From Macrostomum lignano (Eukaryota), in NCBI GenBank assembly GCA_002269645.1, contig NIVC01000334.1:62001-126000 (forward strand): a stretch of DNA of 64,000 nucleotides. The letters run 5' to 3'. Positions 1 to 64,000 of the stretch are shown here, piece by piece. The notes under the pieces are model-generated. The model did no database searches. It was not told the DNA's origin and saw only the letters and a list, made by a program, of their open reading frames with translations. Position 1 is the first letter of the stretch. Every line of letters begins with the position of its first letter. A program made the position numbers and the translations under genes.

Positions 1-320
1 GGGGGGGTGCTAAATAAATCATAACCTTCCATACTCTCAGAATAGCCTGCCAATACGAGGGCGTTAGTCTTAGACGTCAGCCTGCACTCCTGCTATACGG
101 TACTGAATTTGGTTGAATCTCTGTTCTAAAATAGTTAAGGTGACGAGGGCCTGTGTCCGAGTTTGCAAGGAGTTGGGATCAGGAGTATTTTCTAGTGGGG
201 ATGAGAGCTGCTGAGCAGGCAAAGTAAACACTGGAGCTGCAGCAATATGGCTGTAGGATTGATTGCTGATCGATAAATGGGCTCTGAGACAGGCAGAAAG
301 ACAGACACTCTGACCGACAG

Positions 321-322
321 CC

Positions 323-362
<40 letters not shown>
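321..362. repeat. (AGAC)n microsatellite
   Basis: Direct reading of cagacagacagac...acaaac. Confidence 0.95.
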
Positions 363-363
<1 letters not shown>

Positions 364-3300
364 CTCTTACGACTGTCTGTGTGTTTAGCGGGACCTGAGT
401 TATGTTAATGCGTTACGTGGACCACGCAATTCCGGTTAAAAAATAGTCTGTTTTGACAACGCGAAAGGCTAGCTAGGGTTATCTTTTTGTTAACTTGACG
501 GAATAGCCAGTTCGGGGAAACTGTGGTGGTTCACTAACTACGTTTTGGGGACCGGGTTAGGTGGACCGCAAAAAACAGTTGGTTTAGTTAGACCTCTTTC
601 GTTGTAGAAAATTTATTGCTTTAAACTGTTCTTTTGAACTAATTAAAACAGAAATTCTCAAAAAGAACAGATAAAAGGGTTACGACGTCATTTAATGAAA
701 ATATCCCAAGTTCAAACCAATTTATTTAGCATTATTAATCGGGTTAATCGGGTTAAACAAATGTACGATCGCATTAGTTAGTTGCGTCGCGTGAATACAA
801 GAAGGTGAATGAAAATAAAGCTTTTTGAAAATAAATACCGAATCATATCAAATACTAACTGTAAACTCATTAAAACTAATTTAGGTCAAAATGTATGCTT
901 CAAATACATGTTAACAAACGTAAGATTCCATTAGTTAAAAAAGGTCATCCGAGTACGAGCCTACAAGAAGTTGAAGGGCATTTTTAATAACGACAAAAGT
1001 TACTAAAACTGAAATTAAATTGATTTGACTACATCAGTCCTATTATACTGAATGAGTTGGTGAGCAATCATATGATAAGCCAATCATTTTACCGACTTTC
1101 ATCTTTTCGTTCACGCAGATGATGGCTTAATCTTCTTATTTTTTCTACGAAATATTCTCCTGGACCTTCCCTGCCTCCGTGGTCCGGGACCGCTTCTGTT
1201 ATTGATCTGTCATTGCCTCTCTCACGAATTTCAGCTTACTCAGCCATCGAATCCGCTTTCGTCAGCTCAGCTCTATGATGAACCTTTCTATATTTCTCGT
1301 CAATTAGTGGTTTGAATCTTCTTTTACAGTTCGTTTTAACCTTCATCTCGGTGAAACGCAGTCAGTCTCGTCGAGCTCAGGCGAACAAAATCAACCACAG
1401 GCTCCTACAAAGGTAGAAAATAAAAATAACTGACAATCAAACAGACACAGAAATCTGTTCCAGTTGTGTCTGTAGTTTATGTGGACCACCTGAGAGCCAG
1501 AGCCTCAAACAGACAGAGAAATCTGTTCGAGTTGTGTCTGTAGGTTAGGTGGACCACCTTCTGAGAGCCAAAGCTCAAACAGACTGAGAGAGCTGCTTCA
1601 GTTGTGTCTGTAGGTTATGTGGACCACCTAAGAGCCAGAGCCTCAAACAGACAGAGAAATCTGTTCGAGTTGTGTCTGTAGGTTAGGTGGACCAGCTACT
1701 CCAAAGCACTTCTAGGCGATAATCTGAGCCAGGAATCTCCGAGAGCCTCTCGTTACACATCCAGATGTTCTACCTTGATGCTGGACTAGCTCACTTTCTA
1801 GGAATCTGTTCTGATTGCATTCTAACAAACTGAAGCATTCTCGGCACTAAACTTTCTCGGCGGCTCTGAGAGCCAGAGCCTCAAACAGACAGAGAAATCT
1901 GTTCGAGTTGTGTCTGTAGGTTAGGTGGACCAGCTACTCCAAAGCACTTCTAGGCGAGAATCTGAGCCAGGAATCTCCGAGAGCCTCTCGTTACACATCC
2001 AGATGTTCTACCTTGATGCTGGACTAGCTCACTTTCTAGGAATCTGTTCTGATTGCATTCTAACAAACTGAAGCATTCTCGGCACTAAACTTTCTCGGCG
2101 GCTCTGAGAGCCAGAGCCTCAAACAGACAGAGAAATCTGTTCGAGTTGTGTCTGTAGGTTAGGTGGACCAGCTACTCCAAAGCACTTCTAGGCGATAATC
2201 TGAGCCAGGAATCTCCGAGAGCCTCTCGTTACACATCCAGATGTTCTACCTTGATGCTGGACTAGCTCACTTTCTAGGAATCTGTTCTGATTGCATTCTA
2301 ACAAACTGAAGCATTCTCGGCACTAAACTTTCTCGGCGGCTCTGAGAGCCAGAGCCTCAAACAGACAGAGAAATCTGTTCGAGTTGTGTCTGTAGGTTAG
2401 GTGGACCAGCTACTCCAAAGCACTTCTAGGCGAGAATCTGAGCCAGGAATCTCCGAGAGCCTCTCGTTACACATCCAGATGTTCTGCCTTGATGCTGGAC
2501 TAGCTCACTTTCTAGGAATCTGTTCTGATTGCATTCTAACAAACTGAAGCATTCTCGGCACTAAACTTTCTCGGCGGCTCTGAGAGCCAGAGCCTCAAAC
2601 AGACAGAGAAATATGTTCGAGTTGTGTCTGTAGGTTAGGTGGACCAGATACTCCAAAGCACTTCTAGGCGATAATCTGAGCCAGGAATCTCCGAGAGCCT
2701 CTCGTTACACATCCAGATGTTCTACCTTGATGCTGGACTAGCTCACTTTCTAGGAATCTGTTCTGATTGCATTCTAACAAACTGAAGCATTCTCGGCACT
2801 AAACTTTCTCGGCGGCTCTGAGAGCCAGAGCCTCAAACAGACAGAGAAATCTGTTCGAGTTGTGTCTGTAGGTTAGGTGGACCAGCTACTCCAAAGCACT
2901 TCTAGGCGAGAATCTGAGCCAGGAATCTCCGAGAGCCTCTCGTTACACATCCAGATGTTCTACCTTGATGCTGGACTAGCTCACTTTCTAGGAATCTGTT
3001 CTGATTGCATTCTAACAAACTGAAGCATTCTCGGCACTAAACTTTCTCGGCGGCTCTGAGAGCCAGAGCCTCAAACAGACAGAGAAATCTGTTCGAGTTG
3101 TGTCTGTAGGTTAGGTGGACCAGCTACTCCAAAGCACTTCTAGGCGATAATCTGAGCCAGGAATCTCCGAGAGCCTCTCGTTACACATCCAGATGTTCTA
3201 CCTTGATGCTGGACTAGCTCACTTTCTAGGAATCTGTTCTGATTGCATTCTAACAAACTGAAGCATTCTCGGCACTAAACTTTCTCGGCGGCTCTGAGAG

Positions 3301-6300
3301 CCAGAGCCTCAAACAGACAGAGAAATATGTTCGAGTTGTGTCTGTAGGTTAGGTGGACCAGATACTCCAAAGCACTTCTAGGCGAGAATCTGAGCCAGGA
3401 ATCTCCGAGAGCCTCTCGTTACACATCCAGATGTTCTGCCTTGATGCTGGACTAGCTCACTTTCTAGGAATCTGTTCTGATTGCATTCTAACAAACTGAA
3501 GCATTCTCGGCACTAAACTTTCTCGGCGGCTCTGAGAGCCAGAGCCTCAAACAGACAGAGAAATCTGTTCGAGTTGTGTCTGTAGGTTAGGTGGACCAGC
3601 TACTCCACAGCACTTCTAGGCGATAATCTGAGCCAGGAATCTCCGAGAGCCTCTCGTTACACATCCAGATGTTCTACCTTGATGCTGGACTAGCTCACTT
3701 TCTAGGAATCTGTTCTGATTGCATTCTAACAAACTGAAGAATTCTCGGTACTAAACTTTCTCGGCGGCTCTGAGAGCCAGAGCCTCAAACAGACAGAGAA
3801 ATCTGTTCGAGTTGTGTCTGTAGGTTAGGTGGACCACCTTCTGAGAGCCAAAGCCTCAAACAGACTGAAAGAGCTGCTTCAGTTGTGTCTGTAGGTTATG
3901 TGGACCACCTAAGAGCCAGAGCCTCAGACAGACAGAGAAATCTGTTCGAGTTGTGTCTGTAGATTAGGTGGACCAGCTATTCTACAGCACTTCTAGGCGA
4001 TAATCTGAGCCAGGAATCTCCGAGAGCCTCTCGTTACACATCCAGATGTTCTGCCTTGATGCTGGACTAGCTCACTTTCTAGGAATCTGTTCTGATTGCA
4101 TTCTAACAAACTGAAGCATTCTCGGCACTAAACTTTCTCGGCGGCTCTGAGATCCAGAGCCTCAAACAGACAGAAATCTGTTCGAGTTGTGTCTGTAGGT
4201 TAGGTGGACCACCTTCTGAGAGCCAAAGCTCAAACAGACTGAGAGAGCTGCTTCAGTTGTGTCTGTAGGTTATGTGGACCACCTAAGAGCCAGAGCCTCA
4301 AACAGACAGAAATCTGTTCGAGTTGTGTCTGTAGGTTAGGTGGACCAGCTACTCCAAAGCACTTCTAGGCGAGAATCTGAGCCAGGAATCTCCGAGAGCC
4401 TCTCGTTACACATCCAGATGTTCTACCTTGATGCTGGACTAGCTCACTTTCTAGGAATATGTTCTGATTGCATTCTAACAAACTGAAGCATTCTCGGCAC
4501 TAAACTTTCTCGGCGGCTCTGAGATCCAGAGCCTCAAACAGACAGAGAAATCTGTTCGAGTTGTGTCTGTAGGTTAGGTGGACCAGCTACTCCAAAGCAC
4601 TTCTAGGCGATAATCTGAGCCAGGAATCTCCAAGAGCCTCTCGTTACACATCCAGATGTTCTACCTTGATGCTGGACTTGCTCACTTTCTAGGAATCTGT
4701 TCTGATTGCATTCTAACAAACTGAAGCATTCTCGGCACTAAACTTTCTCGGCGGCTCTGAGATCCAGAGCCTCAAACAGACAGAGAAATCTGTTCGAGTT
4801 GTGTCTGTAGGTTAGGTGGACCAGATATTCCAAAGCACTTCTAGGCGATAATCTGAGCCAGGAATCTCCGAGAGCCTCTCGTTACACATCCAGATGTTCT
4901 GCCTTGATGCTGGACTAGCTCACTTTCTAGGAATCTGTTCTGATTGCATTCTAACAAACTGAAGCATTCTCGGCACTAAACTTTCTCGGCGGCTCTGAGA
5001 TCCAGAGCCTCAAACAGACAGAGAAATCTGTTCGAGTTGTGTCTGTAGGTTAGGTGGACCAGCTACTCCAAAGCACTTCTAGGCGATAATCTGAGCCAGG
5101 AATCTCCAAGAGCCTCTCGTTACACATCCAGATGTTCTACCTTGATGCTGGACTTGCTCACTTTCTAGGAATCTGTTCTGATTGCATTCTAACAAACTGA
5201 AGCATTCTCGGCACTAAACTTTCTCGGCGGCTCTGAGATCCAGAGCCTCAAACAGACAGAGAAATCTGTTCGAGTTGTGTCTGTAGGTTAGGTGGACCAG
5301 ATACTCCAAAGCACTTCTAGGCGATAATCTGAGCCAGGAATCTCCGAGAGCCTCTCGTTACACATCCAGATGTTCTGCCTTGATGCTGGACTAGCTCACT
5401 TTCTAGGAATCTGTTCTGATTGCATTCTAACAAACTGAAGCATTCTCGGCACTAAACTTTCTCGGCGGCTCTGAGAGCCAGAGCCTCAAACAGACAGAGA
5501 AATCTGTTCGAGTTGTGTCTGTAGGTTAGGTGGACCACCTTCTGAGAGCCAAAGCCTCAAACAGACTGAAAGAGCTGCTTCAGTTGTGTCTGTAGGTTAT
5601 GTGGACCACCTAAGAGCCAGAGCCTCAGACAGACAGAGAAATCTGTTCGAGTTGTGTCTGTAGATTAGGTGGACCAGCTATTCTACAGCACTTCTAGGCG
5701 ATAATCTGAGCCAGGAATCTCCGAGAGCCTCTCGTTACACATCCAGATGTTCTGCCTTGATGCTGGACTAGCTCACTTTCTAGGAATCTGTTCTGATTGC
5801 ATTCTAACAAACTGAAGCATTCTCGGCACTAAACTTTCTCGGCGGCTCTGAGATCCAGAGCCTCAAACAGACAGAAATCTGTTCGAGTTGTGTCTGTAGG
5901 TTAGGTGGACCACCTTCTGAGAGCCAAAGCTCAAACAGACTGAGAGAGCTGCTTCAGTTGTGTCTGTAGGTTATGTGGACCACCTAAGAGCCAGAGCCTC
6001 AAACAGACAGAAATCTGTTCGAGTTGTGTCTGTAGGTTAGGTGGACCAGCTACTCCAAAGCACTTCTAGGCGAGAATCTGAGCCAGGAATCTCCGAGAGC
6101 CTCTCGTTACACATCCAGATGTTCTACCTTGATGCTGGACTAGCTCACTTTCTAGGAATATGTTCTGATTGCATTCTAACAAACTGAAGCATTCTCGGCA
6201 CTAAACTTTCTCGGCGGCTCTGAGATCCAGAGCCTCAAACAGACAGAGAAATCTGTTCGAGTTGTGTCTGTAGGTTAGGTGGACCAGCTACTCCAAAGCA

Positions 6301-9300
6301 CTTCTAGGCGATAATCTGAGCCAGGAATCTCCAAGAGCCTCTCGTTACACATCCAGATGTTCTACCTTGATGCTGGACTTGCTCACTTTCTAGGAATCTG
6401 TTCTGATTGCATTCTAACAAACTGAAGCATTCTCGGCACTAAACTTTCTCGGCGGCTCTGAGATCCAGAGCCTCAAACAGACAGAGAAATCTGTTCGAGT
6501 TGTGTCTGTAGGTTAGGTGGACCAGATATTCCAAAGCACTTCTAGGCGATAATCTGAGCCAGGAATCTCCGAGAGCCTCTCGTTACACATCCAGATGTTC
6601 TGCCTTGATGCTGGACTAGCTCACTTTCTAGGAATCTGTTCTGATTGCATTCTAACAAACTGAAGCATTCTCGCACTAAACTTTCTCGGCGGCTCTGAGA
6701 TCCAGAGCCTCAAACAGACAGAGAAATCTGTTCGAGTTGTGTCTGTAGGTTAGGTGGACCAGCTACTCCAAAGCACTTCTAGGCGATAATCTGAGCCAGG
6801 AATCTCCAAGAGCCTCTCGTTACACATCCAGATGTTCTACCTTGATGCTGGACTTGCTCACTTTCTAGGAATCTGTTCTGATTGCATTCTAACAAACTGA
6901 AGCATTCTCGGCACTAAACTTTCTCGGCGGCTCTGAGATCCAGAGCCTCAAACAGACAGAGAAATCTGTTCGAGTTGTGTCTGTAGGTTAGGTGGACCAG
7001 ATACTCCAAAGCACTTCTAGGCGATAATCTGAGCCAGGAATCTCCGAGAGCCTCTCGTTACACATCCAGATGTTCTACCTTGATGCTGGACTAGCTCACT
7101 TTCTAGGAATCTGTTCTGATTGCATTCTAACAAACTGAAGCATTCTCGGCACTAAACTTTCTCGGCGGCTCTGAGAGCCAGAGCCTCAAACAGACAGAGA
7201 AATATGTTCGAGTTGTGTCTGTAGGTTAGGTGGACCAGCTACTCCAAAGCACTTCTAGGCGATAATCTGAGCCAGGAATCTCCAAGAGCCTCTCGTTACA
7301 CATCCAGATGTTCTACCTTGATGCTTGACTAGCTCACTTTCTAGGAATCTGTTCTGATTGCATTCTAACAAACTGAAGCATTTTCTGCACTAAACTTTCT
7401 CGGCGGCTCTAAGAGCCAGAGCCTAAACAGACAGAGAAATCTGTTTGAGTTGTGTCTGTAGGTTAGGTGGACCACCTTCTGAGAGCCAAAGCTCAAACAG
7501 ACTGAGAGAGCTGCTTCAGTTGTGTCTGTAGGTTATTTGGACCACCTAAGAGCCAGAGCCTCAAACAGACAGAGAAATCTGTTCGAGTTGTGTCTGTAGA
7601 TTAGGTGGACCAGCTATTCTACAGCACTTCTAGGCGATAATCTGAGCCAGGAATCTCCGAGAGCCTCTCGTTACACATCCAGATGTTCTGCCTTGATGCT
7701 GGACTAGCTCACTTTCTAGGAATCTGTTCTGATTGCATTCTAACAAACTGAAGCATTCTCGGCACTAAACTTTCTCGGCGGCTCTGAGATCCAGAGCCTC
7801 AAACAGACAGAGAAATCTGTTCGAGTTGTGTCTGTAGGTTAGGTGGACCAGATACTCCAAAGCACTTCTAGGCGATAATCTGAGCCAGGAATCTCCGAGA
7901 GCCTCTCGTTACACATCCAGATGTTCTGCCTTGATGCTGGACTAGCTCACTTTCTAGGAATCTGTTCTGATTGCATTCTAACAAACTGAAGCATTCTCGG
8001 CACTAAACTTTCTCGGCGGCTCTGAGAGCCAGAGCCTCAAACAGACAGAGAAATCTGTTCGAGTTGTGTCTGTAGGTTAGGTGGACCACCTTCTGAGAGC
8101 CAAAGCCTCAAACAGACTGAGAGAGCTGATTCAGTTGTGTCTGTAGGTTAGGTGGACCAGCTTCTCTACAGCAATTGAGTTGCAGGCCTTGCAGCTAGCT
8201 ACTTTGAGATCATCAAACGAAACTCACTTTTCTGGACTCGGTGTCGACGGATTTGCGAGCAGACTGATGATTTTCACCAGGCGATGCGGCTTCTTCGATT
8301 TCGCAGTGGCTTTTTGCGACGGTGTTTTTTTAGTTTTTATTTTAGGCTTGGCGTCCTTTTTTGCGGGTCATCATATCTTGGTTGTAGATTACAGTTTTTG
8401 GCACAATAAATTTATATATGGATGAAACTTGGAGTAAGGATTAACATTAGACCTATTAAGTATAAAAAACCGTTCTAATCTATACAATTGCAATCCTTTA
8501 GAGTTGTATAGTATGGATTATAAGTACTTTCTTTTAAACTGTCTGTGTCTGGTCTCACTACGCCATGGTTTACGTGGACCACCCGCTTAGACATTATATA
8601 TCCCTCTCTCCACTGTCTTACCTTCAGAACGCTTGCGGGTTTCCTATTGGCTGCGGTCGGTCCCATTGTTGGGGTGGATCTATCCTCCTAAGTGTTAACC
8701 AGCCAATTATAGAAAGGGAGGTCTGTCTGTCTGTCTGTTCCAACCCTATACTCCTGCACATGTGTTTACGTGGACCAAACAGACAGTGAGTGTTAGGCCG
8801 ACTGTTAATGCGTTCTTAGTTTTACTGGGACCGCAATCAAGTCGACCTTTTGCTAGAGAGTCAGAGACCCGATCGCTAGCTAAAAGGCCCTTCTTAATTG
8901 CGTCCTCTTGATCAAATCTTTTGCATGTACATGTATGAATTGTCCTTTTCAATTAGGTAAATTGCATCTTCAACTTTGCACTTGAAAGGCTGCAGCTTAG
9001 GATCTTCTTCTTCCAATATTGGAGGAGGATAGAACAGTATATCCCATAGTGTTTAGTATAGAATTGTTGGCAAGCACTTAATTCATGAAGTTGCTATTTT
9101 CTTCTTGTGTAATGGTAGAGCCTCAGAAATTCGCATTTACACAGTGTGGCTATCAAGGACCACTGGGAGTTCTTGAGAAGTCATTGAAGAATACTATTTA
9201 AGCTTCACTTAAATATCTTTCTTGTCTCGGAGTCTTTATCGTTTGATCTGGTTCGCGAATTGGATTTCTCAGATTCAGAGTACGATACCGAAATTGCTGG

Positions 9301-9858
9301 AACTGAGCTAATCAAATTCATTTCGCATACGAGGTTTCAGAATTTTAAATTAACCTTCGTACCTACTTGAATGTCAAAGAACTGAACGCATATTGTTTTA
9401 AAGCCAGTAGCGGTCATAATATGATGCCAACATAGCCCTTTGTTCGTAAGGTAATGATCTGTAAAAAAATCAGTTTTGCATTGAATCTATGCTTAATAAC
9501 TGCTATACACAAACAGACACAAACAGACACAAACAGACACAAACAGACGATTTTCGAAAAATTTTCTAAAATTTTTCGGTTTACGTGGACCAGACTCGCT
9601 CGGTTTAGGTAGACCAGGCTGGAGGTCCAGCTAAACTGAAATGCAAATAACTTTGGAAAAAACCATGCTAGACGTCCCAAAATTGCTTAAGCCTTTCTTG
9701 ACCCGCCTGACATTAATGTGAGATCCTCATCAACGTCTTAACCCCACCAGAGACAAAATTATTTGGTGGTCCACCTAAGTGGTCTACCTACACCGGGTGG
9801 TCCAGCTAACGAGGCTACTGAACTTCCAAAAAGTCCACGTAAACACACAGACAGTAGA
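363..9858. mobile_element. Putative non-autonomous TIR element (or HINE/pearl-like Helentron derivative) carrying a satellite array, inside a bestrophin intron
   Basis: Inverted termini: ctgtctgtgtgtttagcgggac (373-393) vs reverse complement of gtccacgtaaacacacagacag (9833-9854), with the first 15 nt identical. ACAAAC occurs on both sides (357-362, 9859-9864). The motif TTA(C/G/T)GTGGACC repeats forward along the element and is inverted at 9765-9842. No transposase ORF recognised. Confidence 0.45.
1435..8160. repeat. 238-bp tandem satellite (about two dozen units) with interspersed ~60-70 bp sub-units and a 1701-bp higher-order duplication
   Basis: gctctgag recurs at 1863, 2101, 2339 (period 238). 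Diagnostic variants recur 1701 bp apart (ggaccaccttctgag at 3831 and 5532; gaatatgttctg near 4456 and 6157). Confidence 0.95.
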
Positions 9859-10097
<239 letters not shown>

Positions 10098-10124
10098 GCA
10101 GCTATACCATCATCCCTCACTCAC

Positions 10125-10306
10125 TTCTTCTGAACGGGAGACTGCAGCAGCAGTCGGTACACGCAGCTCGTTGCCGTATAGAGCACGCAGAAGATGAGCA
10201 GTTCGCGGAAGACCAGTTTATAGACTGACGCCCGCCAGATGCCCAGCAGGCGGGCGAGGCCGAGCAGCTTCACTGAGCCGACCCGATAGGAATACGAGTA
10301 GGTCAT
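10125..10306 (-). CDS. BEST: Bestrophin family chloride channel, first coding exon; remaining exons not found in the window
   Basis: MTYSYSYRVGSVKLLGLARLLGIWRASVYKLVFRELLIFCVLY matches the bestrophin N-terminus (MTxxY...LLxxWRGSIYKL..E.LIF). Donor AAGAA|GTGAGT at 10125/10124; acceptor ctgtag| 11 nt upstream of the ATG. Confidence 0.88.
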
Positions 10307-11649
10307 GACCGCTCAATCTACAGTGAAATATAAGTGATTCCTATGGACCTTAAATCGATCAATAATAAAGGACAGTGTTTCGTATTTAAAAAAATATATT
10401 ACTGGATTCAGCTGGCTGAAACCGGAGTCGGGGGGAGGCAGGCAGGCAGACAGACAGACGGAGGGGCTTGGATGGGGTCACCCTCAGCTAGTAGAACCCC
10501 AAGATAGAAAGTAAACGCCAGGAGGTGAGAGAAAAACGAAGCAGACAGAAGTAGAGAGGGAGAGGAAGAGAATCGCAAAACTGTGCGTGGGAGTGCTTAA
10601 GGGCAGTAAAAAACACAGCAAACTGCCTGACTGTTGGGGCCACCCTCATTTGCTCGACCCCGGGCTGATGACTAACCTTGTGCCGCTCCGCCGCCGCCAA
10701 CAAAATAGGCCAGTCTATTCGGGCTTATTCAACACTACTACTGCTTGGGCTTATTTATATTATAGAGAGAGAGAGACGGAACTCTATTCACTGGTTGTGA
10801 GAGTCTGGGAGACCGTACAAAATTGAGATCTCCAAGGAGAGTCTCTTGCTTGGTATTGGACAAGATTGGACACACTGGAAGGCTCTCTCTCTCTCTCTCT
10901 ATCTCTCATATATAACGGGCAGGGCATGCTGGCTGAGCTTGTGTATAAGGAGGATGACTCTCTCCTCTCCTCTCCCCTCGCCCTCTCTCCCCTGTACAGG
11001 GCAGAGTGTACTGTACAGGGCTTTGGACCTAGCGCCGCCCACGCTCCCCGCCTGCCCTCAGGAGACCTCGTCACTCTCTGCCTCCTCCCCCTCTGCCCAA
11101 TTGCCGTCTTTCTGCCTCCGACACCGCTGGCCTCCCCTCCATCGCTAAATACATTCCACAGGCCGCCGAATCGGGCTCTTATTACTCCGCCCTTCCCTCG
11201 GCCGAACTCTCTCTCTCAATGCTCATTTTAGCGTGATGCGTTTATATATATGCGAAATGTATTAAAAAATTAGAAGATTTATCAGCAGCCAGCCAGTTGA
11301 ACTTAAGTACGGCTCGAACGCGAAAATAGCAAACAAAAAAACAACAAATTGCATAGCCCCTAGGCGACCGCCATAGCTATTAGTACACGCGGAGGCGATT
11401 GCGCGTAAACATAGTGTTCCTGTCTGTTGGCAGGATAAATGAACTGCGTGGGATTGGAACTATTGGGTTTGGGTAATAGATGAATGCATGGAAGGAGATG
11501 GATTATTGCCTCCAGATATGCACCAGGCGACCAATGTTGCAGAAGTCATGTCTAGTGCTGAATTTAGCGAAGCGCAGTTATCATATACGAGTACAGAGTG
11601 CCTTAAAAAGTACTACGTACTAGAGTGACTAGGGAGAGTGCCCACACAG

Positions 11650-13020
11650 AAGAGTGCCAGAATACAGAACAGAGTGCAGCAGAGTGCCAGAATACAGAAC
11701 AGAGTGCAGCAGAGAGTGCCAGAATACAGAACAGAGTGCAGCAGAGAGTGCCAGAATACAGAACAGAGTGCAGCAGAGAGTGCCAGAATACAGAACAGAG
11801 TGCAGCAGAGAGTGCCAGAATACAGAACAGAGTGCAGCAGAGAGTGCCAGAATACAGAACAGAGTGCAGCAGAGAGTGCCAGAATACAGAACAGAGTGCA
11901 GCAGAGAGTGCCAGAATACAGAACAGAGTGCAGCAGAGAGTGCCAGAATACAGAACAGAGTACAGCAGAGAGTGCCAGAATACAGAATGGAGTGCAGCAG
12001 AGAGTGCCAGAATACAGAGTGCAGCAGAGTGCCAGAATACAGAGTGCAGCAGAGTGCCAGAATACAGAATGAAGTGCAGCAGAGAGTGCCAGAATACAGA
12101 GTGCAGCAGAGTGCCAGAATACAGAATGGACTGCAGCAGAGAGTGCCAGAATACAGAGTGCAGCAGAGTGCCGGAATACAGAATGAAGTGCAGCAGAGAG
12201 TGCCAGAATACAGAACAGAGTGCAGCAGAGAGTGCCAGAATACAGAACAGAGTGCAGCAGAGAGTGCCAGAATACAGAACAGAGTGCAGCAGAGAGTGCC
12301 AGAATACAGAACAGAGTGCAGCAGAGAGTGCCAGAATACAGAACAGAGTACAGCAGAGAGTGCCAGAATACAGAATGGAGTGCAGCAGAGAGTGCCAGAA
12401 TAGAGTGCAGCAGAGTGCCAGAATACAGAATGAAGTGCAGCAGAGAGTGCCAGAATACAGAGTGCAGCAGAGTGCCAGAATACAGAATGGACTGCAGCAG
12501 AGAGTGCCAGAATACAGAGTGCAGCAGAGTGCCAGAATACAGAATGAAGTGCAGCAGAGAGTGCCAGAATACAGAGTGCAGCAGAGTGACAGAATACAGA
12601 GTGCAGCAGAGAGTGCCAGAATACAGAACAGAGTGCAGCAGAGAGTGCCAGAATACAGAACAGAGTGCAGCAGAGAGTGCCAGAATACAGAACAGAGTAC
12701 AGCAGAGAGTGCCAGAATACAGAATGGAGTGCAGCAGAGAGTGCCAGAATACAGAGTGCAGCAGAGTGCCAGAATACAGAATGAAGTGCAGCAGAGAGTG
12801 CCAGAATACAGAGTGCAGCAGAGTGCCAGAATACAGAATGGACTGCAGCAGAGAGTGCCAGAATACAGAGTGCAGCAGAGTGCCAGAATACAGAATGAAG
12901 TGCAGCAGAGAGTGCCAGAATACAGAGTGCAGCAGAGTGCCAGAATACAGAGTGCAGCAGAGAGTGCCAGAATACAGAAGAGTGCAGCAGAGTGCCAGAA
13001 TACAGAACAGAGTGCCAGAG
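11650..13020. repeat. ~32-bp minisatellite (agagtgccagaatacagaacagagtgcagcag) with shorter variants
   Basis: Direct periodicity, e.g. gtgcc at 11716 and 11748. Confidence 0.95.
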
Positions 13021-13732
13021 TGTCTGTGCATAACAATGCGCAGATCCAAGCGCCCGAAAAGGCGGAAAAGTCGCACGGAGTCACATGCATGAGATGAGAG
13101 GCTAGATACTGATCTCGCAATCATGGCATATCACACAGCGGCAGAGAAACGCTGTGTAATAATCATTGGCGGAAATCAGTCCAGGCCTTGAACCACTAAG
13201 CAGTTTAAACAAGCCCAGCTCCAAAGGCTGATGCGTTCAAGAAATGCCAATTGAAAAGCTTTAAAAAATGTAGGATGAAAAAACAGAGGCCTTGAATGCA
13301 AGATTAGATTTGCAATGGCTCGGCACACAGACCTGCTAAAAGCCAATAGAAAAAGTACCAGATGACACCCGTCAAAGGCCATCAGTGTATATTTATAATC
13401 CTAGTAAAAGCAGTCATTGCAGGTTCAGAAACCATTTTTGCCAAAGTAGCAGATACTTGTAGTGTACATGTCTGATGAAGAGGCGACTGTTGCGTCACAA
13501 GCGCGTCACGCAAATTGCAGAATTGTAAAAGAGTCGCGCGAAAGAGTCGTCCAAGAATCGTTGTGTTGAAGCTTAACTTTCTACTAACTCAGTAGGCTAG
13601 TTAGAGTGCAATTGGAGTTCAAAAAGGCTAAAACTGAGCGCTTATTGTGTAACTGTAACTTGTGACGCACTAACGATTCTACCCTAAAGCGCTTCTTCTG
13701 CAACTTTTTAGCGCCTTGGAGAATCGCTCCAG

Positions 13733-14250
13733 AATCACTAGAGTCGCTCCAGAGTCACTTGAGCCGCTCCAGAGTCACTTGAGCCGCTCCAGAGTCACTA
13801 GAGTCGCTCCAGAATCACTAGAGTCGCCCCAGAGTCACTTGAGTCGCCCCAGAATCACTAGAGTCGCTCCAGAATCACTAGAGTCGCTCCAGAATCACTA
13901 GAGTCGCCCCAGAATCACTAGAGTCGCTCCAGAATCACTAGAGTCGCCCCAGAATCACTAGAGTCGCTCCAGAATCACTAGAGTCGCTCCAGAATCACTA
14001 GAGTCGCCCCAGAATCACTAGAGTCGCCCCAGAGTCACTAGGGTCGCTCCAGAATCACTAGAGTCGCTCCAGAGTCTCTTTAGTCGCTCAAGAATCACTA
14101 GAATCGCCCCAGAGTCACTAGAGTCGCTCCAGAATCACTAGAGTCGCTCCAGAATCACTAGAGTCGCCCCAGAGTCACTTGAGTCGCTCCAGAGTCACTA
14201 GAGTCGCTCTAGAGTCACTAGAGTCGCTCCAGAGTCACTAGAATCGCCCC
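13733..14250. repeat. 20-bp minisatellite (gagtcgctccagaatcacta)
   Basis: Direct reading. Confidence 0.95.
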
Positions 14251-14669
14251 GGAGCCGACTAATTTTGAGTATTAAAAAGCATTTAATACAAAACATTCTA
14301 GGCAATAAATTATATACAAAATCCATTTACGGCATCAGAATAAAAGTCTCAAACATGCTACTACGAGCGTATAAGTAGAACCTAAAAGTCTATCTAAATG
14401 TATGCACAACATCGACAAAACAAAGCATTAATACGGCACTGGCAGTTTAAACTGAGGACACTACAAGCTTAGCTTAAAAGGAAGCATATATGAGACAATG
14501 TCAGTCAATAACAGATAAATATACTGCAATTTGAATGTCAGGGTTTTGTCATAGTAACAGGGACAAAACGATAACTACACGTAAACAGCTTCAGCTAATC
14601 AGACAGTAGGGAATTTATGTCATTAATATTCAATAACTTGACGGATAAATGCCGGTCTTAACTTTACTG

Positions 14670-15470
14670 ACCAATCAGAGAGCAACAGGCCTTCATTCCA
14701 ACCAATAAGAAAACAGTGAGACTCCAATTTTCCAACCAATCAGAGAGCAGCAGGCCTCCATTCCAACCAATCAGAGAGCAGCAGGCCTCCATTCCAACCA
14801 ATCAGAAAGCAGTGGATTCCATTCCAACCAATCAGAGAGCAGCAGGCCTCCATTCCAACCAATCAGAGAGCAGCAGGCCTCCATTCCAACCAATCAGAGA
14901 GCAGCAGGCCTCCATTCCAACCAATCAGAGAGCAGCAGGCCTCCATTCCAACCAATCAGAGAGCAGCAGGCCTCCATTCCAACCAATCAGAAAGCAGTGG
15001 ACTCCATTCCAACCAATCAGAGAGCAGTGGGACTCTAATATTGCAACCAATCGGAGAGCAGCTGGACTCCAATATTGCAACCAATCAGAGAGCAGCTAGA
15101 TTCCAATATTGCAACCAATCAGAGAGCAGCTGTACTCCAATATTGCAACCAATCGGAGAGCAGCTGGATTCCAATATTGCAACCAATCGGAGAGCAGCTG
15201 GACTCCAATATTGCAACCAATCGGAGAGCAGCTGGACTCCAATATTTCAACCAATCGGAGAGCAGCTGGACTCCAATATTGCAACCAATCGGAGAGCAGC
15301 TGGACTCCAATATTGCAACCAATCGGAGAGCAGCTGGACTCCAATATTGCAACCAATCGGAGAGCAGCTGGACTCCAATATTGCAACCAATCGGAGAGCA
15401 GTATGACTCCAATATTTCAACCAATCAGAGAACAGCGGGACTCCATTCCAACCAATCAGAGAGCAGCAAA
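14670..15470. repeat. CCAATC-containing minisatellite: 31-bp units grading into 34-bp units
   Basis: ccaatcagagagcagcaggcctccattccaa, then ccaatcggagagcagctggactccaatattgcaa; abuts the MXRA7-like stop codon. Confidence 0.95.
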
Positions 15471-16576
15471 CTAAGAATAGAGTCGCATCTGGCTGCGCAC
15501 TTCATTCAGAGAAGCTTCAGGCGGCAGTTCGCCGCCAGCCTCGCCGCCCTGCCGTTCAGCCAGGATGCCGCAGATCTGCCTCAGCTGGTCCATCACGGCG
15601 TCCCGCTCGAGTTGCAGCTCCTCCTCCGACAGGCTTTGGAGAATTTTTGTCTGCTCGGCGCGTTTCAAACTGCCGGGAAGGTGAGTGAATGGGACAGCAT
15701 CTGCGGCTGCCACCTGTTGCTGCTGCTGCCCCATCTCACTGGCTCCTGCATCCTCAGCGCTGACTGACTTGGCTGCCTGGTCTGATGAGGTGCGGGAGAA
15801 TTAGGGTGGGTTGCTAATCTAATCTACATATAATGGATTGCTAATCTACTCTGCAATGGATTTCTGATGGATTGCTAGTCTAGAATGGATTGCTAGCCTA
15901 GATAGGATTGCTAACCTAGAATGGATTGCTAGCCTAGAATGGATTGCTAGCCTAGAATGGATTGCTAGCCTAGAATGGATTGCTAGCCTAGAATGGATTG
16001 CTAACCTAGAATGGATTGCTAGCCTAGATAGGATTGCTAGCCTAGATAGGATTGCTAGTCTAGATAGGATTGCTAGTCTAGATAGGATTGCTAGTCTAGA
16101 ATGGATTGCTAGCCTAGAATGGATTGCTAACCTAGAATGGATTGCTAGCCTAGAATGGATTGCTAACCTAGAATGGATTGCTAACCTAGAATGGATTGCT
16201 AACCTAGAATGGATTGCTAGCCTAGATAGGATTGCTAGTCTAGATAGGATTGCTAGCCTAGAATGGATTGCTAGCCTAGAGTGGATTGCTAGTCTAGAAT
16301 GGATTGCTAGCCTAGAATGGATTGCTAACCTAGAATGGATTGCTAGCCTAGAATGGATTGCTAGTCTAGAATGAAAGCCAGTCTCATCGAAGCGGGCTAA
16401 GCACCGTTTGCTCGCGCGCTGTAAGCCGCCGCCTCGGCCGCCCAGCGGGCCGTCAGCTGGCGCCGCCTCATCAGCTGCTGCGCCAGGGTGGCCAGCAGGC
16501 AGGCCAGCACGGCGGTCAGGCCAATCAGCACAGCCTGGGTGGTCCCCTCAGCTTCGTAGAGCCCGCCGCCAGTCAT
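15471..16576 (-). CDS. MXRA7: MXRA7-like single-pass membrane protein, 2 exons (16576-16405, 15781-15471), 160 aa
   Basis: Exon 1 has a TM segment (AVLIGLTAVLACLLATLA). A phase-1 join AAC G|AC CAG gives a continuous ORF. C-terminus FTHLPGSLK...LSEEELQLE...QLRQICGIL...EVRSQMRLYS resembles the MXRA7 conserved tail (FKYSPGKL...TKEELEEE...QLAAIFKLM...DVQEQLRLY), recalled from memory. Confidence 0.72.
15860..16372. repeat. 18-bp intronic minisatellite (gaatggattgctagccta)
   Basis: Fills most of the MXRA7-like intron. Confidence 0.95.
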
Positions 16577-16904
16577 TTTAATGGAGAAATCTGAAAAATC
16601 AATAAAATATACGAGATACTTACTGTATTCGCTACTTATAGTAAGCGAATGATGAAATATTTTAATGAATGGAGACATACACCAATTGGCTATTTTCATG
16701 GAAGAAAAAATCGAATTAGATCTGTTATATTTTGGTATATTTATATGTCTATATGTTATATATGTCTGAATGACTTATAACTAACCTTCATCAAGCAATA
16801 GCTAAATTCAAGTATTCACAGTGAGCTGGAGTAACTATGAAACATGTTTAACATTAAGAAGTACTTTAGGAGCACGCAACAAATTTATGAGTAAATCGAG
16901 TACT

Positions 16905-17075
16905 TAGTTAGTACGCATGTACTTTGCAAGTACGCATGTACTTTGTTAGCACGCACGCACTTTGTAACTACGCATGAACTTTTAAATTACGTATGGAGTT
17001 TGTAAGTACGGATGTACTATACAAGTACGGATGTTCTTTCTAAGTACACGAGTACTTTAAAAGAACTAATGCTAT
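16905..17075. repeat. Degenerate ~19-20 bp repeat (gtacgcatgtacttt) between SDR39U1 and MXRA7-like
   Basis: Direct reading. Confidence 0.75.
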
Positions 17076-17110
17076 AAAAAGTTCGGTTTGCACTAAATCA
17101 AATGCAGACT

Positions 17111-18679
17111 TTAAGAGCCAAACAAATCTCGCATAGCCTCGCGCAGGTCAACGAATCGAAACTGATAGCTGGTCTCCAGAGTGCGCCGGGGCGAAACGAA
17201 CGCACCGTCAGTGAGAACGCCGGCCCGCTCGGTGCCGAACATCAACCGGACGACAGCGGCAGGCGTCGTCAGCAGAGCCGGACGTCGCAGACTGGCAGCC
17301 AGAGCGGCGGCCAGTTCAGCGTTGGTGTTGAGGGCCGGCGCCACGGCGTTAAGCACGTCGGAATTGAATGACGGCGTCGGAGGCGGCAGGTCGGCCAGCA
17401 GGGCGTGCTCAAGGACGCCAACAGCGTCGCTGATGTGCACCCAGGCGACGGGCTGACGTCCGCTGCCGGTCGGACCGCCGATGCCCAGACGGAACGGCCA
17501 GGCCATACTGGCCAGGGCGCCACCGTCGCGGCCGAGGGCGACGCCCATGCGGACGGCGATTTGGCGAGTGTCGCCGGCAGCGGCAGCTGCTGCTTCTGTT
17601 GATTTTGCGGCCCCCTCGAACACGGCGGCCTCGATGCTGGCGCAGAGCCGGCCGGCCAGGCTGGGGTCCGGCGGCCCTGCGTAGGACTCGTCGAACACGG
17701 GCGGCGGGTCGGCGCGCATCTGGGCGGAGCGACGGGTTGATCGGGGTTTAATGTATGGGATTAGATCCTAGATATGGGAATATAATGACATGGAAATTTG
17801 GGACCAGAAATAGTAAAATTGGGGAAATTAATTAAGTATTTGCAACTTAAATTACATGGAATTCGATAATTGGCGAGATTAGTTGATGGAAATTAGTAAA
17901 AGTTAGGATCTCAAGATAGGGATCTCAATTGATGGGGATCTCAATTGATGGGGATCTCAATTGATGGGGATCTCAATTGATGGGGATCTCAATTGATGGG
18001 GATCTCAATTGATGGGGATCTCAATTGATGGGGATCTCAATTGATGGGGATCTCAATTGATGGGGATCTCAATTGATGGGGATCTCAATTGATGGGGATC
18101 TCAATTGATGGGGATCTCAATTGATGGGGATCTCAATTGATGGGGATCTCAATTGATGGGGATCTCAATTGATGTGGATCTCAATTGATGGGGATCTTGA
18201 TGGGATCTCAATTAAAAAGTATTCTTAGGATAGGGAACTCAAGATGGTGATCTCAAGATGGACTCTCTACTCACAGATGACGGGTAGTAGCCAACAGCTG
18301 ACACGCCGACAAGGCGACTGGGCGGTTTCGGTCTGACAGCGGCGGCCGCGGCGGCCAGGCACCGAATCCGGCCGATGCGACTGTCGAACAGCTCGCTCAC
18401 GTAGCGCCTGTAGGCCACCGTCGACAGCCGCAGCGCCGGCGCCGCGTCCAGGATGCTCCGACCGGACAGATTGCACACCAGCTCGACTCCGTCAGGCAGG
18501 CCGCAGCGCTCGACCTCCGGCCAAGTCAGCGCGTCCTGCTGGCGGGCGTCGCCGGCGCCGCGACTCCTGTCGACGGTGACTACCCGGTGGCCGGCGGAGC
18601 GGAGGCTGCGCACCAGGTAGCGCCCGATGAAGCCGCTGGCGCCGCCGACGGCTATGACAGATGGCCGGACGCTGGGAGA
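17111..18679 (-). CDS. SDR39U1: SDR39U1 / TIGR01777-type NAD(P)-binding epimerase family protein, exons 18679-18275 and 17719-17111; no genomic ATG
   Basis: Rossmann motif VIAVGGASGFIG; VSAVGYYPS; RMGVALGRDGGALASMAWPFRLGIGGPTGSGRQPVAWVHISD; LNAVAP; GAFVSPRRTLETSYQFRF. Phase-0 intron TCT|GTGAGT...cccag|ATG. Confidence 0.9.
17925..18210. repeat. 16-bp intronic minisatellite (gatggggatctcaatt)
   Basis: Direct reading, inside the SDR39U1 intron. Confidence 0.95.
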
Positions 18680-18914
18680 CTGCGGGGAGGGAGGAAGAAC
18701 GAGAGCGTCAAAGTAGTGGCAGGTCAACTGGGGTCACCCGGTGTGGAAAAAAAACTTTGGAAAAAGTGTAAAAATACTCACGACCCAGGTCAGGTAAGGT
18801 CAGTATTCAGGTCACGATTTACGGTTTATTTTAAGGAATCCCTATACAGAGTCATCTAAGGTCATACTACTAGGGTCGCCTAAGTTTACATTATTAGGGT
18901 CATTTTTATTACAC

Positions 18915-19090
18915 CGACAGATCAGCCGCAGCTATTGCGTGGCGCATCTGAAGGCTGCGTACGGCTGTTCAGTCCAAGGACTGGGGAGGGGGTCACCACA
19001 CACAGCCTCAATTACCCCAGCTAATCCTGGTACCAATTTTACAGCTGGGTCGTGAGTCCGACGCTCTAATCACTTAGGCTACAATCCCTT
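18915..19090 (-). mobile_element. Truncated tRNA-derived SINE-like element
   Basis: Minus strand starts gtagcctaagtgattagagcgtcggactcacgaccc (A-box / tRNA 5' half-like), followed by a body with cagctgtaaaattggtaccaggattagct; no B box seen. Confidence 0.45.
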
Positions 19091-19139
19091 AGGCCTTAGG
19101 GCCTTCTAAAACCACACTATTCAGTGTTATCTAATGTTA

Positions 19140-19345
19140 CACTGTCCAGGGTCATTTAAGGTCACACTATCCAGGGTCATCTAAGGTCAATTCTATTCAG
19201 GGTCATCTAAGGTCATTCTATTCAGGGTCATCTAAGATCACACTGTCTAGGATCATATAAGGTCGGTAATACTATTAAGGGTCATCTAAGGTCATTCTTT
19301 TCAGGGTCATCTTAAATCACACTATTTAGGGTCATCTAAGGTCAG
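19140..19345. repeat. ~25-bp degenerate minisatellite (agggtcatctaaggtcattctattc)
   Basis: Direct reading. Confidence 0.85.
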
Positions 19346-19944
19346 CATGTTGAGCGATTGGATACCATTCTATTAAAAGTGAAAAATATCAAACATTCTA
19401 TAGATAGGCAAAGTTATTCCCAAAAAGCAACACAAGAAGCTTATCCAATTCCTTTAGCCTTTGCTATAAAATATAACTTTGGATTTATTGTTTTAACCCG
19501 ATCGAAAGAAAACATAGCAGAAAAAATAGCTAAATATTTTAAGAGCCATGAGGTGCAAAAGTGACCTTAAAATGCGGTTAAAGTGCATTAGGTACGAAAG
19601 GTAAACATTGCCTGTTTTAGGATGAATTTGACTAAAAAGCTGTTTATAATGGCATTGGCAATGATAAAGTCAAATACCGGTATGTTAAAAGTATCAATAT
19701 ATAAACTTGCACACTTTTCTGGATTTAACATCGCACCACTATCAAACACCTGTGTTTCTTTGCCTCTATATCGATGCTAACAAACAGTATTGACAGAAAA
19801 ATAAGTGACTTGGTAAGCGTTTTATGACTCTTAGTTAATAAGGCAGGCCACTTCAAATTGGCTTGAATTAGCAGCTTACTTTCTTTGTTTACTATAGCAA
19901 CGAGAATATTAGATATTAAGACATGAAAACCAGCATAGTCGATA

Positions 19945-20141
19945 GTTGCCATGGAAACAAGCAGATTAGTTGGTTACAGACAGTTTTGAGTTACTATGGC
20001 AAAAAAACATACTAAAGAGTTACCATGGTAACAAACATCCTAGAGCTACCATGGTAACAAACATACTATAGAGTTACCATATGGCAACGAACATCCTAGT
20101 CGCTACCATAGAGGAAAAAATTAACCGGTTGCCATGGCAAC
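19945..20141. promoter_or_regulatory. Cluster of RFX-type X-box palindromes
   Basis: GTTGCCATGGAAAC 19945, GTTACTATGGCAAA 19990, GTTACCATGGTAAC 20019, GCTACCATGGTAAC 20045, GTTACCATATGGCAAC 20073, GTTGCCATGGCAAC 20128. Confidence 0.6.
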
Positions 20142-20177
20142 AGCCCGATTCCCATAGAATCACCAGCAGGCCGCAAG

Positions 20178-21253
20178 TCACTCCAGTTCGCCAACTAGAA
20201 AATCGCGAACCAAAGACAACGCCTTGGCCCGATGAGAAATTGTGTTCTTCACTTCCGGCACCATCTGGGCGAATGTCTCGTGAAATCCGTCCGGCTTGAA
20301 TATCGGGTCCCAGCCGAATCGATTGTCGCCGGCCGGCTTGTCCGCTATGGAGCCCGGACACACTCCGGCGAAAACCTTCACCTCCTGGCCGGGCCCGCGA
20401 CTGTAGGCGAACACGCAGCGAGCCTCGGCCGACTTGTCCGGGAATGCGGCCAACAGTTTGGGCAGGCCGTCCGGGCCCAGAGCGTCCAGGAACCACTTGA
20501 TGTACACCCCCGGTAGGCCGCCCAGGGCGTTGAAGCACAGGCTGGTGTCCTCAACCAGCACAGGGCCGCCGACTCGCTCGGCCGCTAGGCGGCACTTTTC
20601 GCGGGCCACCTGCACACGGAATGAGGTTAGGCATGGGCTCGTTTAATGGGATTCTGATCGCCCCCTACAGAACCCATCTGGTTGCTATGCCCAATACAGT
20701 GTCTTTATCTGGTTGCTATGCCAAATACAGTGTCTTTATCTGGTTGCTATGCCAAATACAGTGTCTTTATCTGGTTGCTATGCCAAATACAGTGTCTTTA
20801 TCTGGTTGTTATGCACCTTACAGTGTCTTTATCTGGTTGCTATGCCAAATACAGTGTCTTTATCTGGTTGCTATGCACCTTACAGTGTCTTTATCTGGTT
20901 GCTATGCACCTTACTGTGTCTTTATCTGGTTGTTATGCCCCCACAGTGTCTGTAGCTGGTTGCTATGCCCCCTACAGTGTTTGTATCTGGTTGCTACGCC
21001 CCTTACAGTACATTTTTCTGGTGGCTATGCACTATGCAGTGTTTTATGTGGTTGCCACCCAATTCCAGCTCTACATTTACAGCAGTTCATGTCTCACCAT
21101 CTCAGGCAAGCCTTGCAACTCTGGCAAATCAATATCCTTATTAACAACTCTGTCTGACAATCCGGCAGTTAGTAGGATGCTATTTAACTCGCGCAGTTTG
21201 TTTGGATTGCCTGTAACAAAGGTGACTAGCTTGATCTTGCCAGATGTGGCCAT
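20178..21253 (-). CDS. ITPA: Inosine triphosphate pyrophosphatase (HAM1 family), 2 exons (21253-21098, 20609-20178), 195 aa
   Basis: [67 protein letters not shown]. Phase-0 intron ATG|GTGAGA...tgcag|GTG. Confidence 0.96.
20670..21060. repeat. 31-32 bp intronic minisatellite (atctggttgctatgccaaatacagtgtcttt)
   Basis: Fills the ITPA intron. Confidence 0.92.
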
Positions 21254-22439
21254 TTATTTGAGAGTAGCATAAAAGTTTAATAAATAGTTTGATGTTTAAT
21301 TTGATTAAGATTTCAAAATTGAAGTTTTATAAGTGTCTACAGTAGTTACTAACTGTCTAGTTAGACTATGTTGTTATGTGTTGATTGGCTGTACAATTTA
21401 ATCTAAATTCATAATTAGTCAACTATTGACTACACATTAATTGAGTTGAGGTGTTGGCTTGCCCTCCCCCAAAGTAAAGTATAGGGCCATGACCCTCTCT
21501 CCTAGAAAAAACATTAGAATATTTGATATTTGACAGGACTTTCCAATTCAGTTAAAGTTTTGAACTCGCTACACTGGTAGCCATTCTAAGCATTGGTTAA
21601 TAAGTATATTATAAGTAGCATAAAACTTGAGAGTGGATTGTTTTGCATTGAATAATCACTGGTTACATATTAGCCTCTATGTTGCCACATTAGCCTGTTA
21701 GCAAATCTTATCCTGAATCAGTTTCATGCTTTTCAGAATGAAGCTGACTGACATGGTAAGATGTAAGTCAGAATATTATATAATTTGACTCTCAGCTTCT
21801 TGTCAGAAGTTCATCTTGATATTTGTAGATGATTCAGCTAATATAAAATTTTATCATGGATTCATAAAAGTGCATTGATCATCAAAACTTTCATGTTGAA
21901 ATAAGTTAGCCAATAGGCTCTGCATACCAGGTAGTTGCAAATGTTGTGATATTTGTTTATAGGGCCTATATTATAAAATAAACAATAATAAAATTAAAGA
22001 AATGAATTAATTAATAAACAAATAATGTTGAAATGTTAAATGTTAAATATTAAAATGAATGTCTTGCTTTCCAGCCATGTCTTGCACAATGCATGTATAT
22101 TTGCATAATTCATTGAAAATTATCTTTAAAATATATAATTATTGGCTCAAATGCAAAGGCAAACCAATAAGGCATAAATAATAGTTGTTGTATATTCAAA
22201 ATTATTTTCCCATACATCAAAAAATTAGCACTATCAAAAAGAAACATTCTATAATTGATAATGCAATTAAAATAATTTTCAAAAATGCCAACTAAAAAAT
22301 GAACTTAGGTAGGATATTCAATATACTTTATCTATTATATTATGTTAGCCAAAATCACTAATTGAATTGACTTTTGGTAAAAGGGTTTTGGTAAATCAAC
22401 TTTTGGCAGAAAGTTTTTCAGCAAATCATCTAGGCCTAG

Positions 22440-23120
22440 TATTCAATGAATACAATCCACTTTGGTAACAGCCATTTTGGTAACAGCCACTTCGGTAACA
22501 AAAAATGAACACTTTGATAACTGCCACTTTGATAACAAAGCAGATTTACATCTGTCAACACTTTATTTTTATATTAATTAGGTTTAGCAAAAATTAGTTT
22601 AATAATTAACATCTCAAATATCTTATTGCACATATTGTTAAACTTTCTAGTTAAACTGTATTATACTTTGTTTAAACTTGCACAGTAAACTTTATGAAAA
22701 ATTTAAAGGCAAAAAAAATTAAGCAAAGCAAGCTCCCATACATACATTGAAATTGAAAAAATTAAATAATTAATGAAGAAAAAAGTAGATTCTGTAATTT
22801 TAAGTCACTATTTGCTAACTAGATCAGAGATTCCAATGTACACAGTATACAAAATTTGGCCAATTTTAGGATGTCTTGGGTGCATGAAATCTGACTCATC
22901 CAGAAATTAAAATAGATTGGTTAACTTAAAACACTTTAAAAACAAGTTAAACACATGCAGGTACGCATGTGTTGTGTCATTCTTTCTTTAAAGTTTGTTT
23001 GCACATCCTTTTAGAGGCATCAGAGCATATCAAATAATGCATATTATATTATTCTCATTTGTTACCAAAGTGGCTGTTACCGAAGTCAAAGTGGACTGTT
23101 ACCGGATTCAGCAGAATTGT
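22440..23120. mobile_element. MITE-like element with inverted arrays of ccacttYggtaaca
   Basis: Left ccactttggtaacagcc...acttcggtaacaa (~22465-22502) is mirrored by ttgttaccaaagtggctgttaccgaagt (~23059-23086); both ends lie near taggccta. Confidence 0.5.
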
Positions 23121-23632
23121 CTTAGGCCTAATTGCTAGTTATAAGATTGTTGTCAAACATTTTCATTGACTTTAATATGCATACATAGGCTACACAATAT
23201 ACCTATATTTATAACATTCTTGCAAATATTTAGGCTTATATTATTCTCAATAATAGTTGTGCTCAGATACACTTGAACTGAAGATAAACCCAAAAATTCA
23301 TATTATACTAGGCCCTATGTACTATCTAATATAGCCGTATAGGTAATAGGCCTAGGCGTAATAACTTAGTTAAATAAGTGCTTGGGCTCATAGATTCACA
23401 GACTACAGAGAAATAGCAACTCTTAGATTGAGTAATCTTCACCATATTTTCCACAGTCTACAAGCTATGTCTAGCACTAAACTGACGAGTAAATTTATGG
23501 TTCATTAAAGCTGCAGGTTTAGAAGATAAAACAGAATTGTGTTGGAATTTAGGAGCCGCATGCTACGAAAAACTTTTTGTTTCTATGAAAATGTAAAATT
23601 TAATTGAACTCTTTAGGGTCTGTATAAAAGCA

Positions 23633-26600
23633 GGGCACGGGTCGTTCTCAAAGCTAGGTCACAACTTTTTGTTATTGCAAAAAAAGTTTATACATCGACC
23701 AATAATCGTACAAAAAAAATTCTTTCGACAATTTCTGTAAGAAGCTGCTACTAAAAACACAAGAAAACTTGAAATTGACAAGAAATCAAGGCTATTTGTT
23801 ATTCTTTGTTGCGGAAAATAAACGACAAAAATATTAAAGAGAAAATAAAATTTTCTTCTATTTTTATTTTAAATATGCAGTTAAATTTCTTTTGCAAAAA
23901 TAAAAGAACAAGAAATTGACAAAGGAAATGTTTTTGAGCACAGCATTTTGTTACTCTGCTCTAAATCCCAGACATTTAAAATTATCGTGTGCGAAAAAGT
24001 GCGAAATTATTATAGCATGCACTCGAAAGGACTTCGATCAGTTTAACTAATCACTGAATTAAGAAGTCTAAATAAGTCTTGAAAGGTTGAATTAAAAATC
24101 AAGTTTTCACTATGTATCTTTTCAAAGTTAAGATGATTCGACAAATAAAGAATGTTCATTTTTATGGTGAATAGAATTGTTTTCATTTTTACATTAAATA
24201 TAATAAAATCTAACTAATAATAGAAAAAGTCAGGGAACTATCCTTGAACACCAAAAAGCACATTGTGGATTTAATATCGACTGCATGTTCCTTAATAAAG
24301 GAATTCGGATACTAGTATATATTTGATTATTTGTAGCATAATTTCTGAAAACTATAACTTGCTTGATTTTACTTTAAGTACTTATTACATTAATACTTAT
24401 ACCAAAGCTACATGTACTTAAAACAAAAAATTATAGTTACTTATTAGACATTTTACTCCAATTAACTTAAAATAATTCAAATTTATTTTAATTTATTTAT
24501 TTTTTGAAACTTTTTGGAAAATAGACAAAATTGAATTATTAAATTACCAAAAACCTACTAGCTTAACTAAAATAGCAATTAGTCTTTAAGAAAAGATTTC
24601 ACTTGTTAATTGAGAAAAATGAGGATGTGCGAGGTGTAAAAATGCGAAAGAGCATGCAGGAAACAGAGACAAACAAAAATGTAGGTAAAAGACACTGCAC
24701 ATGCACATAATATGATAACCAGACATAATGCGCACACTGAAACACCAGTAGCAATGACGCCCAAGCTTTTGATGATCACAAGCGAAAAGGCAAAACCCAG
24801 CCATCTAATCAAAGAAGTAGACTATAGCACGCATATTGAGTGCATCACGCATTTTTTGCAGAGAAGCTCGAAAATTAACATTGTATTCTGTGCACAACCA
24901 CCAACTGCGACAGGGTCTGCCGGGGGATTTGTGGGCACGCGGTCGCGGATACAAATCGGAGGAGTCGCTGACCATTCTGAAATTACAAGCTAGTACATGT
25001 AATTTTGTGTATTAATATATTTAGCCCGCTTTATTTCTATGCTCTCGTCCGCCTCTCGTTAATGCATCCCCAGACTCATGCAAAAATTAAACTTATGATC
25101 GAACTATGCATGGCTTCCGTCCCTCGCTTTGAGTCTCTCACCTCCCCATAGTTCCATCAACCTTACCGTAGTGGCTTACTATGCAAAAATCATCCCTCCG
25201 CATCTTACACAGGCTACTTCAGGCTGTAGACTGTACTACACTATTAATTAGTTGCGCTAAGGAATCTACATGTATTTTGCTCGCAGCGCAGCGCGCTGCT
25301 CAAAGAAGTTTAGATCTATCTAGATATTCTAGTAATTTCAGGTTTGTCCATAGACTAGAGCTCATGAGATGAGAATTCCATTATCTAGTACATTTAATAT
25401 GAATGAACTGCGTGTGTGTGAGTGCTGTGCATACATATGTATAATATACGAGTAGTTTATGGGCCAAATTATTGTGTGGCACAATTCTTGGCATCACTCA
25501 GCAGGCACAAGATGCAGTTAAGCAGCGCACGAAAATTCTACAAAAGAAATTGAGCCTGGTTGAGGTGATGCGAGGAGGCAGATCCACACAATCTCAGTGA
25601 ATACACCAGACTGCACCAGATACGAGTCCAGTCGAATGTGCGCACTGGTCTAAGCAGCACACGCATGTCCTTCTGACAATGACGGCACCTAGCTTCGTCC
25701 AAGCCTTTGCCAGCGTCACTGACAGCGTCAATACTACCATGCAGTGCCACCTGCAGCACCGACAACGGCAATTCCTCCAGTTAGCCCACAACAGTGGCTA
25801 AACTGAGGGACAGGGAACCTACCCACAGAAGACACACACATACACACACAGCACCGGCAGCAGCACTCTGACAGCATAACCTAAAGCTCCATGAGCTCAG
25901 TTTTCAAGCATTGAAGAAGCAGAAGCAGTCATCTTGGATCCAGGGATCAGGAAGAGTGTTGCATGTCCGACATGTGCTGTTTCCGTGGAAAAAGGTGATG
26001 GAGCAAATTAATCAACACTTACTATCTAGCTCGTATTAAGACTAAAAAACTGAGGGCCTCAGTGAGGCAAGCTGGGATTAAACCAAAGAAAATTTTTACT
26101 ATACCTTTTTACCATACTTTTACTATACTTCTATAGTATAGTAGAGAGGTACTCTATTTAAATGCAGTAAGAAGTGAAACAAATTTATATATTTAATTAT
26201 TAAATTAAAATAATTCAAGGTAAATAACTAATTTAACCAATTTATTAGGAGTACATGTATTTATTATAATAAATTGATTTTTATACCTTACACGAAATAA
26301 GCTCTACATTCATTTCTTAGCTTGGGGCCCATCTGTATAAGGTCAGTTTCTTCAAAATGCTGATTAATTAATTAAGGCCTGTTGTCTTTACTTAAATTTA
26401 TAAGGGCATCTTAGAAGTTAATATTACTATATAATACATGTATAATATTATTACTATATTATAATAATATAGTTGCAATTTTAATGACTATTGAATAAGT
26501 CTAAATGCTTCCCCTATTGACTCTAAATATATGGTACCTTTCCCTTCAGAAAAAATTAGCATAGAATGACTTGATGAAAACAAAAAAAATCATTTCGAGA

Positions 26601-27460
26601 TACACATTTGCTGATCATTCAGGTCAAATTTCAAGGTCCAGTTTTGCACATGTTTCTCTGTAGCTTGGTTACAAGGATTTTAATAAAAATATAATAAATA
26701 TGTCCAATGAACTAACTGATACATAGCCAAATTGAAGTATTTTCAAAAACAAAAAAAATCATTTGCTCAGTTTACTTTACTGGATATCTGTGTAAAATTT
26801 CAGCTCAAAAGGTGCTCCATGGAGAATGCTAGTGTGGTTACAGGATATTTATTTTGTGCTTCAAAGTAGGAGTTAATTGCGATGCATGGTTGCTTTTAAT
26901 TATTTTTATCAACAATAGTGCTCTATTTCATAACAATTTTTTACAAAAAGATAAAAAGACATGTTTTTCTAATTATCTGCATCAAAATGTATCATTTTAA
27001 GCGCACATTCTAGACGTCAGCTGAAAAATACATTTTGTGAGACGCAAAGAGGCTATCCCACCGGAAATGCTAGGCGTCCAGTTTAGCGTCTATAAAATCA
27101 TTTATAGTGCAGTTTATTGAGCTTTAAAAAATTCTTAAATTAAATTTATATAAGCTTTCATTTTAAATGTAATATAGCAAGGTTTCAACACAACAACAAC
27201 TTGTTTTAGCTACAGACATCTTGTAGTATCAAAAATTAACATCGGTGAAATGATTGAATTTGAATTTTTTCATCGCTAATTATCGCTTAATACCGCCAGA
27301 TGATTAAAAACACTTTTTCATGATAAAGTTCAACCCAAAAATTATCTTTATTCACAGATAAAAGTGTCCTATTATTTTGAATATGGCAGTAACAATAGTA
27401 AATGTTCGGAAAATTGTTAAAATTTTTGCTCCTCCTAGAATTTGCGAACGACCCGCACCA
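23633..27460. mobile_element. Possible decayed TIR DNA transposon
   Basis: gcacgggtcgttctcaaagctagg (~23635) is an imperfect inverted match to cctagaatttgcgaacgacccgcacc (~27434-27459); AT-rich interior, no transposase recognised. Confidence 0.3.
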
Positions 27461-30168
27461 TTGGCACATTGGACACCCCTTATGTTAACAAAAATCGAGT
27501 TTTGATCGTTGTTTTGCTTGAATAAATATACTTTGGCTTTCGAATAAAAATGTAAATATTTATTTATAATTGCACTTTTTCATATACTTCTAACAACCAT
27601 GAGATTGGTAGTATCAACAAGTTTTATTCTACATTTAAATTCATTTCTTATCTTGCTTTATTGTCGAACTACTTTCGGTACGTCATTTTCATTTACCTAG
27701 TTGGTGCACTTACAGAAAACATAGAAACATTAAATGCCGTTTCTTGTCCTCAATAAACGTTGGAAAAAGTGAGCAGCAGACTAGTTGCAGAATTTTATTG
27801 CCGGACATGGCATATTTGACTATTTGCAGCTGCTCTGGCTTGTTTACTGCCTTTCCATAAATCAACAGCAATGGTGAAAGTGAATCTAATCCTTCTCTCT
27901 CTCTCTCTCCCATAATGTTAATGTTTGATTTGCTGTTAATATGGATTTTTAAAATCCCCCGTGTCTTAAATAAAAAAACGAATAATTTTTTAAGTTGTGA
28001 TTTCCATCAAAATGCAATTAATTAATGTTTTAAAAACATTTAAACTCAATAAATTATTTATTCTCTTATCAAATAGAATCCAACTCTAGAATCTTTTTCA
28101 AGGAAGGAATACTAACTATCCTTAATATTCAATATGCATGATAATAAAGCAGTGCATTACTTTTTCAATTTAGAGAATCTAACAAGGAAATAAATATAAT
28201 TTAGTACAGTACCATTGTAAGCAAAAAACCATAAGTTTACAGGTACAATTTTTTGTAAAGATAGATACAGCGGAAAATTAAAATTTGACAAAAGAATACC
28301 ACAAACACTAAAAATGGGGAGAAAAAGTATTACAAACATTGGCATTAATAAAAAGTAATAAATATTGCAGCCGAGCAAATGAAATTAGCAATTAAACAAT
28401 GCAATGAGTTAAATGATAAATAACAAAGAAATGCTAAATAACATCTAGCAATGTATATTAAAGCAATTGAAGTGCACTCTGAGTTGAAAGGCTTACAACT
28501 CATAAAGTACAGTTTAAATGCAATGTAACTTTTTATTTATTTGTAACTTTATAACAATAGAAATCATTACCATAAGCAATTGTATGAAAAGTTGCTATTA
28601 ATAGTCTTATGTACTTTATCTCTACTCTAAGAGCTAACTTTCTATAAATATATATGATTCCTTGTATAAAATTAGGGATTCTTTAAAAAATTCATGCTGC
28701 AATATGCATATATCACACTCTTGACCCAAGAAAATTATTGAAAGTGGTCAACCAATTAGCACAAAAAAATTATAGACGGCTGTAATGGTGCAAGTGGTGT
28801 TTCGGCACACCACTTAAATTAAAGTTGAAATTTTTGGAGCAGTTACACTAAAGAAAATTATTATTTTATAAAATTAAGAGAGGCTAAAAAAATTAGTAGG
28901 GCTTGAATTGAATAATATGCTGTGAAGACTCAAACTTGTAAGCCAAGAAGGCTAGAATTAGGGTTAGCAATTAGGCAATTAGGCGAACTATAGACATTAA
29001 GGAATGTGTAGGTATTAAATAAATAAATCATGCAGGTGCTAATAGTAGCTTAAAACCTATCACTTGGTCCCTTAGAATGCCATAATTTTGGACATTAGAA
29101 TTAAAATATAGTGTTTTACTGATTGGGAACTTGTTCTTATTGGAAAACTTCTCATAAATATAGAAATATTAATATAAACAATACGAATAAATTTGCCTAT
29201 TAAAACTTTGTGGCATTTGTAGGATTTTAGAAGAAGGAAGTATACCCTGCAACATACGTGCAGAATATTTATGTGCTAAAGGATTTAGGTCTGAAGTAAA
29301 TGACAATAAATGTTATGTGAAGATGGTTTATATGTTGTTTTTTCAAAGCGTCACATATAAACTTTCAGTAAAAAGACTTCTTGGTCTGTGAGGTAGATTT
29401 TTTACTTATATGCTTGCATTTTTTAACTCATAATTTAAATGATTAGCACAATTTCTTAAATATCATGACTTGGCAAATTATTCATAATAATGTTTTCTTA
29501 AAAGGATTGTATATAAAGAAGAGACTGTAATTTGAACTTTCACTGAGTAGCTATTCCTTTTTTTGTTGGTTGAAATCATACAAAAAGTAATTGAACTAAT
29601 AAAAGAAGAAGCTTGGAAATTATTAATTTAATCATCATCTTACAAAGTAAAAAAAACTTTTTGGGTGCAATTTTTTCATCAAATAATCTGCCAATGTATT
29701 AACTTTTTTAATATAGAAATACTTGCAATTTGGAATATCCAAAGTTCGTTCTTCATGAAGTAATCCTAACAAAATAAGTTGTGGTTTTTTGATAAGAGCA
29801 GAATGCTTCATCATTTTATGGAAAATTGAGTTCTGACTATTAGTTTGATCATTTCATATATCAGGCATATTTAGCATTAAATCGGTACGCCTGTAGTACA
29901 GAACCTTCGGGTAGTAAAATCACAGTGTAATAGCATTGCAAGCTGCAGTTTTTGCATGTGCGATTATTTTAAAAAATCGAATGCCAAATTAAACATGTAC
30001 AAAAAACGATAATACAAAGAATATTTAACAAATCATCTATCACGAAAGCAAGGATGTCATTTCTATTATTATCAATTTTTTTAATTATTTAAAAGTATCT
30101 CCGCAAGTTTATTTTGCATTTTCATATCTAATTTTGTTATAAAAAGGGGTGTCCAATGTGTCCAATGT
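27461..30168. mobile_element. Non-autonomous TIR element, ~2.7 kb
   Basis: cacattggacaccccttatgttaacaaaa (~27465) is inverted at ttttgttataaaaaggggtgtccaatgtg (~30133-30162). Confidence 0.45.
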
Positions 30169-31287
30169 GCCAGTGCCAGCTTTTATACACACCCAACTCT
30201 TTATCTGGAGTTTTTTACCTAATTACTATAACAGAATGTAGTAAATAACGTAAAATAGGATATAAAACAGCATTAAATGTCCAGTTTTAATAGTATAGGA
30301 TGCACGATTAACAACTCCACTAGCTTCCTTCTTGAATTTCATAAAAATTCGTATACAGTGCCCCCAAAAAATTATACATATTTATATATGCATTTATATA
30401 CGTATACATACTGTACATTCATATAAAAATATATAGCTACTTGTATATGACACATCAACACATCCTTCAACAAGAAGCAAGCTGCTATTGCACTCTCGCA
30501 ATGCAACAAGACCAATAGCCTACATCACATGTATCATTCACGTCAAACGTAAATTTTAATTCTGCAAACATGCAATGCAGTGCCCTAACGCATCATGCAT
30601 TAATTATCTCGTCACAGTCGAGGCTAGTATATGTGTAGCTGATAATTGCTGCAAAGTTTTTTATAACACAAAAATTGTGTTGAAATCCCCGCATTTCCGT
30701 CGAGCTGATGATATGAAAAAAAGTCATTGTCAGGAATTGATGCAGACTAAATTTTGTTTAACAGCACCTCAGAATGGCTCAGAACGTCTAAGATGAATCA
30801 AAAGACAACAATCAATGTCGAATAAGACTTTGAAATTTCCTTTGAAACCCTAGCTTGATCAAGCTACATGTATTGGTATAAAGCTAGCTCGATCCCTTTC
30901 CCGCCGAAAAGCAAGTACATGTAGATCTACCCGTACAGCAGCCTATACAATTCAAGGCGCCGGATTCACCACCTCGGGCCAAAACATCCATTCGATAAAG
31001 CTTTGCCGACCGGAGAACATCCCACAGCACGTTCTCCTTGACCTCCCTGATCTTATTGTTGGATGGATTCCTTCGAGTTTCAATGGCTCGATCATGGCTT
31101 AACGTCCAATCGAACGTCTACGCTCGTACACATACATGTACATGTATACGCGACTGATGCGACATATTTCGAATTTCTAATATGTCACTCTAGTGGTTAT
31201 ACCTGCCTTAACTTTTCAAAGATTAACGAATTAACGAATCATGGTTAAATAGATTCTCATTATATTTTGTAACTTGTCAATTATTAT

Positions 31288-31709
31288 TATAGTATTTGTC
31301 ATGCTATCTCAGCCTAGAGACATCCAAACTCAGCCAGCCCATCTCAACAGTGCGATTTTTTACGTAAGCCAGTCAAGTTTTACCATAGACATGCTTCTTA
31401 AGGCCATGCTATCTCAGCCTGGGACATGCAATCTCAGCCACTTTTCAGATTCTTACTGACTTTTCTTGCTGCGTTCATTCATTGCTGTTTGTTGCCATTT
31501 CATGTCACGTTACAGAAATGATAGCATTGAGATCTGTTTGCAATTGAAATCTATATTGGCTGAGATTGCATGTCCCAGGCTGAGATAGCATGGCCTTAAG
31601 AAGCATGTCTATGGTAAAACTCGACTAGCTCGAGCCAAAAAACGCATTGCGGAATGGGGCTGGCTGAGTTTGGATGTCCCTAGGCTGAGATAGCATGACA
31701 AAAGCTATA
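31288..31709. mobile_element. MITE (~420 bp) with ~150-bp terminal inverted repeats
   Basis: tttgtcatgctatctcagcctag.gacatccaaactcagccagccc...ttttaccatagacatgcttcttaaggccatgctatctcagcctgggacatgcaatctcagcca is mirrored almost exactly at 31555-31709. Confidence 0.85.
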
Positions 31710-32014
31710 TTAACATTAGTACCCCTGCACTTACTAGCTGGACTCTATTATAGAGTACACACCCGATGAATCGAGTTGCCAGGGCTTTTAGCAGTTGGCA
31801 GAAGTCTATGGGAAAAATTGTCAGTATCGGTTGAATAAATAAAAAGCTGAATAAATTTATGAGCACGTGGGCCATAGACATATCTACGAGCCTGTATCCA
31901 AGAACTCAAAAGAGCTCGGGCTTTGTGCCTACTTTCATCTCATCGTTCACTGGCAAGTCCTGCTAGCTTTCCTCAAAGCTTACACAGCAGCAGCTAAAGA
32001 AGAACAGCCCGAAA

Positions 32015-33385
32015 ATGCGCGAGTGTATCTCTATCCACATCGGCCAGGCCGGAGTGCAGATCGGCAACGCCTGCTGGGAGCTCTACTGTCTGGAGCACGG
32101 CATCCAGCCCGACGGCATGATGCTAGCCGGCAGGGAGAAATGCGACAGCTCAGTAGAGACGTTCTACTCCGAGACTAACTCGGGCCGTTATGTGCCGAGA
32201 GCTGTGTTCGTAGACCTGGAGCCCACCGTGATTGACGAAGTTCGCACTGGAACTTACAGGCAGCTGTTCCACTCGGAGCAGCTCATCACGGGCAAGGAGG
32301 ACGCGGCTAATAACTACGCCAGAGGCCAGTACACCATTGGCAAGGAAGTCATCAACACCGTGCGAGAGGTAGTGTCCAGAGCGGTGGAGAACTGCAGCAG
32401 CCTGCAGGGCTTCTTTCTGTTCCACTCGTTCGGCGGCGGCACTGGCGCCGGCTTCACCTCCCTGCTGATGGACAAGCTGTCATCCGAGTACGGCAAAAAG
32501 GCCAAGGTGCAGGCGTCCATCTACCCGGCGCCGCAGGTCAGCACCGCGGTTGTTGAGCCGTTCAATGCCATCTTGTGCACCCACGGCACATTGCGACACG
32601 CCGATGTCACATTCATTGTGGACAACGAGGCCATCTACGACATCTGCAGGAGAAATCTAGACATTGAGAAGCCGACTTACACTAACCTGAATAGGCTGAT
32701 TAGTCAGATAATGTCTTCTATTACAGCTTCGTTGCGCTTTGAAGGCTCCCTCAACGTGGACATAACGGAGTTCCAGACCAACCTCGTGCCCTATCCCAAG
32801 ATCCACTTCCCCCTAGCAACGTACGCTCCCATCATTTCGACCGAGAAAGCAAACCACGAGCAGCTCAAGGTCCGCGAGATCACCAACGCCTGTTTCGAGA
32901 CATCGAACCAAATGGTGAAGTGCGACCCTCGGCATGGAAAGTACATGGCCTGCTGTCTACTCTACCGCGGAGACGTCAACTCCAAGGAAGTCAGCGACGC
33001 CATTCAGAAGATCAAAGGCAAGCGCGAAATTCAATTTGTGGACTGGTGCCCAACCGGGTTCAAGGTGGGCATCAACTACCAGCCGCCCACCACGGTGCCT
33101 GGAGGCGATCTGGCAAAGGTGCCGCGAGCCGTCTGCATGCTGAGCAACACCACCGCCATCGCTGAGGCCTGGGACCGGCTGGCGTACAAGTTCGACCTCA
33201 TGTACTCCAAGCGGGCCTTCGTGCACTGGTACGTCGGCGAAGGCATGGAGGAGGGCGAGTTCGCTGAGGCGCGCGAGGACCTGGGCTCCATGCAGAAGGA
33301 CTACGAAGAGGTCGGAGTGGACAGCGTCGAAGGCGAGGAGGAAGAGGTCGAAGAGATGGACAAGGAAGGCGCTGATGGGGAATAA
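32015..33385 (+). CDS. TUBA: Divergent, intronless alpha-tubulin, 456 aa
   Basis: MRECISIH start, [27 protein letters not shown](A)[27 protein letters not shown]; acidic tail. AATAAA overlaps the stop codon. Confidence 0.97.
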
Positions 33386-34798
33386 ACGAATCTTTAATTC
33401 TGGAATTATTTGTAAAGAGAGACGATACTCCTTCTTTTACAGCCGCATTGGAATTGGCCTTTTTTGGGGCTCGCAAACAGCTGCTTGAGGATGCATACTT
33501 TCTTTTTCCTTAAAAACATTTTCATCCCTTTCGGTCAGTATTTGAAAGCTTATATATTTTCGTTTTCGCAACGCATTTGAAACAAATTTCCTTTTTCAAT
33601 CTCTGGCACACGTTCTTGTCTTTTTTAATTTTCAAAAGCTGCAGGCATGTTTGAACGTAAGAATCATTTGGTGACGAATACAAAAATTGCTTTTACGGAA
33701 CCAGTTAAAGATGAGTCTTAAACCGCCTAATTTCTATCATGGTTTTTATTTTAAATGCTAAATGCTCAAATTTCGCAGCAGAAAAGTGCAATTTAAAAGC
33801 AAGCAAAGCAGAAACGTGCATGCCTCCATCGGCAACTGCACCTCTGAATCCAGTGTCAGATTTTTGCACGGCGACAATGGGATAGAACTATATACATACG
33901 TCTTTTCGCCCCCACCAGAGCATTGATGGTAGTACATTTACATCATGCAGGCCTCACATCTGAAGTCGGGCCTAGTGCCAGAAATTGCCTGAATAATAGT
34001 GTCAACAGAGTGTGGTTTTCTGAAGCGCTGGTAGACCAAGTAGGCCGATTTATCCCTCCTCCGCCCCCGGTCCTAGCGGGTTATTCGCACGCAATCGAAT
34101 GTACTGTGACGAATATCTGGTCCGAGAGTTCGCGTGCTGACGGGCTGCTAATCAAGTACTGATTGAACACACAGTTAGTGGTGACCGATAACTGACGAAG
34201 CCGATTATTCGATTACGGATTATGTATATTTGTAGGTTACAGACACGAACGGTACATGTAGTGGTAAATAGCTGATGCTAAACAGGTCATTGGTAACGAA
34301 CAGCTGTAGTGTCGATGGAATGGCTTCGAAGATGACCTTTAGTGGGAAACACTACTTAATTGAGAGCGATTTTGAACTACTGTTTATTAGGAAATTAAAT
34401 TGCTGGCGATAGAAACAGCAGCCGAACTCCACGCGCAGTCCTCTCCGAAGCCACAGAATTCGAAATGTTGAATATAACTATTTTAATTCAGTAAAACAAA
34501 TCATTGTTTAATATTGTCGATAAACAAAAAATGAAACCAATTAATATAAATAAAATACATATTAAATATTTTTAGTAGATATTAGAGATTTAGTATATTT
34601 AGATTAATCGACGAATTGGAATAATAAAAGAACTGCCAACGTCACAGTATAAACTTTCTCCTTGCAGCTCCCTCAATCGCTTCGAATCGGATCGTTGACT
34701 GGCTGTCTGTCTGTACTATCGGATCAGCCTATGTAGCTATCTCCCGCGTGATCTTGGTGGCCTAAAATGTTATCTGCCATTCTAATAATATATACTTT

Positions 34799-35032
34799 TG
34801 TAAAAATTGAATAAGGCAGAGGGCCGTCAATTGAACTAGCAAATAAGAAATAAGAATTAGAGCGTTCACAGAGACGCCTGCCATAACTTATATAATGATT
34901 CAAAGTCTCTCTGACGCAACCACAACCCTCACCATGCACACTGAGGAGGGGGAACGCCAAGCGTACACCTGACGGCGCTACACAGAACAGAGGGTGTAGG
35001 CTAGGCAGGAACACAACTAACCATGATCGACA
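34799..35032 (-). repeat. 3' LTR of the decayed BEL/Pao element
   Basis: TG...CA; clearly similar to 38444-38671 with multiple substitutions and indels. Confidence 0.85.
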
Positions 35033-38000
35033 CTCCCCCTAATGATGCTTCATCATTAAAGTACTTGAAAACGTTGATTTTCCAATCAACAGCCTTCACT
35101 CGCTGCCTGACATGGATCAGCCAAAACTTCTCACGCAGTTTGTAAAGGGTGCTTGGAACTTCCCCGTGCAGAACTTTGCTGTGCGCGTCCCTGGATGAGG
35201 AGAACTTCTAGATGCGTCTTGTTCGAGATAAGGATGGGAATATAAGGATGGGCCGATAAGCAGCTGCACCAAGATTTATTTTGGTAATATTGATTTATTT
35301 TTTCAATCGACCCTGACTTCGGAGCAGACCTTTGCTGTCGATGAAGAGATTCAGCTGCTTTGCGAGATCCGTAGATGCTGTCGACCTTTCAAACTGAGCA
35401 ATCTCAGCGGGAAACTCCTTCATTAATAGTAACTCTTTCAGCCAACGCTCCTCTGCTTCTGACACTTCTGCAGCTGTCAGAGTTCCTGCTCGCTCCTCCC
35501 CGCTGCGGAAGTTCGAGCTTGCAAGTTTCTCACGAATCGAAAGACGTAAGCCGTCACCCTAATGAGCTTGGTCCAGGAGGAGATATCCGAATCTGTTATA
35601 ACTCGCTGCAGCCCCATGTCCGGAACAACATCAGGAAGCAGGACGATTGATTTGTCTTGGTCTGTTGTGTTAGCTCGAACTGCCGGCAAAATCGCTTTAC
35701 TGTTTGACTGCCAATGGCGTAGATTCATTCCTGCCTGGCTGAAGACGTGACGGGATCTTTGGATGAGTTCCATGGCTTGTCGTTCGCTTGCGCATCCAGA
35801 GATTAGATTGTCCACATAGATCTCTTTATGAGAGGCGATTCAGCCCGACTTAGATCCCTGTGGCCAGAGAAAACGCAGTGCATCCCGATCTTCAGCAATG
35901 CGAATCTGAAGAAACACCTTTTCAATATCAGTTGTAAGAGCGATCGGATGAAACCGGAATGCTTGAAGAAGACGAGGAATCTGGGCCAACGAGCACGATC
36001 CAGTCTCCAGGCACTCATTCAAGGACGAGCTCCACCGATCTCGCTTAGCACTGGCATCTTGCCACTCTGACTTTCGTCGACTCTGCTTCAGGACGAATCA
36101 TTGCTCGGTGAGGCAAGTAGTGGTCAAGATGGTGCGTGCCGACGGAAACCTCCTCCACTATTCCAGCTTCTTTCTGGCTCATCAGAATGCGGTGGTACTC
36201 CTGCAGCAGTGCGGGTTCACGGCGCAGTCTTCTCAGGTTGCTCTGAAGCCTCGAATTGAGTGTCCAATTCGAAAGGCCTTTTGCTCAGGTTCGGATGCGC
36301 TGGTAATGCCAATGCCTTCAAGCGTCCAAAACGTCTCCATGGAACAGTTTTCAAGGCCTTTGTTAGCTCCGTGTGCGCAGCAGAGAAGCACTTGCCCTTT
36401 CTTGCCTTCCAGTTCTCCTGCCGAAATGGCGTCGGACAAGGAGCCACACAGGAGCCACCCAAGCTGACTGGCTACTGCAACCAGCCCCGTTCTGATTTCA
36501 GAACGATCCACCTGTCCTGTGACAGGGTCATAAAACTGGTCAGCTCATACGAGGATGTTGATCTCTGGATGCTGCTCGCTGCCGATGTCCCAGTCTGCCA
36601 GATCCAGATGTAGGAAGTGATCGCTGCGCAAGCTGTTGACAACGGGCTGATGAGAGCAGATGTAGAGTACTGTGTTGGCGCACAATGTGAAGGGAGTGAC
36701 GCCGTCGAGCTTACGAAGTTGGAACTCGACCTTCTCCATTTGTAGGAACCTTGGGCTCTGTGCCTCCAAATGTCGTCACTTCCATTGTCTCTTTGCCGAT
36801 CATACAGAGTCCCATACGCTCAGCTAAGCCTGACAGGATGAACGAACGGTTGCTCGCAGAGTCGAAAAGAATTCGAACCCGTGTTTCACTGCATCCTTCT
36901 GGTTAAATCAGCACAGCTCCCGCAGTAAGAGGAATCACTGTCTGGGCCTTGGTTACCATTTCCATTAGTCTTTACTTCGTGGCTCTTGTCACTGCGCGTC
37001 CGACTGTTCGAGTTTCTTCCTTCCTGAACCCGCCGTATCGAAGGTGCAACTAGGCGTCTTGTCTGCCGGTCTCGGTGGCTGTTCCACTCGCGCAGCGCAG
37101 AGACTGGGATGATGCTTTAACTTGCAGAAGTCACACTGCTTCTTCTGATAACAAGTTTTTTTGGTGGCATGACCTTTAGAGAGGCAACTGAAGCCTAGTG
37201 GGCACAGTCGATTGCAACTCTCCGGGGCAATGTTCAGCGTCACAGTAAGGACACATGCTGCTGGCTCTAGCGACCTTCGTAGCCTTCGTCTGCAAAGCAG
37301 ATACCGTCGTACCTTTCTTGGTTTGCCTGTCAACCGTGGGAGTCTGTGATGAACTGGCTGCTTGAACTCCTGCTCTGAGAGCCGCTTCCTCCCTAACCAG
37401 GATTTCTACGAGCTAAGTCCAGGACATTGAAGAATTCTTTAATCGAATCTAATCCGTTCTCATCCGTCACTTGTAGCTGACTGCCACCATAAAAAAGCCG
37501 TACGCGGCAACCATCATGGCATTTCTACGCATCCCGAGGCGGACCACTTCCGGCAACTTGGGCAGCAACATAGTCTCGTATGAAGCAACACTCACCCCGA
37601 GATTCTCCAGGCTGCGGACATTGCCGTTGACTTGATCGTAGAAGTTTCTGAGGTGGTGGACTGAAGCACCTGAACAGGTCAGAGCCTAAAACTTTGCCAG
37701 ATGATCGCGCACGGCTACTCTCCGGTATCCAACCGTCGTTGCAGGTTATCGATCGCGATCTTACGTAGTTCTCGGCTGTGATGTTAAGGCGGCGATCGAA
37801 TTCTTGGCTTCTCCTGAAAGGCGCGATTGCAGGTAGCTAAATTTGTCAACGATACTGAGGTTCGGGTTATCGTGGATGCTGTAACTGAAGCGGTCCCAGA
37901 ATGCACCATTGCATCCGATATCCATTTGAATGCTGGCGGCGGCAGCTTGGGTAGCCTAATGGCCGGAGTAGTCATCAATGCAGCATTCTCTCGTAGTGAC

Positions 38001-38443
38001 GTGGATGGAGTTGATTCTTTCGATTGCTGCTGCTCTTTTGCCTGCATGCGGCTTTCCCGCACGGCCTGAAGACTGCAGTCGCTTGGCAAGACTCGAAATC
38101 ATCTTTCCAGCCAGCAGCTCGATCGTACTCCATGGTCTTCTCCACATCCTCTTTTGGAGCTTCTCGTCGATCTCAACGGACAGCTCTTCATCCGCTGCCA
38201 GCAGCTGTTGTTTTTTAGGCACAGGGCTTCCAGTAGGCTGTCGATATCTTCCTCAGCAGCCCCTAGCTGAGTTGAGGAGGTCTTGGGCTTTTTGTGCCAA
38301 TCTGGTGACCGCGTCACTATCAAAACTCCACGTATTTTGGAGCTGTTCATGCTGAACTGATGAGAAATCGCTGAGTCACTGTAGCACTATAAAGACAATA
38401 ATTTCACTAATGTGAAATTCACTAATGAGTTCGGGGGCCATTT

Positions 38444-38671
38444 TGTAGAAAATGAATAAGGCTGAGGGCCGTCAATTGAACTAGTACATTTAAATAAGAT
38501 ATAAGAATTAGAGCGCTCACTGAGACGCATGCCATAAGTTATATATTTGATTCAAAGTCTCTCTGACGCAACCACAACCCCACCATGTACACTGAGGAGG
38601 GGGAACGCCAAGCGTACACTTGACGGAGCTACACAAAACAGGTGTAAGCAGGCACACAACTAACCATGACA
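38444..38671 (-). repeat. 5' LTR of the decayed BEL/Pao element
   Basis: TG...CA, adjacent to the PBS-like sequence at 38427-38440. Confidence 0.85.
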
Positions 38672-39819
38672 TATACACGTAGTTTTCGGCATAACTGGGC
38701 TTTCTATCAGAAGTAAAAAATACAATTCTGTAATAATTTAATGCACTATTTCACTTACAGCAGATTTTTTTGCAAGAAAACTTAAGAAATTTAATTAACT
38801 TGTTATAATGCACATCTATGTAAAAGCTTTACTAGAAACAAGAAATTTAAACAGTCATTTTATATGGAGTTTAAAAAAATCGGTTTAAAATAGCATAGTT
38901 TAATATTTAATTTTTCTTCAAAAGCATAGGCGTTTTAAAAAAATGGTGGGATTTGACGGGATAAGCCTCAGCCAAGCAGCGAAGATTAAAGTATGCATTA
39001 TATAGCAAAAATATTTGATTTTCTTAACAGAATTAGGAGCATCGCCCCAGGCCAGATGGACCACATCAAAAAGTGGCGGTTCCATTGCCATATTGACCCA
39101 CCGGCACCTTCTACATAAAATCTATAAAACAAATGGATAGGATAAATAGTGAACGTTAACGAGTGCATCAATGGCTGAAAGCAAGAATCCACGAAGTTTT
39201 AATATGTAAAAGTATCTATTGAAGTTAGTTACTAACTACTAGTAACTGGCAACTGGCAATGCCAATGGCAAGCTATCTTTTGCTCGTTTTTTTACTAATT
39301 AAAATAAATCCTAATGTATAGATCAACATTAAATTGCAGTTTACTACTTTTTAAAACTATTTCAAAACAGTTTAAGATTCAGTCTTAAGGATCTGATTTG
39401 ATTTTAGAATCAGTAAAATGACATACTTTATTAGTTTTAATTTTTGCAGAGCTTTTATAATCATATGATACTTAAATGGTTTGATTTAAATGTTAAAATT
39501 GAGTATTGATTGCTATTGTAAAACCTAGTCTCAATAGACAACAATTTTATTTTAGCTCTTAAATGGCAAAGGTCTATAATATTTGAAGAAAGTTTTTTCC
39601 AAAAGTATCTTCTTAGTCTAAAATCATAAAATTTTATAATAATAAGGCTAACAATTGATAAATTAGATTCATTTAAAGTAAAAAAATGGTAAATATTCTT
39701 TCTATTTTTATATTTACAGACAGATTTACTACCTAGTTTCAAATTGCCAGTGTTTTTTAAATTAAACTTAGTTTACATCAAAACTTACAATTTTTGCATG
39801 TTTCCAACAATACCCTAGC

Positions 39820-42800
39820 ATGCTAGACGACTATCAGTTACTGAAAGCCATTGGCAAGGGCAGCTATGGTGAGGTCTGGCTGGCAAAGCATCTTCGCGAT
39901 CGGCGCCAATTTGTGGTGAAGAAAATCAGCCTACAGAGTGCCAACCAGAAGGAGCGGAAAAGTGCAGAGCAAGAGTGCAAACTGCTCTCCCAGCTCAAGC
40001 ACCCGAACATTGTTGGCTACAAGGTAATGCTTTTTATTGCATATTTCGACTGCGAAAAATAAAGTAAAAATTAAATCGAATACAATTGTCAGGACTCATT
40101 TGAGGCGAAAGGCATCCTCTACATCGTGATGGCATTCTGCGAGGGCGGCGACCTCTACAGCCGCCTGAAGGAGCAGCGGGGCACCGCCCTGTCTGAGCGC
40201 CAAGTTGTCGAGTGGTTCGTGCAGATCACAATGGCCCTGCAGTACATGCACGAGAGGAACATTTTGCACAGGGATTTGAAGACGCAAAACATTTTTCTGA
40301 CCAGATCCAGGATAATTAAAGTTGGCGATCTGGGCATCGCTAGAGTGCTAGATTCGTCCAACGACATGGCCAAAACCCTGATTGGTACTCCTTACTACAT
40401 GAGCCCGGAGCTGTTTTCTAATAAGCCCTACAATCATAAGGTAAGGAGTGATTCGTTGATTCATCGAATTAAAGAAAGCAATAGTACTTTACCTACTAAT
40501 TCGCTCTTACTGGGCTAAAACGTCTGAAATAATAATTTAATTGGTCACATGTGCTTTTCAACTACTATCAATTCAGTAGCACCATGTCTCTTTGATTCAG
40601 ATAAGACTTTCTTATCTTCGTTCTTTGTTAGTGTTGGCGCCACTCCTGGCACCGTTTTTTATTTTTATTGTTTATCCTCCCTCCACCTCCCTTTGGGTTA
40701 AGCTTCCATATGTACATTCCCCCCCCCGCCTGCTCTGATAAATGTACATTGGCTATTAGTTTCCTTTTACTGTTAATCGTTTGCGCCATTCCTGGCTGGG
40801 CCAACCGTTTTATTGCCTTATCCTCCCTCCACCTCCCCTGAGGTTAAGCTTCTACATGTACAGTCCCACCGCCTGCTCTGATAAATGTACATTGGCTATT
40901 AGTTTACTTTTATTGTTTATCGTTTGCGCCATTCCTGGCTGGGCCAACCGTTTTATTGCCTTATCCTCCCTCCACCTCCCCTGAGGTTAAGCTTCTACAT
41001 GTACAGTCCCACCGCCTGCTCTGATAAATGTACATAGGCTATTAGTTTACTTTTATTGTTTATCGTTTGCGCCATTCCCTGGCTGGGCCATCCGTTTTAT
41101 TGCCTATCCTGCCTCCACCTCCCCTTGGGTTAAGCTTCTATATGTACATTGCCCCCGCCTGCGCTGATAAATGTACATTGTCTATTAGTTTCCTTTTTTA
41201 TCGTACGTGCTATTCCTAGCTGGGCACCGTTTTATTGCCCATGCCCACTGTGTTGCATTAAAAATCTTATTTTGCAATCTTATTAATGATTTATGATCCA
41301 GTCGGACGTCTGGGCTCTCGGTTGCTGCGTATACGAGATGGCCACTCTGAAGCACGCATTCAACGCCCGCGATTTCAACTCGCTGTCGAACAAGATCCTG
41401 CAGGGCCGAATGCCCGACATGCCCATGCAGTACAGCGCCGAGCTTGTGGCTCTGATCCGAGCCATGCTCAGCCAGGACCCGGACAAGCGGCCGTCAGTGA
41501 ATCGAATCCTGCGCGATCGCTTTATCCGGCGCAACATTCAGATGTTTCTGGACGCCACGGCCAATCGACCGTCCACTGCGCCGGCTGGCGGCGGCGGTGG
41601 CAACCGCCGTTCGGAGGCCCGCCGAGAGGTTCCTCAACGGGCTCGCGAGGACCCGCCGCTGCCAGCCGAGGCCGCTGCCAGGGCCAGCGACCGCGAATTG
41701 CGCGAGCGCGAACGTGAACGTGAACGAGAGCGTGAACGTGAACGAGAGCGTGAACGTGAACGTGAACGGCAGCGTGAACGTGAACGGCAGCGTGAGCAGG
41801 AGCGTGAACGTAATCCGAATCGAGACAAAGAACGAGAGCGTCAGCGTGAACGTGAACGAGAACAGGAGCGCCAGCGTGAACAGGAACGTCAGCGTGAACG
41901 TGAACGGGAACAAGAGCGCCAGCGTGAACAGGAACGTCAGCGTGAACAAGAACGTCAGCGTGAGCGTGAAGCTCGCATCGACACGGCTGCTAGACGGCGC
42001 CGTCGTGAACAGCTAAGCGTGAACGCGCAGCGTGAGTGTGGCTGGGGGAGATATTACTGCAAAAGTGGGGCTGAGTAAGGCCTATCTGTATATGCAATTC
42101 TAACTACAAAATCCTTTTCGCCCAACCCGATCAGCCTCAATGAACGAAACCTATGATGTCGCCTTGACCCCGAGATCGGTATATCAAGATTTGGAGCCAT
42201 ATTTTAAAGAAATTTTCCTACGATAGTTTTCACATTCTTTTACTCTTGGTAGCAAGTAGAAAAAGTACTAATTATTGTCTTATCGGCGTCGTACTGATTA
42301 TTGCTATCCAATTTTATTCTAGTCTTGGTGTTAATGTGGAATGCTTTCTTAGAATGTTTTATAAGTTATACATTTCCTCGAATAGCTCGTACAAACATAC
42401 TTCAAGTAGTGCAATAATTAAACCGGACTTTTTGCCAATATCCGGTTGCCAAGCAGCCGCGCAAAGGTCGGCTCCCGTCCCGGACACAAACGAGTCGCTG
42501 GTACTGCAGCCTCGGCTGCCGGTCGCGAAACCGCGTCACGCGTCTGACTCAGATCGGGCTAAGGCCATGGATGCTAGAGACAGAGGGAATTTGTTGGTAA
42601 TTCCTTTTTGGTATCTTGCACTGCCGATCCCTAGGGGAGAAAAGATAACACTACACGAGTGGTTTGATTTCAATTGCTAGACTAATAATCCTAACCTCCT
42701 GCCATGTTTTTCGAGAACTAAAAATAATTTTTGCAGTTTGACTTATCTAGCGTGTGTACAGTTCATTCAAGCGACTGGATTTGGTGAGTTAAGCGGGGCT

Positions 42801-43942
42801 CTTTGAGAGCGTGTGCACATTCAGGCGGCTGGATTGGGGTGGGTTAATTGAGGCTTCCCGAGAGCGTGTGCACATTCAGGCGGCTGGATTGGGGTGGGTT
42901 AATTGAGGCTTCCCGAGAGCGTGTGCACATTCAGGCGGCTGGATTGGGGTGGGTTAATTGAGGCTTCCCGAGAGCGTGTGCACATTCAGGCGGCTGGATT
43001 GGGGTGGGTTAATTGAGGCTTCCCGAGAGCGTGTGCACATTCAGGCGGCTGGATTGGGGTGGGTTAAGTGGGGCTCCCCGAGAGCGTGTGTACATTCAGG
43101 CTGGATTGGTTGGGGTGGAATTGGCGGTGTTATTTTTAATACATATCGTTATTTTTAATAAACTCGTATAGAAGCTTTCACTTCCTTTTAGTTATTCATT
43201 TAACACGCCTAATTGTATACAAACTCAAAATTCACTGAAATTTGTGCTTGCATTAAACCTGGCTTTCAATTAACGTATATAATTTTCTGATTAGCTACGC
43301 TAATTTTCGAATCTCTATTGTCCTCAATGTATATAGTCTTCTAATTGGTCTTGACTTTTAATATTATGTATAGATTAATTGTAAATTAAACTTTATCGCC
43401 TCGTGATTTAAATTTCACTATAATTACTCCAGCCTCGTCAGCTGTCATCGCCCCGGCCGCAAGCGCCCGACGACATCTATGAGGAACCGGATCGCGACGA
43501 TGTTCACCGGCCGCCATCGTCTGTGGCCGCCGAGGAGGCCGCCGAGGACATGGAGGAGCTGGTCGAACAGATGACTGTCACACTATCTGTTCACAAAAAA
43601 CAGAAGCGGCCCGGAGACCAGCGCAGCAACAGCGAAGAGGAAGATGATGATCATGATGATGAGGAATCGGAGGCTGAGGCTGGGAACGCTGGCCCGGTGG
43701 AGTCCCGAGAGGAGACCATCGGGCGCACAACGCGCCTGCAGGCGCGGCTGGTGCAGCTACGCAAAGACTGCCTGCAGCGGCTGGGCGTTGACCTGCTGCG
43801 CCAGTGCTACGCGATACTGGACGATCCCTCCAAGGACACCGAGGCCGGCCTTGTGCAGCTGCTGGGCAGGGAAACCTTCCAGGAGATGGCCGGCAAAGTT
43901 TGGCAGCTCAAGTTTGTTGAGGAGCGTCTGTTTCCTGGATAA
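39820..43942 (+). CDS. NEK4: NIMA-related kinase NEK4, 5 exons (39820-40023, 40093-40440, 41302-42031, 42454 or 42457-42596, 43433-43942)
   Basis: GKGSYGEV, LLSQLKHPNIV, FCEGGDLY, QVVEWFVQI, HRDLKTQNIFL, KVGDLGIARVL, GTPYYMSPELFSNKPYNHK|SDVWALGCCVYEMATLKHAFNA; NEK4-type C-terminal CLQRLGVDLL...WQLKFVEE. All introns GT-AG with consistent phases. Confidence 0.92.
40650..41240. repeat. ~143-bp tandem repeat, about 4 copies, in NEK4 intron 2
   Basis: ccaaccgttttattgcc recurs at 40801 and 40944. Confidence 0.9.
42800..43110. repeat. 55-bp tandem repeat in NEK4 intron 4
   Basis: gagagcgtgtgcacattcagg at 42860 and 42915, continuing at the same period. Confidence 0.92.
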
Positions 43943-43974
43943 GATTGGGGGTCTGCGCTCGCGAAGTGACAGAT

Positions 43975-44232
43975 TGGCATTGGCTGAGAGTCTTGTATTG
44001 GATTGGCTTTGATTGTCTGAGAGTATTTTATTGGATTGGCTGTGATTGGCTGAGAGTCTTGTATTGGATTGGGTCTGATTGGCTGAGAGTATTGTATTGG
44101 ATTGGGTCTGATTGGCTGACAGTGTTGTATTGGATTGGCTCTAATTGGCTGATAGTGTTGTATTGGATTGGCTCTGATTGGCTGAGAGTATTGTATTGCA
44201 TTGGGTCTGATTGGCTGATAGTGTTGTATTAG
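43975..44232. repeat. 33-bp ATTGG-rich minisatellite just after the NEK4 stop
   Basis: attggctgagagtattgtattggattgggtctg; attggc at 44045 and 44078. Confidence 0.92.
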
Positions 44233-45319
44233 ATTTTTTGACACACCATACCATTGGTGTTCCCTACCATATAAGAAAATGAACTCGAGTTGCTGGTAAA
44301 ACAATGCAATTTTGTAAATTTGCTTCAAAGATATGTTGTCCGTCCCTGAAATGAACTGCTGAGCGAGCTTGGGTTTATAAAAATGAGTTTGAAAATATTT
44401 CTACTCACTATAACTTATTTTACTGTTTGTTTGCTATTTGCTATTTGTTATAAATCTCCTATTACTCTGTCTGAAAATTTCTTTTCACAAGTCTCTTTTG
44501 TTTTAGAAATAATAAAATAGCGACTACATCAATGATATCAAAGGTAAAGTTTCATTTCAGAATTTGCTATCATCAGCTTAACTAGTCAGCTGACTCTCAT
44601 TAGCTTGCGCTTATTCGTCAAAGTACTTAAATGCATACGAAGTATATACTTAGCAAAACAGCTTTCTACTTTCAGTTCAGTAGCAAAGAAGAATACATAA
44701 GCTATTTTATAAAAATAAAGTCAGCTGAAATGACTTCGATAAGCTTAGAAGCCAAAGCTTGCATGCGTAAACAGCTTGCTAATTGGTTCAGCAATAATGT
44801 ACATTAGCCAGTCCACTGAAATGTACATGGCAGCTTTATGCTGGAATTACGTGAAAAGCAATAAAAATTGGGGCGGGGGATGGTGTGGAAAGGCGCGGTT
44901 AAAGGCTTTAAGCTGAGGGTTAAAAGCAATAAATGAGCCTTGGCTTTAAAAATACAATAAAATGCTTCTGTTTAACTTACTACTGAGCTGAAAGTAGCTT
45001 ACACGCAAATGTGCTGATTGGCCGATCTAGTTATTCTAGTATCTGTGATAAGTAGTGACTGATGATACCTTAGCCACCCTGTGGCAGTTGTCCTGCCTTA
45101 TCTATACCGTGTTATTGTGTCCGGCAAATTTGCTAGTTTTAATTCTGATCGCAAGTTTTCATATCGAATATGTTTAACTTTTTATTATTTTGACAAATAA
45201 AATTACAATAATTTTCAAGTAATAATAAATGAAAACAAGTGTTTATAATCACTTTTGCCTATCAAAACAGCCGGTGTGCTTAGTTTTAACATTCGAAAGT
45301 TTATTTTTCACAAAAGGGT

Positions 45320-45396
45320 GCCGCAGTGGCAGCTCCAGAGCTAACAGTGTCTGTCTCTCGCGCCGCGAGCCCAGGTTCGATTCCGCGTGCGCGGCC
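45320..45396 (+). pseudogene. tRNA-Glu(CTC)-like sequence; probable SINE head or tRNA pseudogene
   Basis: GCCGC...GCGGC acceptor-like stem and B box GGTTCGATTCC. CTCTCGCGCCGCGAGCCCAGGTTCGATTCC resembles the tRNA-Glu 3' half (CTCTCACCGCCGCGGCCCGGGTTCGATTCC). D-arm/A box is degenerate. Confidence 0.5.
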
Positions 45397-45464
45397 GGCC
45401 ACATGCATTTGGGGCCTGTGCACAGAGCACAGTTTTGCATGTGTGGTATTTTTGTGGTATTTGT

Positions 45465-45965
45465 GTGGTATTGGTGTGGTATCCGTGGTGCTGGTGTGGT
45501 ATCCGTGGTGCTGGTGTGGTATCCGTGTTGTGCTGGTGTGGTATCCGTGTGGTGCTGGTGTGGTATCCGTGTGGTACTGGTGTGGTATCCGTGTGGTGCT
45601 GGTGTGGTATCCGTGGTGCTGGTGTGGTATCCGTGGTGCTGGTGTGGTATCCGTGGTGCTGGTGTGGTATCCGTGTTGTGCTGGTGTGGTATCCGTGTGG
45701 TGCTGGTGTGGTATCCGTGTGGTACTGGTGTGGTATCCGTGTGGTGCTGGTGTGGTATCCGTGGTGCTGGTGTGGTATCCGTGTTGTGCTGGTGTGGTAT
45801 CCGTGTGGTGCTGGTGTGGTATCCGTGTGGTGCTAGTGTGGTATCCGTGGTGCTGGTGTGGTATCCGTGTGGTGCTGGTGTGGTATCCGTGTGGTGCTGG
45901 TGTGGTATCCGTGTGTTGCTGGTGTGGTATCCGTGTGGTGCTGGTGTGGTATCCGTGTGGTGCTG
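45465..45965. repeat. 20-22 bp minisatellite (gtgtggtatccgtggtgctg)
   Basis: Direct reading. Confidence 0.95.
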
Positions 45966-46509
45966 ATTGTTAGCTTCAGTTTCAACCTAGCATATCCGGT
46001 GTGACAGCAAAGCAGCAGCATGTACCATACGGACGTTCGATAAGTTTTATAATCAGTCTAGTGGCAATGTTGAGTCAAAAACTCGCCAAGAACAGAGCAG
46101 ATTTGCCAACCAGCAGTCTGTAAATGCTCACTGCATGAGCATGCCCAACACCCAGCTCTCTATCAGCTGGGCTAAGTACTCTCTGCCTGTACCTGCTCAA
46201 ATCTTATCACCTTACCAAGGTGTTTGGGAGGTAGATTAGTAGCATTGATTTTCTTTCCAATTCCACTGCGTGATTTAATGTACGTGTTTATTATTCAATT
46301 TTCTATGTACGCTGATTTAGCCCAGGCCCATCTCACCCACCCCCCTCCACGCTGGCTGATTCTGACTGACTGCAATAAATATATCATCGAGAGGGCTTAT
46401 TAGCCCTGTGTACGGTTTACGCTTTTCGTTTTGTTAGCGTCTCGCTTGAGCCTCAGCTCCAAAATAGTTATTGGCGGACCATCGGTCTTTTCATTTCTAC
46501 AGTACATTT

Positions 46510-46527
46510 TGGTAGCAGAGCGTGGTT
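46510..46527 (+). other. Primer-binding site complementary to the 3' end of initiator tRNA-Met
   Basis: TGGTAGCAGAGCGTGGTT begins 3 nt after the 5' LTR; the tRNA-iMet 3' end reads ...AACCANNCTCTGCTACCA. Confidence 0.8.
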
Positions 46528-46592
46528 GGACAAGCCTAACTTACCACTGACGTGGCAAGCAATAGAACCCTACTGTGAAACGAAGGACCAGG

Positions 46593-49500
46593 ATGGACAG
46601 TGACGACGCCAATGAGCAGCAGCAGCAGGAAGCCCAAGACGATGCCGGCGCCCTACGTTTAGAGAAGCTGCGCTTCGAGAAATCCCGAAAAAAAGCAGCG
46701 TTCACTCGTTGCAAAAACAAGCTGTCTTGGCTGTTAAAGACGCACGCCTCTGATGACGAAGTGCAAGTTGCCTGTGACGCTCTGTCAGACCTGCAAGATC
46801 TGGTCAGCGCCATCCAGGAAGAACTGCATGAAGGCTACGCCGACGCCAAGGACAACGAGAGGCGACAGCGCCTACTAGACGAAATGGAGGAGACGGAGCG
46901 CGACTACCAAGCTGCCATGCAGCGCGTCGAAAGCGCCAGAAACCGGAGATTGCAGCGCGCCAAAGAAGCTCCTCCTGCCGCGAGCTCAAGCGGTGAGAAC
47001 GCTGCGGGTGACCAAGAAGAAGCAGCTGGTGAGTTACACAAACTTTCTGGCAGTGCTGCGTCCAGCAAAGGATCCAACCCGAAGGAGCTTTCAAAGGATT
47101 TGTGGAAGATGCTGAAGCGTGTTGAAATCCCAACGTTTAGTGGAGAAAAGCAGAAGTATGAAAACTGGAAGGCAGCCTTTGTTGCGTGCATCGACAGCGC
47201 CCCTGCAACACCAGAATTCAAGTTGCTGCAGCTTAGGCAGTACCTCAGCGGTGAAGCTTTGAAGGTTATAGAACATCTAGGACACTCTGCTGCGGCATAT
47301 GAAGCTGCAAAAGAGAGATTAGAGAGAGAATTTGGTGGACAGCGTAGGCAACTTGCTCTGCACTTGGAAGAGCTGGACAGCTTCCCGATCGTGCGAAATG
47401 GAAACGCCAAGGATCTGAAAAGCTTTGCTAATCTACTGGATGTGGCTGTCGTTAACCTTGAGGATGCGGGTAAAGAGGCAGAGCTTCAAGATGGGATGTT
47501 GTATGTGAGGCTGCAGAAAAAGTTGCCTGAGCAGATGGTTGCCAGCTACCGGAGGTGGATCTTTGAGCAGCGGAAGCCGGAGAGTGTTAGAAATCTGAGA
47601 ATTTGGGTGCTGCAAGAAGCAGAGTTTCAGACTGAAGCGTCAGAAATTGTGCAGGGCGTTGCCACCATGCAGCAGGAGCGTCAAAAGCGAGAGCAGCGAC
47701 CAAAGACTTTCGTTACTACGGACAGTGACAAGAAGGTACAGCGAAAGATTTGCATTGTTTGTCAAGGTGATCACGAGCTGTGGTCCTGCAGTGAGTTCAA
47801 GGAGCTTCCGGTGGAAAAACGCTGGGACGCGGCGCAGAGCTCGAAGTGTTGTTTCCGGTGCTTGGGCCAAGGACATCTTGGTAGCCAATGTCGGCGTGGT
47901 CGTCGGTGCGGCATCAGCAGCTGCACAAAGTTCCATCATCGCCTGCTTCATGCAGAAAAAGTGTTGGCCAAGTCTGGTGAAGCGAAGCAGACTGCATCCA
48001 AGGACGCTAAATCCGCTTCCAGTTCAGGAAAGACTGGACCGGTGACGCTTCTGTCGGCTGGTGAAACGGCAATCTCGCTACGAACGGTACCTGTAGTCCT
48101 ACGGAACGGGTCCCGGAAGCTGAAGGTGAATGCCTTGCTCGACGATGCCAGTACCAGGAGCTACGTCAACATCGGGATAGCAGAAGCGCTTGGAGTGCAT
48201 GGAGCGCTCGAAAAGGTGAAAGTCGGAGTCATCAATGGCCAAACAGAGACCTTCATGACAGCCCCAGTCTGCTTTAGCTTGGAAAGTCTGGATGGTCAGA
48301 CCAGCTCAATGATCGTCGCCTTCACCGCTGATCACGTGACTGGGTCCCTCAAAGGCGTCGACTGGCACGAAGAAGCGCAGCAGTGGCCTCATCTGAGAAA
48401 TGTGCCGTTTCCGAAGCTGTGTGAGCCTGCAGTAGTGGACTTGCTGATTGGTGCTGATCACCCGGATCTTCACGTGTCTCTCAAAGAAATCGTCGGACAG
48501 CCGCTGGAGCCAAAGGCGCGCCTGACTCCCCTGGGTTGGACGTGCATCGGTCGCACAGAGCAGGACAATTCTGAGATGCAGAACGCCCATTTTGCTGCCA
48601 CTTTCTTCAGCTGCGATTCCGAATCTGGTCAGGTGGCTAAGATCCTGCGGCAGTTTTGGGAGATCGAGAACGTCTCAGAAGGTGCCAATCGAAGTCCGCT
48701 GACCGCCGATGAGGAGAGAGCCGTCCAGCAAGCCAAGTCGTCGCTAAAGTACACGAAGGGCCGTTACCAGATCGGGATTCCATGGAAAAAGGATCGGCTG
48801 GCTCCAGCAGGCACTTTCTCAATGGCCTTGAAGCGACTAAAGAACACCGAACAGCGGCTGATTAAGGATATGAACGTCTGCAAGCAGTATCAGGAGATCC
48901 TTGAAAAGTATGAACAGCAAGGTTATATCCGAAAAGTGTCGCAAGCTGAGACTGAAGGCCGCTGTTTCCTGCCGCACTTCCCAGTGCTGCGGCCAGACAA
49001 GGCTACGACAAAAGTGCGAATAGTCTTTGATGCATCGGCTGCCAGATTGAACGACCAGATCCTCCAGGGCCCCAAACTGCAGAGGGATTTGGTTGACGTG
49101 CTGCTTCGGTTCCGCCGACACCCGATTGCGATCGCATGCGACGTAGCGGAAATGTATCTCCAGATCGAGATGGACCCGAAGGACAGGCCGCTGCACAGTT
49201 TCCTTTGGCGGGACGCCGATCCTTCAAAGCAGCCGGATGTCTACGAGTTCAACAGAGTGGTGTTCGGCGTCACCAGCTCTCCGTTCTTGGCACAGTTCGT
49301 TACCCGCTGCCATGCTGAAAAGTCAAAAGGTGAGCTTCCAGAGGCGGCCGAGACAGTACTGCACTCTACCTATATGGATGACAGCCTGGACTCTGCGCCC
49401 ACCGAGGCAGCCGCCTGCAGGCTGTACGATCAACTCAGTGAGCTCTGGAGGCGCGCCGGCATGCACGCGCGCAAGTGGGTCTCGAACTCGAGAGCTGTGC

Positions 49501-51953
49501 TCGATAGAATCCCACCTGAAGACCGTGCAGCCGAAGTTACCTTGGACAGCAAAGAACTACCAAGCACCAAGACACTGGGTGTCACGTGGCAGAGTGAGCA
49601 GGACGAATTTACCTTTAAAGATGAAAACGAGTCGCGTCAGGTGACCACAAAAAGAGGTCTGCTGAAGAAGCTAGCGAGCGTCTTTGATCCACTTGGACTG
49701 ATCTCTCCATTTGTCGTGCAGGCGAAGATTCTGATGCAGGAGCTTTGGCAGACAGGTCTTGATTGGGATGAACCGCTGAATGCAGAACTTAGTGCAAAAG
49801 TGAGCGCCTGGTGCATTGACCTGAAGCATTTAAGCGAGATTCGGCTTTCCAGGGCGCTTGAAGGAGAAAATTCCCTGTCGGGTAGTGTGCACGTGTTCGT
49901 TGACGCATCCGAGAAAGCTTACGGAGCTGTATGCTACTGGAGAAGTGAAACGGCAACTGACAGTGAACGTTCCGTTCGACTTATCATCTCGAAGACTCGA
50001 GTAGCTCCAATCACAACCATGAGTACACCGAGGTTGGAGCTGATGGCAGCAGTTCTGGGAGTCCAACTCGCAAGCAAAGTCGCGCAGTCATTGCAAGTGC
50101 CGCTTCGTGACGCAGTTTTTTGGTCTGACAGCTTAAACGTGTTGTACTGGATTCGTGGCCGAGGAAAAATGTTCAAGCCGTTTGTCTCCTCTCGAGTGGG
50201 CGAGATCCAAGCTTCAACAGAGCCGAACCAGTGGAGATATGTTTCGACGGAAAAGAATCCAGCAGATCTGCTCTCTCGAGGACTATCGATCAAGGCAGTG
50301 GCGGCTAGCCAGTTGTGGTGGCATGGACCTCAGTTTCTCTTAGAAGAGGCAGAGAATTGGCCAAAGAACAAAGTGCAGGTTCCTGAGCAGGTGGAAGAGA
50401 GACGCAGATGCGAGGATCAGTCGCCGGCCGGTGAGAGCCAGAGAACGTATGTCACCGATGTGCTAGAGCGCAATCATCGACTGGAGCCAGAGCGCTTCTC
50501 CAGCTGGATCAGAGCTGTCCGTGTTCACGCTTGGGTGGCCAGGTTCGCTAACAACTGCCGTTTGATGAAGGAGCACCGAGATACTGGCGAGCTATCACCA
50601 GCAGAGATTGAAGCAGCTGAATCGAAGATCATCCAGAGAGCCCAGCAAGAAACGTTTGCGGAAGAGATCGCTTGTCTGCGAGCAGGAAAGCAGTTGCCGG
50701 GACGCAGTGTGATTTCTAACTTGAACCCGAAGCTCGACGTCAACGACCTGCTTCGCGCTGATGGGAGACTAAAGTTCGCCGATGTGCTACCGTTTAGCAC
50801 TCGATTTCCTATCATTCTGCCACGATCACACCGCGTGACGGAGCTCATCGTGAAGCATCACCACGAAAGTGTCCAACATCTAGGCACAAACCAAACTCTG
50901 GTGGCACTGTCAAACCGATTTTGGATCGTCTCGGCCAGAGAAGCCATTAAGTCTTGGGAAGCAAAGTGCGCCGAATGTCGCCGACGGAAAGCCAGACCAG
51001 CCAGCCAGATTATGGCCCCCTTGCCCGCTTGCCGATTCAAGGAGCCGCTTCGTGCCTTCGCTCGTGTCGCTGTCGACTTTGCCGGTCCATTCATCACTAA
51101 GCAGGGCCGTGGCAAGGCTCGGCAGAAAAGGTACCTGGCATTGTTCACCTGCTTGGCAACGCGAGCTGTACATCTGGAAGTGGCATTCGGCATGGATACC
51201 GATTCCTTCCTACGGACTCTACAGCGGATGATCAGTCGACGAGGCCAACCGATCGAGCTGTTCTCGGACAACGGCACGAACTTCGTCGGTGCGGCGCGCG
51301 AGCTTCGAGAACTAGTCGACGTCTTGGATACCCAGAAGCTTCAACAGCGAACGGCTTCTCAGCAGTTGCGATGGCATTTCAACCCGCCCGCTGCGCCGCA
51401 CTTCGGTGGGGTGCACGAAATCATGATCAAAGCAGCGAAGAAGGCAATCTGGGCAATTCTGAAGGAGGCGGACGTCACGGATGAGGAGCTGCTAAGCGCG
51501 TTTGCTGGAGCGGAGGCACTTCTGAATTCAAGGCCGTTGACGTACCAGACGGCGCATCCGAGTGATGATGTGCCGCTGACGCCGAATCACTTCCTCATCG
51601 GGCAAGTCGGCGGGAAGTTTGCACCGGAGGTCGACGCTGCCATCGCCCGCAGTCCTTCAAGAAGATGGCGTCACGTCCAGCAGCTGGTGTCGCAGATCTG
51701 GCGCCGGTGGTTGCGCGAGTGGCTGCCGGGACTCGCACCGCGGAGCAAGTGGCGCCGCGAGCTGCCTGACCTACAACCTGGAGACGTGGCGCTGCTGGTG
51801 AGCCCGGACTCGCCTCGGGGTCACTGGCCGCTGGCTCGCGTGCTGGAGGTCATGCGCGGTTCGGACGGTCACGTGAGAGTCGCCTCAATCAGAGTCGGTG
51901 ATCGCACAATGACGAGACCAATAACAAAGTTGTGTCCAATATCTGCAGGTTAG
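46593..51953 (+). CDS. BEL/Pao Gag-Pol polyprotein (first ATG 46593; frame open from 46575)
   Basis: KRVEIPTFSG (DUF1759-like gag); zinc knuckles CIVCQGDHELWSC, CFRCLGQGHLGSQC, CGISSCTKFHHRLLH; protease ALLDDASTRSY; RT DVAEMYLQI...YMDD; RNase H HVFVDASEKAYGAV; integrase HHESVQH...CAEC, VDFAGP, SDNGTNFVGA, GGVHEIMIK. Confidence 0.97.
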   Translation: MDSDDANEQQQQEAQDDAGALRLEKLRFEKSRKKAAFTRCKNKLSWLLKTHASDDEVQVACDALSDLQDLVSAIQEELHEGYADAKDNERRQRLLDEMEETERDYQAAMQRVESARNRRLQRAKEAPPAASSSGENAAGDQEEAAGELHKLSGSAASSKGSNPKELSKDLWKMLKRVEIPTFSGEKQKYENWKAAFVACIDSAPATPEFKLLQLRQYLSGEALKVIEHLGHSAAAYEAAKERLEREFGGQRRQLALHLEELDSFPIVRNGNAKDLKSFANLLDVAVVNLEDAGKEAELQDGMLYVRLQKKLPEQMVASYRRWIFEQRKPESVRNLRIWVLQEAEFQTEASEIVQGVATMQQERQKREQRPKTFVTTDSDKKVQRKICIVCQGDHELWSCSEFKELPVEKRWDAAQSSKCCFRCLGQGHLGSQCRRGRRCGISSCTKFHHRLLHAEKVLAKSGEAKQTASKDAKSASSSGKTGPVTLLSAGETAISLRTVPVVLRNGSRKLKVNALLDDASTRSYVNIGIAEALGVHGALEKVKVGVINGQTETFMTAPVCFSLESLDGQTSSMIVAFTADHVTGSLKGVDWHEEAQQWPHLRNVPFPKLCEPAVVDLLIGADHPDLHVSLKEIVGQPLEPKARLTPLGWTCIGRTEQDNSEMQNAHFAATFFSCDSESGQVAKILRQFWEIENVSEGANRSPLTADEERAVQQAKSSLKYTKGRYQIGIPWKKDRLAPAGTFSMALKRLKNTEQRLIKDMNVCKQYQEILEKYEQQGYIRKVSQAETEGRCFLPHFPVLRPDKATTKVRIVFDASAARLNDQILQGPKLQRDLVDVLLRFRRHPIAIACDVAEMYLQIEMDPKDRPLHSFLWRDADPSKQPDVYEFNRVVFGVTSSPFLAQFVTRCHAEKSKGELPEAAETVLHSTYMDDSLDSAPTEAAACRLYDQLSELWRRAGMHARKWVSNSRAVLDRIPPEDRAAEVTLDSKELPSTKTLGVTWQSEQDEFTFKDENESRQVTTKRGLLKKLASVFDPLGLISPFVVQAKILMQELWQTGLDWDEPLNAELSAKVSAWCIDLKHLSEIRLSRALEGENSLSGSVHVFVDASEKAYGAVCYWRSETATDSERSVRLIISKTRVAPITTMSTPRLELMAAVLGVQLASKVAQSLQVPLRDAVFWSDSLNVLYWIRGRGKMFKPFVSSRVGEIQASTEPNQWRYVSTEKNPADLLSRGLSIKAVAASQLWWHGPQFLLEEAENWPKNKVQVPEQVEERRRCEDQSPAGESQRTYVTDVLERNHRLEPERFSSWIRAVRVHAWVARFANNCRLMKEHRDTGELSPAEIEAAESKIIQRAQQETFAEEIACLRAGKQLPGRSVISNLNPKLDVNDLLRADGRLKFADVLPFSTRFPIILPRSHRVTELIVKHHHESVQHLGTNQTLVALSNRFWIVSAREAIKSWEAKCAECRRRKARPASQIMAPLPACRFKEPLRAFARVAVDFAGPFITKQGRGKARQKRYLALFTCLATRAVHLEVAFGMDTDSFLRTLQRMISRRGQPIELFSDNGTNFVGAARELRELVDVLDTQKLQQRTASQQLRWHFNPPAAPHFGGVHEIMIKAAKKAIWAILKEADVTDEELLSAFAGAEALLNSRPLTYQTAHPSDDVPLTPNHFLIGQVGGKFAPEVDAAIARSPSRRWRHVQQLVSQIWRRWLREWLPGLAPRSKWRRELPDLQPGDVALLVSPDSPRGHWPLARVLEVMRGSDGHVRVASIRVGDRTMTRPITKLCPISAG

Positions 51954-53117
51954 TTTGCGAACCTTTGCTAGAGAATTAGACTTTGTCAGGTTTCGCAATT
52001 TTTCTGATGAGTTGTTCAATTTTCCTGTTTGTTGCATTGTTCGTAAAGTCTTCTTTCCCTTTCATGCTAATAGGAATCACCCTGTTTTTGCCGTCTTAAC
52101 CCAATTTTCGCTTTCAGTGTTCAACGCGATTAACATTCATTATTTAGCTATTTATTTTCTTGCGTGAATTTTTGCTGAATAGCAGTCGTTACGGTTTAGT
52201 GAATTTGTCGGCAAGTTTGTCTTTTGCGTTTTTGAGTTTTTTACGAGCGATGTTTGCATTATTTGAGCTCTACTTAATATTGCTTGATTTTCTGCGCTTA
52301 GAAGTACCATAGTTTATGCGCCAGTTCCGACCTTTTGATAGCCCAATGCTTACAATTGTTGTTTCAGTTTTTGTTTCAGTTGCGTTTGGTGGCGGAAGTC
52401 TGCGTTCGTGTTCAATTTTGAAATTTTATATGATAGCTGACGTACTTCTGCAAAATTTTCGATTGTCATCTACGATCTGCGTACTTATCTTCACCTTTTG
52501 CTCTATTTTTCTACCATTCACAATGTCGCCATCAATGTTTCATGCAACGTTGTTTTTTTGCTTTTTGAGTTCGATTTTGTATCACGCATCGTTTTCGAAT
52601 ATTTTCCTATTACCGTATTCGTTTTCATTGTTTCATCCCTCGAATAGTTTTTGTCATTGTTATGCCAAGGTGGGGGGTATGTTTGGGAGGTAGATTAGTA
52701 GCATTGATTTTCTTTCCAATTCCACTGCGTGATTTAATGTACGTGTTTATTATTCAATTTTCTATGTACGCTGATTTAGCCCAGGCCCATCTCACCCACC
52801 CCCCTCCACGCTGGCTGATTCTGACTGACTGCAATAAATATATCATCGAGAGGGCTTATTAGCCCTGTGTACGGTTTACGCTTTTCGTTTTGTTAGCGTC
52901 TCGCTTGAGCCTCAGCTCCAAAATAGTTATTGGCGGACCATCGGTCTTTTCATTTCTACAGTACACAAGGTTAAATTCATTTCGAGCAATTGAGTTAAAA
53001 AATATGCCTACAACAGAACGCTTCGTGGCTTCGAAAGTTGTTTGAAAATGCAAATTCTGTAGCAAATACCAACAATTGCAATTGTTTTCATATTTATGCT
53101 GAATTCATATATCCACT

Positions 53118-56100
53118 ATGAATTATTCGACTCTGGGCACCACCGCTCTGCCCGAGATTAAATCCATATTCGAATGCGGTAAGCAATCATATCTGCGATT
53201 CCCCCAACTCTCACTAATTCCCTCCCCGATTCCCCGTGCAACTCTCCCGAATTCCCTCCCCGATTCCCCGTGCAACTCTCCCGAATTCCCTCCCCGATGC
53301 CCTATCCAACTTACTTACTTACTTAGCTGCAGGGCTGTCCCGGGGGGACACAGCGGGAAGGCGCGAACGCCCATTCCGCTAATCCCTGAACGGCCGACGC
53401 GTCGCTATGGACGAAGGGTTGGCGCCGCCCAGGAAGGTCCCCCAGTGTCGCCAGCAGCTATGGTGCTCTCTGGAAAGGAGAGTTCAGCCCTGTGGGTGGC
53501 CCGGAGGTAGCGCATGAGCTGGTTTAAGTTTTCGGGTTTGCACGCTTCAGTAATAGATGTGTGTGGCCCGAGGTAAGTGAGTCTGGCCCGCGTGAAGGCG
53601 GGACAGATGCTGACGAAATGTTCAGCGGTTTCGTCACCTGAGTTACAGAAACTGCAGATGGCGTTGGTGGCGTTGCCCTGCAGGTACTGGTGCCTAGAGA
53701 AGCAGCCGTGACCAGAAAGGGTCATGGTGGCAGCCCGGATATCTCTGCGCGAGAGGCGCAAGAGGAGCTTCCGGAGCTGGTGAGAGGGCTGAGGGACAGC
53801 GCCTCTGGATTGCCTGCAGGTAGTGCAGTTCGCCCAAGTCGAGCGGTGCTGGGTCCTGATCCACGCTTTGATGCGCGAGTCGATGACACAGCCAGGAATC
53901 GGGACAAGGGGTTCGGGACCGAGAGAGGAGCCGGAAACGCCAACTTTCGCAAGGGCGTCAGCCAACTCATTTCCTCGGATCCCCACATGCCCCGGAACCC
54001 ACTTGAGGGTGATTTTGTTGGTGGAGCCCAACATGTTGAGGAGTTTGATACAGTCGAGGACTGTAGCAGAATTGGTGCTGCAGCCACTGATGGCGTGCAA
54101 GGCAGCTTGGCTGTCCGAATGGAAAATGATGTTCTTACCGGTAACGCCAGTGGCGAGGAGCTCTGCGATGCAGGAGCTGATGGCGAGAACTTCATTTTGG
54201 AAGACACTGCAGTTGACCCCAGTGTACTGAGCGTGGGTTGCGATGACCCTCCCGTTCAGGAAGATTCCAGCACCAAAACCGGTGTTGGCTGACTGCTTAG
54301 AACCATCGGTGTAGCAATGAAGCTCACCAGGGTTCCAGTGGTCATTGAGGGTATCGCGCGAGTCGATAGCTACGGGGTAGCGTTGTCTCAGGTTGAGCTT
54401 TGAGGCAATGCCATTGGTGAAGACGCGATTGGCCTGACACTCGTTGAGAAAGTTGAGGCACAGGTCGCTATGCGGGACGAGGTTCCGCTTAGCAGGTGCC
54501 CTCATGTAAAGGAATTTGACACCGGCATCAAGTAAACGCCGCGTCGTTCTAGCTGCCTCACCCCTGACGAAGAGGTCGAGAGGCGGTAGATTAAGGAAGG
54601 CCCCCATGCCGGCAAAGGGTGTGGACCTGGTGGCGTTGCAGATAAGCCTACACGCTCTGCCCTGGATCGTGTTGAGAAAATCTGCATGGCTTTTGACCTG
54701 GGTAGCGCTAACCCAGACAACAGAGGCGTACGTAATGGCAGGTCTAACTACGGAAGTGTAGATCCACCAAAGCCGCTTTGGGGAAAGACCCCAAAAGGTG
54801 CCAAGTGCTCGTCGGAGCTGGGCCAGGATGGCTGAGGCACGCTTGGCTTTTGCTTTCACGTGGAAGGGCCAGTTGAGCCGGTGGTCAAGTATGACCCCTA
54901 GACATCTGGTCTGGTGCGCGAAGGCAATATCTCCGCCGTAAAGCTGCAGAGGTCGTATGTTCCAGCGTATTCTGCTGGTGAACATAATGGCAACAGTTTT
55001 GGGCTCAGAGTTCCAGACCGTTGTCATTGGCCCAGGATTCTGCTTTGCGAATAAAACTCTGCATCAGATCCCTGAACGTGCTGGAGGACGGCCCAGCCAC
55101 AATGGCAGTGACGTCGTCAGCATACCCGACTTTGAAGACGGGATCAGGTCGGGAGTCGCCCAGAAGAGCGTCCATGACCAGGTTCCAGAGCGTCGGGGTG
55201 AGGACTCCGCCTTGGGGTCCACCCTTACAGACTCTGGCGGAGGCAGTTTGCCCAAGAAGTTGGGCAGTGACCGTACGGTTAGAGATCATGTACATGATCC
55301 ACCGTATGAGGGTAGCGTGAGCTTTGCGATTTTGAAACGCTTCAAAGATAACGTTGTCGAAGGCGCCAACAATGTCGAGATAGAGAGCCAGGGCGTAACC
55401 GTCACCCAGTACCGCCCGTTCAATCTTCTCGACTATCGCATGCAGGGCGCTGTCAGTCGACCTCCCGGTACGGAAGGCGTGCTGATGATTGCTGAGAGGC
55501 ATTGCTGTCAGCTCGCAAGAAAGCAGCCGCCAGAGAATAAGCCTCTCAGTGAGCTTAAGCATTGCTGACGTTAAGCTAATTGGCCTAAAGGCCTTGACGC
55601 TCTGGTAGTCACCCTTCCCAGGTTTGGGAATAAAGACTACCCGAGCTTCGGTCCAGCACTTGGGAACGTATCCCAGCTGGATAGAGGCCCGCATGAGATT
55701 GCGGGTAAGTCTCAAGAACGGGGGTATCTTGGCTGCTTCACGAAGGAGAACAGTGTAGATACTATCAGGTCCAGGAGATTTGAAGGGCTTGAAGGTTCTG
55801 ACCGCACGAGCGATTAAGTCTTCAGTGATAATGCCCGCCGCTAGGGTAGCTCCATCCATTGAATGGTTGGGTTCCGATCCAGCAGTGGGTATCCTCGGGA
55901 AGAATGTGCTGAGCATATGCTGAAGCAATTCTTCAGGGTCTTTAGTAAGAGAGCCATCATCTTTTCTGATCATGGCTAATTTGGACATTTTGTCCATTGT
56001 AAGGGCCTTGAAAAGCCTAGAAGTAGGTCTGTCTTGATCCAACTCATTGCAGAATTGGCGCCATTTACATTCCTTGGCCTTGCGCACTTCAGATTTGAAG

Positions 56101-59100
56101 TTGCGGGAGGCTTGTCGGAAAAGCTCCATGTCCTCCGGGTTTCCGGTCTTCATGGCACGGCGGTGAAGGCTTTTGGCCTTCCGCCTGAGTTTCCCCAGCT
56201 CCGGGTTCCACCACGGCGCCGAGGTCTTGCCTTTGTAGGCACGGACAGGGCAGGCCGCCTCATAGGCTGCAATAATGCAACCTGTCAGCGTCTCAGCCGC
56301 ATGGTCCACATCCTCGCAGGTCTCAATCGGACGTAAGTCTGTGAGTTCCTGCAGGTGCAGATCAAGGGTAGCCTTATAGGCCGCCCAATCAGTGTTGCGG
56401 ATGTTACGCCTCCAAGTAATCGAGTACTGGGGTTTAGTGTTCGCGATGTTAAAGGCGATAAAGCAGTGGTCAGACAGGGAGGGCTCCTCAGACCCGACTC
56501 TCCACTCCTCAACTCTGTCAAAGAGTCTTGGGGTAACGAGTGTGGCGTCGAGGACCTCAGTCCATCTGCCATTTGAAATAGATGGGGTTTTCTCGGGGTG
56601 GCCTGGTAGGTCTTTGAATCCCACCGCTGCCACCAGTGAAATAGAATGGTTTTTCTCGGGGTGGCCTGGTAGGTCTTTGAATCCTACCGCTGCCACCAGT
56701 GTTGTACCTGTGGTTGTCCTGCTGTACAGCGCAGTGACTTGGGCTCTCCGTCTTCTCACTCGGAAGCCTTCTTAACTCTCTCAGTAGCGTAGGTAGTGCT
56801 GCCACCAGTTCCTTCAGGTCTCGGCCTTCGATGAGGTGAGCTTCCCGTCGGAACGAAATAAACAAGTCAACGAACTCAGCACAGCGTGCAGATTTGCAGA
56901 TTAATGAACAAGGCGTCCTGATCAGCAGATCCCCGCCGGGCTCAGGGGTGACTGGGAAGGCAGTGTTAGCCTCCCTTAGGCTTGGGCTTTAGTGGGGTCT
57001 CAGTCAGACCAGTACAAACGGATTCAGTACGCAAAGGGCACTTAGTTAGACACTGACGCACACGGGTTCTTAGTGAATTCTCCGCAGATAAGAAGCCAAA
57101 ACCTTGACGGAAACAAGGGGAGAGGGGTCCTATTTATAGCCGGGAAACACCCACGCACAAGACCTCGTGACTTGTTCTATTTTTAGAACTGACGTCACTT
57201 GAGATCTCGAGGCAGGGTCTCAGTGCGCGCAAGACCTCGTGACTCGTTCTATTTTTAGAACTGACGTCACTTGAGGTCTCCGGCCAGAGTACACGCGGCT
57301 GTGACTCAGTTGCTATTTTTAGCAACATGAGTCACTCCTCTCCTTAGAGAAGGGAGGGGTCCGAAAGCACGTGATTCTCCCGGTAAACAGGGCCAACGAG
57401 TGCAGTAAACATGTTTACTGCACTTTAGGACTCGAAGAACGCAGAGTCTGTCATATGACTTGCTCACATGACAGAGGAAAACGGGACGGGAACGAAACAG
57501 AGACAGCCCACAGCAGAGAAGCTGAGGGCTGAGAACAGAGACGCCGAAGGGCAGAACAGGCCAAGGGCAGCAACAGACGGGCCAAGGGGGCGGGAAGCTG
57601 ACCAGCGGCAGACAGCAACCCAGGGCAAGGGCGAGAGAGACTGCTGACAGAGTGGGACGCCTAACACCAACTAGCGGATCACTACACATTGTTGAAGGTA
57701 GGAGTGCTACCGCGGTTGCAGAGCATGAGGTTTGTGTTAGAGATAAGGGTTAGAAGCTCCTCCCCTCTAGTATTGGTGTCTTTGCTGCCCCAGTGCTTAT
57801 GGTGTGCGTTGAGGTCGCCCCCTAAACACAGCTCAGCGTTCTGGGACTCGCAGTACTCTCGGGAGCAGGGTCTCTGTCGCCTGGGATGTAAATCGAGGCA
57901 ATGAGACACGTACGCGGAGAGAGATGATTAGATTGGATGACACAAAGGTCTCCATCAGAGAGATCAGTCCTCAGCCAAGCCTGGAGATGGCTGGCAGCGA
58001 GGATAGCCGCTCTAGGGCGGTTGTTCCCCGGGCCACACATAAAAGTCAGAGTAGCCAGAGGGAATGTTGGGCAACTCACCGTTGCGCATCCAGGGTTCCT
58101 GGATCAGGATGAGACCTGGCCTGTACAGCTCAGCAATCTTCATCAGATTTACTGACGCAGATACGCAATGCTGTAGATTTATTTGCAGACAGAATGTCGC
58201 TCCTTTGGCAGCGTGGAGCTTAGTCATAAATTAAATGCAAATTAAATGCAATTGTCTGGCTAGAGCCCGGGCCATCAAGGAGACTTGGACAGCAAATCGT
58301 CCTCGTCCCAGGCCGTTGGGGCTTGACTGGGAGATGGGAGTTGGTCAATGTCCATGGCCTCCTCACCCCCACCGCCCCCCCCCAGCAGAGTCCTCAGGCT
58401 CCGACGACAGGATGGAGGAAGCTTCCTCATCTGCATCTTTACCTTCAGACCCCACAAGGGTGGCCGAGGAGAGCTCGGATTCCGAAGACCCGGCCTCGTC
58501 CTCAACTCCTTCTCCGACTGGCAGATTTGGTTCCCGGGGCTTGGCCGGAGCCGTTACCGCGGTGGCCCAACTGCTGCTAGCAGAGGGGCGAGATGCAGCT
58601 TCGGCTTTGGGATCGGCTTGCGCCTTTCCTTGGGCCTTAGACTGAGCCCCGCTCTTGCCGGAGATGCCGGGGTTGGCAGAAGCCTTCCCTTTGACAGACT
58701 TTCCTCGGCGCATCTTGAGCTTGAGGGCACCCAGCTGGAAAGAGGATCCATTAGGGTACCGACTCGCCCAAGTGCTGGAAAGGCCGAGGACAATTGAGTT
58801 GCCCGTCTCCCCCCTGCGGACTCGGCGGTGATACACCAGTCCACTAGCAGGGAGGTCGGGGTTCAGACGCAGTAGGACCCGGCGGATAACGTCTGGTCCA
58901 GCTGCGGTGCTCTTAGCAGGGACAAAAACCACATAGGGTATTGTCTTTAGACGCTGGCCTTAGCGAAGAAAAAGGTCAGCATCCAAGGAGACCGTCAGAA
59001 GCCGCTGGAGCAGCTGCTGAGCGTCCTCCTCACTGCTGGGAGCAATAAGAACGAATGTGCTTCGCAGCACCATCCGCTCAATGCCGATGGAGATTCCCTC

Positions 59101-60969
59101 CTCGACAGTCAGCTCAATCAGATAGGAGTCAACAGCACTCCACAATTTTTTAAGCTGACCAGTGGTCCAGTCCTGGTCGCGACCTTGAATGATCACTCCC
59201 GGGATTTTGGCCTTGGCCTTAGCTCCCGAAGGAACCTCCTTGTTGGCAGTGGCCATTTGTTGCGCCGTGGTTTCGGCCTCAGCAGCCGCAGCAGCATCTC
59301 CAGGGAGCACCGCCGCTGAACTACTGGGGCTTCCACCGGCCGGCCCGTCTGGTTGCCTTGGGACGCCAGTCGCTTCAGCATCCATGGTGGACGCCGCCGC
59401 TTTGGCCCCCGCAGCTCCCTTCTTGGCCTGCCTTTTGGCACGTTGCTTAGCGCGTTTGCGCTCAAGCCGAGCCCGCTGAGCTTCGTCGGATCTGCCAGAT
59501 TTGGCCGGTCCTTTGGGCTCAGAGCTCGCGGTTCCCTTAGATCCACCAGCAGATGGTCGGATCTGCCTGCAGAGCCAGCCGGTCCTTCCTTTGCCACAGA
59601 TGAATCAGTCGGTTGGGATCTGCCAGCAGGGCCGGCCGGTCCTTCGGACAGAGGTTGGGGTTTAGAAGGGTCCCTGTCCTTAGAAATAAGGTTTTTATGC
59701 ATAGTCGGCTCGAAGGCCATGATAAAGGTTGGTGGGCTACCCTCGAAGGGGCGCGGTACCCACCCGGCCGCTCCACCTGACCGGGCAGTAGGCCAAAAGA
59801 ACCCTCAAGGCTGGCCCAACACCAGGAGGGGACCGCTTGCGACCGGACTACTCCCCGGCCTTCCAGCCCATCGGCACGGTCGAACACCTTAGGCATTAGA
59901 GGGTACGTTGAGCAGTACCACGGCCTGCGGACTGGCAGCCAGACCCGCATACCCAAGTTTGGCAAAAGCCACTGGATGGGTCCCCAGCGCCGGAGCCCAG
60001 TCTGTCCAGCAGCCCTAGGGTCTGCCTTGAACACACGCGGGGACGAGTACCCTGGGTCGACTTGCGAGACAGCGTGGGGGGGGGTCTGCGGCTGCCAGAG
60101 GCAAATAGAGGGTGCAGACCTCCCACCAGCCTTGACCTGCTGAAAATAGGGGCAGGCGTGAAGCATCGCAGACCTTAGCCCAAAGGCCTGGTCTGTCTCA
60201 TACTTCACTGGCATGCTGAATACGCCTTCGCGCGCGCCCTATCCAACTCTCCCAAATTCCCTTTCCGATTCCCCATGCAACTCTCCCAAATTCCCTCCCC
60301 GATTCCCCATGCAACTCTCCCAAATTCCATTTTCGATTCCCTATCCTACGCTCCCGAATACCCTCCCCGATTCCCCATCCCTCCCGAATTCCCTCCCCAA
60401 TTTCCCAACTCTCCTAAATTCCCTCCACAATTTCCGAACTCTCCCAAATTCCCTCCCCAATTTCCCAACTCTCCCTAATTCCTACATCGATTCCCCGTGC
60501 AACTCTCCCAAATACCGTCTCGATTTCCCACCCAACTCTCACAAATTCCCTCCCCGATTCCCCATGGTACTCTCCCAAATTCTCTCCCCAACTTCCCCAA
60601 CTCTCCCTAACTCCCTTCTGAATTCCCCAACTCTTCCTAATTCCCTCACCGATTCCCTGAATCCCAAGGTATTTTAAGTCCTCAACAGTAACTCGGATGC
60701 GAATTGCAGAGGACGAACTAATCGAAGGCAGCTGCATCACCTGGTTTCACCTGGGCGGCATTCTGTCACTGGCCTACATCCTGTTGCTAATGCTGCTGCT
60801 GGTGATTCTGGAGACGGTCATCCAGCCAGAGACAGGCGACGAACGAGAGCGCAAGTTGGAAGCGGAAGTCGCCGAGGCCGAGGCCGAGGCGGAAGCGGCG
60901 GAAGCTGCGGAGGCTGCAGAAGCGGCATCGCAAGATGCGGCATCAACCACAGTGACTGAATTGAACTGA
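53118..60969 (+). CDS. Putative small single-pass membrane protein, 2 exons (53118-53178, 60689-60969), 113 aa, with a 7.5-kb intron
   Basis: Donor GAATGCG|GTAAGC (phase 1) joins acceptor ctcaacag|TA ACT CGG ATG in frame. Exon 2 has GC-rich host-like codons, a TM segment (GILSLAYILLLMLLLVIL) and a Glu/Ala-rich tail. No homolog recognised; exon 1 is less certain. Confidence 0.5.
53190..53310. repeat. 34-bp pyrimidine-rich minisatellite, left part of the LINE target array
   Basis: ccctccccgattccccgtgcaactctcccgaatt at 53220 and 53254. Confidence 0.9.
53405..58227 (-). pseudogene. LINE ORF2 (APE endonuclease, RT, RNase H, CCHC), with frameshifts and a solo-LTR insertion
   Basis: LQINLQHC, LIQEPW, GGDLNAHH..WGS, LDATL, SDH (APE); KSPGPD, FRPISL, QHAF, GGPQGGVL, GYADD (RT); CYTDGSK, VFQNEVLAI, HSDSQAAL, WVPGHVGIRGNELADALAK (RNase H); CSFC...ETAEHFVSIC. 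Frame breaks near 58050, 57860 and 55015. Confidence 0.92.
56574..57686. mobile_element. Solo LTR (1113 bp) inserted into the LINE endonuclease domain
   Basis: TG...CA termini; 4-bp TSD catt at 56570-56573 and 57687-57690. Removing it restores TPTFNN|GRWTEVLDATL. Contains an internal ~63-bp duplication, a TATA-like tatttata near 57130 and two TGACGTCA motifs. Confidence 0.85.
58275..59720 (-). pseudogene. LINE ORF1 (Loa-type), broken by a frameshift or stop
   Basis: Consecutive minus-strand ORF pieces 59720-59193, 59385-58960, 58932-58363 and 58505-58275. Basic N-terminus, IIQGRDQDWTTGQLKKLWSAV segment and LRLNPDL motif typical of this clade's ORF1. Confidence 0.7.
60240..60665. repeat. Pyrimidine-rich minisatellite, right part of the LINE target array
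   Basis: Same ccctccccgattccc/aactctcccaaatt units as 53190-53310. Confidence 0.9.
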
Positions 60970-61504
60970 CCTGACTAATTACTTTATTTCATAAAACTTT
61001 AAATTGCACGTTTACGCCAACTTTTAATTATAAATATCATAATTAATTGGTATCCCCACCCATATTTGATGTAAAAATGAAATATTGGCTGCACTTTTGA
61101 AATCGGATAATCGGATATAAGTTTCATGCGATTCGTACACCCATGAAGGCACAGAGAGAGTGCATTCCTGATGATTAGACACCGTGTGAGCGTGTGTATG
61201 AGTGCGTGCCTTCATTTAACTTTAACTTTAACCTTCATTTGACTTTTGAACTCCCGTCTCAAGTTCACCGCAGCGATTCCAGTCACGCCAACAAGGCCCG
61301 GGAATCTCCGCTGGACCAACAGCTGTCCTGTCCCCAGCTCTGCCCAGCTGGCCAAGCAAGGCACTCAAAAACTTCGCCGTGCTTTGCACCTTTGCTGTTT
61401 ATTGGACAAAGTGCGGAGCCAGTGAGCAAGCGAGGGACTTTATCTGCACTGAAGTTGCTTGTCGCATATCCTGTACTTTTGTGTTTAAGGCCTGCAAATG
61501 TAAT

Positions 61505-61890
61505 GACAGAATGGATTACTAATCTAGCCTGCATCAGTGATGAAGGAATAGAATGGATTGCTAATCTAGCCTACATCAATCGAGGATAAAATGGATTGCT
61601 AATCTAGCCTACATCAGTGAAGGAATAGAATGGATTGCTAATCTAGCCTACATCAGTGAAGGAATAGAATGGATTGCTAATCTAGCCTACATCAGTGATG
61701 AAGGAATAGAATGGATTGCTAATCTAGCCTGCATCGGAGATGAAGGAATGGAATGGATTGCTAATCTAGCCTAAATCAGAGATGAAGGAATAGAATGGAT
61801 TGCTAATCTAGCCTACATCAATGAAGGAATAGAATGGATTGCTAATCTAGCCTACATCAATGAAGGAATAGAATGGATTGCTAATCTAGC
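61505..61890. repeat. 39-42 bp minisatellite (gaatggattgctaatctagcctacatcagtgaaggaata)
   Basis: Direct reading; shares the gaatggattgcta core with 15860-16372. Confidence 0.92.
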
Positions 61891-62259
61891 AAACAGAATG
61901 CTGCACAAGAGTTTTATTCGCATGCAAAGAAATGAAAGCAATTTGGGCAGATATTGGTTGCTGTGTGGAGCATCAAGCTCTCTGCTCGGCGTGAATGCAG
62001 TAAATAACGAGCGTATCTGTTAGAAAAAAAGCGGAAACACGTGCATTTTTTAAATTAGAGTATTAACTTTGCACGCTAGATAGAGAACGAGCTTATAGTA
62101 AGGAGACTGCGATAAGAATTCTCTCTGGCTATTTTGACTGAACCAGCCGCCTCATCTCAGCCTTCCTCAGAGTGCATTCTTTGCAACAATTGGTTTGCTG
62201 TTGACGAAAAAACACACAGCTCTCCGTCGAGTAATTAATAGGTTTTAGAGAGGCTGGTG

Positions 62260-62260
<1 letters not shown>

Positions 62261-62327
<67 letters not shown>

Positions 62328-62333
62328 ATGTGT
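62261..62333. repeat. (GT)n microsatellite
   Basis: Direct reading. Confidence 0.95.
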
Positions 62334-62494
62334 GTCTCAATACCGAACTGAGAGGGGCGGTGCTGCACACGTGCAGGGAGGCCCAGAACCAGCAGTCTAG
62401 AGCGGAGTGCCAGTCTTTGATCCTGGGATTGGCAAACTTTTTTACCGCGTGCTCAAGGGCCAGATAAAGAATCCAGTTCAGGATTTCGGTTCAA

Positions 62495-62785
62495 ATAGGA
62501 GAAAGAAGGAGAGAGAATAGAGAAGAGAAAGGAGGGGATGAGAGATGGAATGACGATGAGAGAGAAGATACATGTAAGAAGAGAGGAGGGAAGAGAGAGG
62601 TCAGAGGATAGATATGAAGAGAGAAGAAAGGAGACAAGAGGGAGAGGAGAGAAGAGAGAGAAGAGGGAGGAGGGAGGAGAGAAGAGGGAGGAGGGAGGAG
62701 AGAAGAGGGAGGAGGGAGGAGAGATAGAGGAGAGGGGAGAAAGAAGGGGGAGAGAGAGAGAGAGAGGTAGAGAGAGAGAAGAGAG
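62495..62785. repeat. Purine-rich (AG/GAG) low-complexity tract
   Basis: Direct reading. Confidence 0.9.
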
Positions 62786-63945
<1,160 letters not shown>

Positions 63946-64000
63946 TGAAGCAACAACCTATCGCTTTTAAAGGGACTGTTCAGTTAAAAGCCTTGTTAAA

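What the first reader, a model, noticed from the sequence alone, without database searches (positions are those of the whole stretch)
18640..18740. SDR39U1 has no start codon of its own: candidate gene initiated by the spliced-leader AUG
Seen: the frame is closed by TGA at 18736-18734 and contains no ATG before the NAD-binding GGASGFIG motif (the ORF track start at 18727 is TTG). A strong pyrimidine tract and acceptor (ctctcgttcttcctccctccccgcag|) sits exactly in phase 0 at 18679, eight codons before VIAVGG. The two obvious upstream donors (18781, 19879) give no ATG-containing exon in a compatible phase. Established: flatworm spliced leaders end in AUG, and in Schistosoma that AUG can serve as initiator Met. 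Inference: the protein is M(SL)-SPSVRPSVIAVGG..., so translation depends strictly on trans-splicing.
Basis: partly seen in the sequence, partly recalled or inferred. Interest (0 to 1): 0.75.

Follow-up and report, generated by a model that had tools for sequence, protein, structure and literature searches.

The report
Flatworm gene borrowing spliced-leader start codon
A conserved oxidoreductase gene (SDR39U1-like) in the flatworm Macrostomum lignano has no start codon of its own and most likely gets its AUG from the trans-spliced leader RNA, a mechanism already documented in flatworms, so this is an ordinary new example that mainly explains why databases call the protein 'partial'.

Summary
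The window is Macrostomum lignano (Mlig_3_7, NIVC01000334.1). On the minus strand lies a two-exon SDR39U1/TIGR01777-type gene (18679..18275, 17719..17111; 337 codons). Its frame is closed upstream by TGA 18736-18734, and it has no in-frame ATG before codon 136. A branch-point-like CTTTGAC, a 94% pyrimidine tract and cgcAG end at 18680, in phase 0.

The M. lignano spliced leader (SL) ends in ...TTGCATG, so SL + exon 1 reads M-SPSVRPSVIAVGGASGFIG. The family profile is covered end to end from residue 9, so only an initiator is missing.

Two independent annotations start models exactly at this AG, and all three genome copies are flagged 'partial'. The gene sits between ITPA and an MXRA7-like gene in one annotated transcriptional unit. 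The ORF is constrained between copies, while the sequence upstream of the AG takes frame-breaking indels.

No SL-junction read could be examined. A second AG 8 nt downstream would put the SL-AUG out of frame. The ITPA exon-1 donor is also phase-compatible.

SL-AUG initiation is established in flatworms (Cheng et al. 2006) and acknowledged for Macrostomum. Verdict: interpretation supported (about 0.7), a new member of a known kind, modest interest.

The parts
18734..18736 (-). In-frame TGA that closes the reading frame upstream of exon 1.
   Evidence: In copy L001 a 2-nt tract deletion puts a different stop in frame.
18707..18713 (-). Branch-point-like CTTTGAC (matches YNYURAY). The A is at 18708, 28 nt from the AG.
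   Evidence: The ~70 nt upstream of the AG are identical in all three copies apart from the 2-3-nt tract-length indel. Function is inferred.
18682..18705 (-). Polypyrimidine tract (pyrimidine fraction 0.94 over the 17 nt scored upstream of the CAG). Its length differs between genome copies (0, -2, -3 nt).
18680..18681 (-). Proposed SL trans-splice acceptor AG (cgCAG|). It is the first AG after the branch-point-like motif.
   Evidence: The NCBI CDS of copy Mlig015606g3 and the UniProt ML2 models start at the next base.
18275..18679 (-). Coding exon 1 (405 nt, 135 codons, SPSVRPSVIAVGGASGFIG...). It contains no ATG in any frame. With the SL's ATG in front it is in frame.
18672..18673 (-). Alternative AG 8 nt downstream (cccAG|C). 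SL joined here gives a 60-codon out-of-frame ORF.
   Evidence: This locus's NCBI protein (PAA85349.1) starts at VRPSV, compatible with a transcript 5' end at 18671.
17720..18274 (-). Intron (GTGAGT...CAG, 555 nt) holding a 16-nt tandem repeat of about 18 copies (17906-18197). Intron length is 555, 788 or 1035 nt in the three copies.
17111..17719 (-). Coding exon 2 (202 codons plus TAA at 17113-17111). It contains the DUF1731 C-terminal domain and begins with the first in-frame ATG of the gene (codon 136).
20178..21253 (-). Upstream same-strand gene ITPA (Mlig029812g1; exons 21253..21098 and 20609..20178) with its own ATG. The exon-1 donor ATG|GTGAGA is phase 0.
15471..16592 (-). Downstream same-strand MXRA7-like gene. 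Acceptor tttttcAG at 16592-16591, exon start 16590, own ATG at 16576. The SL-AUG would form a 6-codon uORF (MISPLK*) whose TGA overlaps the main ATG.

Best explanation
The gene is a functional M. lignano orthologue of SDR39U1, an NAD(P)-binding oxidoreductase of the TIGR01777/YfcH family. It is the internal cistron of an operon-like transcriptional unit, ITPA - SDR39U1 - MXRA7-like.

Proposed mechanism:

1. The pre-mRNA is resolved by spliced-leader trans-splicing at the acceptor ...CCTCCCCGCAG|TCT (18680|18679).
2. The 35-nt SL ends in AUG, so the mature mRNA reads ...UUGCAUG|UCU CCC AGC....
3. The SL-AUG is the first AUG on the message, and there is no other before codon 136. It initiates M-SPSVRPS-VIAVGGASGFIG....

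Shown here: the sequence anatomy, the phase, the completeness of the domain, constraint on the ORF, the absence of a plausible intergenic cis-exon, and the annotated 5' ends.

Taken from the literature: the SL sequence, and the fact that flatworm SL-AUGs can initiate translation.

Inferred: that this acceptor is the one used, and that ribosomes start at the SL-AUG. Residue 2 is Ser, so the Met is probably removed and the mature protein would start with Ser. This follows from known methionine-aminopeptidase specificity.
For: - **Organism and SL:** the top hits are M. lignano proteins, and locus L002 is identical to the window. The SL is CGGTCTCTTACTGCGAAGACTCAATTTATTGCATG followed by GTAAG in the SL RNA gene (PMC8629364).
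- **Reading frame:** SL + 18679 gives a 338-aa ORF.
- **Completeness:** TIGR01777 positions 1-292 of 292 map to residues 9-331, and human SDR39U1 4B4O matches at E=1.8e-51 over chain residues 3-291. In 87 of 104 homologues the Met lies 6 residues before the Gly motif; here the SL-Met would lie 13 before it.
- **Annotation:** PAA86934.1 (Mlig015606g3) and UniProt A0A1I8HS24 and A0A1I8HSI4 begin with SPSV, exactly after the AG. All three NCBI copies are 'partial' and none has an upstream exon. In that annotation, 5' boundaries of genes inside transcriptional units come from mapped SL-containing reads (PMC5730564).
- **Operon context:** ITPA is Mlig029812g1 and this gene is g2. In L001 the three genes are g2, g3 and g4 of one unit.
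- **Acceptor anatomy:** there is a branch-point match 28 nt upstream, a pyrimidine fraction of 0.94, and this is the first AG after the branch point.
- **Upstream is non-coding:** tract indels of 2 and 3 nt between copies break the upstream frame.
- **ORF constraint:** the CDS has 1.2-1.3% substitutions and 0 indels in 1014 nt. The intergenic DNA has 4.4-4.7% substitutions and 12-13 indel events in about 1400 nt.
- **No intergenic cis-exon:** no ATG exon ends at a consensus donor in a compatible phase.
- **Precedent:** SL-AUG initiation is shown in S. mansoni and inferred in Echinococcus. Macrostomum authors call the SL's final ATG a translation start codon (PMC10468722).
Against: - No SL-junction read, 5' RACE product, ribosome footprint or peptide was available. 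No transcript-derived copy of the protein exists in the searched collections.
- The three NCBI models start at +0, +6 and +9 nt from the AG. The model for this very locus (+9) fits a 5' end after the second, out-of-frame AG.
- The acceptor (CCGCAG) does not match the most enriched trans-acceptor motif [T/C]TNCAG, although fewer than half of annotated sites do.
- A 'partial' flag alone is weak evidence. The downstream gene is also flagged partial yet has its own ATG.
- dN/dS between copies is 0.65 on only 12 changes, which is not informative.
- The raw ITPA-to-acceptor distance is 1498 nt, longer than typical operon spacing. Tandem Repeats Finder (TRF) accounts for only about 330 nt of it as tandem repeats.
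- The SL-AUG context (U at -3, U at +4) is weak by vertebrate Kozak rules (from general knowledge).
Confidence: 0.7

Rival explanations
1. Trans-splicing occurs mainly at the second AG (18673-18672). The SL-AUG is then out of frame and opens a 60-codon overlapping ORF. Most mRNAs from this gene would not make SDR39U1, or would need non-AUG or leaky initiation.
For: The second site is also a CAG with a pyrimidine fraction of 0.82. PAA85349.1, the model for this locus, starts at VRPSV. That is what a 5'-open ORF call would give for a transcript starting at 18671.
Against: The upstream AG is the first after the branch-point-like motif and has the stronger tract. Another copy and two ML2 models start exactly at the first AG. 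The third copy starts at +6, where no AG precedes, so the offsets may simply be fuzzy assembled 5' ends. The ORF is conserved without indels, which argues that it is translated.
Confidence: 0.1
2. The start codon comes from a cis-splice. The ITPA exon-1 donor (GAG ATG|GTGAGA, exon 21253..21098, phase 0) joins the 18679 acceptor and gives an in-frame 389-aa ITPA(1-52)-SDR39U1 fusion.
For: This is the only ATG exon with a consensus GT[AG]AG donor in a compatible phase within 4.8 kb upstream. Both genes lie in one annotated transcriptional unit. Sharing of acceptors between cis- and trans-splicing is reported in parasitic flatworms (PMC12582326).
Against: No annotated model in either assembly has this junction. 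The one ITPA-SDR fusion model (P0004) uses a different junction and is riddled with frameshifts. Phase compatibility is a 1-in-3 coincidence. Homologues have no N-terminal extension. A 52-residue fragment of the ITPase fold is unlikely to be useful (inference).
Confidence: 0.05
3. An unannotated upstream exon supplies the ATG. It would have a non-consensus donor or lie further away.
For: The enumeration covered only single ATG exons within 4.8 kb and relied on consensus donors. About 35% of M. lignano donor regions lack the GT[G/A]AG motif.
Against: Two RNA-seq-informed annotations found none in any of three copies. The weak candidates (ATG|GTAACT in a CCATGGTAAC tandem repeat) are not conserved in position. 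The region just upstream of the conserved acceptor block is rearranged between copies. The domain is already complete.
Confidence: 0.05
4. Translation starts at a non-AUG codon, either TTG 18727 on untrans-spliced RNA or ATA 18655 / ATC 18628 within exon 1. The SL would then be irrelevant to initiation.
For: TTG 18727 is in frame and downstream of the TGA in this copy and in L003. Near-cognate initiation exists in eukaryotes (general knowledge; PMC9851317).
Against: In copy L001 the 2-nt tract deletion puts TTG out of frame although the ORF is intact. ATA 18655 lies inside the first beta-strand (VIAVGG). An AUG placed in frame at the 5' end of the mRNA would normally capture scanning ribosomes first (inference).
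Confidence: 0.04
5. The gene is a recently inactivated, untranslated pseudogene that lost its ATG.
For: There is no ATG. dN/dS between copies is 0.65, not distinguishable from neutrality. The TIGR01777 score (188 bits) is below NCBIfam's cutoff of 207.
Against: All three copies keep a 337-codon ORF and both splice sites. There are 0 indels in 1014 nt, where about 9 would be expected at the intergenic rate. Substitutions are 3-4 times fewer than in flanking DNA. Profile coverage is full-length, including the Gly motif and DUF1731. The gene is assembled as an expressed transcript in the annotation.
Confidence: 0.05

Closest known systems
Flatworm mRNAs whose initiator Met is the 3'-terminal AUG of the spliced leader (Cheng, Cohen, Ndegwa & Davis 2006, J Biol Chem 281:733; Schistosoma, with Echinococcus examples in PMC3510090)
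   Same: - The SL ends in AUG.
- The acceptor lies in phase 0 directly in front of a conserved ORF that has no AUG of its own.
- The N-terminus matches orthologues only if the SL-AUG is used.
   Different: - The species is a free-living, early-branching macrostomorph rather than a neodermatan parasite.
- The specific gene (SDR39U1) is not, to my knowledge, on the published lists.
- No experimental proof exists here.
- A tandem out-of-frame AG lies 8 nt downstream.
M. lignano operons / polycistronic transcriptional units resolved by SL trans-splicing (Wudarski et al. 2017, PMC5730564; Ustyantsev & Berezikov 2021, PMC8629364)
   Same: - The three neighbours (ITPA, SDR39U1, MXRA7-like) lie on the same strand and are numbered within one transcriptional unit.
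- Both downstream genes begin at acceptor sites.
- The intergenic DNA is repeat-rich, as those authors describe.
   Different: - The raw ITPA-to-SDR39U1 spacing (1498 nt) exceeds their 1-kb repeat-adjusted threshold, unless more of it is repeat than TRF shows.
- Their papers do not discuss SL-AUG-dependent cistrons.
slORFs: ORFs created by SL addition (slORFfinder, PMC9851317)
   Same: The ORF exists only on the trans-spliced mRNA, because the start codon is supplied by the SL.
   Different: Here the SL-dependent ORF is the canonical conserved protein itself, not an N-terminal extension or a novel frame. No ribosome profiling data exist for M. lignano in what I could search.
Human SDR39U1 (PDB 4B4O) / bacterial TIGR01777 (YfcH) oxidoreductases
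   Same: Homology is full-length, with an N-terminal GxxGxxG Rossmann motif and a C-terminal DUF1731 domain. There is no long N-terminal extension.
   Different: - Homologues start with their own Met 6 residues before the motif. Here 7 extra residues and no encoded Met precede it.
- Ala-rich insertions are present.
- The score is below the NCBIfam equivalog cutoff.

Membership tests
SL-AUG-initiated flatworm mRNA (Cheng et al. 2006 class) | The organism's spliced leader ends in AUG immediately before the SL donor site. | tested here: met
   From the literature, not from the window. The M. lignano SL is ...TTGCATG followed by GTAAG (PMC8629364). All reported flatworm SLs share this feature (PMC12582326). 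No SL RNA gene lies in the window.
SL-AUG-initiated flatworm mRNA (Cheng et al. 2006 class) | The mRNA is SL trans-spliced at an acceptor directly upstream of the ORF. | tested here: inconclusive
   - Indirect support: models in two annotations start exactly at the AG, and the gene is cut out of a transcriptional unit by a pipeline that uses SL reads.
- Against: models of the other two copies start at +6 and +9.
- No junction reads were accessible.
- The gene is not in the stored part of the {TRANSSPLICED} table.
SL-AUG-initiated flatworm mRNA (Cheng et al. 2006 class) | The SL-AUG is in frame with the conserved ORF, with no intervening stop. | tested here: met
   SL + 18679 gives a 338-aa ORF, MSPSVRPSVIAVGG....
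SL-AUG-initiated flatworm mRNA (Cheng et al. 2006 class) | No alternative AUG could give a protein with an orthologue-like N-terminus. | tested here: met
   There is no ATG in any frame in exon 1 in three copies. The first in-frame ATG is codon 136. The domain starts at residue 9.
SL-AUG-initiated flatworm mRNA (Cheng et al. 2006 class) | Translation demonstrably starts at the SL-AUG. | not testable with these tools
   This needs N-terminal proteomics, initiation-site ribosome profiling or a reporter assay.
SDR39U1 / TIGR01777 (YfcH) oxidoreductase family | Full-length match to the family profile above the curated cutoff. | tested here: inconclusive
   Profile positions 1-292 of 292 are covered at E=2.5e-55, but 188.1 bits is below the cutoff of 207.35.
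SDR39U1 / TIGR01777 (YfcH) oxidoreductase family | N-terminal Rossmann GxxGxxG motif and C-terminal DUF1731 domain. | tested here: met
   GGASGFIG lies at residues 12-19. PF01370 matches residues 9-66. PF08338 (DUF1731) matches residues 287-334 at 47.1 bits, above its cutoff of 27.
SDR39U1 / TIGR01777 (YfcH) oxidoreductase family | Closest characterised relative is SDR39U1. | tested here: met
   The best PDB hit is human SDR39U1 (4B4O) at E=1.8e-51. The next hit is at 7e-18.
M. lignano operon (Ustyantsev & Berezikov criteria) | Adjacent same-strand genes, with the downstream gene SL trans-spliced and a repeat-adjusted intergenic distance under 1 kb. | tested here: inconclusive
   - The genes share a strand and a transcriptional-unit numbering.
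- SDR39U1 to the MXRA7-like gene is 520 nt.
- ITPA to SDR39U1 is 1498 nt raw, about 1170 nt after removing TRF repeats.
- No RepeatMasker track was available.

The most novel reading that the evidence does not exclude
The two tandem CAG acceptors 8 nt apart (18680 and 18672) are both used. Because the only available start codon is the SL's AUG, the choice of acceptor acts as a binary translational switch. The upstream AG gives full-length SDR39U1. The downstream AG gives a 60-codon out-of-frame peptide and no enzyme. That would let an internal cistron of an operon be regulated independently of its co-transcribed neighbours. The different annotated 5' ends of the near-identical copies (+0 and +9) are what one would expect if both junctions are abundant.
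Probability: 0.1. Interest if true: 0.55.

Novelty: new member of a known kind. Interest (0 to 1): 0.3.

Why it matters
If confirmed, this is a clean case in a free-living, early-branching flatworm of a conserved housekeeping-type enzyme whose translation depends on trans-splicing. There is no encoded AUG before codon 136.

That would extend a phenomenon characterised mainly in parasitic Neodermata. It would support the view that conservation of the SL 3' AUG across flatworms is functionally enforced.

Practically, it explains why GenBank and UniProt list this protein as 'partial', and probably many other M. lignano proteins too. It also suggests a simple annotation fix: prepend the SL-AUG when the trans-splice site is in phase and the ORF is 5'-open.

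M. lignano is transgenic-tractable, so this gene's 5' region could serve as a compact reporter for trans-splicing-dependent translation.

It does not reveal a new mechanism.

Tried and rejected
- **Transcript-derived proteins.** I looked for copies carrying the SL-Met (Logan and other assemblies) through the homology search and cluster listings. None exist for this gene; only genome-derived NCBI and UniRef entries were found.
- **Gene IDs in papers.** I searched paper text and supplements for Mlig029812, Mlig015606 and Mlig004341. Only an ITPA copy (Mlig015606.g9, {TRANSSPLICED}) turned up. The SDR39U1 gene is not in the stored part of the table.
- **ATG depletion of exon 1.** I considered it as evidence and rejected it, since the codon-shuffle P(0) is 0.46.
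- **'Partial' flag as proof.** I rejected this because the downstream MXRA7-like gene is also 'partial' but has its own ATG 14 nt into the exon.
- **dN/dS between copies.** There are too few changes (12) and the ratio is 0.65, so it is uninformative. I used indel and substitution contrasts instead.
- **Cis-exon enumeration.** My first thresholded run used a cutoff stricter than a genuine donor and had a phase error for the 18671 acceptor. I redid it with the published GT[G/A]AG consensus.
- **Conserved ATG-containing block about 300 nt upstream (18933-19060).** It has no usable donor, and its frame and junction differ between copies because of a 24-nt indel.
- **tRNA or SINE identity of the tRNA-like stretch at about 19040-19110.** ARAGORN and Rfam found nothing, and it occurs only once in the window.
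- **Rfam mir-3937 hits.** These lie inside the 16-nt intron repeat and score far below the gathering threshold (29 vs 84 bits). I dismissed them as chance.
- **Primary reference.** Cheng et al. 2006 is not held in the library. I cite it through PMC9851317, PMC3510090, PMC5832876 and PMC12582326.
Full report
**1. What is there**

The window is Macrostomum lignano. The spliced conceptual protein matches GenBank PAA85349.1 (BOX15_Mlig029812g2) at 100% identity. The fetched locus L002 (GCA_002269645.1, NIVC01000334.1) is identical to window 24670..11111 on the reverse strand.

On the minus strand the gene has two coding exons:
- Exon 1 is 18679..18275 (405 nt).
- Exon 2 is 17719..17111 (609 nt including TAA).
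- They are separated by a GTGAGT...CAG intron.

- TGA at 18736-18734 is in frame.
- TTG is at 18727.
- There is no ATG before GGASGFIG.
- The acceptor ...CTCTCGTTCTTCCTCCCTCCCCGCAG|TCT has its exon starting at 18679 in phase 0.
- The only two consensus donors in the intergenic region are at 18781 and 19879, and neither closes an ATG-initiated ORF in phase.

One small correction: seven codons, not eight, separate the acceptor from VIAVGG.

**2. Identity and completeness of the protein**

- NCBIfam TIGR01777 (YfcH family) aligns over profile positions 1-292 of 292 to residues 9-331. The E-value is 2.5e-55, and the score of 188 bits is under the curated 207-bit cutoff.
- Pfam finds the Epimerase N-terminus (residues 9-66) and DUF1731 (residues 287-334).
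- The best solved structure is human SDR39U1 (4B4O, E=1.8e-51), with chain residues 3-291 aligned to query residues 9-334.
- Among 104 homologues that start with Met, 87 have the Met exactly six residues before the Gly motif.

So nothing is missing at the N-terminus except an initiator. The first encoded in-frame ATG is codon 136, at the start of exon 2, and would delete the Rossmann motif. The complete absence of ATG from exon 1 is not in itself unusual (codon-shuffle P(0)=0.46).

**3. Is the ORF real and used?**

The genome holds three copies: L002 (the window), L001 (Mlig015606g3) and L003 (Mlig004341g1). All three keep the 337-codon ORF, the same splice sites and the same ATG-less 5' end.

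Comparing the window copy with the other two:
- The CDS shows 1.2-1.3% substitutions and no indel in 1014 nt.
- The ITPA-to-SDR39U1 intergenic DNA shows 4.4-4.7% substitutions and 12-13 indel events in about 1400 aligned nt.
- The intron length is 555, 788 or 1035 nt in the three copies.

At the intergenic indel rate about nine indels would be expected in the CDS, so the ORF is under constraint. dN/dS (0.65 on 12 changes) has no power.

Directly upstream of the AG, the pyrimidine tract differs by 2 nt (L001) and 3 nt (L003). The upstream frame, including TTG 18727, is therefore not conserved. Coding starts at or after the AG.

**4. The acceptor**

- A perfect YNYURAY match (CTTTGAC, A at 18708) lies 28 nt upstream of the AG.
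- The 17 nt before the CAG are 94% pyrimidine.
- This is the first AG after the branch-point-like motif.
- The ~70 nt before the AG are conserved between copies apart from the tract-length indel, whereas the DNA just beyond is rearranged. The rearranged part includes the 18781 GTGAGT, which is GTGACT in the other copies.
- CCGCAG does not match the most enriched M. lignano trans-acceptor motif [T/C]TNCAG, but that motif is present at only 9551 of 21754 sites.

A second CAG lies 8 nt downstream (AG 18673-18672, pyrimidine fraction 0.82). SL joined there would open a 60-codon out-of-frame ORF.

**5. Link to the spliced leader**

The single M. lignano SL is CGGTCTCTTACTGCGAAGACTCAATTTATTGCATG, followed by GTAAG in the SL RNA gene (PMC8629364). 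SL + 18679 reads ATG TCT CCC AGC... and gives a 338-aa ORF.

Annotation evidence is indirect but consistent:
- In Mlig_3_7, transcriptional units were cut into genes at peaks of mapped SL-containing reads and at poly(A) sites (PMC5730564).
- PAA86934.1 (L001) starts at the very base after the AG.
- The independent ML2-based UniProt models A0A1I8HS24 and A0A1I8HSI4 also start at SPSV.
- No model in any copy has an upstream exon.

The other two NCBI models start at +6 (L003) and +9 (this locus). The +9 start is what a 5'-open ORF call would give for a transcript beginning after the second AG. Use of that out-of-frame site therefore cannot be excluded.

A 'partial' flag alone proves little. The downstream gene is also 'partial' although it has its own ATG.

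**6. Genomic context**

- ITPA (Mlig029812g1; own ATG at 21253; exons 21253..21098 and 20609..20178) lies upstream on the same strand.
- An MXRA7-like gene lies 520 nt downstream of the SDR39U1 stop.
- In L001 the three genes are g2, g3 and g4 of one unit. In L003, SDR39U1 and the MXRA7-like gene are g1 and g2.
- An ITPA copy is flagged {TRANSSPLICED} in a published table (PMC5816591 supplement).

This is an operon-like unit. The 1498-nt ITPA-to-SDR39U1 spacer is long, and TRF accounts for only about 330 nt of it.

The downstream gene is a useful internal contrast. Its acceptor (tttttcAG|ATTTCTCC, exon start 16590) puts the SL-AUG out of frame. That creates a six-codon uORF (MISPLK*) whose TGA overlaps the gene's own ATG at 16576.

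**7. Rivals**

- Across 4.8 kb upstream, the only ATG exon ending at a consensus GT[AG]AG donor in a compatible phase is ITPA exon 1 itself (GAG ATG|GTGAGA, phase 0). A cis-splice to 18679 would give an in-frame 389-aa fusion. No model shows this junction, homologues have no N-terminal extension, and the phase match is a 1-in-3 coincidence.
- Non-AUG starts are unlikely. TTG 18727 is out of frame in L001.
- A pseudogene is unlikely given the constraint.
- A remote or non-consensus upstream exon cannot be strictly excluded.

**8. Comparison with what is known**

- SL-AUG initiation was demonstrated in Schistosoma by Cheng et al. 2006. The SL-AUG was in frame in 28% of trans-spliced transcripts, and more than 40 cDNAs required it (summarised in PMC9851317).
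- In Echinococcus, 143 of 187 SL-bearing clusters are full-length only with the SL ATG, and some strictly need it (PMC3510090).
- All reported flatworm SLs end in ATG (PMC12582326).

The mechanism is therefore known, including awareness of it in this genus. The new element is this particular gene as a clear obligate case, in an internal cistron, in a free-living flatworm.

**9. Verdict**

- Novelty: a new member of a known kind.
- Interest is modest (0.3). The main value is the annotation fix and a handy reporter for trans-splicing-dependent translation.
- The most novel reading not excluded is an acceptor-choice translational switch between the two AGs (about 0.1).

Noticed in passing
window 16570..16592 (minus strand): The downstream MXRA7-like gene has a tttttcAG acceptor 14 nt before its own ATG. 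SL addition there would create a 6-codon uORF (ATG ATT TCT CCA TTA AAA TGA) whose stop overlaps the main start codon (ATGA). This looks like a termination-reinitiation or leaky-scanning arrangement, the opposite solution to the SL-AUG problem from its upstream neighbour.
   Followed up: partly
L003 2544..4260 (NIVC01002290.1): The ITPA copy at this locus (PAA59174.1, 128 aa) is frameshifted after ...NALGGLPG relative to the intact 195-aa ITPA of the other two loci. It is either a decaying duplicate or an assembly error.
   Followed up: partly
P0004, P0121, P0123, P0127 (UniProt ML2-based models): Older gene models fuse SDR39U1 with the MXRA7-like gene (about 500 aa), or ITPA with SDR39U1 (410 aa with many frameshifts). 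Polycistronic transcripts were evidently modelled as single fusion proteins.
   Followed up: partly
window 17906..18197; also 19113..19344, 20016..20109, 20676..21055, 16000..16373: Tandem repeats are dense in introns and spacers. A 16-nt unit repeats about 18 times in the SDR39U1 intron, and its copy number differs between genome copies. There are also 25-, 26-, 31- and 18-nt arrays. Weak Rfam mir-3937 hits inside the 16-mer array are chance.
   Followed up: partly
window 18990..19110 (minus strand): A tRNA-like stretch (…GCCTAAGTGATTAGAGCGTCGGACTCACGACCCAGC…) in the ITPA-to-SDR39U1 spacer is highly conserved between the three copies. ARAGORN and Rfam do not call it, and there is no second copy in the window. 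It may be a degenerate SINE.
   Followed up: partly
window 32015..33385 (+): An intact, intron-less 456-aa alpha-tubulin ORF with its own ATG (Tubulin and Tubulin_C domains). The public annotation also lists a 258-aa Tubulin_C gene model on this strand that spans the whole ITPA/SDR39U1 locus, which looks like a mis-joined model.
   Followed up: partly
window 46575..51953 (+): A 1792-aa uninterrupted BEL/Pao-type LTR-retrotransposon polyprotein (DUF1759, RVT_1, Peptidase_A17, integrase zinc-binding domain, DUF5641). It is apparently an intact element.
   Followed up: partly
window 53405..56759 (-): Two adjacent ORFs (584 aa with RVT_1; 540 aa with RNase H) from a non-LTR-like retroelement.
   Followed up: partly
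window 41293..42078 (+): An exon encoding the C-terminal lobe of a protein kinase, followed by a long RE/RD-rich low-complexity tail (RERERE...QERQRE).
   Followed up: no
window 21098..21100 (minus strand): ITPA exon 1 ends in the codon ATG immediately before its GT donor (GAG ATG|GTGAGA), mimicking the ...ATG|GT architecture of the SL RNA itself. It is in phase with the SDR39U1 acceptor.
   Followed up: partly
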